From: Phycisphaerae bacterium | GTDB lineage: Bacteria > Planctomycetota > Phycisphaerae > UBA1845 > UTPLA1 | Direction of reading: 5' to 3' | DNA length: 64,000 nucleotides | NCBI GenBank assembly: GCA_035275405.1 | Contig: DATEMU010000015.1 | Coordinates: forward strand, 737,768 to 801,767 | Shown: piece by piece, positions 1 through 64,000 of the stretch | Layout of the letters: each line of letters opens with the position of its first letter | How positions within the stretch are numbered: the stretch's first letter is position 1 | The notes under the pieces: model-generated | What the model was told of the DNA's origin: nothing | The model's database searches: none | What the model saw: the letters and a program-made list of their open reading frames with translations, nothing else | Program-made: the position numbers and the translations under genes

Positions 1-315
1 GCTCGTCGCCGAGCTTCTAAAGCGAATCGAGGCCGACCAACCCAAAGTTGTGTGTCTCGTCACCGTCCACGCCCGCAACATCGCCTGGATCGAGCCGCTC
101 TGTCGCCGGATCACCGAAGCGAAACCCGACATCACCCTGGTGGTGGGGGTTTGGGATCCCAGGTGCAACGCGGCCCGGCTCAGCCGGCGTTTCAGCCGCT
201 TTCGACGCGTACGGTGTTCCGCCCACTTCGCCGCGACGCTGGCGGAGTTGCGCAGTACGATCCATCGAAGCCCTGGCGCGGTCCCTCCTGAGCCCGCCGC
301 GCCCCGGTCCGGCCT

Positions 316-861
316 GTGGGCCGGCCTCCGGCGTCGCGTGCAACGCGGCCCCTCGGCGCCAGGAAAGGTGGTTTCATCGCATTAACCGGGACATGTCGAT
401 CAATGAGGACGAATCACATGAATCGCAAAGTTCAGACATGCATGTTCGCCGCGCTGGTGATCGCCGTCGGCGGTTGTGAATTATTTTTCAATCTGGGTCA
501 GAACCGGACCAGCGTCCGATTGGTGAACAATGCCGACTTCACTGTGGAGGTCGATCTTTACATCTCCAACGAGCAGGACATTCCCCGCGAGGTACTGACT
601 GTCCTGGGCGACAAGCTCGAATTCACGCTGGCCCCCGGCGAATCCACTTCCTTTATGCGCGATTGCGACGATCTCCAGGCCGTCGTCATCGACGACGCCA
701 ACCTTCGCGACTCCGGCTTCTTCGAACCCGACGCCGATACCAACGTCCTCCGCGACGATGGCGATTTCGACTGCGGTGATACGATCGTCTTTACCTTCGA
801 TCATTCGTCCGCCGTCACCGACTTCCACATCAACGTCGAAGTGATCCCGGGCCCCCCTTGA
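316..861 (+). CDS. hypothetical secreted/lipoprotein
   Basis: ORF with N-terminal hydrophobic signal (MFAALVIAVGGC); no recognisable domain. Confidence 0.4.
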   Translation: MGRPPASRATRPLGARKGGFIALTGTCRSMRTNHMNRKVQTCMFAALVIAVGGCELFFNLGQNRTSVRLVNNADFTVEVDLYISNEQDIPREVLTVLGDKLEFTLAPGESTSFMRDCDDLQAVVIDDANLRDSGFFEPDADTNVLRDDGDFDCGDTIVFTFDHSSAVTDFHINVEVIPGPP

Positions 862-871
862 TTCACCCGCC

Positions 872-1480
872 TTGCTATTCGCCGCCGCTCCGTCACAATC
901 CGGCCCCGTGGAAACCGGACCGCCCAAAGGCCGCCTCATCGTCGTCCATGGCTCCATGTTCGCCGGGAAGACCGAGACCCTCATCGCCCGCCTCCGCCGC
1001 GCCCGCGCCGATGGTCTCATCGTCAAAGCCTTCAAGCACTCAATCGACAATCGCTACGACCCGACCCACCTCGTCACGCACACGCAGGATCGCTTCGACG
1101 CCCAGCCCGTCCCTGACGCCGAGACCGTACTAAGAGAATCAGAAGGCGCGGACGTCGTCGCCGTGGATGAGGGGCATTTTTTCAAGCTACCACTTATCCC
1201 TGTCGTGGAAAAACTCGTTGCCCGCGGTGTGACCGTACTTGTCGCCGGGATCAGCAACGACGCGTGGGGCCGCCCCTTCGATCCCATGCCGCAGCTCTGC
1301 GCCATCGCCGACGAAGTCGTGACCAAGCAATCCCCATGCCGCGTCTGCGGCAAGCCCTCGCCCTACACGCAGCGCAACACCCCCATCGACACCCTTCACA
1401 TGGTCGGCGGTCTTGACGACTACGAGCCCCGCTGCCCCGAACATTTTACGCCGCTCGCCCTGCCTCCGGAGAATCGCTAG
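872..1480 (+). CDS. tdk: thymidine kinase
   Basis: P-loop GSMFAGKTETLI and C-terminal Zn-ribbon CRVCGK..CPEH, typical of thymidine kinase. Confidence 0.85.
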   Translation: MLFAAAPSQSGPVETGPPKGRLIVVHGSMFAGKTETLIARLRRARADGLIVKAFKHSIDNRYDPTHLVTHTQDRFDAQPVPDAETVLRESEGADVVAVDEGHFFKLPLIPVVEKLVARGVTVLVAGISNDAWGRPFDPMPQLCAIADEVVTKQSPCRVCGKPSPYTQRNTPIDTLHMVGGLDDYEPRCPEHFTPLALPPENR

Positions 1481-2764
1481 ATGATGCAGGCTCGCGGCAT
1501 CCTCGGCATCCTCGCGCTCCTGTTCATCGCCTGGCTCCTTTCCACCGACCGCCGCCGCTTCCCTTTCAAGACGGTCATCGGCGGCATGGTCCTTCAATGG
1601 CTCCTCGCCCTTCTCGTCCTCAAGACCGAGCCCGGCCGTGCGATCTTCGACGCCCTCGGCAGCGTCGTCGCGGTCATCCTCATCGGCGCGGACCAGGGCG
1701 CCGCCTTCGTCTTCGGTCCGCTTGCCGGGAGCCACGCTGCCGTCTCCTGGGGCGCGATCGTCGGCATCAAGATCATGACCACGATTATCATCGTCGCCAC
1801 GCTCTCGGCACTCGGCTATCACTACGGCATCCTCCAGCGCGTCGTCGCGGGAATGGCCTGGATCATGACGCGGGCCCTCGGCGTCAGCGGCGCGGAATCC
1901 CTCTCCGGCGCGGCCAACGTCTTTCTCGGTCAGACCGAAGCCCCGCTGCTCATCCGCCCCTATCTGCCCACGATGACCCGCTCAGAGATCATGGCCATGA
2001 TGACCGGCGGCTTCGCGACGGTCGCCGCGGGTGTCATGGCCTATTACGTTAGCCTGCTGGGCGGCAATGACCCCGAGCGCATGGCACAGACCGCCCGCCA
2101 CCTGCTCACCGCCTCGCTCATGTCCGCCCCCGCGGCCTTTGTCCTCGCCAAAATCATGGTCCCCGAGCGCGAAAAGCCGGTCACTGGCGGCCCGACGAAG
2201 GTGACGGTCGCGCGGGACACGCACAGCTTCATGGACGCGGCAACGAGCGGCGCCTCCGAGGGCATGAAGCTGGCCATCAACGTCCTCGCCATGCTCATCG
2301 CCTTCGTCGCATTGATCGCCATCCTCGACTACGGCCTGACCGCCTTTGGTCGCGTCTCCTTCATCGCGCCCGCCGTTAGTGCGATGGGAATGAAAGAGTT
2401 GAACCTCGACGAGATCCTCGGTCTCGTCTTCGCGCCGGTGGCCTGGCTCAATGGCGTGCAGTCCTCTGACTGCCGCACGTTCGGCAGCCTGCTCGGCAAG
2501 GCGATGGCGACGAACGAACTCATCGCCTACATGTCGCTCGGCGAGATTATCAAGAGCGGGGCACTCTCCGAGCGCTCGATCACGATCGCGATGTACTCGC
2601 TGTGCGGCTTTGCGAACATCAGCTCAATCGGAATCCAAATCGGCGGCATCGGCGCCCTCGCCCCTGAGCGCCGCCCCGACCTCCTCCACTACGGCCCCCG
2701 CGCCATGCTCGCCGGAGCCATGGCCTGCTGGATGACGGGCTGCATCGCCGGGGTGCTGATCTGA
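1481..2764 (+). CDS. nupC: NupC/CNT family concentrative nucleoside transporter
   Basis: Multi-TM ORF starting directly at the tdk stop; resembles the CNT/NupC family. Confidence 0.75.
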   Translation: MMQARGILGILALLFIAWLLSTDRRRFPFKTVIGGMVLQWLLALLVLKTEPGRAIFDALGSVVAVILIGADQGAAFVFGPLAGSHAAVSWGAIVGIKIMTTIIIVATLSALGYHYGILQRVVAGMAWIMTRALGVSGAESLSGAANVFLGQTEAPLLIRPYLPTMTRSEIMAMMTGGFATVAAGVMAYYVSLLGGNDPERMAQTARHLLTASLMSAPAAFVLAKIMVPEREKPVTGGPTKVTVARDTHSFMDAATSGASEGMKLAINVLAMLIAFVALIAILDYGLTAFGRVSFIAPAVSAMGMKELNLDEILGLVFAPVAWLNGVQSSDCRTFGSLLGKAMATNELIAYMSLGEIIKSGALSERSITIAMYSLCGFANISSIGIQIGGIGALAPERRPDLLHYGPRAMLAGAMACWMTGCIAGVLI

Positions 2765-2860
2765 CGCACGCACACTCAAGAGACCGACCCCCCGCGCCGA
2801 GAATCCTCCGTTGTGCCGGCAAATTCGCCGCAAATCGAAATTTGAAATGCTAAGAGACAC

Positions 2861-4534
2861 TCAATGGGACGCGGGTGATGTCGTCGCCCGCGCGGGGATG
2901 TCTTCTTGACGAACTTCATAGAGGATCACGCCCACGCGGCCGTCGGGGTAGGGAAAGCGGCGCAGCTCACGTCCAGGGACGGGGATGTCGGGCCGTTCGG
3001 CGACCAGTAGCCGGCGATGATGCCCCAGCAGCGGGAGCATCCCGGGCAGCTCCTCGCTCCGCGCAAAGACGACCGGGCCGATTTGGAGCAGCCGGTCGAA
3101 GGTCGGGCCGGGCAGGTATTGCGGCGACTGGGCGAAATACTCCCGAGGCGGCATCCGCGTCCAGTAAAGATAGAGGATGCCAAGCTGATTGGTCTTCATG
3201 GAGGTGAACAGGAAGGCGTCGTAATCGGCCTTCCGGCGGTCGACCTCCGCGAAGACCTCGCGCCATTCGGATTGAAAGGCCTGCGCGGCCGCGATCGGGT
3301 AATCCGCAAAAAACAGCTTCAGGAAATAGCCGACGTTCAGGGCTAGGACCGCCGCGCCGGCGATGAGGAAGCGCCGCACCGACGCGGCCGAGCGCGCACC
3401 CACGGCGGCAAGGATGAAGTCCCCCCCGAGCGCCGCCAATATCTGATACGCCGGCAGACCGCCGATTGAACGCAGGGCATGGCCGCCCTCCCAATTGGCG
3501 GCGGCCGCCGGAACCGGCGAGAGGAGGATCCACCAAATGACCAATTGTGTGAATGGTTCCTGTCGCCATCTTCGCACCGCGCGATAGAGTCCAACGGGAA
3601 TCAGGATCGCGCAGAAGTAGTGCAACTGACCGTACCCGGCGATCGACTGAACGAGCGAATGATCGCCACCGATGAAAAAAAAGTCGGGCGAGAGGTTTTG
3701 CAGATAGTTGCGGACAAACGCCATGACGCCGTCGGCAAGTCCCGTCGTCTTGTGGAAAACCGAGACACTCGCCGCCCGCGTCCAGACCGCCTCAGGGTTC
3801 CTGAACCACGCCCACAAGAACGGCAGGAGGCCAATAAACAGCCCGACGCCCCAGACCATTGGGAATCGCCGTGTCCGGCGGTCGACCAAAAGTTGACGAA
3901 GCCGGTCGCGATAGACAACGACAATCGCCAACAACAGCAAAGGCACAAATACGCGCATGGCGTGATACGTCCACGCGGTCAGCCCGAAGATAAGTCCCGA
4001 GGCGAGCCAGATTGCAGAGTTCTGCCGTCGCACCGCGAGGAGCAAGAGCAGCATGGCCAGCACCATCAGCGTGGGACAGGTCCCCGCCTCGAACGCGAGC
4101 CGCGTGACATGGACATGCCAGGGCGAGACCGCCAGGAAGAGCGCGGCCATCGCCGCAGCCCGATCGTTGTACACGCGGCGAAGGAGTTCATAAAGAAGCC
4201 AGACACCGACGACGCCGATCAGCGCGCCCGGCAGCCGCGTCGTCCACACGTTCATGCCGAACAGCGCCTGCAGCGGCATTAACAAATAGACAAATACTCC
4301 GGGGTGGTAGTCCCGAAACGCGCGGAAGAAGATCGGCCACGCTTCGCCGCGGTGGTCCTTACCCGTCTCCAGCAGGCACCACGCGTCATAGGCGTGAACG
4401 GCCTCGTCCTGGTTGATCGCCGGCGGCACATTGTCCAACCGGTAAAAGCGCAATGCGGCCGCGAGCAGCACGATAAGCAGTAGCGTCCACGATCGGCGCC
4501 GGTTGGGCAGTGCGTCGTCGGGCCGTGGGTTCAT
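2861..4534 (-). CDS. ArnT/PMT-like family 39 glycosyltransferase (membrane)
   Basis: Multi-TM ORF resembling the GT39/ArnT N-terminal region (YHPGVFVYLLMPL...WTTRLPGALIGV); likely start at internal Met (MNPRPDD) giving a TGATG overlap with the upstream gene. Confidence 0.55.
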   Translation of the reverse strand: MNPRPDDALPNRRRSWTLLLIVLLAAALRFYRLDNVPPAINQDEAVHAYDAWCLLETGKDHRGEAWPIFFRAFRDYHPGVFVYLLMPLQALFGMNVWTTRLPGALIGVVGVWLLYELLRRVYNDRAAAMAALFLAVSPWHVHVTRLAFEAGTCPTLMVLAMLLLLLAVRRQNSAIWLASGLIFGLTAWTYHAMRVFVPLLLLAIVVVYRDRLRQLLVDRRTRRFPMVWGVGLFIGLLPFLWAWFRNPEAVWTRAASVSVFHKTTGLADGVMAFVRNYLQNLSPDFFFIGGDHSLVQSIAGYGQLHYFCAILIPVGLYRAVRRWRQEPFTQLVIWWILLSPVPAAAANWEGGHALRSIGGLPAYQILAALGGDFILAAVGARSAASVRRFLIAGAAVLALNVGYFLKLFFADYPIAAAQAFQSEWREVFAEVDRRKADYDAFLFTSMKTNQLGILYLYWTRMPPREYFAQSPQYLPGPTFDRLLQIGPVVFARSEELPGMLPLLGHHRRLLVAERPDIPVPGRELRRFPYPDGRVGVILYEVRQEDIPARATTSPASH

Positions 4535-5346
4535 CACGAAGGGCCACCGGAGTTTCGATCGGTGAGACCGCCCGTTATTCCGGGGGAGCCAGGCATGGCA
4601 ATCGGATCGGGCGGCTGAATTTGGAAGCAATCGGGGCGCAACCGGCCGTTGGCAACGACCTCATGGTAAGCGCACTCGACAATAGTTCTTTCCCGGCCAT
4701 CCTCCGACGCATCGACGACCGACCACCTCCGGATCAACAGCTCGTCCTGATCGATCCACAGGCGCTGGACGTTTTTCCGAACCGGCCAGACGATCCTCCG
4801 GGCGAACACATAACAGGGGCGGTCGCCGGACCACGCAACGCCCTGCAATCGCCACGCGGGAAACCCGCCCGTTTGATCCTTTCCCAGGGCCGACGAACGG
4901 TCCTCCCATAAGGCCGGCAGCAGGAAGGGGACGTCATCGGAAAGTGCCATGGCGGCGGCCTCAATCGGCGCGGCCCGCGGCGAGCGGCCGCCCTGAAAGC
5001 GACCGGTCGCTGAACGATAAGTCCAGCACTCCGCACCCGAAACGATGGCCACGTCCCGGTCGATCTGTAAACGGCAGCGGGACGGTCGGGACAAATCCCA
5101 CGAGAGGGGGACGACGCGGCGCGTTCCGTGCCGAAAATCCGACAGGACCCCCTTGACCTGCAGCGTGCTCAGCCGGTTGTGAGCGGTGATGCATTTGTCG
5201 AGGATTTCGTCGGCGCGGGTCAGACTGGCGCTGATTGCGGACGGCGGGTCGCCCCGGGGCGGGGGGCATCCCGACCCGCTCGCGAGAACAATGGTCGGCA
5301 GAACCAAAAGACGGGCACGCCATGATCGAGGTCGACAAAGGGTCAT
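4534..5346 (-). CDS. hypothetical secreted protein (possibly LolA-like)
   Basis: Signal peptide (LLVLPTIVLASGSGC); coupled to the downstream glycosyltransferase; fold assignment not verifiable. Confidence 0.35.
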   Translation of the reverse strand: MTLCRPRSWRARLLVLPTIVLASGSGCPPPRGDPPSAISASLTRADEILDKCITAHNRLSTLQVKGVLSDFRHGTRRVVPLSWDLSRPSRCRLQIDRDVAIVSGAECWTYRSATGRFQGGRSPRAAPIEAAAMALSDDVPFLLPALWEDRSSALGKDQTGGFPAWRLQGVAWSGDRPCYVFARRIVWPVRKNVQRLWIDQDELLIRRWSVVDASEDGRERTIVECAYHEVVANGRLRPDCFQIQPPDPIAMPGSPGITGGLTDRNSGGPS

Positions 5347-5609
5347 CGATATGGGCGGCGGACGATGCACGTCAAAGGCCTTCGTGAGCAATCTACAAGA
5401 CCGGAGCATTTCGCGGCGTCAGGTTATCGTACCTGCGTGTCCTTGTATTGTGCAGTCTTGTCCCTCTCTGAGGCGCAAAACAATATCGGGCGTTGCGGCC
5501 GGATAAATTTTTCGCCAAGCGGCGTACTTTTGATTGGCGCAGCGGGCGGCGGTTGGCAAAATGTACGCGGGTTGGGGGCATGAGGCCGCCTGAGCGCTAG
5601 CGAGCAAGG

Positions 5610-6164
5610 ATGATCCCGTTGAAACAACATGCTCAGGTGGCCGCGGCGCTCGAGGAGCATCTCGCCGAGCGCTTTGATGGCGTGACCGTTCGCATCGGCG
5701 ACAACATTCACTACAAAGGAACGAACATCGTCATTACCTGTCCGGCCTTCGCGGCCTGGCTGCCGGAGCAGCGCTTTCACCACATCGTGCGGGCGATCCC
5801 CGCGGACTTTTACGAGCGCCATCTGCGGCAGGGCGTGGTGTGGTTCGAACTGGCCCCGGGGGAAAGCCCTGCGGCCTACATGAAGATGCCGCGTTCGGAA
5901 GACATCGAGGCCGATGAAGCGACGATTGGTCATCGCCTGAGGGCGATCGATTTCTATGCGCGCCTGCAGGCAGCGCTCAGCGCGCGCAACGCGATGCCGT
6001 CGGCGGACGATTTTGTCGTGTCCAGGCGACTGCTGGCCGAATCGGGGATGGACGAAGTCAGCGTGATGAAAGCCTGCTTATTCCTGATTCGTCAGGGGGC
6101 GTATTGCGACGCACAGGTTTTGGCTGATATCGTGCCGAGGATGGCCGTCGAGCAGGCACGTTAA
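5610..6164 (+). CDS. hypothetical protein
   Basis: 184-aa ORF with coding-like composition and no recognisable motif. Confidence 0.4.
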   Translation: MIPLKQHAQVAAALEEHLAERFDGVTVRIGDNIHYKGTNIVITCPAFAAWLPEQRFHHIVRAIPADFYERHLRQGVVWFELAPGESPAAYMKMPRSEDIEADEATIGHRLRAIDFYARLQAALSARNAMPSADDFVVSRRLLAESGMDEVSVMKACLFLIRQGAYCDAQVLADIVPRMAVEQAR

Positions 6165-6171
6165 CCGACTC

Positions 6172-6444
6172 TTAGAAACCGAAGCCGCCGTTTCCAGTAT
6201 CGTTGCCCAGGCCGCCGCCGGTCCCGGTGTCGGTGCCGGTGCCGCCGCCAAGGAGCAGTTGAATGGGCAGGAGCATCACGCCGTTTACGAGTTGAAAGAA
6301 CGCCGACGGGGCCTGGTTGAGGGAGGTCGCCACGACTTGCGTCAGTCCGTGGCCACATTGGGAAAGCTGAAAGAGGGGCGCGGCGGCCATAACGATCGCG
6401 ACGCGGCGCGTCCATCGGAAGCGTTTCCAAGTTCGCTGGGTCAT
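6172..6444 (-). CDS. small secreted Gly-rich protein (paralog 1)
   Basis: RR-containing signal-like N-terminus (WTRRVAIVMAAAPLFQLSQC) and Gly/Thr-rich C-terminus; paralog of the adjacent ORF. Confidence 0.4.
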   Translation of the reverse strand: MTQRTWKRFRWTRRVAIVMAAAPLFQLSQCGHGLTQVVATSLNQAPSAFFQLVNGVMLLPIQLLLGGGTGTDTGTGGGLGNDTGNGGFGF

Positions 6445-6504
6445 GTGATGATCCTCGCACTGTCGAGCAATGGGGCGCTGCGGCCGCTTCGTCAGCAGAA
6501 TCGC

Positions 6505-6771
6505 CTAATTGATGATCGGATACGGGTTGCCGCCGAGAAAAGTTTGAATGACGTCCGATCCGGGGAAGTTCTGGAACAACACCTGCTGGACCGAGCCGAC
6601 AAATAGACTGAAGACCGTGCTGGTGATCTGCTGACCCAGGTACGAATTCAGGGCAAAAGGATCGCAGGTGCCGGTCGTTTGAAAGAGCGGCAGCGCGGCA
6701 ACGGCCATGAGCAGTCCCTTCCGTCGGCGATAAAGTCGAGTGATGAAAGAGGTCATCGTGGTGGTCTCCAA
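6505..6771 (-). CDS. small secreted protein (paralog 2)
   Basis: RRRKGLLMAVAALPLFQTTGTC N-terminus, sharing the AALPLFQ..C..FQ motif with 6172-6444. Confidence 0.4.
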   Translation of the reverse strand: METTTMTSFITRLYRRRKGLLMAVAALPLFQTTGTCDPFALNSYLGQQITSTVFSLFVGSVQQVLFQNFPGSDVIQTFLGGNPYPIIN

Positions 6772-6935
6772 TGGTCTTCTGCGAGCGGGGCCGCACTATA
6801 TCGAAAGTTGCCGGGCCTCGCAACGCACCAAGACCGGCGAAACGGCGGACCGCCTCTCTCCCTATATCGACGGGCGAGGGCCTCTCTAACTAGCGGCGCC
6901 GGTTTTGGTTAAGGGGGAACCGGCAGAGCCCCGTT

Positions 6936-9140
6936 TTAGGGGGCAGCGGTTTTTTCGCCTGGGCCGGTCCGACGGTTTAGCTGAATGAGCCGTTGGTATT
7001 CGCCATCCCCAAAGGTATCCTCCAATCCGTCGGGTACGCGGCGAAGGGCGTCTGACAGTACCTCGCGAGCCTCCTTGAATCGACCGGCCCGTTCGAGCGC
7101 CGAGGCGTAACCGATTTGACAGGCGATCCTGTAACGGTCTTCCTGTGCGGGGAGACCGCCATACGTATCCCACGCCCCCTTCAATAACACTATCGCTTCA
7201 TCATGGCGCCCTTGTCCGGACAACATCGACGCGTAACTCAGGAGGCCGATCGCCAATCGCTGCGTGGGCGCCGGAGAAGCGCGGCGCAGTGTCTCGATTC
7301 CGTCCTTGTAAAGCTGTTCGGCCCGCTCGAATTGAGGGGGCCTGGCCGCGGAGCGCAGCGCAAACGCCAGACAGATCTTTGAATCGCCGACGTCGAAGTG
7401 CTCCCCTCCGAGCCGACGCATTCGGATGTTGAGGGCTTCCTGCTGGATGATCTCAGCGCCCGTCCGTTTCAGAAACGTCATGGCCCGGCCCAACAGCACC
7501 AATCGCTCCGCGAGCACGAGTTCATCCATTTCCGGGAGGCCCCGTGTCAGCTTGGCCGCTGTTTCCGCGTGCGCCAGCGATTCCTCCCATTTCCAGAGAT
7601 TGGCATAGGCCTGTCCGAGCTTGTAGTGAAGCTCGGCGGCGAGTGCCGGTTCGTCCGTCAACTCCCCCGAGACACGCTGCGCGATGTCATTCAGGACGTC
7701 GATGATGTTGATGGCGCTTCCGTTTCGATAGGGATTGGCGGAGAGAATGGTCTCCTCCAGCAGGCGGCTGATTCGACCGGCGCGGGTCGAGGCGAGGATG
7801 GCATCGTGGCGATCCGATTGGGCGCGGGCCTCGGCATCGCGGGCGCGCACGCGCATCACGTTTGACACCACCACCGCCGCGGAAAGGGCCAGGATCGTCA
7901 CCGTCAACATTGAGACAGCGGCGGCGTTGCGCCGTACGAATTTGGCGGCCCGGTAGACGGACGTCGCGGACCGGGCGACGACCGGGTGGCCGTTGAGGTA
8001 GCGCTGGAGGTCGCTCTCGAGTTGTTCCACGGATTGGTAGCGATCGTCGGCGCGCTGTCGCGTCGCCTTCGCGACGATCGCGTCCAGGTCTCCCCGGAGT
8101 AGGCGACAAAGCTGTGCGGGTGTGGCGCCGCGGACGGTGGCTCTTGGCCCGCGATCGTCAGAAACAACCGTCGTTCTCGTTCGATTTCGACCGAATGCCG
8201 CACTGGGCGCGGCGATCTCTTCCAAGAGATAATGCGAGTCGCGTTCCGAAGTGGGAGCCGCTCGCGCGGGCAGTCCGGTCAGCAATTCGTACAGAATCAG
8301 CCCCAGCGAAAAAACATCGCAGGAAATCGTGACGCGCTGATCCAGGAGCTGTTCCGGGCTGGCATAACGCGGCGTGACGAGGCGGATGCAATGCAAGGTG
8401 CGATCGTCGGCGGACCCCGTCGACTCCGACTGAAGGAGCTTGGCGATTCCGAAGTCGAGCAACTTCGGCTGGCCGTCGTTCGAGACCAGGATGTTCGCGG
8501 GCTTAAGGTCGCGATGCACAATCAAGTGGCGATGCGCGTGACCGACGGCGTCGCACACCTTCAAGAACAACTCGAGCCGTTCCCGCAGGCTCAGCCGGGC
8601 TTCGTCGCAATAGCGGTCGATGGGTGTGCCGGCGATGAATTCCATCGCCAGGTAGGGCATCCCATCGGTCGTCGCGCCGCCGTCGAGCAGGCGGGCGATG
8701 CCGGGATGATTCAAATCCGCCAGGGCCTGCCGTTCCTGGCGGAATTTCCTGACGAGCAGAGGCGAGGCCAAATCGCGGTGAATAATCTTGACGGCAACCT
8801 GCTGGCGAAACTCGTCTCCGGTGCGAACCGCGCGAAAGACCATCCCCATCCCGCCGACGGCGATGAGCTCTTCGAGCCGGAAGGGCCCAACTTGTCGTCC
8901 GAGGTACTCCTGGGGCGACGGATCGGAAATCGAGCCTCGGTGGCTCAGACCGGGCTCGTTGAGAAATCGATCGGCGCTATCGTGCGCCGACAGTAGCGAG
9001 CGTACTTCGGATCGAAGACGATCGTTGTCGCCGCAGGCCGCCGACAAGAACCGCTCGCGCTGCGCAGGCGCCACCTCCAACGCGTCGTTGAACAAATCGT
9101 CTGGATGGGGCAGGTTCTCAGTTGACATCAGCGCGTCCAT
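6936..9140 (-). CDS. serine/threonine protein kinase with C-terminal TPR-like region
   Basis: Hanks kinase motifs (VAVKII, HRDLKPANILV, DFGIAKLL, SPEQ); probable start at the internal MDALMSTENLP. Confidence 0.85.
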   Translation of the reverse strand: MDALMSTENLPHPDDLFNDALEVAPAQRERFLSAACGDNDRLRSEVRSLLSAHDSADRFLNEPGLSHRGSISDPSPQEYLGRQVGPFRLEELIAVGGMGMVFRAVRTGDEFRQQVAVKIIHRDLASPLLVRKFRQERQALADLNHPGIARLLDGGATTDGMPYLAMEFIAGTPIDRYCDEARLSLRERLELFLKVCDAVGHAHRHLIVHRDLKPANILVSNDGQPKLLDFGIAKLLQSESTGSADDRTLHCIRLVTPRYASPEQLLDQRVTISCDVFSLGLILYELLTGLPARAAPTSERDSHYLLEEIAAPSAAFGRNRTRTTVVSDDRGPRATVRGATPAQLCRLLRGDLDAIVAKATRQRADDRYQSVEQLESDLQRYLNGHPVVARSATSVYRAAKFVRRNAAAVSMLTVTILALSAAVVVSNVMRVRARDAEARAQSDRHDAILASTRAGRISRLLEETILSANPYRNGSAINIIDVLNDIAQRVSGELTDEPALAAELHYKLGQAYANLWKWEESLAHAETAAKLTRGLPEMDELVLAERLVLLGRAMTFLKRTGAEIIQQEALNIRMRRLGGEHFDVGDSKICLAFALRSAARPPQFERAEQLYKDGIETLRRASPAPTQRLAIGLLSYASMLSGQGRHDEAIVLLKGAWDTYGGLPAQEDRYRIACQIGYASALERAGRFKEAREVLSDALRRVPDGLEDTFGDGEYQRLIQLNRRTGPGEKTAAP

Positions 9141-9777
9141 TGCCGTCGGCGCGACGGTCGGAGGCCAGTTCGCGATAGAGCCAGGCCCGCGCGTAGCGCC
9201 AATCACGCTCGACCGTCCGCGTCGTCGTGTCCAGCGCTTCGGCGATTTCATCATTCGTCAGGCCGGCGAAGAACCGCATCTGGATGACCATGCACTTTCG
9301 CTCATCATGTGCAGCGAGTTTCTCCAAGGCATCGCTCAACGCCAGCAGATCCAACGAATTCGCCATCGGGTCATCCGCGACGCCGTCCAGTTGCACACGC
9401 GACCAGCCGCCGCCGCGCTTGGCCCGTTTCATGGAGCGGGCTTCTTCAACGAGAATGTGACGCATGGCCACCGCGGCTGCGGCCAGACATTGGGTGCGGC
9501 CTGCGCCGGCCGCCTGACCGCTCCGGGCGAGACGCAAGTAGGCCTCGTGGACCAGCGCCGTCGTCTGGAGCGGGTGGTCCGATCGCTCTTTCATCAAGTG
9601 GCGGCGGGCCATTCGTCGAAGTTCGCCGTACAGGACGGCAACGAGTTCGTCGAAGGCGGATGGCTGCTGCGAATCGGACGATTCCTCCACCGAAGGCTCC
9701 ACTGCCTGATGCGGGATCATTCCCCTCACCTCAAAAAAACCGTGTCGGTCTTCCGCCTCCGTTGGCGCATCACTCAT
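9118..9777 (-). CDS. ECF-type RNA polymerase sigma-70 factor
   Basis: Region 2/4 motifs (FDELVAVLYGELRRMARRHL, LTNDEIAEALDTTTRTVERDWRYARAWL); likely start at MSDAPTEAE. Confidence 0.8.
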   Translation of the reverse strand: MSDAPTEAEDRHGFFEVRGMIPHQAVEPSVEESSDSQQPSAFDELVAVLYGELRRMARRHLMKERSDHPLQTTALVHEAYLRLARSGQAAGAGRTQCLAAAAVAMRHILVEEARSMKRAKRGGGWSRVQLDGVADDPMANSLDLLALSDALEKLAAHDERKCMVIQMRFFAGLTNDEIAEALDTTTRTVERDWRYARAWLYRELASDRRADGNGRADVN

Positions 9778-9985
9778 TATACAACGCTCCTGGCCCCGAA
9801 CGACGCTTTTCGCGGCTTTCAGCAGGGCGTTGCGCACGCGCGAGCCCCATAAGCCGGTCGCGATGGCACGGAATCCGAACGTTTTCCACTGACATCGCGA
9901 TGCCGTGGAGGGTGCGCGCGTGGGTCCCGCCCCGGGGTCGCACCCCGCAACCTCACACCAGTCCGTCAAACGAAAGGAACGTATT

Positions 9986-11479
9986 ATGAACGCTCAAAGG
10001 TCCCTGATTCCCACGCGAGTCGTGGCCGCGGTCGCGTGTGTTCTTGCGTACGTCCAAATCCGGCCGGCCCAGGGCCAGTTCGTGGAACCCGGCACCGTCG
10101 TGATCCACACGTTCACCGGAGAGGCCCTGGGCGATCAGTTCGGCTGGGTCTCGGAAGACCTCGGCGACATTACCGGAGACGGCGTTCACGATCTGGTGAT
10201 CACCTCGCCGGGAAACGACACCGGCGGCGCCGGTCGCGGTCGGGCCTATGTTTACAACGGTGCGACGGGCGCGCTGGTGTTTCCGGCCATCACGGGTTTG
10301 GTCAATGGGGGGCGCTTGGGCGCGGCGGCGAGCGCGGCGGGGGATTTCAACGGAGACGGCGTGCGCGATGTTATCGTGGGATCACCGACTCAAACGACGT
10401 CCACCGGTCGGGCGGCGGTCCACTCGGGCGTCGATGGTAGTCTGATTATGGCATGGACGGGCGCGGCAACGGGAGACCAGTTCGGCTACGACGTGGCCAC
10501 GCTGGGAGATATTACCGGCGACGGCAGAAGCGAGGTGCTCGTCGGCGCACCGAACAACGATGCCGGGGGAACGAACGCCGGGCGAGTGTATGTTTATTCC
10601 GGTGCCGTCGGCGGCCCGCTCCTGATCGCCATCAACGGTTTGAGCGGGGCGGATCGGTTCGGCAGCGCCGTTGCCTCCGTGGGCGATATCACCGGCGACG
10701 GACTTGATGACTTCGTCATTGGGGCGGAGAGTTTCGGCGCGGGAGTCGGCTCGGGGTCCGGTCAGGCCTATGTCTATTCCGGGGCCGATTGCCTGCTACC
10801 CGCGACGCCGACGCCGGTGTGGACGCTGACACCCGGGGCTCCGGCCGCGGTGTTCGGTCAATGGTTCGCGGATGGAAATTCTGACGTGGATAACGACGGA
10901 GTCTTTGATGTGTACGTCTCCGATTACAACGCAAATCGCGCTCGGGTGTTTTCGGGGGCGACCGGCCTGGAGATTCGCACCTTCATGGGCGACGGCAACG
11001 GCGGATTTGGAATTGGTCGGATGGCGGGCGACGTGGACCAGGACGGCTGGGGCGATCTCCTGCTGGCGGCATGGATCAGCAATGCAGGGGCATCGGGGGC
11101 CGGCAAGGGATTCGTGTATTCGGGGCGGACCTCGGCGGTATTGCAGACTTACACGCACAACGTCGCCAACGCCCAGCTTGGGTTTGACGCCAACGCGATG
11201 GGCGACGTCAACGCCGACGGAATGACGGATTATCTTTTGACTGCCGCAAACGACACCAGCGCGACCGGCAAGGCCTATCTGGTCGCCGGCAATATCGTTC
11301 CGTTTTCAAAGGCGGACATCGATCTCGACGGTGATGTCGATGATCTGGATGTGGAGGAGTTCGTTGCTGTTCTGCTGGACATGCCACTCGGCCCCTTGCA
11401 CGTCATTCGCAGCGATGTGAATGCCGACGGAGAGACCGACGGGCTGGATATCGCGGAATATCTGGCGGCGGCGCTATAG
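9986..11479 (+). CDS. secreted FG-GAP repeat protein with C-terminal dockerin-like repeats
   Basis: Signal peptide MNAQRSLIPTRVVAAVACVLAYVQIRPAQG; repeated FG-GAP-like units (GDQFGxxVAxxGDITGDG); C-terminus DIDLDGDVDDLD...SDVNADGETDGLDI. Confidence 0.7.
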   Translation: MNAQRSLIPTRVVAAVACVLAYVQIRPAQGQFVEPGTVVIHTFTGEALGDQFGWVSEDLGDITGDGVHDLVITSPGNDTGGAGRGRAYVYNGATGALVFPAITGLVNGGRLGAAASAAGDFNGDGVRDVIVGSPTQTTSTGRAAVHSGVDGSLIMAWTGAATGDQFGYDVATLGDITGDGRSEVLVGAPNNDAGGTNAGRVYVYSGAVGGPLLIAINGLSGADRFGSAVASVGDITGDGLDDFVIGAESFGAGVGSGSGQAYVYSGADCLLPATPTPVWTLTPGAPAAVFGQWFADGNSDVDNDGVFDVYVSDYNANRARVFSGATGLEIRTFMGDGNGGFGIGRMAGDVDQDGWGDLLLAAWISNAGASGAGKGFVYSGRTSAVLQTYTHNVANAQLGFDANAMGDVNADGMTDYLLTAANDTSATGKAYLVAGNIVPFSKADIDLDGDVDDLDVEEFVAVLLDMPLGPLHVIRSDVNADGETDGLDIAEYLAAAL

Positions 11480-11597
11480 GCCGCGGGGGTTTGCCCATTT
11501 CGCTCTTCAGGCCGCGAATAGAAATTGGCCGTGCCGCTCATCTCTGTTTATGCTGGGCCCCTCGTTTGAGTCGGGCGTAAGCGAAACCGGGTGGTAG

Positions 11598-12092
11598 ATG
11601 TTGCGTGCCGAACCGAGCTCCGGTGGAGAACTTGTCCGGTTGCGGGATGTCATCGACGCGGACCTGCCGATTCTATACGAACATCAGTGCGACCCGATCG
11701 CCAATCTGATGGCCGCATTCCCGGCACGGGATCGGGACGCGTTTTTCGCGCACTGGGCCAAGATCCTCGTCGACCCGACGGTGACGACGAAGACGATCCT
11801 CTTTGACGGTCAGGTGGTCGGCAGGATCGGGAGCTTCGAGCACAACGGAGAACGTCTCGTTGGATATTGGATCGATCGAGGCTTTTGGGGCAATGGCATT
11901 ACGAGCAGGGCACTGGCGGAATTTCTGAAGTGCGATACAACTCGGCCGCTGCATGCCCGGGTGGCCAAGCACAACGTCGCGTCGATTCGCGTCCTCGTAA
12001 AGTGCGGCTTTTCAATCTGCGGCGAAGACAAGACCGCAGCGGAAACCGGCGGCGAAAAGGTGGAGGAGTGGATCTTGAAACTGGATGGATGA
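11598..12092 (+). CDS. GNAT family N-acetyltransferase
   Basis: GNAT motifs (GYWIDRGFWGNGITSRAL; RVAKHNVASIRVLVKCGF). Confidence 0.7.
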   Translation: MLRAEPSSGGELVRLRDVIDADLPILYEHQCDPIANLMAAFPARDRDAFFAHWAKILVDPTVTTKTILFDGQVVGRIGSFEHNGERLVGYWIDRGFWGNGITSRALAEFLKCDTTRPLHARVAKHNVASIRVLVKCGFSICGEDKTAAETGGEKVEEWILKLDG

Positions 12093-12122
12093 GCTTGTCG
12101 CGACCGCACTGCCGGTCATAGG

Positions 12123-12485
12123 ATGATCAACATGACGATTGCCCAATTCCGCCGCCTCGCGCTCTCCCTGCCTGAGGCCGAGGAACGCGCGCACATGGGC
12201 CATCCGGACTTCCGGGTAAAGGAAAAAATCTTTGCGACGCTGTTCCCGCGCGACAAAAGGACGTGGGGCGTGCTCAAGCTGAAGCCCGATCAGCAGCGCG
12301 TGCTTGTCAAAGCCCATTCGGACGTCTTCCAGCCCGTCCCCGGTGGCTGGGGCAGGCAGGGGGCCACACAAGTCCGCCTCGAGCGCGCCCGCGTACCAAT
12401 CCTGCGCGACGCGATGATCACGGCCTGGCGCAACGTCGCGCCGAAGTCGCTCGTTCAGGAACAGGGGCTATCCGACGAAGATTGA
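12123..12485 (+). CDS. MmcQ/YjbR family DNA-binding protein
   Basis: 120-aa ORF resembling the MmcQ/YjbR family (GHPDFRVKEKIFATL). Confidence 0.55.
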   Translation: MINMTIAQFRRLALSLPEAEERAHMGHPDFRVKEKIFATLFPRDKRTWGVLKLKPDQQRVLVKAHSDVFQPVPGGWGRQGATQVRLERARVPILRDAMITAWRNVAPKSLVQEQGLSDED

Positions 12486-12527
12486 GCCAATTCAACCGCG
12501 CGCCAAAGCGGATTAGAATTCGCAAAC

Positions 12528-13667
12528 ATGGCGACAGAATTCTCGCAAGTGAACATCAGACACATTCGCCGGCGGCTGCTTGCATGGTATGACCGCCACA
12601 AGCGCGATCTGCCGTGGCGCGGCACGCGCGATCCGTACGCGATCTGGCTGAGCGAGATCATGCTCCAGCAGACGCAGGTAGCGACGGCCCTGCCATATTA
12701 CGAACGGTTCCTAAAGCGATTTCCGACGGTGCGGTCGCTGGCCGCGGCAAAGCTGGACGAGGTCCTGCGCATGTGGGCGGGGCTCGGCTATTACGCGCGG
12801 GCGCGGAATATGCACCGCGCCGCGAAAAAAGTCGTCGCCGAATTCGGCGGGCGATTTCCCTCGAGCGTCGAAGAATTGCGGTCGTTGCCCGGCATCGGCC
12901 GCTACAGCGCCGCAGCCATCGCTTCCATCGCCTACGGCACGCGGTCGGCGGTCGTCGATGGAAACGTCGCTCGGGTGGTCGCACGACTGGCCGATATTCG
13001 CCACGACGTGCGCCGCGGAGCCGGCAACAAGAAGGCGTGGGACTTCGCCGAGGCCCTTATGCCGTCCAAGCGTTGCGGTGACTTCAACCAGGCAATGATG
13101 GAGTTCGGCGCCCGAGTCTGCCTGCCCAGGGGGGCGGCGCACTGCGAAGTGTGCCCGCTGCGAAGCGGCTGCAAGGCTCTCGCTGCGGGGACCGTCGCGC
13201 GGCGACCGGTAAAGGCCGCGCGGGTCGTCGTCACGAAAGAACGGCATGTCGTCGCGGCCATCGAGCGAGACGGCCGCTGGCTCGTCGTGCGGCGACCGGA
13301 CGATGGTCTATGGGGTGGCTTATGGGAATTGCCGACGGCGGTGCTGAACGGCGAAGCGCCTCCGCAGGCGGCGATGATACTGGCGACGAACATCCTCGGC
13401 GCGAGGTGTCGCGCGTCGCCGAAGGGGTTTTGCGACGTCACACGACAGTTGTCGCACCGTTCGATTCAATTCCTCGGCCATCGATGCCGGGCGACGGCGC
13501 GATCGTCGCTCCGCCGAGGGCGATCCGGAAATTCGCGTTGGTTGACAATAGCGCAGATGGCGTCGCTGCCCATGTCCCGGGCGATGCGCGACGTCGTCGA
13601 GACGCTGACGACGGCGAGGCGGCCAGCCTCCGCCGGGGCCGGTGCCTCCGCTGCTAACAGCCCCTGA
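12528..13667 (+). CDS. mutY: A/G-specific adenine DNA glycosylase
   Basis: WYDRHKRDLPWR, YAIWLSEIMLQQTQV, GLGYYARARN and FeS-cluster Cys cluster (CxxxxxxCxxCPLxxxC), with C-terminal NUDIX-like part. Confidence 0.85.
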   Translation: MATEFSQVNIRHIRRRLLAWYDRHKRDLPWRGTRDPYAIWLSEIMLQQTQVATALPYYERFLKRFPTVRSLAAAKLDEVLRMWAGLGYYARARNMHRAAKKVVAEFGGRFPSSVEELRSLPGIGRYSAAAIASIAYGTRSAVVDGNVARVVARLADIRHDVRRGAGNKKAWDFAEALMPSKRCGDFNQAMMEFGARVCLPRGAAHCEVCPLRSGCKALAAGTVARRPVKAARVVVTKERHVVAAIERDGRWLVVRRPDDGLWGGLWELPTAVLNGEAPPQAAMILATNILGARCRASPKGFCDVTRQLSHRSIQFLGHRCRATARSSLRRGRSGNSRWLTIAQMASLPMSRAMRDVVETLTTARRPASAGAGASAANSP

Positions 13668-13716
13668 CCGCTTCCTCTCGCTCCCGTATGATTCGAGTCG
13701 TGGGAGGCGCCGACGA

Positions 13717-14169
13717 ATGCGAGCCATCGTTCAACGCGTGAGTAACGCCTCGGTGGAGATAGCCGGCGAGGTCGTTGCCCGAATCGATCGCGGCCTGCTC
13801 GTCTATCTGGGTGTGGCGGCAGACGACGTCCCAAAAGATGCCGAACAGCTCGCCACGAAGATCGCTCATCTTCGCATTTTTGAGGATGACGCCAGAAAGA
13901 TGAATCGCGACGTGGCCGACGTCGGCGGCGAAATCCTCGTTGTCAGCAACTTCACCCTCCTCGCCGATACGCGGCAGGGCCGTCGCCCCTCCTTTATCGC
14001 CGCCGCCAAGCCCGACACCGCCGATCCCCTCTACCAACTGCTCTGCCAGAAACTCCGGGACTTTGGGAGGTCGGTCCAAACCGGTCGTTTTCGCGAATAC
14101 ATGGCCGTTCGCTCCACCAACGACGGCCCTATCAATATCCTTCTGGATACGCGGGAACCGGGCGCATAG
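13717..14169 (+). CDS. dtd: D-aminoacyl-tRNA deacylase
   Basis: MRAIVQRVSNASVEI...LLVYLGV..SNFTLLADT...NDGPIN, typical of Dtd. Confidence 0.85.
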   Translation: MRAIVQRVSNASVEIAGEVVARIDRGLLVYLGVAADDVPKDAEQLATKIAHLRIFEDDARKMNRDVADVGGEILVVSNFTLLADTRQGRRPSFIAAAKPDTADPLYQLLCQKLRDFGRSVQTGRFREYMAVRSTNDGPINILLDTREPGA

Positions 14170-14600
14170 CATCGTTTCTAACGTCTGAAACGCTTGGGGA
14201 TTAAAGGGGGCCGCGACGACCCACGGGAGCGAGGGTTCCGGCCCGTCGGATTTCCCAAAAAAAGCACGTGACTTTTCCGCGCGGGGCCGTTAAGATAGGA
14301 ATGTCTGAGGGATTGGGGCTCTTTTCAGTAACCTTGCAATTACGCTGAGGCCGCCTTAATCTCCCCGATGCTTCCAAAGGGACTCCTTTCATCGCTGATT
14401 TCGGCGCGGCCCGCCGGATTCGATACCAAATATGACGGCAGTCTGCAACGCCGATGATTTGAGCCCGACGACGATGGCGATGACCCGCACGGTTCACCCG
14501 GAGTGATGGAGAACCGCACACGGAGTATCAACAACCGACAACTCGATATCGTAAACCGGTCGTTGGCCTGGCCGGAGGCGTCGGTTCCGGTAAGACCACC

Positions 14601-15161
14601 GTGGCCAGGATCCTTGAGGAATTGGGCGCGGGCATCATCGACTCTGACGCGCTGAGCCATCAGGAAATCAACCATCGGGAGGTCAAGGACGTCCTCTTGA
14701 AATGGTGGGGAAACGGGATTCTCGCGGCCGACGGCGCCGTGGATCGTCAGAAGGTCGCCTCCATTGTGTTCGCCGACCCCGGGCAGCGGCATCGGCTGGA
14801 AGCGCTCTTGCACCCCCGTATCGAAGTTCGTCGCGCCGACGTGATGGCAGAGTTGGAGAAACAGCCGCGAATCAGGATGATGGTCTTGGACAGTCCCCTG
14901 CTCTACGAGGCCGATTTGGATCTGATGTGCGACGCGGTGATATTTGTAGACGCCGGAACCGACAAACGCCGGGCGAGGTCCGAAAAATCCCGGCAATGGC
15001 CCGAGGGAGAAGGAGAGCGGCGGGAAAAATTACAACAACCCCTGGACACGAAGCGTGCCAGGGCCGATTATATCTGTGACAACAACTCCACCTTGAGTGA
15101 CCTTCGAAAACAAGTAGAAACCATTTTTTCCAGAATCGTCTCGGATTACGGCGCTCCGTGA
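14601..15161 (+). CDS. coaE: dephospho-CoA kinase (start codon uncertain; P-loop lies upstream of the first in-frame start)
   Basis: CoaE-like body, but the P-loop VVGLAGGVGSGKTTV is encoded in frame at 14559-14600, upstream of the first GTG (14601); in-frame TGA at 14481. Confidence 0.75.
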   Translation: MARILEELGAGIIDSDALSHQEINHREVKDVLLKWWGNGILAADGAVDRQKVASIVFADPGQRHRLEALLHPRIEVRRADVMAELEKQPRIRMMVLDSPLLYEADLDLMCDAVIFVDAGTDKRRARSEKSRQWPEGEGERREKLQQPLDTKRARADYICDNNSTLSDLRKQVETIFSRIVSDYGAP

Positions 15162-15309
15162 GTTGTTCCTCGGTGATCGCGGGCGCAACAGGCCCCGCTC
15201 GCCGCCGCGGCCATTCTGCAGCAGCCGCTACCATTGAACGACCATAATCTTGTCCAGGAAACAAACCTACCTTTGAACACAGAATCATATCTGATTGGAG
15301 GCCGTCATC

Positions 15310-16833
15310 ATGCCTAGGCCGCAAGGACCCCGACAATTCCACAAAAAGCACAAGCGACCGCACGACGCCCATATCAAGCGTCCCGCCGTCCTGCCGTCCT
15401 CCTATGATGACGACGAAGACACGACGGCCGTCGCCGTCGCCAACGGCGATGCGCCCGACGCCGCTCCGGCGCCCGTCCCCGCCAGTGCCCCCGTGGCGCC
15501 CGAGACTCCTGAAGCCGTCGAAGCGCGCGGCACCATCGACCGCGAGACGCACGAACGCTACGAAAAGATCAAGCGCGGCGATCTGCACATCACCGAATTG
15601 CAGCGGATGAGCATCCCGGACCTGCACGAGGTCGCCAAGGCCGAGGGCGTCGTTGACTACGCCGCCCTCAAGAAACAGGATCTCATCTTCAAGATACTGA
15701 AAGAGCGAATCAACAAGAACGGCCTCATGTACGGCGAGGGCGTCCTGGAAATCCTGCCCGACGGCTTCGGTTTCTTGCGCAGCCCCGAGTACAACTACGT
15801 CCCGTGCCCGGACGACATCTACATCAGCCCCTCGCAGATCCGCCGCTTCGGACTGCGCAGCGGCCACATCATCGCCGGTCAGATCCGCCCACCCAAGGAG
15901 AGCGAGAAGTATTTCGCGCTCCTTCGCGTCGAGGCGATTTGCTTCGAGGAACCCGACAAGGTCACCGAGAAAGCCGTCTTTGAAGACCTGACGCCGCACC
16001 ACCCGACGCGCCGCCTCATCATGGAGACGACGAACGACGAAGTGAACATGCGTGTCATCGATATCGTCACGCCCATCGGCATGGGTCAGCGCATGTTGAT
16101 TGTCGCTCCGCCGCGCACCGGCAAGACGGTCCTGCTGCAGAAGATGGCCAACGCCATCACCACCAACCATCCCGACGCCTACGTGATCATCCTCCTGGTC
16201 GACGAGCGCCCCGAGGAAGTGACGGAAATGCAGCGACACACCAAGGCCGAAGTCATCTCCTCGACCTTCGACGAGCCCGCCAGCCGCCACGTACAGGTCG
16301 CCGAAATGGTCATCGAGAAGGCCAAGCGCCTGACCGAGTACGGCCGCGACGTGGTAATCCTGCTCGACTCGATTACCCGCCTGGCCCGCGCCTACAACAC
16401 CGAAGTGCCGCACTCCGGCAAGATCCTGACCGGCGGCGTGGATGCCAACGCCCTGCAAAAGCCCAAGCGCTTCTTCGGCGCCGCCCGCAACATTGAAGAG
16501 GGCGGCAGCCTGACGATTATTGGCACCGCCCTTGTCGACACCGGCTCCAAGATGGATGAAGTCATTTTTGAGGAGTTCAAGGGTACCGGTAACAGCGAGT
16601 TGCACCTCGACCGGCGTTTGGTGGACAAGCGCGTCTGGCCCGCGATTGACATCGCCGCGTCCGGCACGCGCAAGGAAGAGCTGCTGCTCGACCCTAAGGA
16701 GCTGGAGCTGGTCTACAAGCTCCGCCGCGTCCTCGTGGACATGAACCCTGTCGAGGCGATGGAACTGCTCATCACGCGCCTGAAGAAGGTCAAGTCCAAC
16801 GCCGAGTTCCTGATGACGATGAATCTGGCGTGA
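15310..16833 (+). CDS. rho: transcription termination factor Rho (with low-complexity N-terminal extension)
   Basis: Rho RNA-binding and ATPase motifs ([14 protein letters not shown]...[15 protein letters not shown]); GGAGG RBS 8 nt before the ATG at 15310. Confidence 0.95.
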
Positions 16834-17360
16834 TCAGGAATTGCGTTTGCCTAGTGTTGGTGGGGTGCATGGCCGGTTGCGGCGCCTTCGGCCCCTCCGA
16901 TGTTCCCGACCAGTCCCAATTCGCTCCGCTCGCCGAACTCGCCGCGAACGATCGAGCTTTTGTCCGATTGTACGGTAGCGGCATCGTCCCCGTTGAGTTC
17001 ATTGCGATCCATCGAGCCTTCGTCTTCAAGACGGCTGGGACTGCTCGTCTCGAGCTGTGGGAGCTCCAGCCGTCGGAAAACGGGCCTTACGGCCACGTGC
17101 GCGTCATCGAGTCGCCCGATGTGAATCGCCCCGACTATTTCGATCGGGCCTTTGTCATCGCCGAACTCTTCGACGATCAGGCCCAGGCCGTCGCCGAGTT
17201 CATTCAGACCCAATCGCCCACGTACCCGTGCCGGTTCGCCTATGAACTCCTCGGCCCCAACAGCAGCACCTACATCGCCTGGATCCTGCGGCAGACCGGA
17301 TGGGATGTGCCGTTTTCCATACGCGCAATCGGTCAGGACTCGCCGGTCAATTGCATGTGA
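16830..17360 (+). CDS. hypothetical lipoprotein
   Basis: Signal with Cys ([10 protein letters not shown]); no recognisable motif. Confidence 0.4.
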
Positions 17361-17386
17361 TGTCTTCTGTCAGCGCCCCCGACAAT

Positions 17387-18190
17387 CTACTGTGCCGATG
17401 GCTGTGCGTACTCAATCGCCGCCAGGAGCATCTTCCCATACCGGTCCCACATGGCCGCGCCATCCCAGCGCGCGACGTATTCCGGAAACTCCACGGTAAT
17501 GATGGGAATCCCCAGCGATTCACCCGCATACGATCCCAGCGAGCCCGGCCGGCCGCCGAGCTTCTTGACCGGCAGGTCGCATGCCGCCGCCATCGCCCGC
17601 GCCAGCCCTTCCCCCGGCCCGTCGTAATCGATGCACCCGTAAGGCTCGTGCAGGCTCACAATACGCGACGGCCGCGCGGACTGAAGCAAGCCGTGAAGCG
17701 CGACGCTTTCCGGCTCCGACAGCGCGCTGTCACCATGCTGACTCGAATTCTGCCAGTTCGACGCCGGAAAGTTTCGGTTCAGATCGACCCCGCGGACGTT
17801 GTGGCGCGTTCGATGCGCATAACCGTCGGGATTGGTGACCGGTACCAGCATGATCCGACGCCCGGCCATCAATTCCGGCCGATAGGAAATATGCTCGACC
17901 AGCCGCTCGAGCAGCGGCGTGCCCGCCGATTCATTGCCATGAATCGTCGCGATAACGAGAATACTGTCGGCGCCGTCGCCAAAGCTCAGACACTCGATCG
18001 GCCGGCCTTCGACGGAATTTCCGATGACGGATCGCGCCGGCGATATTTTCCCCTTCCCGCCCGCTCCGGTCCGAACCCCATCCTCCGGCGGCCGGCAGGC
18101 GACACCGGTCCCCGCGGCGAGGAACGTCACAAGGACCGAACGAAAGGCCGAAATGGACCGTCTGGCAGGTGCGGCAGGCGATAACGACAT
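17387..18190 (-). CDS. M14 family zinc carboxypeptidase-like protein
   Basis: HGNESAG ... NPDG ... DLNRNFP motifs characteristic of M14 / succinylglutamate desuccinylase-type Zn peptidases. Confidence 0.65.
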   Translation of the reverse strand: MSLSPAAPARRSISAFRSVLVTFLAAGTGVACRPPEDGVRTGAGGKGKISPARSVIGNSVEGRPIECLSFGDGADSILVIATIHGNESAGTPLLERLVEHISYRPELMAGRRIMLVPVTNPDGYAHRTRHNVRGVDLNRNFPASNWQNSSQHGDSALSEPESVALHGLLQSARPSRIVSLHEPYGCIDYDGPGEGLARAMAAACDLPVKKLGGRPGSLGSYAGESLGIPIITVEFPEYVARWDGAAMWDRYGKMLLAAIEYAQPSAQ

Positions 18191-18355
18191 CGCGGCTCAT
18201 GTTCCCCTTCCAGGCCCCTGCGTCAAGGGCCAACCCGGGCTTTTATTCGTGGCGGAGTTTCCTTATACTGGCTGGAGCGGGAAACAGATATCAATCGTGG
18301 ATCGGGGCCGTTCATTGCGATCGGCCCCTTGTCTTGTCAGGGGGGAACCCTCCGT

Positions 18356-27361: not shown

Positions 27362-28678
27362 ATGCCGTTCAACGACATTCGTGTCATTGCGTTCGCGCTG
27401 CTCAGTGCATCAGTCGCCGCAACGCCATCCTTCGCCGCCCCCGGCGATACCATCGCCGACGCCGTCCTCGGCCAGTTCCGCCTGGACGACAATGTCCCCA
27501 ACCAAGGCGGTCTCTCCCTGCAATTCAGTCTCAATGAGCCGTACGGCGTCGCCATTTCACCGTCCGACGGTCGCCTCTGGGTCGCCGACCGGGAGAACCA
27601 TCGCGTCCTGTCCTGGCCGGACCCGGCGTCATTCGTCAATCGCGAGGCCGCCGACATCGTCCTCGGCCAGGAGGGCTTCTTTACTAATCTGGCCAACAAG
27701 GGCATGGCCGGTCCACTGGCCGACACCTTGAACTCGCCCAAGACACTCGCCCTCGATGCGGCTGGTCGGCTTTATGTCGCCGATACCGGCAACTTCCGCA
27801 TCCTTCGCTACGACCCGCCGATCCTCTCCGCCGAAGACGCGGTGCAGGTCTTCGGCCAGCCCGACTTCGGCACGGCGCTGCAGAACTTCAACGGGCCCAG
27901 CGATGAGAGCATCGGCAGCGCGGACGGTGTAGCCGTCGATGCGATCGGCAACCTGTACCTCGCCGACGGCGCCAACCATCGCGTCCTCATCTTCAACACC
28001 CCGGCCGCGGATGACACGGTCGCTGACACGGTTCTTGGCCAGGTGAACTTCACGAACAACGACGTAAACGCCGGCCTGGGAGACCCCGGGGAGACAACTT
28101 TCAACACCCCTGTCGGCGTGGCCGTCGACGCGGCGGGCAATCTGTACGTCTGCGATCAGGGGAATAACCGCGTGCTGCTCTTCACGCCGCCGTTCGTCAA
28201 CAACGAGGAGGCCGTCAAGGTCTTCGGCCAGCCCAATTTCATCACCGAACTCCCCAACTTCGGCAGTCTGAGCGCGACCAGCCTCTTCGGTCCCATCGCC
28301 GCGGCGATCGACCCCGTGACCGACCGGCTGTACATCGCCGACACCGGCAATCATCGCATCCTGGAATATGAAGACCCGGTCGCGGGCGACACGGAGGCGG
28401 ATCGCGTCTTCGGTCAGATCATCTTTACCACCGGCGTGGCGAACAAAGGCGGCGACACGATGGCCGATACGGTGAACGGCCCGACGGGCGTTGTGTTGGA
28501 TGACGAGGGCAATTTGTATGCGGCCGACCGGCTGAACAACCGCGTCCTCCGCTACGACGCCACCGGCGGCGGCGGCCTGCCGCCCGCCTGCGGCGCCTGC
28601 GGCGCGGGATTGACGCCGCTGATGCCGTTGGCCGTGGTGGGGCTCATCGTCGCTCGAAGGATTCGGCGGCGGAGTTGA
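27362..28678 (+). CDS. secreted NHL-repeat beta-propeller protein (paralog 2) with the same C-terminal tail
   Basis: Signal [25 protein letters not shown]; NHL repeats; tail [37 protein letters not shown]. Confidence 0.75.
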
Positions 28679-28737
28679 GGAGTGAGTCTGGCGACGGGGC
28701 GCGCCGGGAGCAAAAGCGGGCGCAACAGAATCACGAA

Positions 28738-30603
28738 ATGAACCGAAGGTTTGAAATCATCGTTGTCGGCGGTGGCCACGCCGGGGCGGAGGCGGCCTGG
28801 GCGGCGGCGCGGATGGGCGTGCCGACGCTGATGGTCACGATGGACCGCGCGGCGATCGGGCGGATGAGCTGCAATCCGGCGATCGGCGGGATCGGCAAGG
28901 GGCAGATGGTCCGCGAGATCGACGCGCTCGGCGGGCTGATGGGTTTGGCAACAGACCGGGCGGGGATTCAGTTTCGGATGCTCAATCGCCGCAAGGGGCC
29001 GGCGGTCTGGGCGCCGCGGGCACAGTGCGATCGCGATCTTTATGCGGCGGCAGTGCGGGATCTGCTGGAAGAGTCGCCGAATCTGACGATCACGGAGGGC
29101 GTCGTTGAGACGATCGAAACTCGTAGGGTGGGCCATGCCCACCACTCCGAAGTCGAGTCGGTGCGCCTTAAGGACGGCCGAATAGTCCCCTGCTCCTGCG
29201 TTATTGTCACAACCGGCACCTTTCTCCGCGCGCTCATGCATTGCGGCGAGGCGAAGACTGAGGGAGGGCGGATCGGCGAGGGCAGCGCCGTCGGATTGAG
29301 CGCGACATTGGCGTCGCTCGGGCTGGAGCTTGGTCGCCTCAAGACCGGCACGCCTCCGCGGTTACACAAAGATTCCATTGATTATGACCGGCTGGAGATT
29401 CAGGCGGCGGATGAGGTGCCCGCGCCGTTTTCGTTCATGAACGAGCGAATCCCGCAGCGACAGATAAACTGCTGGATCACCTGGACGAATCCCGCATCGC
29501 ACGAATTGATCCGGGCGAATCTGCACCGCGCGCCGATGTACAGCGGGCAGATTACATCGACAGGCCCGCGCTATTGTCCGAGCATCGAGGACAAGGTCGT
29601 GCGTTTCGCGGACAAGGACAAGCACCAGATTTTTCTGGAGCCGGAGGGCTACGACAGCGAACGAATTTACTGCAACGGGATCAGCACGTCGCTGCCGCCG
29701 GACGTGCAGGAGCCCATGCTGCATGCCATCCCCGGTCTGGAGAAGGCCCGAGTATTGCAGTGGGGCTACGCCGTGGAGTACGACTACGTTCCGCCGCACC
29801 AGACGCAGCCGACGCTGGATACGAAGCGGATCGGTGGTCTGTACCTCGCCGGGCAGATCAACGGCACCAGCGGTTATGAGGAGGCGGCAGGGCAGGGGGT
29901 CATCGCGGGGATTAACGCCGCGTGCAGCGTGCTGGGGCGCGATCCAGTCGTGCTGGGGCGCGACCAGAGCTACATCGCCGTCATGATCGACGATCTGGTG
30001 ACAAAGGGAACGATCGAGCCCTATCGGATGTTTACGTCACGGGCGGAGTATCGGCTGCTGTTGCGGAGCGACAACGCCGACGCACGACTCACGCCGATCG
30101 GCCGGGACGTCGGTCTGGTCGATGACGCCCGGTGGCGGCGGTTTACGCAAAAGCAGGAGGCGATCCGCCGGCTCGGCGAGTGGTCGCGCACGCAGCGGCA
30201 CAATGGGCAGTCGATGGCCGAGTGGCTTGCGCGGACGGACCTGGAAGGCGAATCGACGATCGACTGGAGTCAGTGGCGCGGCGCGCTTCCGGCGGAAATG
30301 GCCGTTTACGGAGAGGCGTTGCTGGACGAATCACTGACGGCCATGCGAATCGAGGCCAAATACGGCGGCTACATTCGCCGGCAGGAGCGGGAGGTGGAGA
30401 AACACCGCCGCGCGGAATCTCGGCGCATCCCCGAGGATTTTGATTACTCGTCGATTGCTCAGCTTCGCCACGAGGCGCGCGAGAAGCTGACCCGCGTGGC
30501 CCCACGCTCGATCGGTCAGGCGCAGCGGATCAGCGGCATCAGCCCGGCGGATATCGCGGTGGTACTGCTATATTTGGAAGGCCGGCGGCGAGCGCACGAA
30601 TAA
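28738..30603 (+). CDS. mnmG: tRNA uridine 5-carboxymethylaminomethyl modification enzyme MnmG (GidA)
   Basis: [19 protein letters not shown] motif, [24 protein letters not shown], and a C-terminal MnmG domain. Confidence 0.9.
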
Positions 30604-31014
30604 TCACGATTCGCCGTTTCCTGCCCGATTCAACACTTCCCAATCCGGTTCCGTCCACGACAGCACTCGACCGTCTGACGGATCGAACTTCACCATGCCT
30701 TCGACGGCCTGGCCTTTGTCGGAAACGGTTTCATAGACATACGCCCACTGTTCGGAATTCTCCGTCCGTTGCAGGCGGAGCGGCTCGCCGAGCGTGTGCC
30801 GAACGTCCTTGCGCGTCATTCGCGTCGTCAATTTGCGCCATTGCGCCAGGAGCGGCGTCAGCCGCGTGGCGGAACAAAGGAGCACCTCGTCGGCCGCGTT
30901 CGGCCCGCCACTCGGCGGCAACGATTGCCCGCATCGGGCACAAAATCTTGCCGCCGCCGCACTCTCCAGGCCGCAGGAGCCGCATCGCGTCAGGGGTTGT
31001 ACGTCAGTTCTCAT
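30604..31014 (-). CDS. zinc-ribbon domain protein
   Basis: CGSCG...CARCG ribbon; coupled (4-nt overlap) to the upstream flotillin gene. Confidence 0.45.
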   Translation of the reverse strand: MRTDVQPLTRCGSCGLESAAAARFCARCGQSLPPSGGPNAADEVLLCSATRLTPLLAQWRKLTTRMTRKDVRHTLGEPLRLQRTENSEQWAYVYETVSDKGQAVEGMVKFDPSDGRVLSWTEPDWEVLNRAGNGES

Positions 31015-32990
31015 GACTTTCGCTCTACCAGAGCGCCACGAATCTCTTCGCGGATTCGCAGCGCTTCGGGGTTGGCCTTCTGTTCCTTCAAGATACCATC
31101 CCCGTTGCTCAACCGTTCGGACAGCATCATTCCGAGCAGCGCTTCCAACGCATTGCCGGTCCCGCCGCCGTTTTGGCCGCCCATCATGATCTTCGGCACG
31201 AGGTCGATCTTCGACTGTTGCACGGCCTCGGCGAAACGGGACATTACTTCCTTGGTCAACTGGAACTGCGGGCCGCCGTACGCGCGGACCTGTTCCTCGA
31301 TGGCGATCGCCGTGGCGATGCCGATGCGGGCAGCCTTCTCGGCCTCCGCCTCAGCCAGGGCGCGAATCTGGGCCGCCTGTTGCAGCGACCGCTGGTAGTC
31401 GGCCTTACCCTGGTTGCTCTGCACGGTGATGGAGACCTCGCTTTCGGTCAGGTTCTGCTGCTGCTTGGCACGGGCCTCGGCCTCGCGCAGTTCGCGCTCC
31501 TTGACCGCAGCTTTTTCCTGGCGGGCATACGTCTCGATTTGCTCTTCGGCGATCTGCCGCGTGCGAAGCTGCGTAAGAATGTTCTCGATCTTGTTGTCGC
31601 CTTCGGAGGAACCGGGCGTTCCGATCAAGACTTCTTCCAGTTCGAGATTGTAATGGGCAAATTTCTCGGCCATTTCCTCGCCGGCGAGTTTTTGGATCAT
31701 CGCGCGGTCCTGGATGAGCTGGATGATCGTCCGCGTCTGGGCCGTGTTCTTGAAATAGGCGGAGACCATCGGGTCGAGGGTCTGCTCGACGAGGCGCTTG
31801 ACGTCCCCGAAGCGCTGAATGACGAGCGGCGCCTTGCGATAGTCGATGTGCACGACGACAGACAGCGGCAGCGTCGGCTCGAATGCGTCCTTGGTGATGA
31901 GCGACACTTCGGTAAGGTTTTCATCGTACTTGTGCATCCCGCTTTCGTTGCGAATCCATTTCAGGATGAAATTCGTCGTCGGGACCATGATGATCTTGCC
32001 GGCACAGGTGTTGAAGGCGTACTTGCCGGGCAGGAGGGCGACGTTCCATACGCCGCGCTGGCCCTGTTTGACCAGTTCGCCGTGCTTGTACTCAGTACCA
32101 GAGAGGTCCGCGCCGATCTCGCCGGTGTAGGACACGACGACGCCGACCTGCCCGACCTCGACGACCGTCTTGGGAATCATCTCGATCGTCGCGAAGAGGC
32201 GGTTGAGGTAGTAGGTACCTTCGACCAGCACCTGAAGTTGCCGGCCGCGGCGGCCGCCCGCCCGAAGAAACCGTTCGGGGTCCTGAAAGCTATTGTGGAA
32301 GAGGTCTTTGTTCGCCGGGTCGCCTCCGACGATCGGAGCGATGATCTCTCCGTCGGCCAATCCGGGGCCGTCGTGAATCGTCACGATGCCCAAGAGGTCG
32401 TCGGAGCCCTTGATGACCAGGGGTTCAAAGCCGTCACGCTCGTCGATCAGCTCCGCCATTCGTTTGAATTTGATATCGTCGTCGTCCTCCAAGGGGAGGT
32501 AATAGACCTGTTCCTCGGTGATGACGACGAATTGGGCGAGGTTAATGGCGTAGGTTCCTTCGCGGAGGATCTTGCGCTGGGGTCCGCGTTGGCCGCCGTT
32601 CGTCAGGAAATGACGCACGTCCTCGAAAGTGCTCGCCTCCATGTTTGAGGCCAGGGCCTGCATCGGCTGCAATGCGGTGCCGTCGCGGGCGAAGACGTAG
32701 CCGACCTTTCCCTGCGGAATTGTTACGAGCGGAATGCTGTGGACCTTGAATTGCAGGGGCGTCAGAACGTGCAGACCGCCGCGCAGGACGTCCGGCTGAA
32801 AGCCCGCCTCGCCGTGGAGGGCGATCAAGCCGTGGGGCACGGAGCCCTTGCGGCTCCAGCGCTTCTCGACGATGCCGACACGCTTATTGGGGATGTAGCG
32901 AATGCCGGCCAGGATCAGGATGACAAATGCCGCGATCGCGGCGGCGATGACGTAGCCCATCAACGATACTGATGCAATTGATGTAAACAT
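31011..32990 (-). CDS. flotillin-like SPFH/band-7 family protein
   Basis: N-terminal TM followed by an SPFH domain and a long coiled-coil Ala/Glu-rich region (AEARAKQQQNL...IRALAEAEAEKAARIG), typical of YqiK/FloT. Confidence 0.8.
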   Translation of the reverse strand: MFTSIASVSLMGYVIAAAIAAFVILILAGIRYIPNKRVGIVEKRWSRKGSVPHGLIALHGEAGFQPDVLRGGLHVLTPLQFKVHSIPLVTIPQGKVGYVFARDGTALQPMQALASNMEASTFEDVRHFLTNGGQRGPQRKILREGTYAINLAQFVVITEEQVYYLPLEDDDDIKFKRMAELIDERDGFEPLVIKGSDDLLGIVTIHDGPGLADGEIIAPIVGGDPANKDLFHNSFQDPERFLRAGGRRGRQLQVLVEGTYYLNRLFATIEMIPKTVVEVGQVGVVVSYTGEIGADLSGTEYKHGELVKQGQRGVWNVALLPGKYAFNTCAGKIIMVPTTNFILKWIRNESGMHKYDENLTEVSLITKDAFEPTLPLSVVVHIDYRKAPLVIQRFGDVKRLVEQTLDPMVSAYFKNTAQTRTIIQLIQDRAMIQKLAGEEMAEKFAHYNLELEEVLIGTPGSSEGDNKIENILTQLRTRQIAEEQIETYARQEKAAVKERELREAEARAKQQQNLTESEVSITVQSNQGKADYQRSLQQAAQIRALAEAEAEKAARIGIATAIAIEEQVRAYGGPQFQLTKEVMSRFAEAVQQSKIDLVPKIMMGGQNGGGTGNALEALLGMMLSERLSNGDGILKEQKANPEALRIREEIRGALVERKS

Positions 32991-33410
32991 GTTTTGACCT
33001 CCCGTTATTCGGTTACTCTATGGCAAGTCGCGCGATCCGGCGATGGGATCGAGCGCGGTCTTCTTACGGAATGCCGCTCTCTTGCACAGAAAATATTCCG
33101 GCTGTGCAGATTGTTTGCTGTTAAGGAGGAGACATTGACGGCTCCAGCGTACGCCTACGGGGTTAGCTGACGGGCTCGCGAGCGCTGAATCCGCGTCCAC
33201 CGAATCCGGTGAATTCGCCCCTGCGACATCGCAACAAAGCGACGGCGCGTTTGGTTCCCCCGCTGCTGCCCATCAACCGGGCAACACTCGGCAGATTCAA
33301 ATATACCACAGGAACGAACGGCGGCAATTATAAAGAGAATCCGTTGCTATAAGGCTGTTCAGTCGAGGGTTAGGACGGCGACTGTTCTCTTGCACAGTTT
33401 TTGCGTGTTG

Positions 33411-34844
33411 TCAGGCACTGGCGGGACCGGCCGACGCGCCGGGCTCGGTCATCGCCCGCGGGTTGAGGAGTTTGTCGAGGTCGCCGGCGGGGAGCACCTT
33501 TTCATCCAGCGCGATCTGCCGCACGGTCTTGCCCGTCTCGTACGCCTTCTTCGCCAGGGCCGCCGCCTTATCGTAGCCGATGACCGGGGCAAGCGACGTA
33601 CACATCGCCAGGCTTTGCTCCACGAGGGCCTCGGCCCGTTCGACGTCGGCCTCGATGCCCGCGACGCAGCGGTCGGCGAAGACCCGCGCGGCGTTGGAGA
33701 GGATCCGCGTCGCTTCGAGGAAGTGGTGGATCATGACGGGCATGCCGACGTGGAGGTCGAAGTTGCCGAGCAGGACGGCGGCCTGATTGATCGTCGCGTC
33801 CGCGCCGATAGCGTGCGCGGCCGACTGCATGACCATCTCGCACATGACAGGATTCACCTTGCCCGGCATGATGGAGCTGCCGGGCTGGGTAGCGGGGAGC
33901 CTGACCTCGCCGATGCCGCAGCGCGGTCCGGAGCCGAGGTGGCGAATGTCGTTGGCGACCTTGATGAGGCTGACGGCGATCGTGCGGAGGAAGCCCGAGG
34001 CCTCGACGAAGCCATCCTTGGCATGCTGGGCCTCGAAGTGGTTGGCGGCCTCGACGAACTCGATTCCGGTCTTCCTGGAGAGCAGGGCAGCGACCTCGCG
34101 GCCGAAGTCTTTGTGCGTGTTGATGCCGGTGCCGACGGCCGTGCCGCCGATGGCGAGTTCGCGGAGGGCGGCGATCGCCTTTTTGGCGCGCTGTGCTGAC
34201 TGGCGCATCTGCGCCGCGTAGCCGGAGAACTCCTGACCGAGGCGGATCGGCGTCGCGTCCTGCAAGTGCGTTCGGCCGATCTTGACGATCTTGTCGAAGG
34301 CCCTGGTCTTTTCTTCGAGCTTACCCGCCAAGTGTTCGAGCGCGGGGATCAATTCTTCCTTGAGGGCCATCGCCGCCGAGACGTGCATCGCCGTGGGGAT
34401 CACATCGTTGGAGCTTTGCGACTGATTGACGTGGTCGTTGGGATGGATCAATTCCTTTGAGCCGATCTGACCGCCGGCGATCTGGGCCGCGCGGTTGGCG
34501 ATCACTTCGTTGGCGTTCATGTTTGTGGAGGTGCCCGAGCCGGTCTGGAAGACGTCGACGACGAAGTGCTCGTCGAGCTTGCCGTCGATGACTTCCGCCG
34601 CCGCCCTGGCGATCAGGTCGGTCTTATCCTTCGGGACGGCGCCGAGCCTGGCGTTGACCTCGGCGGCGCAGAGTTTGATCAGCCCCATCGCCTTGATGAA
34701 GCGGCGGCCGAGGCGGTAGCCGGAGATGGGGAAGTTCTCGACTGCCCGCTGCGTGGAGGCGCCCCAGAGGGCATGCGCGGGCACGGTCATCGGTCCCATG
34801 GAGTCTTTTTCGATGCGAGTCTCTTGTGGCATGTTAAGTCCCAT
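33411..34844 (-). CDS. fumC: class II fumarate hydratase (aspartase/fumarase family)
   Basis: GSSIMPGKVNP signature, TGSGTSTNMN, SSNDVIPTAMHV, and a FumC-like C-terminus YDKAAALAKKAYETGKTV. Confidence 0.75.
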   Translation of the reverse strand: MGLNMPQETRIEKDSMGPMTVPAHALWGASTQRAVENFPISGYRLGRRFIKAMGLIKLCAAEVNARLGAVPKDKTDLIARAAAEVIDGKLDEHFVVDVFQTGSGTSTNMNANEVIANRAAQIAGGQIGSKELIHPNDHVNQSQSSNDVIPTAMHVSAAMALKEELIPALEHLAGKLEEKTRAFDKIVKIGRTHLQDATPIRLGQEFSGYAAQMRQSAQRAKKAIAALRELAIGGTAVGTGINTHKDFGREVAALLSRKTGIEFVEAANHFEAQHAKDGFVEASGFLRTIAVSLIKVANDIRHLGSGPRCGIGEVRLPATQPGSSIMPGKVNPVMCEMVMQSAAHAIGADATINQAAVLLGNFDLHVGMPVMIHHFLEATRILSNAARVFADRCVAGIEADVERAEALVEQSLAMCTSLAPVIGYDKAAALAKKAYETGKTVRQIALDEKVLPAGDLDKLLNPRAMTEPGASAGPASA

Positions 34845-34865
34845 ATGCGTTGTCTCGCTTTGCCG

Positions 34866-35213
34866 TCACAAGCCAAGTGTCGCGCGGAGGGCCCCGTCAA
34901 TGACCTTCATATCGTCTATTCGTCCAATTGCGCGGTCGATTTCACTGTTGAGCACGGTCGCAAGATTGTCGGCAACGATGACCGAGTCGGTAAGCAATCC
35001 GGCCTGCCGCCCGATTGGCGATCCCATTTGAACCACAATTCTACTCGGAGGGCCGGCGCGGTGCAGGTTGCTGGTGATCATTGCGACGATTGTTTGGGGA
35101 AGTCCCGTATGCAGTTGATCGGATTGAACGATCAGGGCAGGTCGGCGCTTGACTGTGCGGAGATTGGAGTCAGGAAACAAGACCAAGACGACTTCGCCGC
35201 GGCTATAAGGCAT
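34866..35213 (-). CDS. MazF/PemK-family type II toxin (endoribonuclease)
   Basis: MazF/PemK-like sequence (PYSRGEVVLVLFPDS...KRRPALIVQSD...IVAMITSN); start likely at the internal MPYSRGE. Confidence 0.65.
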   Translation of the reverse strand: MPYSRGEVVLVLFPDSNLRTVKRRPALIVQSDQLHTGLPQTIVAMITSNLHRAGPPSRIVVQMGSPIGRQAGLLTDSVIVADNLATVLNSEIDRAIGRIDDMKVIDGALRATLGL

Positions 35214-35433
35214 CGTAGACGTCCATGTCCCCCCGGTCCCAATCGTCGACGAAGGCACCAAGCCGCCGGCGCAGATCGGCGGCCTGTTCCGGTGTCAATC
35301 CACGGGACGCCAACTCCGCCGATTTGCCATTCTCCGGGAAGCTCACGACCACGGGCGTTTCCGCCGTGGTGGGGGCCGGCTCCAGCAACTCGACCTTGCC
35401 GTTGCGATAGACTCCAGGAACTAGTCGATCCAT
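35203..35433 (-). CDS. putative antitoxin (VYxNGxVELLEP-type)
   Basis: 76-aa ORF upstream of and overlapping the toxin start; N-terminal GVYRNGKVELLEPAP resembles antitoxin families that pair with PIN/MazF toxins. Confidence 0.5.
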   Translation of the reverse strand: MDRLVPGVYRNGKVELLEPAPTTAETPVVVSFPENGKSAELASRGLTPEQAADLRRRLGAFVDDWDRGDMDVYDAL

Positions 35434-35522
35434 CTCGTGAATCCTCTTGAGGGACGCCGAATCGTCCTCGTGACCTTCTCTCTATTATAACAGCGGAGGG
35501 ACGCTGACGGCCACCACAGTTG

Positions 35523-40673
<5,151 letters not shown>

Positions 40674-40678
40674 CGGCG

Positions 40679-41242
40679 TCAGATTCCAGCGTCTCGTTTG
40701 AGTAACTCCAAGTCCTTGCGTAAGCCAAGCTGGTCGGCCCATTGATGCAAATATGGCCAATCGAGGCGCACGTTCTGAAACCGCACAACTGCCAGCGCGT
40801 TGTCCCACTGCTTCTGCGATTCCGTCTCCATCCTCCAAAGGAGCTTCATCAAGATCGCGTCCTCCGGCGAGACGGTCCAAAAAGCCTTGTTTTCTCCGTA
40901 TGTGATTTTTTTCCGCCGGGCAAGAACACCTCCGAGATAACCGCCGGGCGGCAGAAATGACAGATCGATCTTAAGGCCCGTCTTGTTGTCGACCAGATTA
41001 ATCATGGAATGCTCTGCCGCCGCCGCGCGAACGGCAACGTCATCCCGATAGTACCGAGGCGGAAGCAAGTTCAGAAAACGATCGAGCACGACAGGCGATA
41101 CTTGCAAACATAAATCAACATCCCAGCTTGCGTACGGTTCTGAATAAACAGCGCTTGCCACCGAACCCGTGATTGCATACGTAGCATTCGCCTGCTCAAG
41201 CAGATCGCACACGGACTCAATCAATTCGAAAAGCTCACTCAT
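40679..41242 (-). CDS. minimal nucleotidyltransferase (MNT)-fold protein inserted between the uvrA halves
   Basis: GS-x12-DxD pattern (ITGSVASAVYSEPYASWDVDLCL); ATGA overlap with the upstream 73-aa ORF. Confidence 0.45.
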   Translation of the reverse strand: MSELFELIESVCDLLEQANATYAITGSVASAVYSEPYASWDVDLCLQVSPVVLDRFLNLLPPRYYRDDVAVRAAAAEHSMINLVDNKTGLKIDLSFLPPGGYLGGVLARRKKITYGENKAFWTVSPEDAILMKLLWRMETESQKQWDNALAVVRFQNVRLDWPYLHQWADQLGLRKDLELLKRDAGI

Positions 41243-41460
41243 TGAATCTCGCCTCGATTGGCCCTTTGGGCTGCAATGATGAAATCCGTGAGCTGGCCCA
41301 CTCGCTCCAGGCGGATTCGCACGCTCGTTGCCTTCGCCATGTCCCGCTGCACTCGACGGTCCCGTTGTGCCGGACTCTCGTTCTGCAGGAGATCGCTCGT
41401 CATTCGATCCAGGCGAGCTAGACGATCCGAGATACCCTGTTCAACAGTGGATGCGTTCAT
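41239..41460 (-). CDS. hypothetical 73-aa protein (possible partner/antitoxin of the MNT protein)
   Basis: 4-nt overlaps with both the uvrA N-half stop and the MNT start; Arg-rich and helical. Confidence 0.35.
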   Translation of the reverse strand: MNASTVEQGISDRLARLDRMTSDLLQNESPAQRDRRVQRDMAKATSVRIRLERVGQLTDFIIAAQRANRGEIQ

Positions 41461-43385
41461 TTTCGATTCCGGTTTCGCTCGTTGGTCCTCGAAATCGGCC
41501 GACGTTGCTTTGGTATCTCAATGGACTTGTGGCCTGCAAGGTACTGTCCAGTGAGTGACGCTTGGGACTTCATAATATCCGCGAAATCGCCTGCGGCGAC
41601 GATCTCCCCGCCGCGGACGCCGGGGCCGGGGCCGAAGTCGACGATGTGGTCCGCGGCGCGCATGGTCGCCTCGTCGTGCTCGACGACGATGACGGTGTTG
41701 CCCATGTCGCGGAGGGCCAGGAGGCTTTCCAGGAGCTTTTCGTTGTCGCGGGCGTGCAGGCCAATGGACGGCTCGTCCAAAACGTAAAGGACACCCACGA
41801 GGCCGGCGCCGATCTGGCCGGCGAGGCGGATGCGCTGCAACTCGCCGCCGGAGAGCGTGGGGGCGGTGCGGTCGAGCGTCAGGTATTCCAGGCCGACCTT
41901 GAGAAGGAAATCGATTCGCGTCCGCAGTTCCTTCAGCACTTCCTCGGCGACGATCTGCTGAACGGGTGTCAGTTTCAATTTCGCCAGCGTCGTTTGGGCG
42001 TCGGCGATGGACATCGCGCAGAGTTCGCAGATGTTCGGGCCAGGCGCGCGGCCATCCACCGGCAAGCGCACGCCCAGTGCCGCCGGGTTCAATCTTGCAC
42101 CGCGGCACTCTGGGCAATCGCCCCGGCGCATGAACTTCTCGTAATACTCGCGGACGAAGTTCGCCTTCGCCTTGCGATATTTGTCGCGCAATTCCTCGAT
42201 GACGCCCGCGAACGGCCCCCCGTGCTTCCACACGCCGCCGGACCAGCGCCATTCGTACGTGATGTGGCGGTCGCCGGTGCCGTACAAGAGCGCCGCCCGC
42301 GCTTTTTCCGGGAGTTCTTTCCATGGCTTGCGGATGTCGAAGCCGACGGTGCGGGCCACGGCGTCATAGATGTGCCGCCTCCAGCGACCGACCTTGGTCC
42401 GCATCGGTGCGACGCACGGCGCGTAGAACGGCAGTGACGGGTCGGGGATGAGCAGGTCGGGGTCGAAGTCCATCAACTCGCCCAGACCGTCGCATTTCAG
42501 GCACATGCCCTGGGGCGAGTTGAAAGAGAAGAGCTGCGGCGTCGGCGGTTCGAAGGAGATCGAGCAATTCGTGCAGGCGTATTTCGAGGAGAAGACTTTT
42601 TCGCCCGCGGTTCGCTTCCTCGGCTCACCGCTCAGGTCCGGCGAGATGATCAGTGTGCCCTCGCCTACGCGAAGTGCGCCTTCGACCGCTTCCGCCAGCC
42701 GTGAACGCACATTGGGGTCGACGATGAGCCGATCGATCACCACCTCGATGTCGTGCCGCTGGTTTTTGACAAGGGCGAGGTCCTGCCGGAGTTCGACGAT
42801 TTCGCCGTCCACGCGGGCGCGCACATATCCGGCGCGCATGAGATCGTCGAAGAGGTCGCGGAACTCGCCTTTCTGCCCGCGCGCGACGGGGGCGAGGACC
42901 AAAACTCGAGAGCCACTCGGCGCTCCCTTACGGTTGCGGCTCTGAGCGACGAACGCGGCGAGGATACCCGCGACGATTTGCTCGCGGGACTGCGCCGAGA
43001 TCGGCCGGCCGCACTTTGTACAATGCTGGGTACCAATCCGCGCGTAGAGCACGCGCAAAAAATCGTAGATCGCCGTGACCGTGCCGACGGTCGAGCGGGG
43101 GTTCCAGCCGGTCGATTTCTGCTCGATGGCGATGGAGGGGGAGAGCCCCGTGATCATGTCGCAATCGGGCTTTTCGAGCTGGCCCATGAACTGCCGCGCG
43201 TAAGACGAGAGCGATTCGATGTAGCGGCGCTGCCCCTCGGCGTAGAGCGTGTCGAAGGCCAGCGAACTCTTGCCGCTGCCGGAGACGCCGGTGAAGACGA
43301 TCAGCTTGTTCCTCGGCAGCGAGAGCGAGACCGAACGCAGGTTGTGAGCCCGCGCCCCCTTGATTTCGATTGTCGTGGGTTCCAT
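41457..43385 (-). CDS. uvrA: UvrA N-terminal half (ABC module I with UvrB-binding and insertion domains), stand-alone gene
   Basis: [66 protein letters not shown]...[34 protein letters not shown]...SLTGQYLAG, then a stop. Confidence 0.85.
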
Positions 43386-43585
43386 TCTGTTTCCCGACCG
43401 CCCCCCGGGCGAAAGGGGGATTTTATACGAATAAACCCGTCCGCGGCGGGTGTTGGGATGCCCCTCCCGGTTTGACGAACCCGACGGCGGCCAATTATCA
43501 TGGGGTCCGGTTCCGGATCAGTTGTCCATCGCGTTGCAGGGCGGGTTTTCGCCCGCCGCCTGCGGTATTGGCACGGAGAATTCAC

Positions 43586-44530
43586 ATGGCGCGCTTGTAC
43601 AAAAACATCGTGGAGACCGTCGGTCGGACCCCGCTCGTCCGAATCAACCGCATCATCCAGTCCAAGGCGGAGGTCTATGGCAAGCTCGAGTTTTTCAACC
43701 CGCTGTCGAGCGTGAAGGATCGCATCGGCATGTCGATGATCGAGGCGGCCGAGTCGGCCGGGCTGATCAACAAGAATACGGAGATCATCGAGCCGACGAG
43801 CGGGAATACGGGGATCGCCCTGGCGTTCGTCTGCGCGGCCAAGGGATACAAGCTGACGCTGACCATGCCGGAGTCGATGAGCCTGGAGCGTCGCGGTCTG
43901 CTCAAGGCGCTGGGGGCGAAGCTGGTGCTGACGCCCGCGACGGAGGGGATGCCCGGGGCGATCCGCAAGGCGAAGGAACTCGTTGAGCAGACACCGGGGT
44001 CGTTCATGCCGCAGCAGTTCGACAACCCGGCGAATCCAAAGATCCATCGCGAGACGACGGCCGTGGAGATCTGGGAGGACACCGACGGCAAGGCGGATAT
44101 CCTGATTTCCGGAATCGGCACCGGCGGGACGATCACCGGCGTTGGCGAGGTCATCAAGGCGAAGAAGCCGAGCTTCAAGGTCATCGCCGTCGAGCCGGAG
44201 GAATCGCCGGTGCTGACGCAGACGAAGGAAGGTCAACCGCTCAAACCCGGTAAGCACATGATTCAGGGCATCGGCGCGGGATTCGTACCGTCGATCCTGA
44301 ACACGAAGGTCTACGACGAGATCATCCGCGTGAACTCGACCGACGCGATGGCCTGGGGCCGCCGCGCGGCGAAGGAGGAGGGGCTGCTCGTGGGCATTTC
44401 GTCCGGGGCGGCGCTGTGCGTCGCGAACCAAGTCGCCCAGCGGCCGGACAGCGCGGGGAAGATGATCATTGTGATTATTCCGTCGTCAGGCGAGCGGTAT
44501 CTCAGCTCGGCGATGTTTGCGGAAGGATAA
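43586..44530 (+). CDS. cysK: cysteine synthase A
   Basis: [34 protein letters not shown] and a cysteine-synthase-like body. Confidence 0.9.
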
Positions 44531-44629
44531 AGAGGGAAGTTGGAATGGTCGCCTCGGCGACTAAACTTTGGAACGCGGACTTGCAAGAGCCGCGTCGGGG
44601 AAAGAAACGAAAGGTTTGGATAAACACGA

Positions 44630-45247
44630 ATGACTGTCATAAAGGCGACGAACATTGTCTGGCACGAAGGGCACGTATCGCGCGAGGGGCGCGAAAAGCT
44701 GCTCAAACAAAAGGGCTGCACCATCTGGTTGACGGGGCTGCCTTCGAGCGGCAAAAGCACGATCGGGTTTTCGCTGGAGCACGCGCTGATCCAGCAGGGG
44801 CGGCTGGCCTATGTCCTCGACGGGGACAACATCCGTCACGGCCTGAACAAGAACCTGGGCTTTTCGGCGGAAGATCGCGCGGAGAACATCCGCCGCATCG
44901 GCGAGGTCGCCAAGCTCTTCGCCGACGCGGGCGTCGTCACGATCACGTCGTTTGTGAGCCCCTATCGCGCCGACCGCGACATCGTGCGCAAGCTGCACGA
45001 CGACGCGAAGGTCCCGTTCGTCGAGGTCTTCATCGACACGCCAGTCGATGAGTGCGAGAAGCGCGACCCCAAGGGGCTGTACAAGAAGGCCAAGGCCGGG
45101 GAGATCAAGAACTTCACGGGCATTTCCGACCCCTACGAAGCGCCGCTCAAGCCGGAAATGGTGCTGAAGACCGCCGAGTGCAAGCTGGAAGAGTGTGTGG
45201 CGAAGCTGGCGGAGTATCTTGAAACGAGCGGAGTTCTGACGCCGTAA
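44630..45247 (+). CDS. cysC: adenylyl-sulfate (APS) kinase
   Basis: P-loop LTGLPSSGKSTIG, DGDNIRHGLNKNLGFS, and an overall CysC-like sequence. Confidence 0.9.
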   Translation: MTVIKATNIVWHEGHVSREGREKLLKQKGCTIWLTGLPSSGKSTIGFSLEHALIQQGRLAYVLDGDNIRHGLNKNLGFSAEDRAENIRRIGEVAKLFADAGVVTITSFVSPYRADRDIVRKLHDDAKVPFVEVFIDTPVDECEKRDPKGLYKKAKAGEIKNFTGISDPYEAPLKPEMVLKTAECKLEECVAKLAEYLETSGVLTP

Positions 45248-45259
45248 GGGCCGCCGACG

Positions 45260-48166
45260 TTAGTCGGCCAGCAGCGTACTTACAAAATACGAGAGGTCGC
45301 CAGCATCGAGACTTCCGTCGCGATCGGCGTCTCCCGCGCAAATTCCGGCGGATGAAGGGTTGGCCGCGAAGGCTTGCTGGACGAATACTCGAATATCTCG
45401 GCCGTCGATTACTCCATCGTCGTTGACGTCCCCATTTGGGTCGTTTTCGCACACCGTCAAGTGTGCCGACTGGCTGATCACCGACGCGCATTCATTGTTT
45501 GTCTCTAGGTCATAATCCCCTTCGTCGAGCGCGCTGACCGATTGAATAGTCAGGAGCGGCGTGTTCGTCCCATAGATGCGTGCGTCGTCCGAAAGGGGGA
45601 CGCCGTCCTTTCGCCAGCGATACGTCAGATCCTGACCGCTCGTGGCGGATCCCGTAAAGAGGACTCGGCTACCGACTGGAGCGCTTCGATCAAGCGGTTC
45701 CTCATACCACGCCGGTGCTTCGTACTGCGGGTCCCAGCGGGCAATTCGGCCGGAGGATAGGCCACCGGCGGTCGTGAAGCCACCGCCCACGTAGAGTGCA
45801 GGAGGAATCGGGCCGTCACCATCATCATCGAATGGCAATACGGCGTACGCCAATCCGTCTAAACCTGAGCCAAGAGCAGTCCAAGCGGCGCCATCCCACT
45901 TTGCAATTCTGTTCGCGGCCCGCCCGCCCGCACCCGAGAATTGGCCCCCGGCATAGAGCACGGGAGGGTTCGGGCCATCATCATCCTGATCAAAGACGGC
46001 AAGAGCATACACTTCCCCATTAGCGCCCGCTCCGAGGGGTGACCATTCAAGGCCATCCCACTGGGCAATGTTGGCAGCCGAAATACCGCCTATGCCAGTA
46101 AATTGACCGGCAACGATCAGTCTCTGAACGGTGGGTCCGATGCCATCAGGGTCGAAAACTATCATGGCCCGGATATGAGGCGACGATCCGGTTGGGGCGG
46201 CACCAAGTGCAGACCAGCGTGTTCCATCCCACTTTGCAAAGCATCGAAAATACTCCAGATCTGGCTCGCCGTCTCCGTCTTCGTCGGGTCCTTCCTGATA
46301 AACGGAGAAGTCCCCTCCTACAAAAAGGGCCGGCCGCAAGGGGCCGGATCCGTCTTCATCGAAGACGCATAGCGCGTCAATCTCTGGCGACACATGTGAC
46401 ACTGATGTAAGCGAGTCGCCATCCCATTTCGCAAAACGCAAGGACGAAGAAAAACAGGCGATATACAATGCCTCTCGGTTCGGCCCATTCGCATCGTCAT
46501 CGAATACGCACAGTGCGGTAACCCCCGTTATCGTATTATCCACTGTGGACCAGGTGTTTCCATCCCACCTTGCCAGGATTGTCGGATCACCGACGAAGAG
46601 CGATGTCGGCGCGGGCCCCGGACCGTCCTCGTCAAATCCCGCCATGGCATTTATCCAAATCGTGCTAAACGGTCCCGGCATGCCCTCCCAACAGCGTCCG
46701 TCCCAGCGGGCAACTTGCCCTGGCTCGGATCCGGCCAGAGAAAAGCGGCCAGCCGCGTAGAGCGACGGGGGTGCGGGACCGTCCCCGTCAGCATCCAGAG
46801 TAATCAGCGATTTCACGAATTCATTCATACTGGCACGTAATGGCTCCCAGGTCGGACCATTCAATCGGGCGACCGGTCCGAAATTATATTGGTCTTGGGT
46901 GAAGCTCCCGCCCAAATAAGGTCTCAGCTCGGAATGGCAGTAGGGATCCTTAAACTCCGCCCATGCAAACCCCTCGCGGAGCCGGGAAGGACTTCCAATC
47001 GATAACCAATTCAGTCCATCCCATTCAGCCACGTGCCATGCATTCAGCCCGCCTGCGTCAGAGAATGATCCAGTGACATAGAGGGTCGCCGGATCTGGAC
47101 CCACTCCATCGGCGTCAAATGACAACATCGCATTGACACGACCGCTGGTGCCCGTTCCAACTCCGGACCAGGCGGTGCCGTTCCATTTGGCGATATGACT
47201 CAATGAACCGGAATTGAACTCCCCGCCGGCATAAAGTTCCGGTCGATGCGGCCCCACGCCATCGTCGTCGTGGACCGTCAAGCAATACACCCACGAGGTT
47301 AACCCGCTGCCGACTGCCGACCAAGCAGTGCCGTCCCAGCGGGCGATCTTTGTCGCTGGAACGGAGCCAGCCATGTGAAAACTACCGCCTGCAAAAAGCC
47401 GGGGCGGTACGGGGCCATCGCCATCCTCATCATGCGTCGCCAAGGCCCGCACGGTGTCGCCGACACCGCCCCCCAGACTCTCCCAGTTGCCCGCGAAGTA
47501 TTTCGCGACACGTAGAGTGGGCTCGCCGTCAACCACGGTAAACGATCCTCCAACAAACAGCGCCGGTTTGTTAGGTCCGTCGCCGTCGTCGTCGAATATC
47601 TCGAGGGCATAGACGAAGCCCTCTGGGCCGTTCCCCAGGGGAGCCCAAGACTCGCCGTCCCATTGGGCGAGGTACTTGATATTCGTGCCCCCGGCTGATA
47701 AGAACCCTCCTCCGACAACGAGTTTGGCGCGGCCCGGACCCTCACCGTCTTCGTCATATACCTTAAGGCAATAGACCGCTTGAAAGAGTGTCACCGAGAT
47801 TCCACCGCCGACAGGTGACCATTTTCTGCCATCCCATCGTGCGATTCCGCTCGCGCTTACGCCTCCCATGTTCGTGAACGACCCGCCAGCAAACAGCATG
47901 GGGGGAAGAGGACCGGTTCCATCCTCATCAAACACGGCCATGGCGCGAACTTCACCGCCGCTCACGATGGAAAACCCAAACTGATCCGACCACGGCGGAG
48001 GACATTCAGCTTGAAGAGCGTCGGAGAATACAAATACGATGACGCCAATGATGAATGCGCGTTGTGATATTGATTTGCGATGGGTATCGACTTCCAAATA
48101 TGATCGGCGCTTGTTCATGGATGACGCAAGAAATCCGGCCCAAGGGCGATTGTAACAACTCGTCAT
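45260..48166 (-). CDS. secreted delta-60-like repeat protein with C-terminal dockerin-like module
   Basis: ~15 repeats of GG.F...GG.....IA.WDG..W...G.G; C-terminus DVNDDGVIDGRDIRVFVQ...DADRDGSLDAGDLSYFVSTLL. Confidence 0.6.
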   Translation of the reverse strand: MTSCYNRPWAGFLASSMNKRRSYLEVDTHRKSISQRAFIIGVIVFVFSDALQAECPPPWSDQFGFSIVSGGEVRAMAVFDEDGTGPLPPMLFAGGSFTNMGGVSASGIARWDGRKWSPVGGGISVTLFQAVYCLKVYDEDGEGPGRAKLVVGGGFLSAGGTNIKYLAQWDGESWAPLGNGPEGFVYALEIFDDDGDGPNKPALFVGGSFTVVDGEPTLRVAKYFAGNWESLGGGVGDTVRALATHDEDGDGPVPPRLFAGGSFHMAGSVPATKIARWDGTAWSAVGSGLTSWVYCLTVHDDDGVGPHRPELYAGGEFNSGSLSHIAKWNGTAWSGVGTGTSGRVNAMLSFDADGVGPDPATLYVTGSFSDAGGLNAWHVAEWDGLNWLSIGSPSRLREGFAWAEFKDPYCHSELRPYLGGSFTQDQYNFGPVARLNGPTWEPLRASMNEFVKSLITLDADGDGPAPPSLYAAGRFSLAGSEPGQVARWDGRCWEGMPGPFSTIWINAMAGFDEDGPGPAPTSLFVGDPTILARWDGNTWSTVDNTITGVTALCVFDDDANGPNREALYIACFSSSLRFAKWDGDSLTSVSHVSPEIDALCVFDEDGSGPLRPALFVGGDFSVYQEGPDEDGDGEPDLEYFRCFAKWDGTRWSALGAAPTGSSPHIRAMIVFDPDGIGPTVQRLIVAGQFTGIGGISAANIAQWDGLEWSPLGAGANGEVYALAVFDQDDDGPNPPVLYAGGQFSGAGGRAANRIAKWDGAAWTALGSGLDGLAYAVLPFDDDGDGPIPPALYVGGGFTTAGGLSSGRIARWDPQYEAPAWYEEPLDRSAPVGSRVLFTGSATSGQDLTYRWRKDGVPLSDDARIYGTNTPLLTIQSVSALDEGDYDLETNNECASVISQSAHLTVCENDPNGDVNDDGVIDGRDIRVFVQQAFAANPSSAGICAGDADRDGSLDAGDLSYFVSTLLAD

Positions 48167-48225
48167 CTCAGCGACAAGGCATAACGGCAGCGATCCAGGC
48201 GATCGCCTCGGCCAAAGGGATGTAC

Positions 48226-48298
48226 TGGGCCCGCTCGGACTCGAACCGAGAACCAGGAGATTATGAGTCCCCTGCTCTAACCATTGAGCTACGGGCCC
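48226..48298 (-). tRNA. tRNA with CAT anticodon (tRNA-Ile2/lysidine-type or elongator Met)
   Basis: Reverse complement GGGCCCGTAGCTCAATGGTTAGAGCAGGGGACTCATAATCTCCTGGTTCTCGGTTCGAGTCCGAGCGGGCCCA folds as a cloverleaf; anticodon loop cuCAUaa; resembles ileX-type tRNAs; no encoded CCA. Confidence 0.85.
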
Positions 48299-48386
48299 CG
48301 TGCTTTAATCGGCTAGAGGTTATAGCAGGCGACCGTTCGCGGAAAGCGATCTTGTAAACTAAGCTTCGGCAAGTCGGTCCGCGTTC

Positions 48387-49067
48387 GTGCTGCCACCGCC
48401 ATCCATCTGCGGAGTACAAACTGAGGCAAGGGAGCATGGCGGCATGGCGACCCTCCAACAGGTACACCCGATCTCGCACCGACCGGCGGAGGAGTTCGAC
48501 CTTTTCTGCCCTGCTTGTGCCTACAACCTTTACGGCATTCCGGCACGACGATGCCCGGAATGCGGGTTCCGCTACGATCGCCCGGCCCTGCTCGATTTCG
48601 TCGAAAGCGAGTTTGCCGCACAGCACCAGGCCCGTGCGGCGGCGCTGGTACGCGGCGGCTATGCGATTTCATTGGCACTGTCCGCCGTGTGCTGGAAACT
48701 GCATGTCCCGCCGATCGCGATCTTCATCGCCGTGATGTTGGGACTGTGCGTGGCGGGGATGATTCGGAAGGCCTGCGCGTTTGCCAACGATCGGTCGTGG
48801 CTCGAAGATGCCTGGTGGCTCCTGTTCCGCACTGTCTTGCTGATAGGGCCGGCGATGGTCGTGACACTTTTGCCGACGGTCGGGACCTTTATCGCCTTGG
48901 TCCTGACGGGTGACACCATTCGGCTGGTATGGTTTAACTCGCCACCGCTACCCGTGTTGTTGGAGAGCCTACCCTCCCCCGCTCAGCGGACACTTCGACG
49001 CTACCAGACTGCGAGCCTGTTCGTGTGGATAGCAGTAGTGGGAATGCTGGTCGCGCCCTACTTGTGA
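48387..49067 (+). CDS. membrane protein with N-terminal zinc ribbon
   Basis: CPACAYNLYGIPARRCPECGF ribbon followed by ~5 TM helices. Confidence 0.4.
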   Translation: MLPPPSICGVQTEAREHGGMATLQQVHPISHRPAEEFDLFCPACAYNLYGIPARRCPECGFRYDRPALLDFVESEFAAQHQARAAALVRGGYAISLALSAVCWKLHVPPIAIFIAVMLGLCVAGMIRKACAFANDRSWLEDAWWLLFRTVLLIGPAMVVTLLPTVGTFIALVLTGDTIRLVWFNSPPLPVLLESLPSPAQRTLRRYQTASLFVWIAVVGMLVAPYL

Positions 49068-49148
49068 CCTAAGAGTGCTTCCAAGAAGTCGGGGCAATCC
49101 GACGACGCCGCAGGTCGCGATCGCGCCCGTCGCCAAACGCGCCCGCGC

Positions 49149-50186
49149 TCAGGACTTGGGGTGATTTCGGAAGAATTCCCAGATCGTGTCCGTCGCGGAA
49201 ATTTCCGTGCTCGGCGGGTCGGCGCCGGCAAACGGCTGGAGACTGCCCGGCCAGGCGTGGCCCTGGTCGACAATGGTGTAGAGCACGACCTCCGCAAATG
49301 TCCCTTGGCGGGCGAAGTGATTTTGGATGACATTGCCGCTGGTCGTCGTGACCGGGGTTGCTGCTGTTTGATTCGCGCTTACCCAGAATTGCACGGCGTC
49401 GTCCACCGCCAGATCGATTCGCCCGTCGGCGACCGGCGATTGACTCGGGCCGCCCTCGTACAGCACGCTCATGTCCGCGGTGCCGTGAAAGATGATGACT
49501 GAGACCGGCCCGCCGGGCGTGGCGGGCATGACGACGGGTGAATTGGCGTCCACCGGGCCGCCGATGGCGCCGGCGACCGGCGCAATCGCCGCAAAGAGGT
49601 CGGCGGCCTCCGCGCCGAGACGGTGGGCGAGCATGGCCCCATTGGACATTCCCGTTGCGAAGACCATCCGCGAATCGATGGGGAGGATGGTCCTGAGCCC
49701 GGCGACCAATGCCCGGATGAATTCCACGTCGTTCACGTTATTGCGCAGGGCAAATCCGCAGCAGTGCGTCGCGTGCCAAGTCTGTACGGTCCCGAGGCCG
49801 TCAGGAAAGATGGCGTAGAAGCCTTCCGCGTCGGCCTTGGCGGGCCAGTGGTAGTCGCGGGCCGCATTGACCGCACTGCCGAAACCGCCGTGCAACATGA
49901 TGACCAGGGGCAGGGGCGTTTGCCCATCGTGCCGTGGGGGAACATGCAGGATGAAGGTTCGGTCGACGTCCTCAAAGGGTAGAACACCGTTGTAATCACC
50001 CGCGTGGATGGTGGATGGTTGCACATCGGCCGCGGGGTCCGCGGGATCGAAGAGTTGGGGAGAGGGCAGCGGCGGATTGCACGCGGCGGACAGCATTCCG
50101 ATTGAGGCAGCGACTGCCTGAAGCAATATCCTTCTTGCTGTACGTGGGAATTGTTGAGCCTGCGTTCGCATACGGCCAAACTCCAC
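49149..50186 (-). CDS. secreted alpha/beta-hydrolase (PHB depolymerase/esterase family)
   Basis: Signal peptide; LVIMLHGGFG...GMSNGAMLAHRLG nucleophile-elbow motif. Confidence 0.65.
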   Translation of the reverse strand: MEFGRMRTQAQQFPRTARRILLQAVAASIGMLSAACNPPLPSPQLFDPADPAADVQPSTIHAGDYNGVLPFEDVDRTFILHVPPRHDGQTPLPLVIMLHGGFGSAVNAARDYHWPAKADAEGFYAIFPDGLGTVQTWHATHCCGFALRNNVNDVEFIRALVAGLRTILPIDSRMVFATGMSNGAMLAHRLGAEAADLFAAIAPVAGAIGGPVDANSPVVMPATPGGPVSVIIFHGTADMSVLYEGGPSQSPVADGRIDLAVDDAVQFWVSANQTAATPVTTTSGNVIQNHFARQGTFAEVVLYTIVDQGHAWPGSLQPFAGADPPSTEISATDTIWEFFRNHPKS

Positions 50187-50748
50187 TGGGCCCTAATGGA
50201 TCAACGCTTATCCACCTGGAATCATGCCAGCCTTCAATTCGTCGGTCATTAGGTATTCGTCACTTTCACATAAACGCAGGCCGGCAGTTTGCCAATACCA
50301 GAGATGATTGGGAGACCTACTCGCGTTCCGCGCGAGGATGCCGCGTCGGAGGCGCCATTCGATTTTGTAGGAAGACTGAAGAAGGAATCTTAGAGGTTAA
50401 GGGGAAAAAAGAGCGGGGCCCGCGCTGGAGTGGACCCGGGCTCGTTGGTCACGTCCAAGAGAGGGCCCCGCGTTAGTCGTAGTAATTGAAAAAGACGATC
50501 CAAACCCCCAGGCAAGCGTGGACTATGCAGTCCTTCACCCCCCCGGGTGGCAATTACTGTGCCGTCAGCCATGGCGAATTGGAATCGGAGGCAGGCCACA
50601 TTTCCATAAAGCCATTAATTACCTATATTTACGCTCAATGGCCAAGTCCCTAAGATTACCCCGAAAAAATTGTTACCAAGGCATTTCGGTAAATGTTACC
50701 CAGTAATTGCCCAAGACATCCCCCAATTTTCTTCTCGGATTAGTGAAG

Positions 50749-51435
50749 TTACCGGTCGTGAGTATTATCGGGCACCTTAACGGCATGAACGACGTCGGGG
50801 GTGAGGGCGCTTAATGATTCGATAACCTTGTCGGCATGGTCCAGTCGCTCGGCGGGGTGCGAGCCGGTCAGGGCGATGCAGGACATGCCCGCGCGGTGCG
50901 CGGCCTCGATCCCTGATGGCGCGTCTTCGATGACGATGCAGCGCGACGGCTCGAGGTGCATTCGCTCGGCCGCAAGTTGAAAGACTTGCGGATCGGGCTT
51001 GCCGCGCTGCACGTCTCGACCGGTTACGATTCCGCTGAGGTAGGGATGCAATCCCATCTCCGCGCAGACGAGTTCGATATTCTCCCGCGGTCCGGAGGAG
51101 CCGACGGCGATGCGCATGCCGGCCGAATGCAGGCGGCGCACGGCATCGTGCGCGCCGGGCATGACAGGGACATGGCCGCGAATGAGATCGCGGTAGATCG
51201 CCTCCTTGCGATCGTCGAGGCGTCTGATTTCGTCGGGCGTCTTGGGGCCGAGCACCGCGGAGATGATATCGGCGCTGGTGCGGCCGAAGACGGCGGTGAA
51301 GCGTTCGTCAGGGATGTCGCCCGCGCCGATCTCCCGCGCAAGGCGTTGCCAGCTTTCGAGGTGCGCGGCCCCGCTATCGACCAGCACGCCGTCCATGTCG
51401 AAGATGATTCCAATGGGGGGCATGGTTTGTGGCAC
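50749..51435 (-). CDS. HAD-IA family hydrolase (beta-phosphoglucomutase-like)
   Basis: DMDGVLVDS motif I and VIEDAPSGIEAAHRAGM motif III/IV. Confidence 0.8.
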   Translation of the reverse strand: MPQTMPPIGIIFDMDGVLVDSGAAHLESWQRLAREIGAGDIPDERFTAVFGRTSADIISAVLGPKTPDEIRRLDDRKEAIYRDLIRGHVPVMPGAHDAVRRLHSAGMRIAVGSSGPRENIELVCAEMGLHPYLSGIVTGRDVQRGKPDPQVFQLAAERMHLEPSRCIVIEDAPSGIEAAHRAGMSCIALTGSHPAERLDHADKVIESLSALTPDVVHAVKVPDNTHDR

Positions 51436-51495
51436 CCGCCGCGGCGCGTACGGACACAGGCTAAGAGCCTGTGCCGCAAAGATAGAAGCCGGAAT

Positions 51496-51864
51496 CTACG
51501 CGGCGTGGGCGGCCTTGGCACCGCGGGCCATTTCGACGAGGGAGTCGAACGCGGCCGAGTCATGTATCGCGATCTCGCTGAGCATCTTGCGGTTCAGATC
51601 CACGCTGGCCTGCTTGAGACCGGCGATGAAGCGGCTGTAGGAGATGTCGCGGGCGCGGCAGGCGGCGGTAATCCGCGTGATCCACAGCGAGCGGAAGTCT
51701 CGCTTGCGGGCGCGGCGGTCGCGATAGGCATAGACACCGGCGCGGGTAACCGTGTCGCGGGCGGACTTGAGCAGCTTGCTCCGCGCGCCGTAGTAGCCCT
51801 TGGCCGCCTTGAGGATGCGGTTGACCTTCTTTTTATGTGCGACGTGTCCCTTGGTGCGTGGCAT
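51496..51864 (-). CDS. rplT: 50S ribosomal protein L20
   Basis: MPRTKGHVAHKKKVNRILKAAKGYYGARSKL..., an L20-like sequence. Confidence 0.95.
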   Translation of the reverse strand: MPRTKGHVAHKKKVNRILKAAKGYYGARSKLLKSARDTVTRAGVYAYRDRRARKRDFRSLWITRITAACRARDISYSRFIAGLKQASVDLNRKMLSEIAIHDSAAFDSLVEMARGAKAAHAA

Positions 51865-51874
51865 GGTGGTGCTC

Positions 51875-52072
51875 CTACGCCTGCAAAGCGCGAATGATCC
51901 TCTTCGCCAGCGGCGGGTTGTTGAGGGTCGCCCGACCGCGCAGCTTCTGTTTGCGATTGCCCGACTTGCCGCTCATCAGGTGACCGGCGTTGCCTTGCTT
52001 GTATTTGACCTTGCCGTTTGCCGTGACGCGGACGCGCTTGGCGAGGCCTTTGTGGCGTTTCATTTTCGGCAT
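51875..52072 (-). CDS. rpmI: 50S ribosomal protein L35
   Basis: MPKMKRHKGLAKRVRVTANGKVKYKQ...; start at the internal Met of the track ORF. Confidence 0.9.
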   Translation of the reverse strand: MPKMKRHKGLAKRVRVTANGKVKYKQGNAGHLMSGKSGNRKQKLRGRATLNNPPLAKRIIRALQA

Positions 52073-52363
52073 AGCGGGTGCTCCAGTAGATGTTTTCAGC
52101 GCCACATGGCGAGCCCCAAAAGATAGTGGAAATTGGGGAGACATGCAAGATGCGGGGGACACTGGGAAAACGCATAAAAGTGCGGAGGCGCCAAAGGACA
52201 GGGGGGAACGTACCGGCCGTAACCCTTGTTTGCTGATGCCCTTGCGCGCGGTCGGGCAGTTGCCTGTCTTTCGCTTTGGCAGGTCAGTGGTAACCTATGT
52301 GGCGGTTATGCCATTAGGTCTGGCAGCCGAGGGCGGCTGCTTTACATCTAACAGGAGAATCCC

Positions 52364-52795
52364 ATGGCGCAGGCAATCAAGAGCGTGGATGTGTACGCGG
52401 TGGACATCATGAACCGGCCGGGCACGTTGGCCCGCGTGCTGGAGGCGCTGGCGGCGGGCGGGGCGAACCTGGATTTCGTCATCGCCCGGCAGGTGAACGA
52501 CAACACCTCGCGGGTGTTCGTTGCGCCGCTGAAAGGAGCGAAGCAGCTTCGCGCCGCGGCCGATGTCGGCCTGACCAAGGCCAGGGGAATGTACGCGATC
52601 CGCGTGACCGGGCCGGACAAAGCGGGGCTGGGCGCGGCGATCACGCGGGGGATCTCGGCGGCGGGGATCAACATCCGTGGCCTGTCGTCAGGATCGATTG
52701 CGAAGAAGAACGTGTGCTACATCGCGTTTTCCTCGGCGGGGGATGCGAAGCGGGCGGCGGGGGCGATTAAGAAAGCGATGAGAAGGAAGGCTTGA
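52364..52795 (+). CDS. ACT-domain-containing protein
   Basis: Two ~65-aa units resembling ACT domains (VDIMNRPGTLARVLEAL..; RVTGPDKAGLGAAITRGIS). Confidence 0.5.
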   Translation: MAQAIKSVDVYAVDIMNRPGTLARVLEALAAGGANLDFVIARQVNDNTSRVFVAPLKGAKQLRAAADVGLTKARGMYAIRVTGPDKAGLGAAITRGISAAGINIRGLSSGSIAKKNVCYIAFSSAGDAKRAAGAIKKAMRRKA

Positions 52796-52883
52796 AGCGT
52801 CGCATAGGAGCCCCTAACAGGCCTGGGACTAGGGAACATCCACAGAGAGTGCAGGTGTGGAATTGGGGACGCATGGTGAGTAC

Positions 52884-55800
52884 TTAGGGCTGACTTAGTA
52901 ACGCGTCGGTGTGCGGTTGAATATCCTCCCCATCATTGATGTCGTCGTCGTTCGTGTCGGCCAAACACCGATCCGCGTCCGTGGCGTCCATGTCCTCCAG
53001 GAGGACCGCAACGAAATCGTCGATCGGTAGCGCCGGCGTATAGCCCGAACTCGCGAAAAACGCATCGCGAAACTCCCGCCAGTCTTCGCAATCCACGTCG
53101 CCGTCGCCATCGGAGTCTCCACGCTCACATTCCGGTCCGATGACGCCCTCCGGACCGGTGAAGCACAGGCGGAACTGATCGAAGTCCGGCGCGTCGACAT
53201 CGAAATCGCCGTCGAAATCGCCGAACATCAGGACCGGGATGTTGAGCGGAATCTTCCGCGTATCCGTCCGCGCGGACTGATCCACGATGTGGAAGATCGG
53301 CTTGAAGAGCCCGGTCGCCGTCGGCGTTCCGGAGACGAGGCCGCTGCTGCTCAGCGAGATTCCCGGCGGCAGTTCCGAGAGTTGTACTTCGACCGAGTCC
53401 GCGTTGGTCAAGGCCGCATCACCGTCGTAGTTGAACAGAGTGTAGGTCGCGTTGTCGCCCAGCGATACGCCGACGGTCGGGGTCATGCCCGTATTGCCGG
53501 CACCATAGTGCATCTGAATCCGGCCGTCGTCGAAAAGGATCGCGCTGCAATTGGCTGGCGCGCCGCCCGCCCGGACCGTCCCCTGCCAGCGGATCGTCAC
53601 CTGGCCGGTGACCGTCGTGTCAATGAAGATGTCACCGCCGACCACGTTAGTTTTGAGGTCGTCCCACATGACCGCGATGCGCTTGTTCGCGGCGAGCAGG
53701 GTAGTGCTGTTGGTGTACGTCGCCCCGTCATACGGGCCGAAGTTGATCCAGCCGTCCGTCGCGATCTTCACATTGGTGTAGGGTTGCCCATAAAAGGGGA
53801 ATGCAAACGGCAAGACATAGTCAAAGGCGGCGTCGTCGGCCTGCCAGCCCTGGCCCGTGCCGACGGCGGCGAATTGGCTCGCGCCTAACGACTCTTCGCC
53901 GTACTCATCGTCCAACAATGTCCACGTCAGGGGCAAGTCTCCACCAACGGCTTCGAGTTGCTCCGGCCCGTACGACACTTTGAGTTCGCCGTCCGGCAAC
54001 GTGGCGGTCGTGATCTCCGGATCGCCGGTTCCCTGAAGCACCATGATGTTGTCGAGGGCGATGCCGTCGGTGGGGACGGGATTGTTGTCGTACTGCTGGA
54101 AACGAATGCGGAAAGTCGTGTTGTACGCAATACCAGCGCCGGCGGCCGCCGCGTCCAGGTCCAGCAAGACCGTCTGATACGTGCCCGTTCCCTCGGTGAG
54201 ATGGGCGATCCGATGCCACGCCACGCCGTCGGCGCTGATCGCCACGCCGTCGCCGTTCGCCGACGTCGTAAAGGTCGCGGGAAGGGTATTCGACTCGTCG
54301 CCGAATTCCTTCCACGAGTATTGGAGCAGGACGTTGGACTGTCCGGTGAGATTGACGACCAGCGTCAATTCATTGTTCCCAAACGACGAACTGGCCGCCG
54401 AATCCAGGAGCGCGTGGTAGGTACCGATCGGGCCGTCCGACGTCGCAATGCGAATCCGCCCGGTGGAGGTCGATTTCAGCGTCCAGTGGTTCACCAGCGG
54501 CGAGCCGCCCTCGAAATCTTCCGTGAACGGGAACGCGGCGGGGTTCAGGACCGTAATGCTCGCCGTTGCGGCGTTCGATTCGATCTGCCCGTCGTCCGCG
54601 CGGAACAGGAACGTATCCACGCCGCCGAAGCTGATGTCGGGCGTATAGGTGACGACGTTGCCGCCTGCCAAAAGCGTATAGGGTACGCTGACAATCGCCC
54701 CGCCATTCGGATCGCTGAGCGAGCCATCGGCCGGTAATGAGACGATCCTGTACGCTAGAGGATCCAATTCGGGATCGCTCGCCGGCAGTGCGAGATTAAC
54801 GGCATTGCCCGTTGCCGTGGTGGCAACGATGTTCTGCGCGAACGGCGGCTGGTTAGTCGGGATCGAGCCGATGGCCCAGATCGCCACGTCGTCGATGTTC
54901 CAGCCGCTGAAATTGGTGTTCGAGTCAGTAGGTCCCATTCCCCAACGGACCAATACGAACGGCTCGTCGTCGGCGACGGCGCCGATGATGTAGGACTGCT
55001 GGCTCCACGCCGCCTCCTCAAGATCGCTCGTGCCGTTGGTAAAGACCGTCGTCCAGTTGTCGCCGTCCGTCGAGACCTGAATGGTGGCCTTGTCGAATGC
55101 GGCGTTCTCGACGCCCAGCCAGCGGGCGAATTTGAGCGTGACGCGCGTGAGACCCGTGCAATTGAGCGGCGGCATCGTCAGGTACTGCGCCGGCAATAAG
55201 TCCGGATAGGCCCCGGCGAGGTTGTAACCATAGACACTCAGGCCGGTGAAGCCGGTCGTCGGATCACCGTCCGCGCCGCCCGGTTGCCCAAAGGCCCATT
55301 GCCCTTCGGCGATCCAGCCCGGGTCGACGTCCAGCGGGTAGTTGTAGATCGGAACCGGCGTACCGATGGTCAGCTTGACCGTGGCAGTGTTCGAATCGAG
55401 CGCACCGTCGTTGGCCTTGTATGTGAAAGAATCCGGTCCCTGGTAATTCGTCGCCGGGTTGTATTGGAGGATGTTGCCGTTGCTCGCGACGGTATGCGGC
55501 ACGCTGGCGATCGGGCCGGAATTAGGGTCAACCAGTTGACCGTGCGACGGCAGCGACGTGATGACCATCGACAAGGTCGTCGCCGGGTTCGGATCGGTCG
55601 CCAGCAGCGTCACGACGGCCGTGACGTTCTCGGCAGTATCGAACGATCGGTCCTTCGCGACGGGCGGGAGCGGCCCCTGCGCCGCGACGGTGATGCGCAC
55701 GTCATCGATAAACCATCCGTCGCGCTGGTAGATGCCGTCGCTGGTCAACCGAAAGCGAACGTAAATCGGCCGTCCTGCAAAGGGCGTCAGGTCATACGCT

Positions 55801-58238
55801 CGCCGCGTCCAGTCGTAGTCGCCCCCCGTATCGCCATCGACGAGTCCCAGGAGATTGCCGCCGCTATCGACGACTTCGACCCGGCAGGAATCGTAATACG
55901 TCTCGAGCAAACACCAGTCGTGGTAATCGAGAATAACCGGAGCCGTAACGCCCGTGAGATTGAGGAGCGGCGTCTGGAGGTAGGCGTCCGTGCCGGCGTC
56001 GTAGGTGTAGGTCAGATCGGTGCCCCAGCACTTGTTTCCGCCGATGGCGCGAACCCCGCGCGTGCCGGCCATGGGCCCGCTCCCGGCGACGGCCTGGCTG
56101 AACGCGGCGTTGACGGCCGTCGGCGTGCCGCGCTGCCACTCGTCGTTGGTCCCGCCATGCGTCCAGCCGGGATCGGCGCCCTCGCTGTTGTCGAAGAGCA
56201 GGTCGATGCCGTCGCGGATCAGGTGCGTCTTCGCCCCGAAGCCGTAGCGGTTGAGGGCGCTCCGCGGATACGCGGCGTAAAAGAACGCCCCCGAGGCAGC
56301 GCCCGCGTCAACGTAGACGCCCGCCGCGCCGATGTACACGACCGTCACGACCGGTGTCACGACATCGCTCACGTTGTACGTCGCGCCGTCCGTGGGCATC
56401 CAGTTGAACGGCTTGTCGGATTTGACCAGGATGCTGTCGGCGTAGTCGTTGAGCGGCGTGCTCCAGGTCAAGGTGATGTCGCTGCCAATCGGTGTTGCCG
56501 ACATGGTCTTGATGCGATCCGGCCAGCGCGTCCCGGCGTTCGCCGCGGCAACGGCCAATCCCGCGTCCGCCCGACCAAAACCCAGACGATGGCTGTGGCC
56601 GGTGACGCCGTCGAAGCGGCCATACGGCTCGTCGATTCGGACCGCAGTGTGCTGGAGGATCGCGCGGGCCTGCGCGGCGGTCATCGTCGGATCCTGCGAG
56701 ATGATCAGGCCGAGCACGCCGGCCGCGAGCGGCGTAGCCGAGCTGGTGCCGCCGAACGCATTGGTATAGTCCGGTTCGCCCGCGATACCGTTGTAGCCAC
56801 TGGTGCCGGTGTTATCGACGGTCGTAATATCGATCCAACTGAAGCGCACGCCGTCATCGCCGCGATCGTTGGTTGGCGTAGCGATGCCGACCTCAGGCCC
56901 GATGTCGCTGAACTCGGTATGAACGCCGTTGCTGTTCGTGCCGCCGACGGCCATGACCGTCGGAAGCTGGGCCATGGCGGTAACGCCGTTGACGGTGTGG
57001 TCGCTGTTGGCCGACGCGAAGAGGACCAGGCAGCCCAGCCCGTTGCGCCCGTTCGTGGCCGCGTAGTTGATCGAGGCGACGACGTCGGCCGGTTGAAAGA
57101 CACCGTCCCCATAGCCCCAACTGTTGGACATGATCGCAGCGCCGTCGCTGTGATCGCCGTTGTCGTCGGGGTCCACGCTGAAGTAGAAACCGTCCGCCGT
57201 CTCCGACACCGTCGCACCGAAGAACTTCACGCCGATCAGGCCGCAGTTCGGGCACGCCCCGCGCACGCCGATGCTGTTGCCCTTCGCCACCGCCACGCCG
57301 GCGCAGGCCGTTCCGTGCCGCTGACCGGCGTCCGGGCTGGGATCGTCGTCCGGCGGGACGGGGTCGAGATCGAGACCCGCCGCCCAATTGGGAAACAGGT
57401 CGGGGTGCAATTTCTCCACGCATTCGTCCAGAACTGATACGCGAACGCTGGAAACGCCCTCGGCGTCGGCCCCGTGATCGCTGTCCCACGCCGCCTCGGC
57501 GTTGATGTCGGAGTTGGCCAAAGCGCCCTTGCTGACATCGCCGTCCAAATGCCATTGCATCGATAGGTAGAGCGGATCATTAATGACGGGGGGCGAATAC
57601 GTCACCATCGGCGCGAAGAAGTCGGGCTCAGCGTACACGACAAGCTCTTGTTTCTCGTGCAACGCCGCCGCGACGGTCAATGGTTGTACAGCGCGGGCCG
57701 TTCGCAACGTAATGTAATACCGCCCCTCTCCGCGCGCGGCTTTCTGGATATCGCAGCCGTTCGCGTCGGCAAACGCCCGCAGGGATCGTTCATCCGCGCC
57801 GTCGCGCAGGCGCGCGATGATCCGATTGGTTTGATAAAGCGGGACGTCGCTCTCCGCGCGATACACGACGGGTAGTGCGTATTCCACGTCGGACAGTTGT
57901 TCGATCTGCGCCGCGGAGAGTCCGCGCACAACGTGCAGATCGCGGCGCTCCAGGCGCTCTTCCATCCGGACCACGAATTCTTCGGCGTTCGCGGGTGCAA
58001 CCTTCGCCGGCCATTGACTCGGGCGACTCCCGGCTGCGCGCCGGGCCGAGATCCTGGGTTTCACCAGGAATTCGCTCTCCGCCACGTTGACGAAATGAAT
58101 CCCTCCCGCGTCATAATAGTAGGCTGCGGCGGCCGGAGTCTCGACCGGCGACGGCTCGCCGGCGCCGACCGTGGACGCACAGGTCATTGCAACATAGGCA
58201 GTGATAAACGCCCATCGCGGAGTGGAATTCAACTTCAC
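52884..58238 (-). CDS. giant secreted S8 (subtilisin) serine peptidase with multiple beta-sandwich/cadherin-like domains and C-terminal dockerin-like module
   Basis: Signal peptide; S8 catalytic motifs (DTGV..., HGTACAGV, GTSSATPLAAGVLGLI); C-terminus FGDFDGDFDVDAPDFDQF...RGDSDGDGDVDCEDW. Confidence 0.8.
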   Translation of the reverse strand: MKLNSTPRWAFITAYVAMTCASTVGAGEPSPVETPAAAAYYYDAGGIHFVNVAESEFLVKPRISARRAAGSRPSQWPAKVAPANAEEFVVRMEERLERRDLHVVRGLSAAQIEQLSDVEYALPVVYRAESDVPLYQTNRIIARLRDGADERSLRAFADANGCDIQKAARGEGRYYITLRTARAVQPLTVAAALHEKQELVVYAEPDFFAPMVTYSPPVINDPLYLSMQWHLDGDVSKGALANSDINAEAAWDSDHGADAEGVSSVRVSVLDECVEKLHPDLFPNWAAGLDLDPVPPDDDPSPDAGQRHGTACAGVAVAKGNSIGVRGACPNCGLIGVKFFGATVSETADGFYFSVDPDDNGDHSDGAAIMSNSWGYGDGVFQPADVVASINYAATNGRNGLGCLVLFASANSDHTVNGVTAMAQLPTVMAVGGTNSNGVHTEFSDIGPEVGIATPTNDRGDDGVRFSWIDITTVDNTGTSGYNGIAGEPDYTNAFGGTSSATPLAAGVLGLIISQDPTMTAAQARAILQHTAVRIDEPYGRFDGVTGHSHRLGFGRADAGLAVAAANAGTRWPDRIKTMSATPIGSDITLTWSTPLNDYADSILVKSDKPFNWMPTDGATYNVSDVVTPVVTVVYIGAAGVYVDAGAASGAFFYAAYPRSALNRYGFGAKTHLIRDGIDLLFDNSEGADPGWTHGGTNDEWQRGTPTAVNAAFSQAVAGSGPMAGTRGVRAIGGNKCWGTDLTYTYDAGTDAYLQTPLLNLTGVTAPVILDYHDWCLLETYYDSCRVEVVDSGGNLLGLVDGDTGGDYDWTRRAYDLTPFAGRPIYVRFRLTSDGIYQRDGWFIDDVRITVAAQGPLPPVAKDRSFDTAENVTAVVTLLATDPNPATTLSMVITSLPSHGQLVDPNSGPIASVPHTVASNGNILQYNPATNYQGPDSFTYKANDGALDSNTATVKLTIGTPVPIYNYPLDVDPGWIAEGQWAFGQPGGADGDPTTGFTGLSVYGYNLAGAYPDLLPAQYLTMPPLNCTGLTRVTLKFARWLGVENAAFDKATIQVSTDGDNWTTVFTNGTSDLEEAAWSQQSYIIGAVADDEPFVLVRWGMGPTDSNTNFSGWNIDDVAIWAIGSIPTNQPPFAQNIVATTATGNAVNLALPASDPELDPLAYRIVSLPADGSLSDPNGGAIVSVPYTLLAGGNVVTYTPDISFGGVDTFLFRADDGQIESNAATASITVLNPAAFPFTEDFEGGSPLVNHWTLKSTSTGRIRIATSDGPIGTYHALLDSAASSSFGNNELTLVVNLTGQSNVLLQYSWKEFGDESNTLPATFTTSANGDGVAISADGVAWHRIAHLTEGTGTYQTVLLDLDAAAAGAGIAYNTTFRIRFQQYDNNPVPTDGIALDNIMVLQGTGDPEITTATLPDGELKVSYGPEQLEAVGGDLPLTWTLLDDEYGEESLGASQFAAVGTGQGWQADDAAFDYVLPFAFPFYGQPYTNVKIATDGWINFGPYDGATYTNSTTLLAANKRIAVMWDDLKTNVVGGDIFIDTTVTGQVTIRWQGTVRAGGAPANCSAILFDDGRIQMHYGAGNTGMTPTVGVSLGDNATYTLFNYDGDAALTNADSVEVQLSELPPGISLSSSGLVSGTPTATGLFKPIFHIVDQSARTDTRKIPLNIPVLMFGDFDGDFDVDAPDFDQFRLCFTGPEGVIGPECERGDSDGDGDVDCEDWREFRDAFFASSGYTPALPIDDFVAVLLEDMDATDADRCLADTNDDDINDGEDIQPHTDALLSQP

Positions 58239-58493
58239 GGAATACCTCCGGTCGCCACCAAGGGGGCAAGAAACGAACCAATTAAGGCGGGCCCCCCGTC
58301 CAGTCCTTCAGTTCTTGGGGTCAGAAGGAGCGGACTTTTTGAGTTTTTGGCTCGCAAGCGTTGAGTGTAACGCCGCGAACTGGTAAATTCAATATAACGT
58401 TAACATGCTAGGGGAATCGCCTCGACTCCGCCTGCCTGCCGGAATCGCGGCGGGGGTGTCTGGCTGTTGTTTCGGGGTAAGGGAGTAATTCAC

Positions 58494-61400
58494 GTGACCA
58501 TTCGGAAGAACCATCGCGCGGCATGGACTGTCATCGCTACCGTTTGCCTTTTTGTCGTCGCCGGGGCGTCTCAGGTTCGCGCGGCATATCCCCCGCCTCC
58601 CAACGACACCTCCGCGACCGCGGAAACCGTCGGCGCGCTGCCCGCCATCCTCCACGGCTCCAATGTGCGCGGAAACGACTCCATAAGCGCAACGACCATC
58701 GGCGGACTCGACTCGGTCCCGGGCCCGGACGTCTTTTATAGTTTCACTCCCGGACTGACCGGTTCCTATTGGCTGATGATGATCCCATGGGACCAGGTTC
58801 CAGTATACGGAAGTTCCGGTGCGACCGTTCCGGCCCCGAATCTTTGCCTTTATGTCCGCCGAAAATCCGACGGCGTCTTCATCGGCGGAAGCGACGCCAA
58901 TCCGCGCGATCAAGTCGATACGGTCATAGCAGGGCTGACCAGTGGCGTCGAATACGAGATCGTCATCGACAGCACATCCGACATCACACGGATCAGCGAA
59001 TTCGAATTCATGCTCGTCGTCGCCGAGGCGCCAAGCGGCCCGACCGAGGATTGCACCAACATCGGCGTCATCCCGTCCGCCAACCTCCCCTACGCCGCGG
59101 TAGGCACGCTCACCGGAGCGGTCAACGACGTGACCTTTAGTGAAGGGTCCGGCCGTTGCGACGTGTCCAACACCAGTGGCTTAGCCAGCGCCGGCCCGGA
59201 TCACGTATATGAATTCACCACCGGCCCTGATCCCTCCGATGCCGGGGAATACGTCTTCAATCTTATGCCCGCAGGCGCGGCGTGGAATGGCTACATTTAC
59301 CTGGCCGATTCCTGTCCGCCGTTTCTTCCCTTGGGGTGTTTGGGTGCGGCGAGCCATACCTCGTCCGCGACGCGCCAATCCGAAACAATCGTCGTCACGC
59401 TGGACTTTGATAAAACCTATTACGTCGTTGTGGACGCGGCGGCCGCGAGTACCACCGATGGCAAATATGTCCTGCTCGTGGATCGAGCGGAAGGTCACGG
59501 CATCACGGAAGTTGAGCCGAACGACACGTCGGCGTTCGCCAGCCCGCTGGTCACGGGACAACGCAATGGCGGCCAGATCGCCGGCGCCAATGACGTAGAC
59601 TTGTATTCCTTCACGGCCGCTGCACAGGATCGCCTGTACGCCTTTCTGGACAACGGCAACGTGTTCCTGTCGTCCATCGACATCGAACTGCGCCTCGTCA
59701 ACACCAATGGATCGACCGTCATGGAATTGGACGACGACGATGGCGAGGGTTCCAGTGCGTCCGTCAATACGCTGGTGCAGCGCAGCTCCGCCTTCAGCGC
59801 GGCCATCGCCGGCGCGATCCTCCCGGCCGGCGGAACCTATTTCCTCCGCGCCAATGCCGGCTCGGCGATCGATACGATTGCCCGGTACTTTGTCCACTAT
59901 GGCATCGAGCCCGGCAGCCGCGCGCCCAGCCCCGAGTGCGAGCCGAACAACTCCCTCGCGTCCGCCGATGGGAGCGGCAAGGCGTACTACAGCGGCGTCA
60001 TCGCCGCGTCCGGCGATGTCGACTACTTCGCCTTCGAAGCGACCGCGGGCGACCAGGTCTTTATCGCCCTGGACGGCGATCCCGAGCGCGACAGCGGCGG
60101 CGACGCTGACAACGATCCGCAGTCCCTTGACGGTGCGCTGGTCGTTTACGATCCCGTCGGCGACGCACTCATCACCGACCACGATGACCCCAACCTCGTC
60201 GGCGCGGGGCAGATTCCAGACTATCCCGCCGAGGCCCTCGCCTTCCGCGCCCCGACGACTGGCACTTACAAGGTGCAGGTCTCCGGCGGCGCTGCGAGCG
60301 ACTTTGGCGCAGAGCGCACCTATCGCCTGGCGATCTTCCGCGGCAACGCCGCGCCCAGCCTGACCGAGGGCGTCGATCCCGTTATTGACAGCATCACCCC
60401 CGACTTCGGTGCCGACACGCTCGCCGTCGTGGCTTCCGACGACGCCGGCGGCGATACCGGCATCTGCGCGCTCAGCCTGTCCCCCGATTCCGTGAACCTG
60501 GCAATTTCGGCGACGTTCACGCCCGGCGACTCGACCGTGTCCTTCGACGTGGAACTGATCACGCCGGGCATGAGCGGCTACGGCAAGTTGATCGTCACCG
60601 ACTGCGCCGGCAACACGGCTTGTGCCTACATTCAGATCGACGCCGATGATCCCGTCTGCGGCGGCAGCGCCGGATCGGCGCCGCGCCGTACCTTCCACAG
60701 CACGCACGCCCCGCTGCACGCCCCCAACAACCAGCCGACCGGGCCAGGCGTCATCGGCACCATCGACGTGCCGGCCGGTTCGCCGATCACTGATGTCACC
60801 GTGACGATCACGATCGAGACCATTCGCCCCGCGGATGTCGACGTCTTTCTCGAAAGCCCGATGGGGACGATCCAGGATATCGTCACGGACCGCGGCGGCG
60901 GGACCAGCGGTTTCGACATCACTCTGGCCGCCTTTACCAACAACGCGACGGAAATGATGTCGACGGACAGTAATGACGCCCCCTACACCGGCTCGTGGCT
61001 GCCCGACGGCGTCGGAGGAATGTCGGTCTTCGACGGGCAGAACCCCGCGGGCACGTGGAAACTCAACGTGCGCGACGATGACTCCAGCGCGGGTGGCGGC
61101 TGCCGGTTGGTCCGCTGGTCGCTCGATATCGAGGCCGGTTTCGCTGCTCCACAGGAATTCCAGGGCACGGTCACCGACACCGCCGGTGTCAACGGCGGAA
61201 TCGCCTCGGTCGTCATGAGCGCGGACACGAATGTCACCTTTACGCTCGATCCGGATTTTGTCCCGGGCGATCTGACGACGACCTACACCGTGACGCTCAT
61301 CAATCCGTCGCTGCCCGGCTCGTGTACGATCACCGCGACGGACTTGTCGGACAACGAGTGCCAGACGCTCGTCAACTTGAACGGCCTGACGGACTCCACA

Positions 61401-63362
61401 CCACCTGCCAACAGCGGAGCCATCAGCCGAAACATCGAAATCTCGCAAGAAGTCCTCGCCACTGTTCCGCAGGCCAATCCCGCGGGCGTCGTCTCGACCG
61501 TCAGCGTGCCCGATGGCGTCGTCGTCGGCGAGGTCGAAGTCGACATCACGGTGGATACGCTCGACGTCGGCCGCAATGCCTCGACCGTCAGCCACGGCGG
61601 AGCATTTGCATCACTCATCAACCGCGTCGGCATGGACGAGCGCGACAGCGTCGGCCTGACGAAGGACAACATTGAGATCACGCTGGACGACGATGCCCCG
61701 GTGGTCGACGACGCCCACGAGGAGCCGGCGCTCGGGACCATCGAGTTCCTCGGTGCCCATCAGCCCGACGGCCGCGGCGAGTTCGTCGGCAACGGAATTA
61801 CCAGTGACTATCGCGACAACATGCTCTTCGCCCTGGAGGGGCTGGATTCCGCCGGCGACTGGTCGCTCTATGTTTCGGATAATCGATTGCAGGGCGCCAG
61901 CGGAGCCCACTCGGAATTTCGCCGCTGGGCCGCGCGACTCCTGGCCCCGGGCGCACCCGAACGGTATGTCGGTACCGCGAGAGATACGTATCCCGAATCC
62001 GGCATCTGCTCCATCACCGTGGGAGGCGGCTCCATCAACCTGTCCGTCGCCAGCAACTTCACCGCGGGCGACAGCGAAGCCTCCTACGCCGTCAGTCTCG
62101 TCGACCCATCGCAACCCGGCAGCGGGACCGTCGAAATCACGGATTGCGCGGGAAACACCACCGTCGTGCCAATCGCGTTGGCCGCGGCCCTGGCCGACCA
62201 GAACCTCCCGATCATCACCGGCGCGGTGAATCCCGCGACGCTGAAGTTCGAAGGCGCCGCGACGGACAACCAGCCCGGCGATTCGGGCATCGCCTCCGTG
62301 ACGCTGGCCCCCTATTCCGACAACCTGCAAATCGCCCTGGTCGAACCCGATCCGCCCTCCGGCGCGGGAAGCGTTGACGTCGTTGTGAGCCTGATTACTC
62401 CCGGAGTGAACGGTCGCGGCTACCTCCGCGTGACCGATGTCACGGGCTATCGCCGCCACGCCCTGATTCACATTGACGCCGTCGATCCGCTTTGCTCCGG
62501 CGCCGTCAGCAATTCCAAGCGTTATCGCAGCACCGACCTGCCCGCGCCAATCCCGGACCTCAATCCCGGCGGTGTCTCCTCGACGATCGCGGTCGCCGAT
62601 CTGGCGCCGATCAGCGACGTCGACGTGACCATCAACATCACGCACGGCTTCGACGGCGACATCGATCTTTCCATGACCAGCCCCACGTTCATCACGCTGT
62701 TCGGCGACATTGGATTAACGGGCAACGATTTCTTCAACACGACGATCGACGACGAAGCCCCCTTCCCGATTCCGGACGCCTCGGCCGAAGCGCCGTTCAC
62801 CGGCCGGTACCAGCCCGCCGGCGGCCCGGCCCTCTTCGTCCTCGACGGAGGCCCGGCGGCGGGTTCGTATAGCCTTCATGTCGCCGATGACGCGGTCTTC
62901 AATGTGGGCACGTTCGAAAGCTGGTCGCTGACCATCAGCTCCGCCGGATTCCCGGAGCGCTTTGCCGGCGAAGCCACGGACTCCGAATTGCTTGGTCTCG
63001 GAATCGGCTCGATCGAACTACTGCCCGGCTCGTGCAACGTCGCCCTGGGCGTCGATCCGTTCACACCCGGCGACAAGCTCGTGCTGTTTGAGGTCACGCT
63101 CGTCGACCCGCAGGGTTGCGGAAGGGGAACCGTCCGGGTGAGCGACCTCGGCGGAAATAGCTGCGACCAGGTCGTCGCCTTGAATGGCGCGTTTTGCGAT
63201 CCGGGCGACGTCAACCACAGCGGGGCTGCTGACTTCGACGACATCGAGCCCTTCGCGGCCGCCTTGCTCGCCGGCGACGGTAACTGCGAGACCGACATGA
63301 ACCTCGACGGCAAGGTGGACGGTCTCGACGTACAAGGCTTCACCGACGAACTGGTTCCCTAG
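58494..63362 (+). CDS. giant secreted protein with pre-peptidase C-terminal (PPC)-like domains, two proprotein-convertase P-domains and C-terminal dockerin-like module
   Basis: GTG start after a GGGAG RBS; signal AAWTVIATVCLFVVAGASQVRA; PPC-like EPNDTSAFASPL...DVDLYSF and ECEPNNSLASADG...DVDYFAF; P-domain blocks (...TVTITIETIRPADVDVFLESPMG...GTWKLNVRDDD.. and ..VDVTINITHGFDGDIDLSMTSP...GSYSLHVADDA..); C-terminus DVNHSGAADFDDIEPF...DMNLDGKVDGLDVQGF. Confidence 0.75.
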   Translation: MTIRKNHRAAWTVIATVCLFVVAGASQVRAAYPPPPNDTSATAETVGALPAILHGSNVRGNDSISATTIGGLDSVPGPDVFYSFTPGLTGSYWLMMIPWDQVPVYGSSGATVPAPNLCLYVRRKSDGVFIGGSDANPRDQVDTVIAGLTSGVEYEIVIDSTSDITRISEFEFMLVVAEAPSGPTEDCTNIGVIPSANLPYAAVGTLTGAVNDVTFSEGSGRCDVSNTSGLASAGPDHVYEFTTGPDPSDAGEYVFNLMPAGAAWNGYIYLADSCPPFLPLGCLGAASHTSSATRQSETIVVTLDFDKTYYVVVDAAAASTTDGKYVLLVDRAEGHGITEVEPNDTSAFASPLVTGQRNGGQIAGANDVDLYSFTAAAQDRLYAFLDNGNVFLSSIDIELRLVNTNGSTVMELDDDDGEGSSASVNTLVQRSSAFSAAIAGAILPAGGTYFLRANAGSAIDTIARYFVHYGIEPGSRAPSPECEPNNSLASADGSGKAYYSGVIAASGDVDYFAFEATAGDQVFIALDGDPERDSGGDADNDPQSLDGALVVYDPVGDALITDHDDPNLVGAGQIPDYPAEALAFRAPTTGTYKVQVSGGAASDFGAERTYRLAIFRGNAAPSLTEGVDPVIDSITPDFGADTLAVVASDDAGGDTGICALSLSPDSVNLAISATFTPGDSTVSFDVELITPGMSGYGKLIVTDCAGNTACAYIQIDADDPVCGGSAGSAPRRTFHSTHAPLHAPNNQPTGPGVIGTIDVPAGSPITDVTVTITIETIRPADVDVFLESPMGTIQDIVTDRGGGTSGFDITLAAFTNNATEMMSTDSNDAPYTGSWLPDGVGGMSVFDGQNPAGTWKLNVRDDDSSAGGGCRLVRWSLDIEAGFAAPQEFQGTVTDTAGVNGGIASVVMSADTNVTFTLDPDFVPGDLTTTYTVTLINPSLPGSCTITATDLSDNECQTLVNLNGLTDSTPPANSGAISRNIEISQEVLATVPQANPAGVVSTVSVPDGVVVGEVEVDITVDTLDVGRNASTVSHGGAFASLINRVGMDERDSVGLTKDNIEITLDDDAPVVDDAHEEPALGTIEFLGAHQPDGRGEFVGNGITSDYRDNMLFALEGLDSAGDWSLYVSDNRLQGASGAHSEFRRWAARLLAPGAPERYVGTARDTYPESGICSITVGGGSINLSVASNFTAGDSEASYAVSLVDPSQPGSGTVEITDCAGNTTVVPIALAAALADQNLPIITGAVNPATLKFEGAATDNQPGDSGIASVTLAPYSDNLQIALVEPDPPSGAGSVDVVVSLITPGVNGRGYLRVTDVTGYRRHALIHIDAVDPLCSGAVSNSKRYRSTDLPAPIPDLNPGGVSSTIAVADLAPISDVDVTINITHGFDGDIDLSMTSPTFITLFGDIGLTGNDFFNTTIDDEAPFPIPDASAEAPFTGRYQPAGGPALFVLDGGPAAGSYSLHVADDAVFNVGTFESWSLTISSAGFPERFAGEATDSELLGLGIGSIELLPGSCNVALGVDPFTPGDKLVLFEVTLVDPQGCGRGTVRVSDLGGNSCDQVVALNGAFCDPGDVNHSGAADFDDIEPFAAALLAGDGNCETDMNLDGKVDGLDVQGFTDELVP

Positions 63363-63680
63363 CAATCCGATTCGATTGACACTGCGGATGGCACGGTCTC
63401 GCAGCAGCGAGGCCGTGGTGCCCTGGCCAGCACGGCCTCTCCGCATCGCGGCCAGTCCGTGCCACGCCCCGGAACCGCTTGTGAAAACAGGCCTTAGCGA
63501 ATTTGTGAAATGGACCGTCCTGATCGTTGCAATGAGTGCGGATTTTCGGGTATGATAACGTCATCATCGGAGGGGAAAGGGCTGCAAAGTTCCTTGTTCC
63601 CCGTCAGTTAGCGCGTTTTGGTTTACCTGAGGCATCGACCGCCGCTTGAGTCGATGCGCGCGAGTCTTGGAGGTAGTGAG

Positions 63681-64000
63681 ATGCGTTCTCTTTTCTCGGC
63701 TCTATTGGTCGTTCTTGTTTTGACATCGGCGCCGGCCCTCGCCTTCCCTCCCACGATCACCATGATCGTAAAGGAAGGCGACGTCGTCGGCGGCGTCGGT
63801 TCGATCTCCAGCGGGTTTGGCGCCTGCGAAAACATGGCGGTCAACAACAGCGGCGATTGGCTGGTGGAATCGGATACGAACAATGCCGATACCAACATCG
63901 ACGGTGTCATTCTGTCAGGCAACGGCCACGGCGCCTTCTCCCTCTATCAGCAGGAGGGCGCGGCGCTCGCATCGCCGCCCGGCGCCTCGATTGACTCCTG
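63681..64000 (+). CDS. hypothetical secreted protein (5' partial, continues beyond window)
   Basis: GGAGG RBS; signal MRSLFSALLVVLVLTSAPALA; open to the window end. Confidence 0.4.
   Translation, partial: MRSLFSALLVVLVLTSAPALAFPPTITMIVKEGDVVGGVGSISSGFGACENMAVNNSGDWLVESDTNNADTNIDGVILSGNGHGAFSLYQQEGAALASPPGASIDS

What the first reader, a model, noticed from the sequence alone, without database searches (positions are those of the whole stretch)
40679..41460. Coupled MNT-like nucleotidyltransferase plus small partner inserted at the UvrA inter-domain linker
The 187-aa ORF has the minimal nucleotidyltransferase signature GS-x12-DVD (ITGSVASAVYSEPYASWDVDLCL), as in AbiEii-type or MNT toxins and antitoxins. 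It is preceded by a 73-aa Arg-rich ORF. The pair resembles a small toxin-antitoxin or defence module, and its precise placement at the UvrA linker with overlapping stop and start codons suggests an old, well-integrated insertion. A 200-nt out-of-frame overlap between the MNT ORF and the 5' end of the giant ORF also makes the true start of the C-half uncertain.
Basis: partly seen in the sequence, partly recalled or inferred. Interest (0 to 1): 0.6.

Follow-up and report, generated by a model that had tools for sequence, protein, structure and literature searches.

The report
Nucleotidyltransferase cassette nested in split uvrA
A two-gene toxin-antitoxin-type cassette (a small helical protein plus a MenT1-like nucleotidyltransferase) sits exactly between the two halves of the DNA-repair gene uvrA; this arrangement is shared across a whole clade of Phycisphaerae bacteria, and their version of the enzyme has lost a residue that the related toxin needs in order to be toxic.

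Summary
On the minus strand, four ORFs are packed end to end:
- UvrA N-half, 41457-43385
- 73-aa partner, 41239-41460
- 187-aa nucleotidyltransferase (NTase), 40679-41242
- UvrA C-half fused to a second full UvrA and a 360-aa C-terminal domain, 35523-40673

The two upstream junctions are ATGA overlaps. The last junction is a 5-nt gap. The "200-nt overlap" comes from taking the longest ORF; the C-half starts at the ATG at 40673.

The NTase models confidently (pLDDT 94.9). Its best solved-structure match is the M. tuberculosis toxin MenT1. It is not an MNT/HEPN antitoxin.

It belongs to a large family (about 935 clusters at E<=1e-10) that normally pairs with an Rv0078B (MenA1)-like small ORF and is never next to uvrA. 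One monophyletic subclade occurs only inside a split uvrA: 26 of 26 distinct members. Planctomycete outgroups have the gene unsplit. About half of the split lineages have lost the cassette but stay split.

Both genes are under purifying selection (dN/dS 0.07-0.25). The subclade replaced two active-site residues that are invariant elsewhere: R37 is lost, and D148 became N. The D148 position equals MenT1 D152, which is essential for toxicity.

Verdict: an entrenched MenAT1-derived cassette with a remodelled enzyme. It is a new variant of a known kind.

The parts
41457..43385 (-). uvrA N-half (642 aa): first ABC ATPase module with the UvrB-interaction and DNA-binding insertion domains, ending in a basic tail (…[18 protein letters not shown])
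   Evidence: NCBIfam PRK00349 positions 4-609 of 943, E=3.4e-235; TIGR00630 753.7 bits. Pfam UvrA_inter and UvrA_DNA-bind.
41457..41460 (-). ATGA overlap: stop of the uvrA N-half and start of the 73-aa partner
   Evidence: Read from the sequence. A 4- or 8-nt overlap is seen at this junction in 12 of 17 related loci where the two genes are adjacent.
41239..41460 (-). 73-aa Arg-rich helical partner. Subclade-specific family with the motif P-x-x-RDR-x-x-Q…LAQA…; a remote, remodelled relative of the Rv0078B/MenA1 antitoxin.
   Evidence: An iterated HMM collects 27 unique relatives, all in uvrA gaps, either free-standing or fused to the NTase. hhalign against the Rv0078B-like partners gives P=3.5e-4 over 34 columns. 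The equivalent part of a natural fusion models as two helices. dN/dS 0.10-0.25.
41239..41242 (-). ATGA overlap: stop of the partner and start of the NTase
   Evidence: Read from the sequence.
40679..41242 (-). 187-aa MenT1-fold nucleotidyltransferase. Retains G26 S27, S39, D41xD43, K91xD93, E127 D128 and K133. Has Y37 where relatives have an invariant Arg, and N148 where they have an invariant Asp.
   Evidence: AF2 pLDDT 94.9. Foldseek top hits are MenT1 8an5/8an4/8rr5 with TM 0.61-0.68. hhalign against the MenT1 family gives 94.4%. Residue tables.
40674..40880 (-). Spurious 5' extension of the giant ORF (TTG 40880), overlapping the NTase gene out of frame. Not coding in this frame.
   Evidence: No family match. 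Relatives start the C-half after the NTase stop.
39501..40673 (-). uvrA C-half (second ABC ATPase module of the first UvrA unit). Starts at ATG 40673, 5 nt after the NTase stop.
   Evidence: PRK00349 positions 599-941 of 943, E=4.1e-170. Sequence.
36603..39500 (-). Second, complete UvrA unit fused in frame to the C-half
   Evidence: PRK00349 positions 5-942 matched by residues 392-1357 of the ORF.
35523..36602 (-). Conserved ~360-aa C-terminal domain of unknown function (plus stop), specific to this planctomycete tandem UvrA
   Evidence: Alignment A3 has 61% mean column identity and no Pfam family. Found in 59 genome loci.

Best explanation
**What it is (shown).** It is a two-gene cassette: a small helical partner followed by a MenT1-fold nucleotidyltransferase. 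It lies in the linker between the two ATPase halves of the first UvrA unit of a tandem UvrA-UvrA-CTD gene. The order is uvrA-N, partner, NTase, uvrA-C…, joined by ATGA overlaps and a 5-nt gap, so the four ORFs form one translationally coupled operon.

**Where it came from (inferred from comparative data).** One member of a large, mobile family was captured once in an ancestor of a Phycisphaerae clade. That family pairs an NTase with an Rv0078B/MenA1-like small protein, as in the MenAT1-type toxin-antitoxin system. The capture happened at, or soon after, the fission of uvrA. Since then the cassette has:
- been inherited mostly vertically;
- been occasionally exchanged between lineages by recombination through the conserved uvrA flanks;
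- been lost many times, always leaving uvrA split.

**How it works (inferred by homology).** The NTase binds NTP and Mg2+ through G26-S27, D41xD43 and K133. In the MenT1 precedent, the enzyme adds nucleotides to tRNA 3'-CCA ends and blocks aminoacylation. The partner would bind the active-site face, sequester the enzyme and promote auto-phosphorylation of S39, which is equivalent to MenT1 T39.

The uvrA-resident subclade, including this window, has changed two residues. It has Asn at the position of MenT1 D152, where D152A abolishes toxicity. It has also lost the Arg equivalent to MenT1 R37. The partner is often fused in cis to the NTase. I therefore expect an attenuated or re-targeted enzyme rather than a fully potent toxin. 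This would fit its long residence inside a housekeeping operon whose promoter it shares.

UvrA itself presumably works as a non-covalent N-half/C-half assembly and does not need the cassette.
For: **Anatomy.** ORFs, overlaps and the ATG at 40673. UvrA model coordinates are 4-609 and 599-941.

**Fold and family.**
- pLDDT 94.9; top five PDB matches are MenT1.
- Profile against PDB 8an4, E=1.3e-6.
- hhalign against the MenT1 family: 94.4%, 143 columns.

**Family structure.**
- 3038 cluster representatives at E<=1e-3, 935 at E<=1e-10, and 15 at E<=1e-30.
- The 75 metagenome loci at 30-38% identity are not near uvrA. Nearly all carry an upstream ~75-aa ORF. Five of five of these ORFs tested hit Pfam Rv0078B, though below the cut-off. 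The Pfam annotation stored for L008 lists that family for its partner.
- Relatives occur on six plasmids.

**Site exclusivity.** All 26 distinct subclade NTases abut a UvrA half.

**Polarity of the change.**
- Six Pirellulaceae or Rhodopirellula loci and L072 have an unsplit gene. No unsplit gene occurs inside the Phycisphaerae clade.
- On the CTD tree, cassette-bearing loci are scattered through the whole split clade, with cassette-free sisters: L014/L001, L052/L051 and L056/L054. L037 and L040 group with L006.
- L040 keeps the partner only. L018 has a broken NTase, detected as two short fragments.

**Co-divergence.** Mantel r=0.56, with 0 of 2000 permutations reaching it.

**Exchange between lineages.**
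- The window and L020 share 81% CTD identity but only 45% NTase identity.
- Between L001 and L055, pS is 0.12-0.16 in the cassette, against 0.34-0.58 in 23 of 24 flanking 100-codon windows.

**Selection.** dN/dS is 0.07-0.17 for the NTase and 0.10-0.25 for the partner.

**Active site.**
- Position 148 is N in 72 of 76 subclade representatives, but D in 73 of 73 broad-family members and D152 in 20 of 20 MenT1-family members.
- Position 37 is R in 73 of 73 broad-family members, but R in only 2 of 75 aligned in the subclade.
- D41, D43, K133 and S/T39 are retained.
- Published MenT1 data: D41A, K137A and D152A abolish toxicity (PMC10435456). MenA1 induces T39 auto-phosphorylation; in simulations R37 and K137 contact the ATP alpha-phosphate; D152A keeps auto-phosphorylation but not tRNA modification (PMC11375011).

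**Fusions.** 24 of the 80 hits (all within the 76 subclade members) are single-chain partner-NTase proteins. Fusions also occur in the broad family.
Against: - Nothing here is experimental. tRNA nucleotidylation, toxicity, neutralisation and auto-phosphorylation are all carried over from MenT1, which is only 17-20% identical.
- The partner's homology to MenA1/Rv0078B is weak. hhalign probability is 37% and P=3.5e-4. The window partner has no Pfam hit.
- The N148 = D152 equivalence rests on an ungapped extension three residues beyond the hhalign alignment, plus the broad-family column. It is not based on a superposition I could inspect. Asn is itself conserved, so the site may be functional in another way rather than attenuated.
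- Trees are neighbour-joining only. Monophyly of the subclade has 18 of 30 bootstrap support.
- Whether the insertion caused the fission or colonised an existing gap cannot be resolved. L047, the earliest-branching locus of the main split clade, has an IS200-like gene instead of the cassette.
- The gap also hosts unrelated genes, so it is a permissive site in general.
- Exclusive location, conserved coupling and a conserved Asn are equally what a co-opted function would predict.
Confidence: 0.6

Rival explanations
1. It is a fully active, classical toxin-antitoxin or abortive-infection module that merely happens to sit in uvrA. The NTase would be a potent tRNA-targeting toxin. The 73-aa protein would be a labile antitoxin. 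The pair would persist by addiction or as phage defence.
For: - Homology to MenT1 and AbiEii.
- Small overlapping upstream ORF, as in MenAT1.
- The broad family is mobile and plasmid-borne.
- An orphan partner remains after NTase loss in L040, and L018 has a broken NTase. This is the typical decay pattern of such modules.
- Signs of horizontal exchange of the cassette.
- Frequent loss.
Against: - Asn replaces the Asp whose Ala mutant is non-toxic in MenT1, in 72 of 76 subclade members. The invariant Arg37 is lost.
- About 30% of members are covalent partner-NTase fusions. This does not fit release of a toxin by antitoxin decay.
- No promoter-like site of its own.
- No PADLOC or PHROGs match and no viral relatives.
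- Strict single-site residence over divergence down to 38% identity is unlike ordinary toxin-antitoxin turnover.
Confidence: 0.22
2. It is a co-opted accessory of the split tandem UvrA machine. The NTase (or pseudo-enzyme) and its partner would now act in the DNA-damage response. They might couple uvrA expression to a translational brake, modify a nucleic-acid or protein substrate in repair, or help the two UvrA fragments assemble.
For: - Exclusive location in the uvrA gap, 26 of 26.
- Start/stop overlaps with the N-half in 12 of 17 loci and tight abutment to the C-half.
- The NTase stays next to the C-half even where a mobile element has pushed the N-half away, as in L021.
- Purifying selection.
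- Subclade-specific, conserved active-site changes (N148 in 72 of 76), which look like a change of function rather than decay.
Against: - At least 21 of 38 classifiable split lineages lack the NTase. They keep both UvrA halves under strong constraint, and none has re-fused.
- Halves can be unlinked with no cassette, as in L069 and L017.
- The gap also holds unrelated genes: WapI-like, glyoxalase, IS200-like transposase and PALP enzyme.
- The cassette shows exchange between lineages, as selfish or accessory DNA does.
Confidence: 0.14
3. It is a decaying relic or an ORF-calling artefact: non-functional reading frames left by an old insertion.
For: - The window protein fails all curated family cut-offs.
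- Lower GC than the flanks.
- Some members have eroded catalytic residues, for example P0061 and P0003.
Against: - dN/dS 0.07-0.25.
- 76 cluster representatives with many invariant residues.
- Confident fold, pLDDT 94.9.
- Both ORFs are intact in more than 20 independent assemblies.
Confidence: 0.03

Closest known systems
MenAT1 (Rv0078B-Rv0078A) of Mycobacterium tuberculosis
   Same: - A small (~70 aa) helical protein is encoded just upstream of, and overlapping, a ~190-aa NTase.
- The NTase is the best structural match (8an5/8an4/8rr5, TM 0.61-0.68), and the profile match is 94.4%.
- It shares G-[SG], the S/T39 phospho-acceptor position, D41xD43 and K137 (=K133).
- The wider family to which the window NTase belongs pairs with Rv0078B-like ORFs.
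   Different: - Only 17-20% identity, and it does not reach the Pfam AbiEii (PF08843) cut-off.
- N148 stands at the position of the toxicity-essential D152, and R37 is lost.
- The partner has lost the C-terminal …CHNRNY part of the Rv0078B-like proteins and gained an N-terminal helix. Homology is only marginal.
- It is embedded in a housekeeping operon at one fixed site and is often fused to its partner.
AbiE (AbiEi/AbiEii) type IV toxin-antitoxin / abortive-infection systems, DUF1814
   Same: Same NTase superfamily and motif logic: motif I/II DxD and motif III Lys. Two of 24 relatives give weak AbiEii Pfam hits.
   Different: - There is no AbiEi-type antitoxin (winged-helix plus C-terminal domain).
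- The NTase is much shorter than DUF1814 proteins such as MenT3 and MenT4.
- No PADLOC match.
   Same: Minimal Pol-beta-type NTase signature, GS…DxD.
   Different: - In HEPN-MNT the NTase is the antitoxin and its partner is a HEPN RNase. Here the partner is a 73-aa helical protein with no HEPN match.
- The best structural matches are the MenT1 toxin rather than an MNT antitoxin.
Pfam DUF6036 (PF19502), nucleotidyltransferase of unknown function
   Same: It is the best Pfam neighbour. Eleven of 24 relatives match (best E=2.3e-6), and the window protein matches at E=0.023.
   Different: The window protein is below the gathering score. The match covers only the C-terminal helices (residues 118-169).
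Tandem (double) UvrA of Chlamydiae, NCBIfam PRK00635 (1809-position model)
   Same: The host gene is also a UvrA-UvrA tandem in a bacterium of the Planctomycetes-Verrucomicrobia-Chlamydiae group. The model matches both the N-half and the giant ORF.
   Different: - Scores are far below that model's cut-off (978 against 3054 bits).
- The planctomycete gene has an extra 360-aa C-terminal domain.
- In Phycisphaerae its first unit is split into two genes.
Genes interrupted by mobile elements, such as phage 'regulatory switches' in comK or sigK (from my own knowledge, not tested here)
   Same: A conserved chromosomal gene is interrupted by foreign DNA at a precise site.
   Different: - There is no recombinase or excision machinery in the cassette.
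- The split is permanent and both fragments stay functional-looking.
- The insert is co-translated with the host gene rather than excised to restore it.

Membership tests
MenT / AbiEii-type NTase toxins (MenT1 as type member) | Pol-beta NTase fold matching MenT1 over its full length | tested here: met
   AF2 model pLDDT 94.9. Foldseek top five hits are MenT1 chains, E 3e-7 to 4e-6, TM 0.61-0.68, 185-195 aligned columns.
MenT / AbiEii-type NTase toxins (MenT1 as type member) | Motifs I/II: G-[SG] … D-x-D metal site (MenT1 D41, D43) | tested here: met
   G26 S27 … D41 V D43 in the window. D41 in 72 of 75 and D43 in 74 of 75 subclade members.
MenT / AbiEii-type NTase toxins (MenT1 as type member) | Motif III lysine (MenT1 K137) | tested here: met
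   K133 aligns with K137. It is invariant in 76 of 76.
MenT / AbiEii-type NTase toxins (MenT1 as type member) | Motif IV aspartate (MenT1 D152, MenT3 D211, MenT4 D186), required for toxicity | tested here: not met
   The window has N148 at the aligned position. N in 72 of 76 subclade members, D in 73 of 73 broad-family members and in 20 of 20 MenT1-family members. D152A abolishes MenT1 toxicity (PMC10435456).
MenT / AbiEii-type NTase toxins (MenT1 as type member) | Ser/Thr phospho-acceptor two residues before the DxD (MenT1 T39) | tested here: met
   S39 in the window. S or T in 75 of 75 aligned.
MenT / AbiEii-type NTase toxins (MenT1 as type member) | Pfam AbiEii (PF08843) at the gathering score | tested here: not met
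   No PF08843 hit for the window protein. Weak hits in 2 of 24 subclade-alignment members and 4 of 34 broad-family members.
MenT / AbiEii-type NTase toxins (MenT1 as type member) | Growth inhibition by tRNA 3'-end nucleotidylation, neutralised by the cognate partner | not testable with these tools
   Needs toxicity assays and in-vitro NTase assays.
MenA1 / Rv0078B antitoxin (Pfam PF18993) | Sequence-profile membership of the small upstream protein | tested here: inconclusive
   - The window partner has no PF18993 hit, and the Rv0078B-like HMM does not hit the window.
- hhalign of the gap-partner profile against the Rv0078B-like profile: P=3.5e-4, probability 37%, 34 columns.
- The closest relatives' partners (L001, L004, L055) are picked up by the iterated Rv0078B-like HMM at E<=1e-3.
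MenA1 / Rv0078B antitoxin (Pfam PF18993) | Short helical protein encoded immediately upstream of, and overlapping, the NTase gene | tested here: met
   73 aa with an ATGA overlap. The equivalent part of a natural fusion models as two helices, pLDDT 76-90.
HEPN-MNT toxin-antitoxin | Adjacent HEPN-domain RNase partner | tested here: not met
   No HEPN family in either ORF or in the neighbours.
AbiE (AbiEi/AbiEii) | AbiEi-type antitoxin with a winged-helix DNA-binding domain | tested here: not met
   The partner is 73 aa with no such Pfam or PADLOC match.
Known anti-phage defence systems (PADLOC-DB 2.0) | Match to any defence-system protein model | tested here: not met
   No family at E<=1 for either protein.
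Pfam DUF6036 (PF19502) | Score at or above the gathering cut-off (23.6 bits) | tested here: not met
   15 bits, E=0.023 for the window protein. Eleven of 24 relatives match at E<=0.1, best 2.3e-6.
UvrA (TIGR00630 / PRK00349), host gene | N-half plus C-half together cover the full model with Walker motifs in both ATPase modules | tested here: met
   Positions 4-609 and 599-941 of 943. GVSGSGKSS and LDEP(S/T)xGLH are present in both halves in the translations. dN/dS of the flanks is 0.01-0.16.

The most novel reading that the evidence does not exclude
The pair is no longer a selfish toxin-antitoxin module. It has become an integral, co-translated component of a multi-polypeptide UvrA machine (uvrA-N, partner, NTase, uvrA-C-UvrA-CTD). 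In this reading the MenT-derived enzyme, with its conserved Asp-to-Asn change, has acquired a role in the DNA-damage response. For example, it could act as a damage-coupled brake on translation or as a nucleotide-dependent assembly or regulatory factor for the split UvrA.
Probability: 0.14. Interest if true: 0.8.

Novelty: new variant of a known kind. Interest (0 to 1): 0.55.

Why it matters
- **A clean natural case of a cassette inside a split core gene.** A toxin-antitoxin-type cassette sits exactly at the point where a core DNA-repair gene was split into two genes, and this has lasted across a class-level clade. It lets one ask directly whether such cassettes can drive, or stabilise, gene fission.
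- **A possible route for spread.** The cassette may move by homologous recombination, using a highly conserved host gene as homology arms. The sharp dip in synonymous divergence confined to the cassette is the lead for this.
- **A natural mutant series for MenT-type enzymes.** There are 72 of 76 lineages with Asn at the toxicity-essential Asp, plus covalent partner-enzyme fusions. This speaks to how toxins are tamed and to the recently proposed mechanism of partner-induced auto-phosphorylation.
- **UvrA tolerates the split.** UvrA tolerates separation of its two ATPase modules, even when the two genes are unlinked.

If the co-option reading were true, it would add a new component to nucleotide excision repair in Planctomycetota.

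Tried and rejected
**Searches that found nothing useful**
- NCBIfam, PADLOC and PHROGs scans of both ORFs gave nothing.
- A word-indexed homologue search with the 73-aa partner found only itself. Partner relatives had to be collected from the loci with an iterated HMM.
- The viral-contig scan with the NTase alignment found no relatives.
- The promoter and terminator scan of 35000-44000 gave counts equal to shuffled expectation and nothing inside the cassette.
- Rfam and tRNA scans found no RNA element in or next to the cassette.

**Tools or runs that failed**
- The AFDB50 fold library was unavailable.
- The first frame chosen for the giant ORF was wrong.

**Readings considered and rejected**
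- MNT/HEPN: there is no HEPN partner and the fold is closest to the MenT1 toxin.
- Sporadic recent insertion: the arrangement is shared by more than 20 genomes and co-diverges with the host gene.
- Strictly vertical inheritance: contradicted by the window/L020 discordance and the L001/L055 dip in pS.
- A real 200-nt gene overlap: it is a longest-ORF artefact.
- Using the first 200 residues of the C-half as a host marker: too conserved to resolve relationships (Spearman 0.28). It was replaced by the C-terminal domain.
Full report
**1. What is in the window**

Four ORFs follow one another on the minus strand:
- a 642-aa ORF at 41457-43385;
- a 73-aa ORF at 41239-41460;
- a 187-aa ORF at 40679-41242;
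- a giant ORF ending at 35523.

The 642-aa protein matches positions 4-609 of the 943-position UvrA model PRK00349 (E=3.4e-235). It carries the UvrA interaction and DNA-binding domains.

Read from the ATG at 40673, the giant ORF starts with UvrA model positions 599-941 (E=4.1e-170). It continues with a second complete UvrA (residues 392-1357). It ends in a ~360-aa domain with no Pfam family. The host gene is therefore a tandem UvrA-UvrA-CTD whose first unit is cut exactly between its two ATPase modules.

The junctions are as follows:
- The stop of the N-half and the start of the 73-aa ORF overlap as ATGA.
- The stop of the 73-aa ORF and the start of the 187-aa ORF also overlap as ATGA.
- The stop of the 187-aa ORF is 5 nt before the ATG at 40673.

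Those 69 codons match nothing. In relatives the C-half starts after the NTase stop.

GC drops to 0.53-0.56 in the cassette, against 0.62-0.68 around it. No promoter- or terminator-like site stands out. The neighbouring genes are housekeeping.

**2. What the two small proteins are**

Taken alone, the 187-aa protein fails all curated libraries. Its only hit of note is DUF6036 at E=0.023. NCBIfam, PADLOC and PHROGs give nothing.

It nevertheless has 80 homologues of about 190 aa at E<=1e-10. NCBI annotates the source sequence as a hypothetical protein of a Phycisphaerae MAG (metagenome-assembled genome).

Several lines place it with MenT1, the Rv0078A toxin of M. tuberculosis:
- A profile of 24 homologues hits PDB 8an4 (MenT1) at E=1.3e-6.
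- The AlphaFold model (pLDDT 94.9, pTM 0.89) has MenT1 chains as its five best PDB matches, aligned over the full length (TM 0.61-0.68).
- A profile-profile comparison with a 20-sequence MenT1 family alignment gives 94.4% probability over 143 columns.

The alignment adds S39 (MenT1 T39), K91xD93, E127 D128 and K133 (MenT1 K137).

The 73-aa protein is Arg-rich, with 12 of 73 residues. It belongs to a small family with the motif P-x-x-RDR-x-x-Q…LAQA. An iterated HMM collects 27 unique members, every one in a uvrA gap.

**3. The wider family and its usual partner**

An exhaustive search of 1.84 billion cluster representatives gives these counts:

| E-value cut-off | Cluster representatives |
|---|---|
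| 1e-3 | 3038 |
| 1e-10 | 935 |
| 1e-30 | 15 |

A metagenome scan returned 80 loci. They fall into two groups:
- The five with at least 41% identity all lie between UvrA halves.
- None of the 75 at 30-38% identity is near uvrA.

Nearly all of these 75 loci carry an upstream ~75-aa ORF with the pattern RPNHKxY..LRxMxPExRL..FELSEF…ERLDKCHNRNY. Five of five of these ORFs tested hit Pfam Rv0078B, the MenA1 antitoxin family, but below the cut-off. In the Chloroflexi locus L008, the stored Pfam annotation lists that family for the partner, and a VapBC pair lies next to it. Relatives also occur on six plasmids of cyanobacteria and Herpetosiphon.

The wider family therefore has the organisation of MenAT1. 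In that system:
- MenT1 adds CMP to tRNA 3' ends.
- MenA1 is a 68-aa helical protein that binds across two MenT1 molecules (PMC10435456).
- MenA1 induces auto-phosphorylation of T39 (PMC11375011).

The uvrA-gap partner is only marginally related to the Rv0078B-like partners. hhalign gives P=3.5e-4, probability 37%, over 34 columns. Its C-terminal half aligns with their N-terminal half, the region that corresponds to MenA1 helix alpha-1.

**4. The arrangement is conserved, and where it came from**

Every homologue of at least 38% identity whose context could be read lies in the same place: after a UvrA N-half, before a UvrA C-half-UvrA-CTD gene, or both.

To sample relatives independently of the cassette, I scanned one genome per species with the C-terminal domain of the giant ORF. 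This gave 59 loci, which I classified with tblastn and an NTase HMM:

| State | Loci |
|---|---|
| Unsplit gene (six labelled Pirellulaceae, Planctomycetaceae or Rhodopirellula, plus L072); the halves are in frame, 24-30 nt apart | 7 |
| Split, NTase in the gap | 14 |
| NTase abutting the C-half, N-half not within 4-5 kb | 3 |
| Split and linked, no NTase (gaps of 118-971 nt) | 13 |
| C-half with no N-half upstream (in L069 it lies 9 kb downstream) | 8 |
| Could not be classified | 14 |

In L021, one of the three loci of the third row, a tyrosine-recombinase-like ORF has been inserted upstream of the cassette. No unsplit gene occurs inside the Phycisphaerae-type clade.

On a neighbour-joining tree of the C-terminal domain rooted on the unsplit loci, cassette-bearing loci are spread through both main branches of the split clade. 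Cassette-free loci appear as their close sisters: L014/L001, L052/L051 and L056/L054. L037 and L040 group with L006. The L040 gap keeps the partner alone. L018 has a broken NTase, detected as two short fragments.

NTase and host divergence are correlated (Mantel r=0.56, 0 of 2000 permutations). The subclade NTases form one clade nested in the wider family, with 26 of 26 tips but only 18 of 30 bootstrap support.

The simplest history is a single capture near the time of the fission, followed by mainly vertical descent and many losses that leave the gene split. Whether the insertion caused the fission cannot be decided.

**5. Signs of exchange, and a permissive gap**

Inheritance is not purely vertical.
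- The window's closest relative by host gene is L020, with 81% identity in the C-terminal domain and 93% in the C-half. Its NTase is only 45% identical. The window's NTase instead groups with L004, L055 and L001.
- Between L001 and L055, synonymous divergence (pS) is 0.34-0.58 in 23 of 24 flanking 100-codon windows. It is 0.115 in the partner and 0.15-0.16 in the NTase.

The cassette has therefore been replaced between lineages. The likely route is homologous recombination through the conserved uvrA flanks; this is an inference.

The gap also holds other genes in some genomes:
- a WapI-like gene in L004, with a similar ORF in L039;
- a glyoxalase and a nucleoside-deoxyribosyltransferase-like gene in L010;
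- an IS200-like transposase in L047;
- a PALP enzyme in L015.

**6. Selection and a remodelled active site**

Both ORFs are under purifying selection, as are the UvrA flanks:

| Gene | dN/dS |
|---|---|
| NTase | 0.07-0.17 |
| Partner | 0.10-0.25 |
| UvrA flanks | 0.01-0.16 |

I compared 26 subclade NTases, 73 wider-family NTases and 20 MenT1-family sequences. I also tabulated 76 subclade cluster representatives.
- **Retained.** G26, S27, S/T39, D41, D43, K91, D93, E127, D128 and K133.
- **Position 37.** Arg in 73 of 73 wider-family members and in MenT1 (R37). It is hydrophobic or aromatic in the subclade, with Arg in 2 of 75 aligned; the window has Tyr.
- **Position 148.** Asp in 73 of 73 wider-family members. 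It aligns, without gaps, with the invariant MenT1 D152. It is Asn in 72 of 76 subclade members, including the window.

In MenT1, D41A, K137A and D152A abolish toxicity (PMC10435456). D152A loses tRNA modification but keeps auto-phosphorylation. In simulations, R37 and K137 hold the ATP alpha-phosphate (PMC11375011).

In addition, 24 of the 80 hits, all within the subclade, are single-chain partner-NTase fusions. One fusion models confidently as a helical hairpin followed by the NTase (pLDDT 89.8, pTM 0.84). Fusions also occur in the wider family.

A conserved Asn, strong constraint and cis-fusion point to a tamed or re-targeted enzyme, not to a decaying gene or a fully potent toxin. This step is an inference. 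The residue equivalence rests on alignment, not on a superposition I could inspect.

**7. Mechanism and rivals**

My best reading is an entrenched MenAT1-derived cassette. It is co-transcribed and translationally coupled with a split uvrA. Its NTase still binds NTP and Mg2+ and is controlled by its helical partner, through sequestration and possibly auto-phosphorylation of S39. Its toxic tRNA-nucleotidylating activity is weakened or altered. UvrA works as a two-piece assembly that does not need the cassette.

| Reading | Confidence |
|---|---|
| Entrenched MenAT1-derived cassette with an attenuated or re-targeted enzyme | 0.60 |
| Ordinary active toxin-antitoxin or abortive-infection module | 0.22 |
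| Cassette co-opted into the UvrA machine or the damage response | 0.14 |
| Non-functional relic | 0.03 |

- **Active toxin-antitoxin module.** It is favoured by the orphan partner, the exchange and the losses. It is disfavoured by N148, the loss of R37, the fusions and the strict single-site residence.
- **Co-option.** It is favoured by the exclusive location, the conserved coupling and the conserved Asn. It is disfavoured by at least 21 of 38 split lineages doing without the NTase and never re-fusing.
- **Relic.** It is contradicted by dN/dS and by conservation.

**8. Comparison with what is known, and novelty**

In organisation and fold, this is closest to MenAT1. It is not a member of Pfam AbiEii or DUF6036 at their cut-offs, and it fails the motif-IV Asp test. 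It is not HEPN-MNT or AbiE. The host gene resembles the chlamydial tandem UvrA in architecture only.

Two literature searches turned up the MenT papers but nothing on a toxin-antitoxin-type cassette nested in a split uvrA. That is weak evidence of absence.

I rate the finding a new variant of a known kind. It combines:
- a known enzyme-partner module in an unusual, clade-wide genomic niche;
- a subclade-specific change in the active site;
- frequent fusion of the partner to the enzyme.

Noticed in passing
window 35523-40673 (-) and loci L014-L072: The host gene is a tandem UvrA-UvrA with a conserved ~360-aa, Trp-rich C-terminal domain that matches no Pfam family. The domain is found in 59 planctomycete genome loci, from Phycisphaerae down to 27-31% identity in Pirellulaceae.
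   Followed up: partly
L069 (N-half at 15662-16228, C-half at 6023); L017, L027, L028, L031, L043, L048, L068: In eight species-level lineages the UvrA C-half has no N-half within 3-6 kb upstream. In L069 the N-half lies 9 kb downstream. The two halves of the first UvrA unit can therefore be encoded at unlinked positions.
   Followed up: partly
L004:4990-5457; L039:5343-5882; L010:5340-5993 and 6733-7116; L047:5224-5862; L015:3053-4018; L021:1337-2614: The uvrA gap also collects unrelated genes: a WapI (PF24716) gene in L004 with a similar ORF in L039, a nucleoside-deoxyribosyltransferase-like gene and a glyoxalase, an IS200-like transposase, a PALP enzyme, and a tyrosine-recombinase-like ORF.
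   Followed up: partly
L001:5783-6573 versus L055:5031-5821: Synonymous divergence drops to 0.12-0.16 in the cassette, against 0.34-0.58 in 23 of 24 flanking uvrA windows. The cassette is younger than its flanks in this pair.
   Followed up: yes
L040:5730-5939: This gap retains only the small partner gene (69 aa) and no NTase. It is an orphan partner left after loss of the enzyme.
   Followed up: partly
P0061, P0003, P0076 (relatives of the 187-aa ORF): A few subclade members have lost core metal-binding residues: P0061 has T41 and E43, P0003 has A41, and P0076 has N41. Catalysis may be dispensable in some lineages.
   Followed up: no
window 33137-33303 (-): A c-di-AMP riboswitch (Rfam RF00379, 63.2 bits) lies upstream of the SPFH/Band-7 domain gene at 31011-32990 (-).
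   Followed up: no
window 48226-48298 (-): A tRNA-Met (CAT) gene lies immediately upstream of the 968-aa beta-propeller / Ig / dockerin protein gene at 45260-48166 (-).
   Followed up: no
window 43370-45247 (+): A PALP (cysteine-synthase-type) gene and an APS kinase gene lie divergently next to the uvrA N-half. In L015 a PALP gene sits inside the uvrA gap itself.
   Followed up: no
P0216, P0226, P0231, P0253 (wider NTase family): About a quarter of the listed wider-family members are 245-300 aa long. Three of the four read (P0226, P0231, P0253) carry an Rv0078B-like segment fused to the NTase N-terminus. Single-chain partner-NTase forms are therefore not confined to the uvrA subclade.
   Followed up: partly
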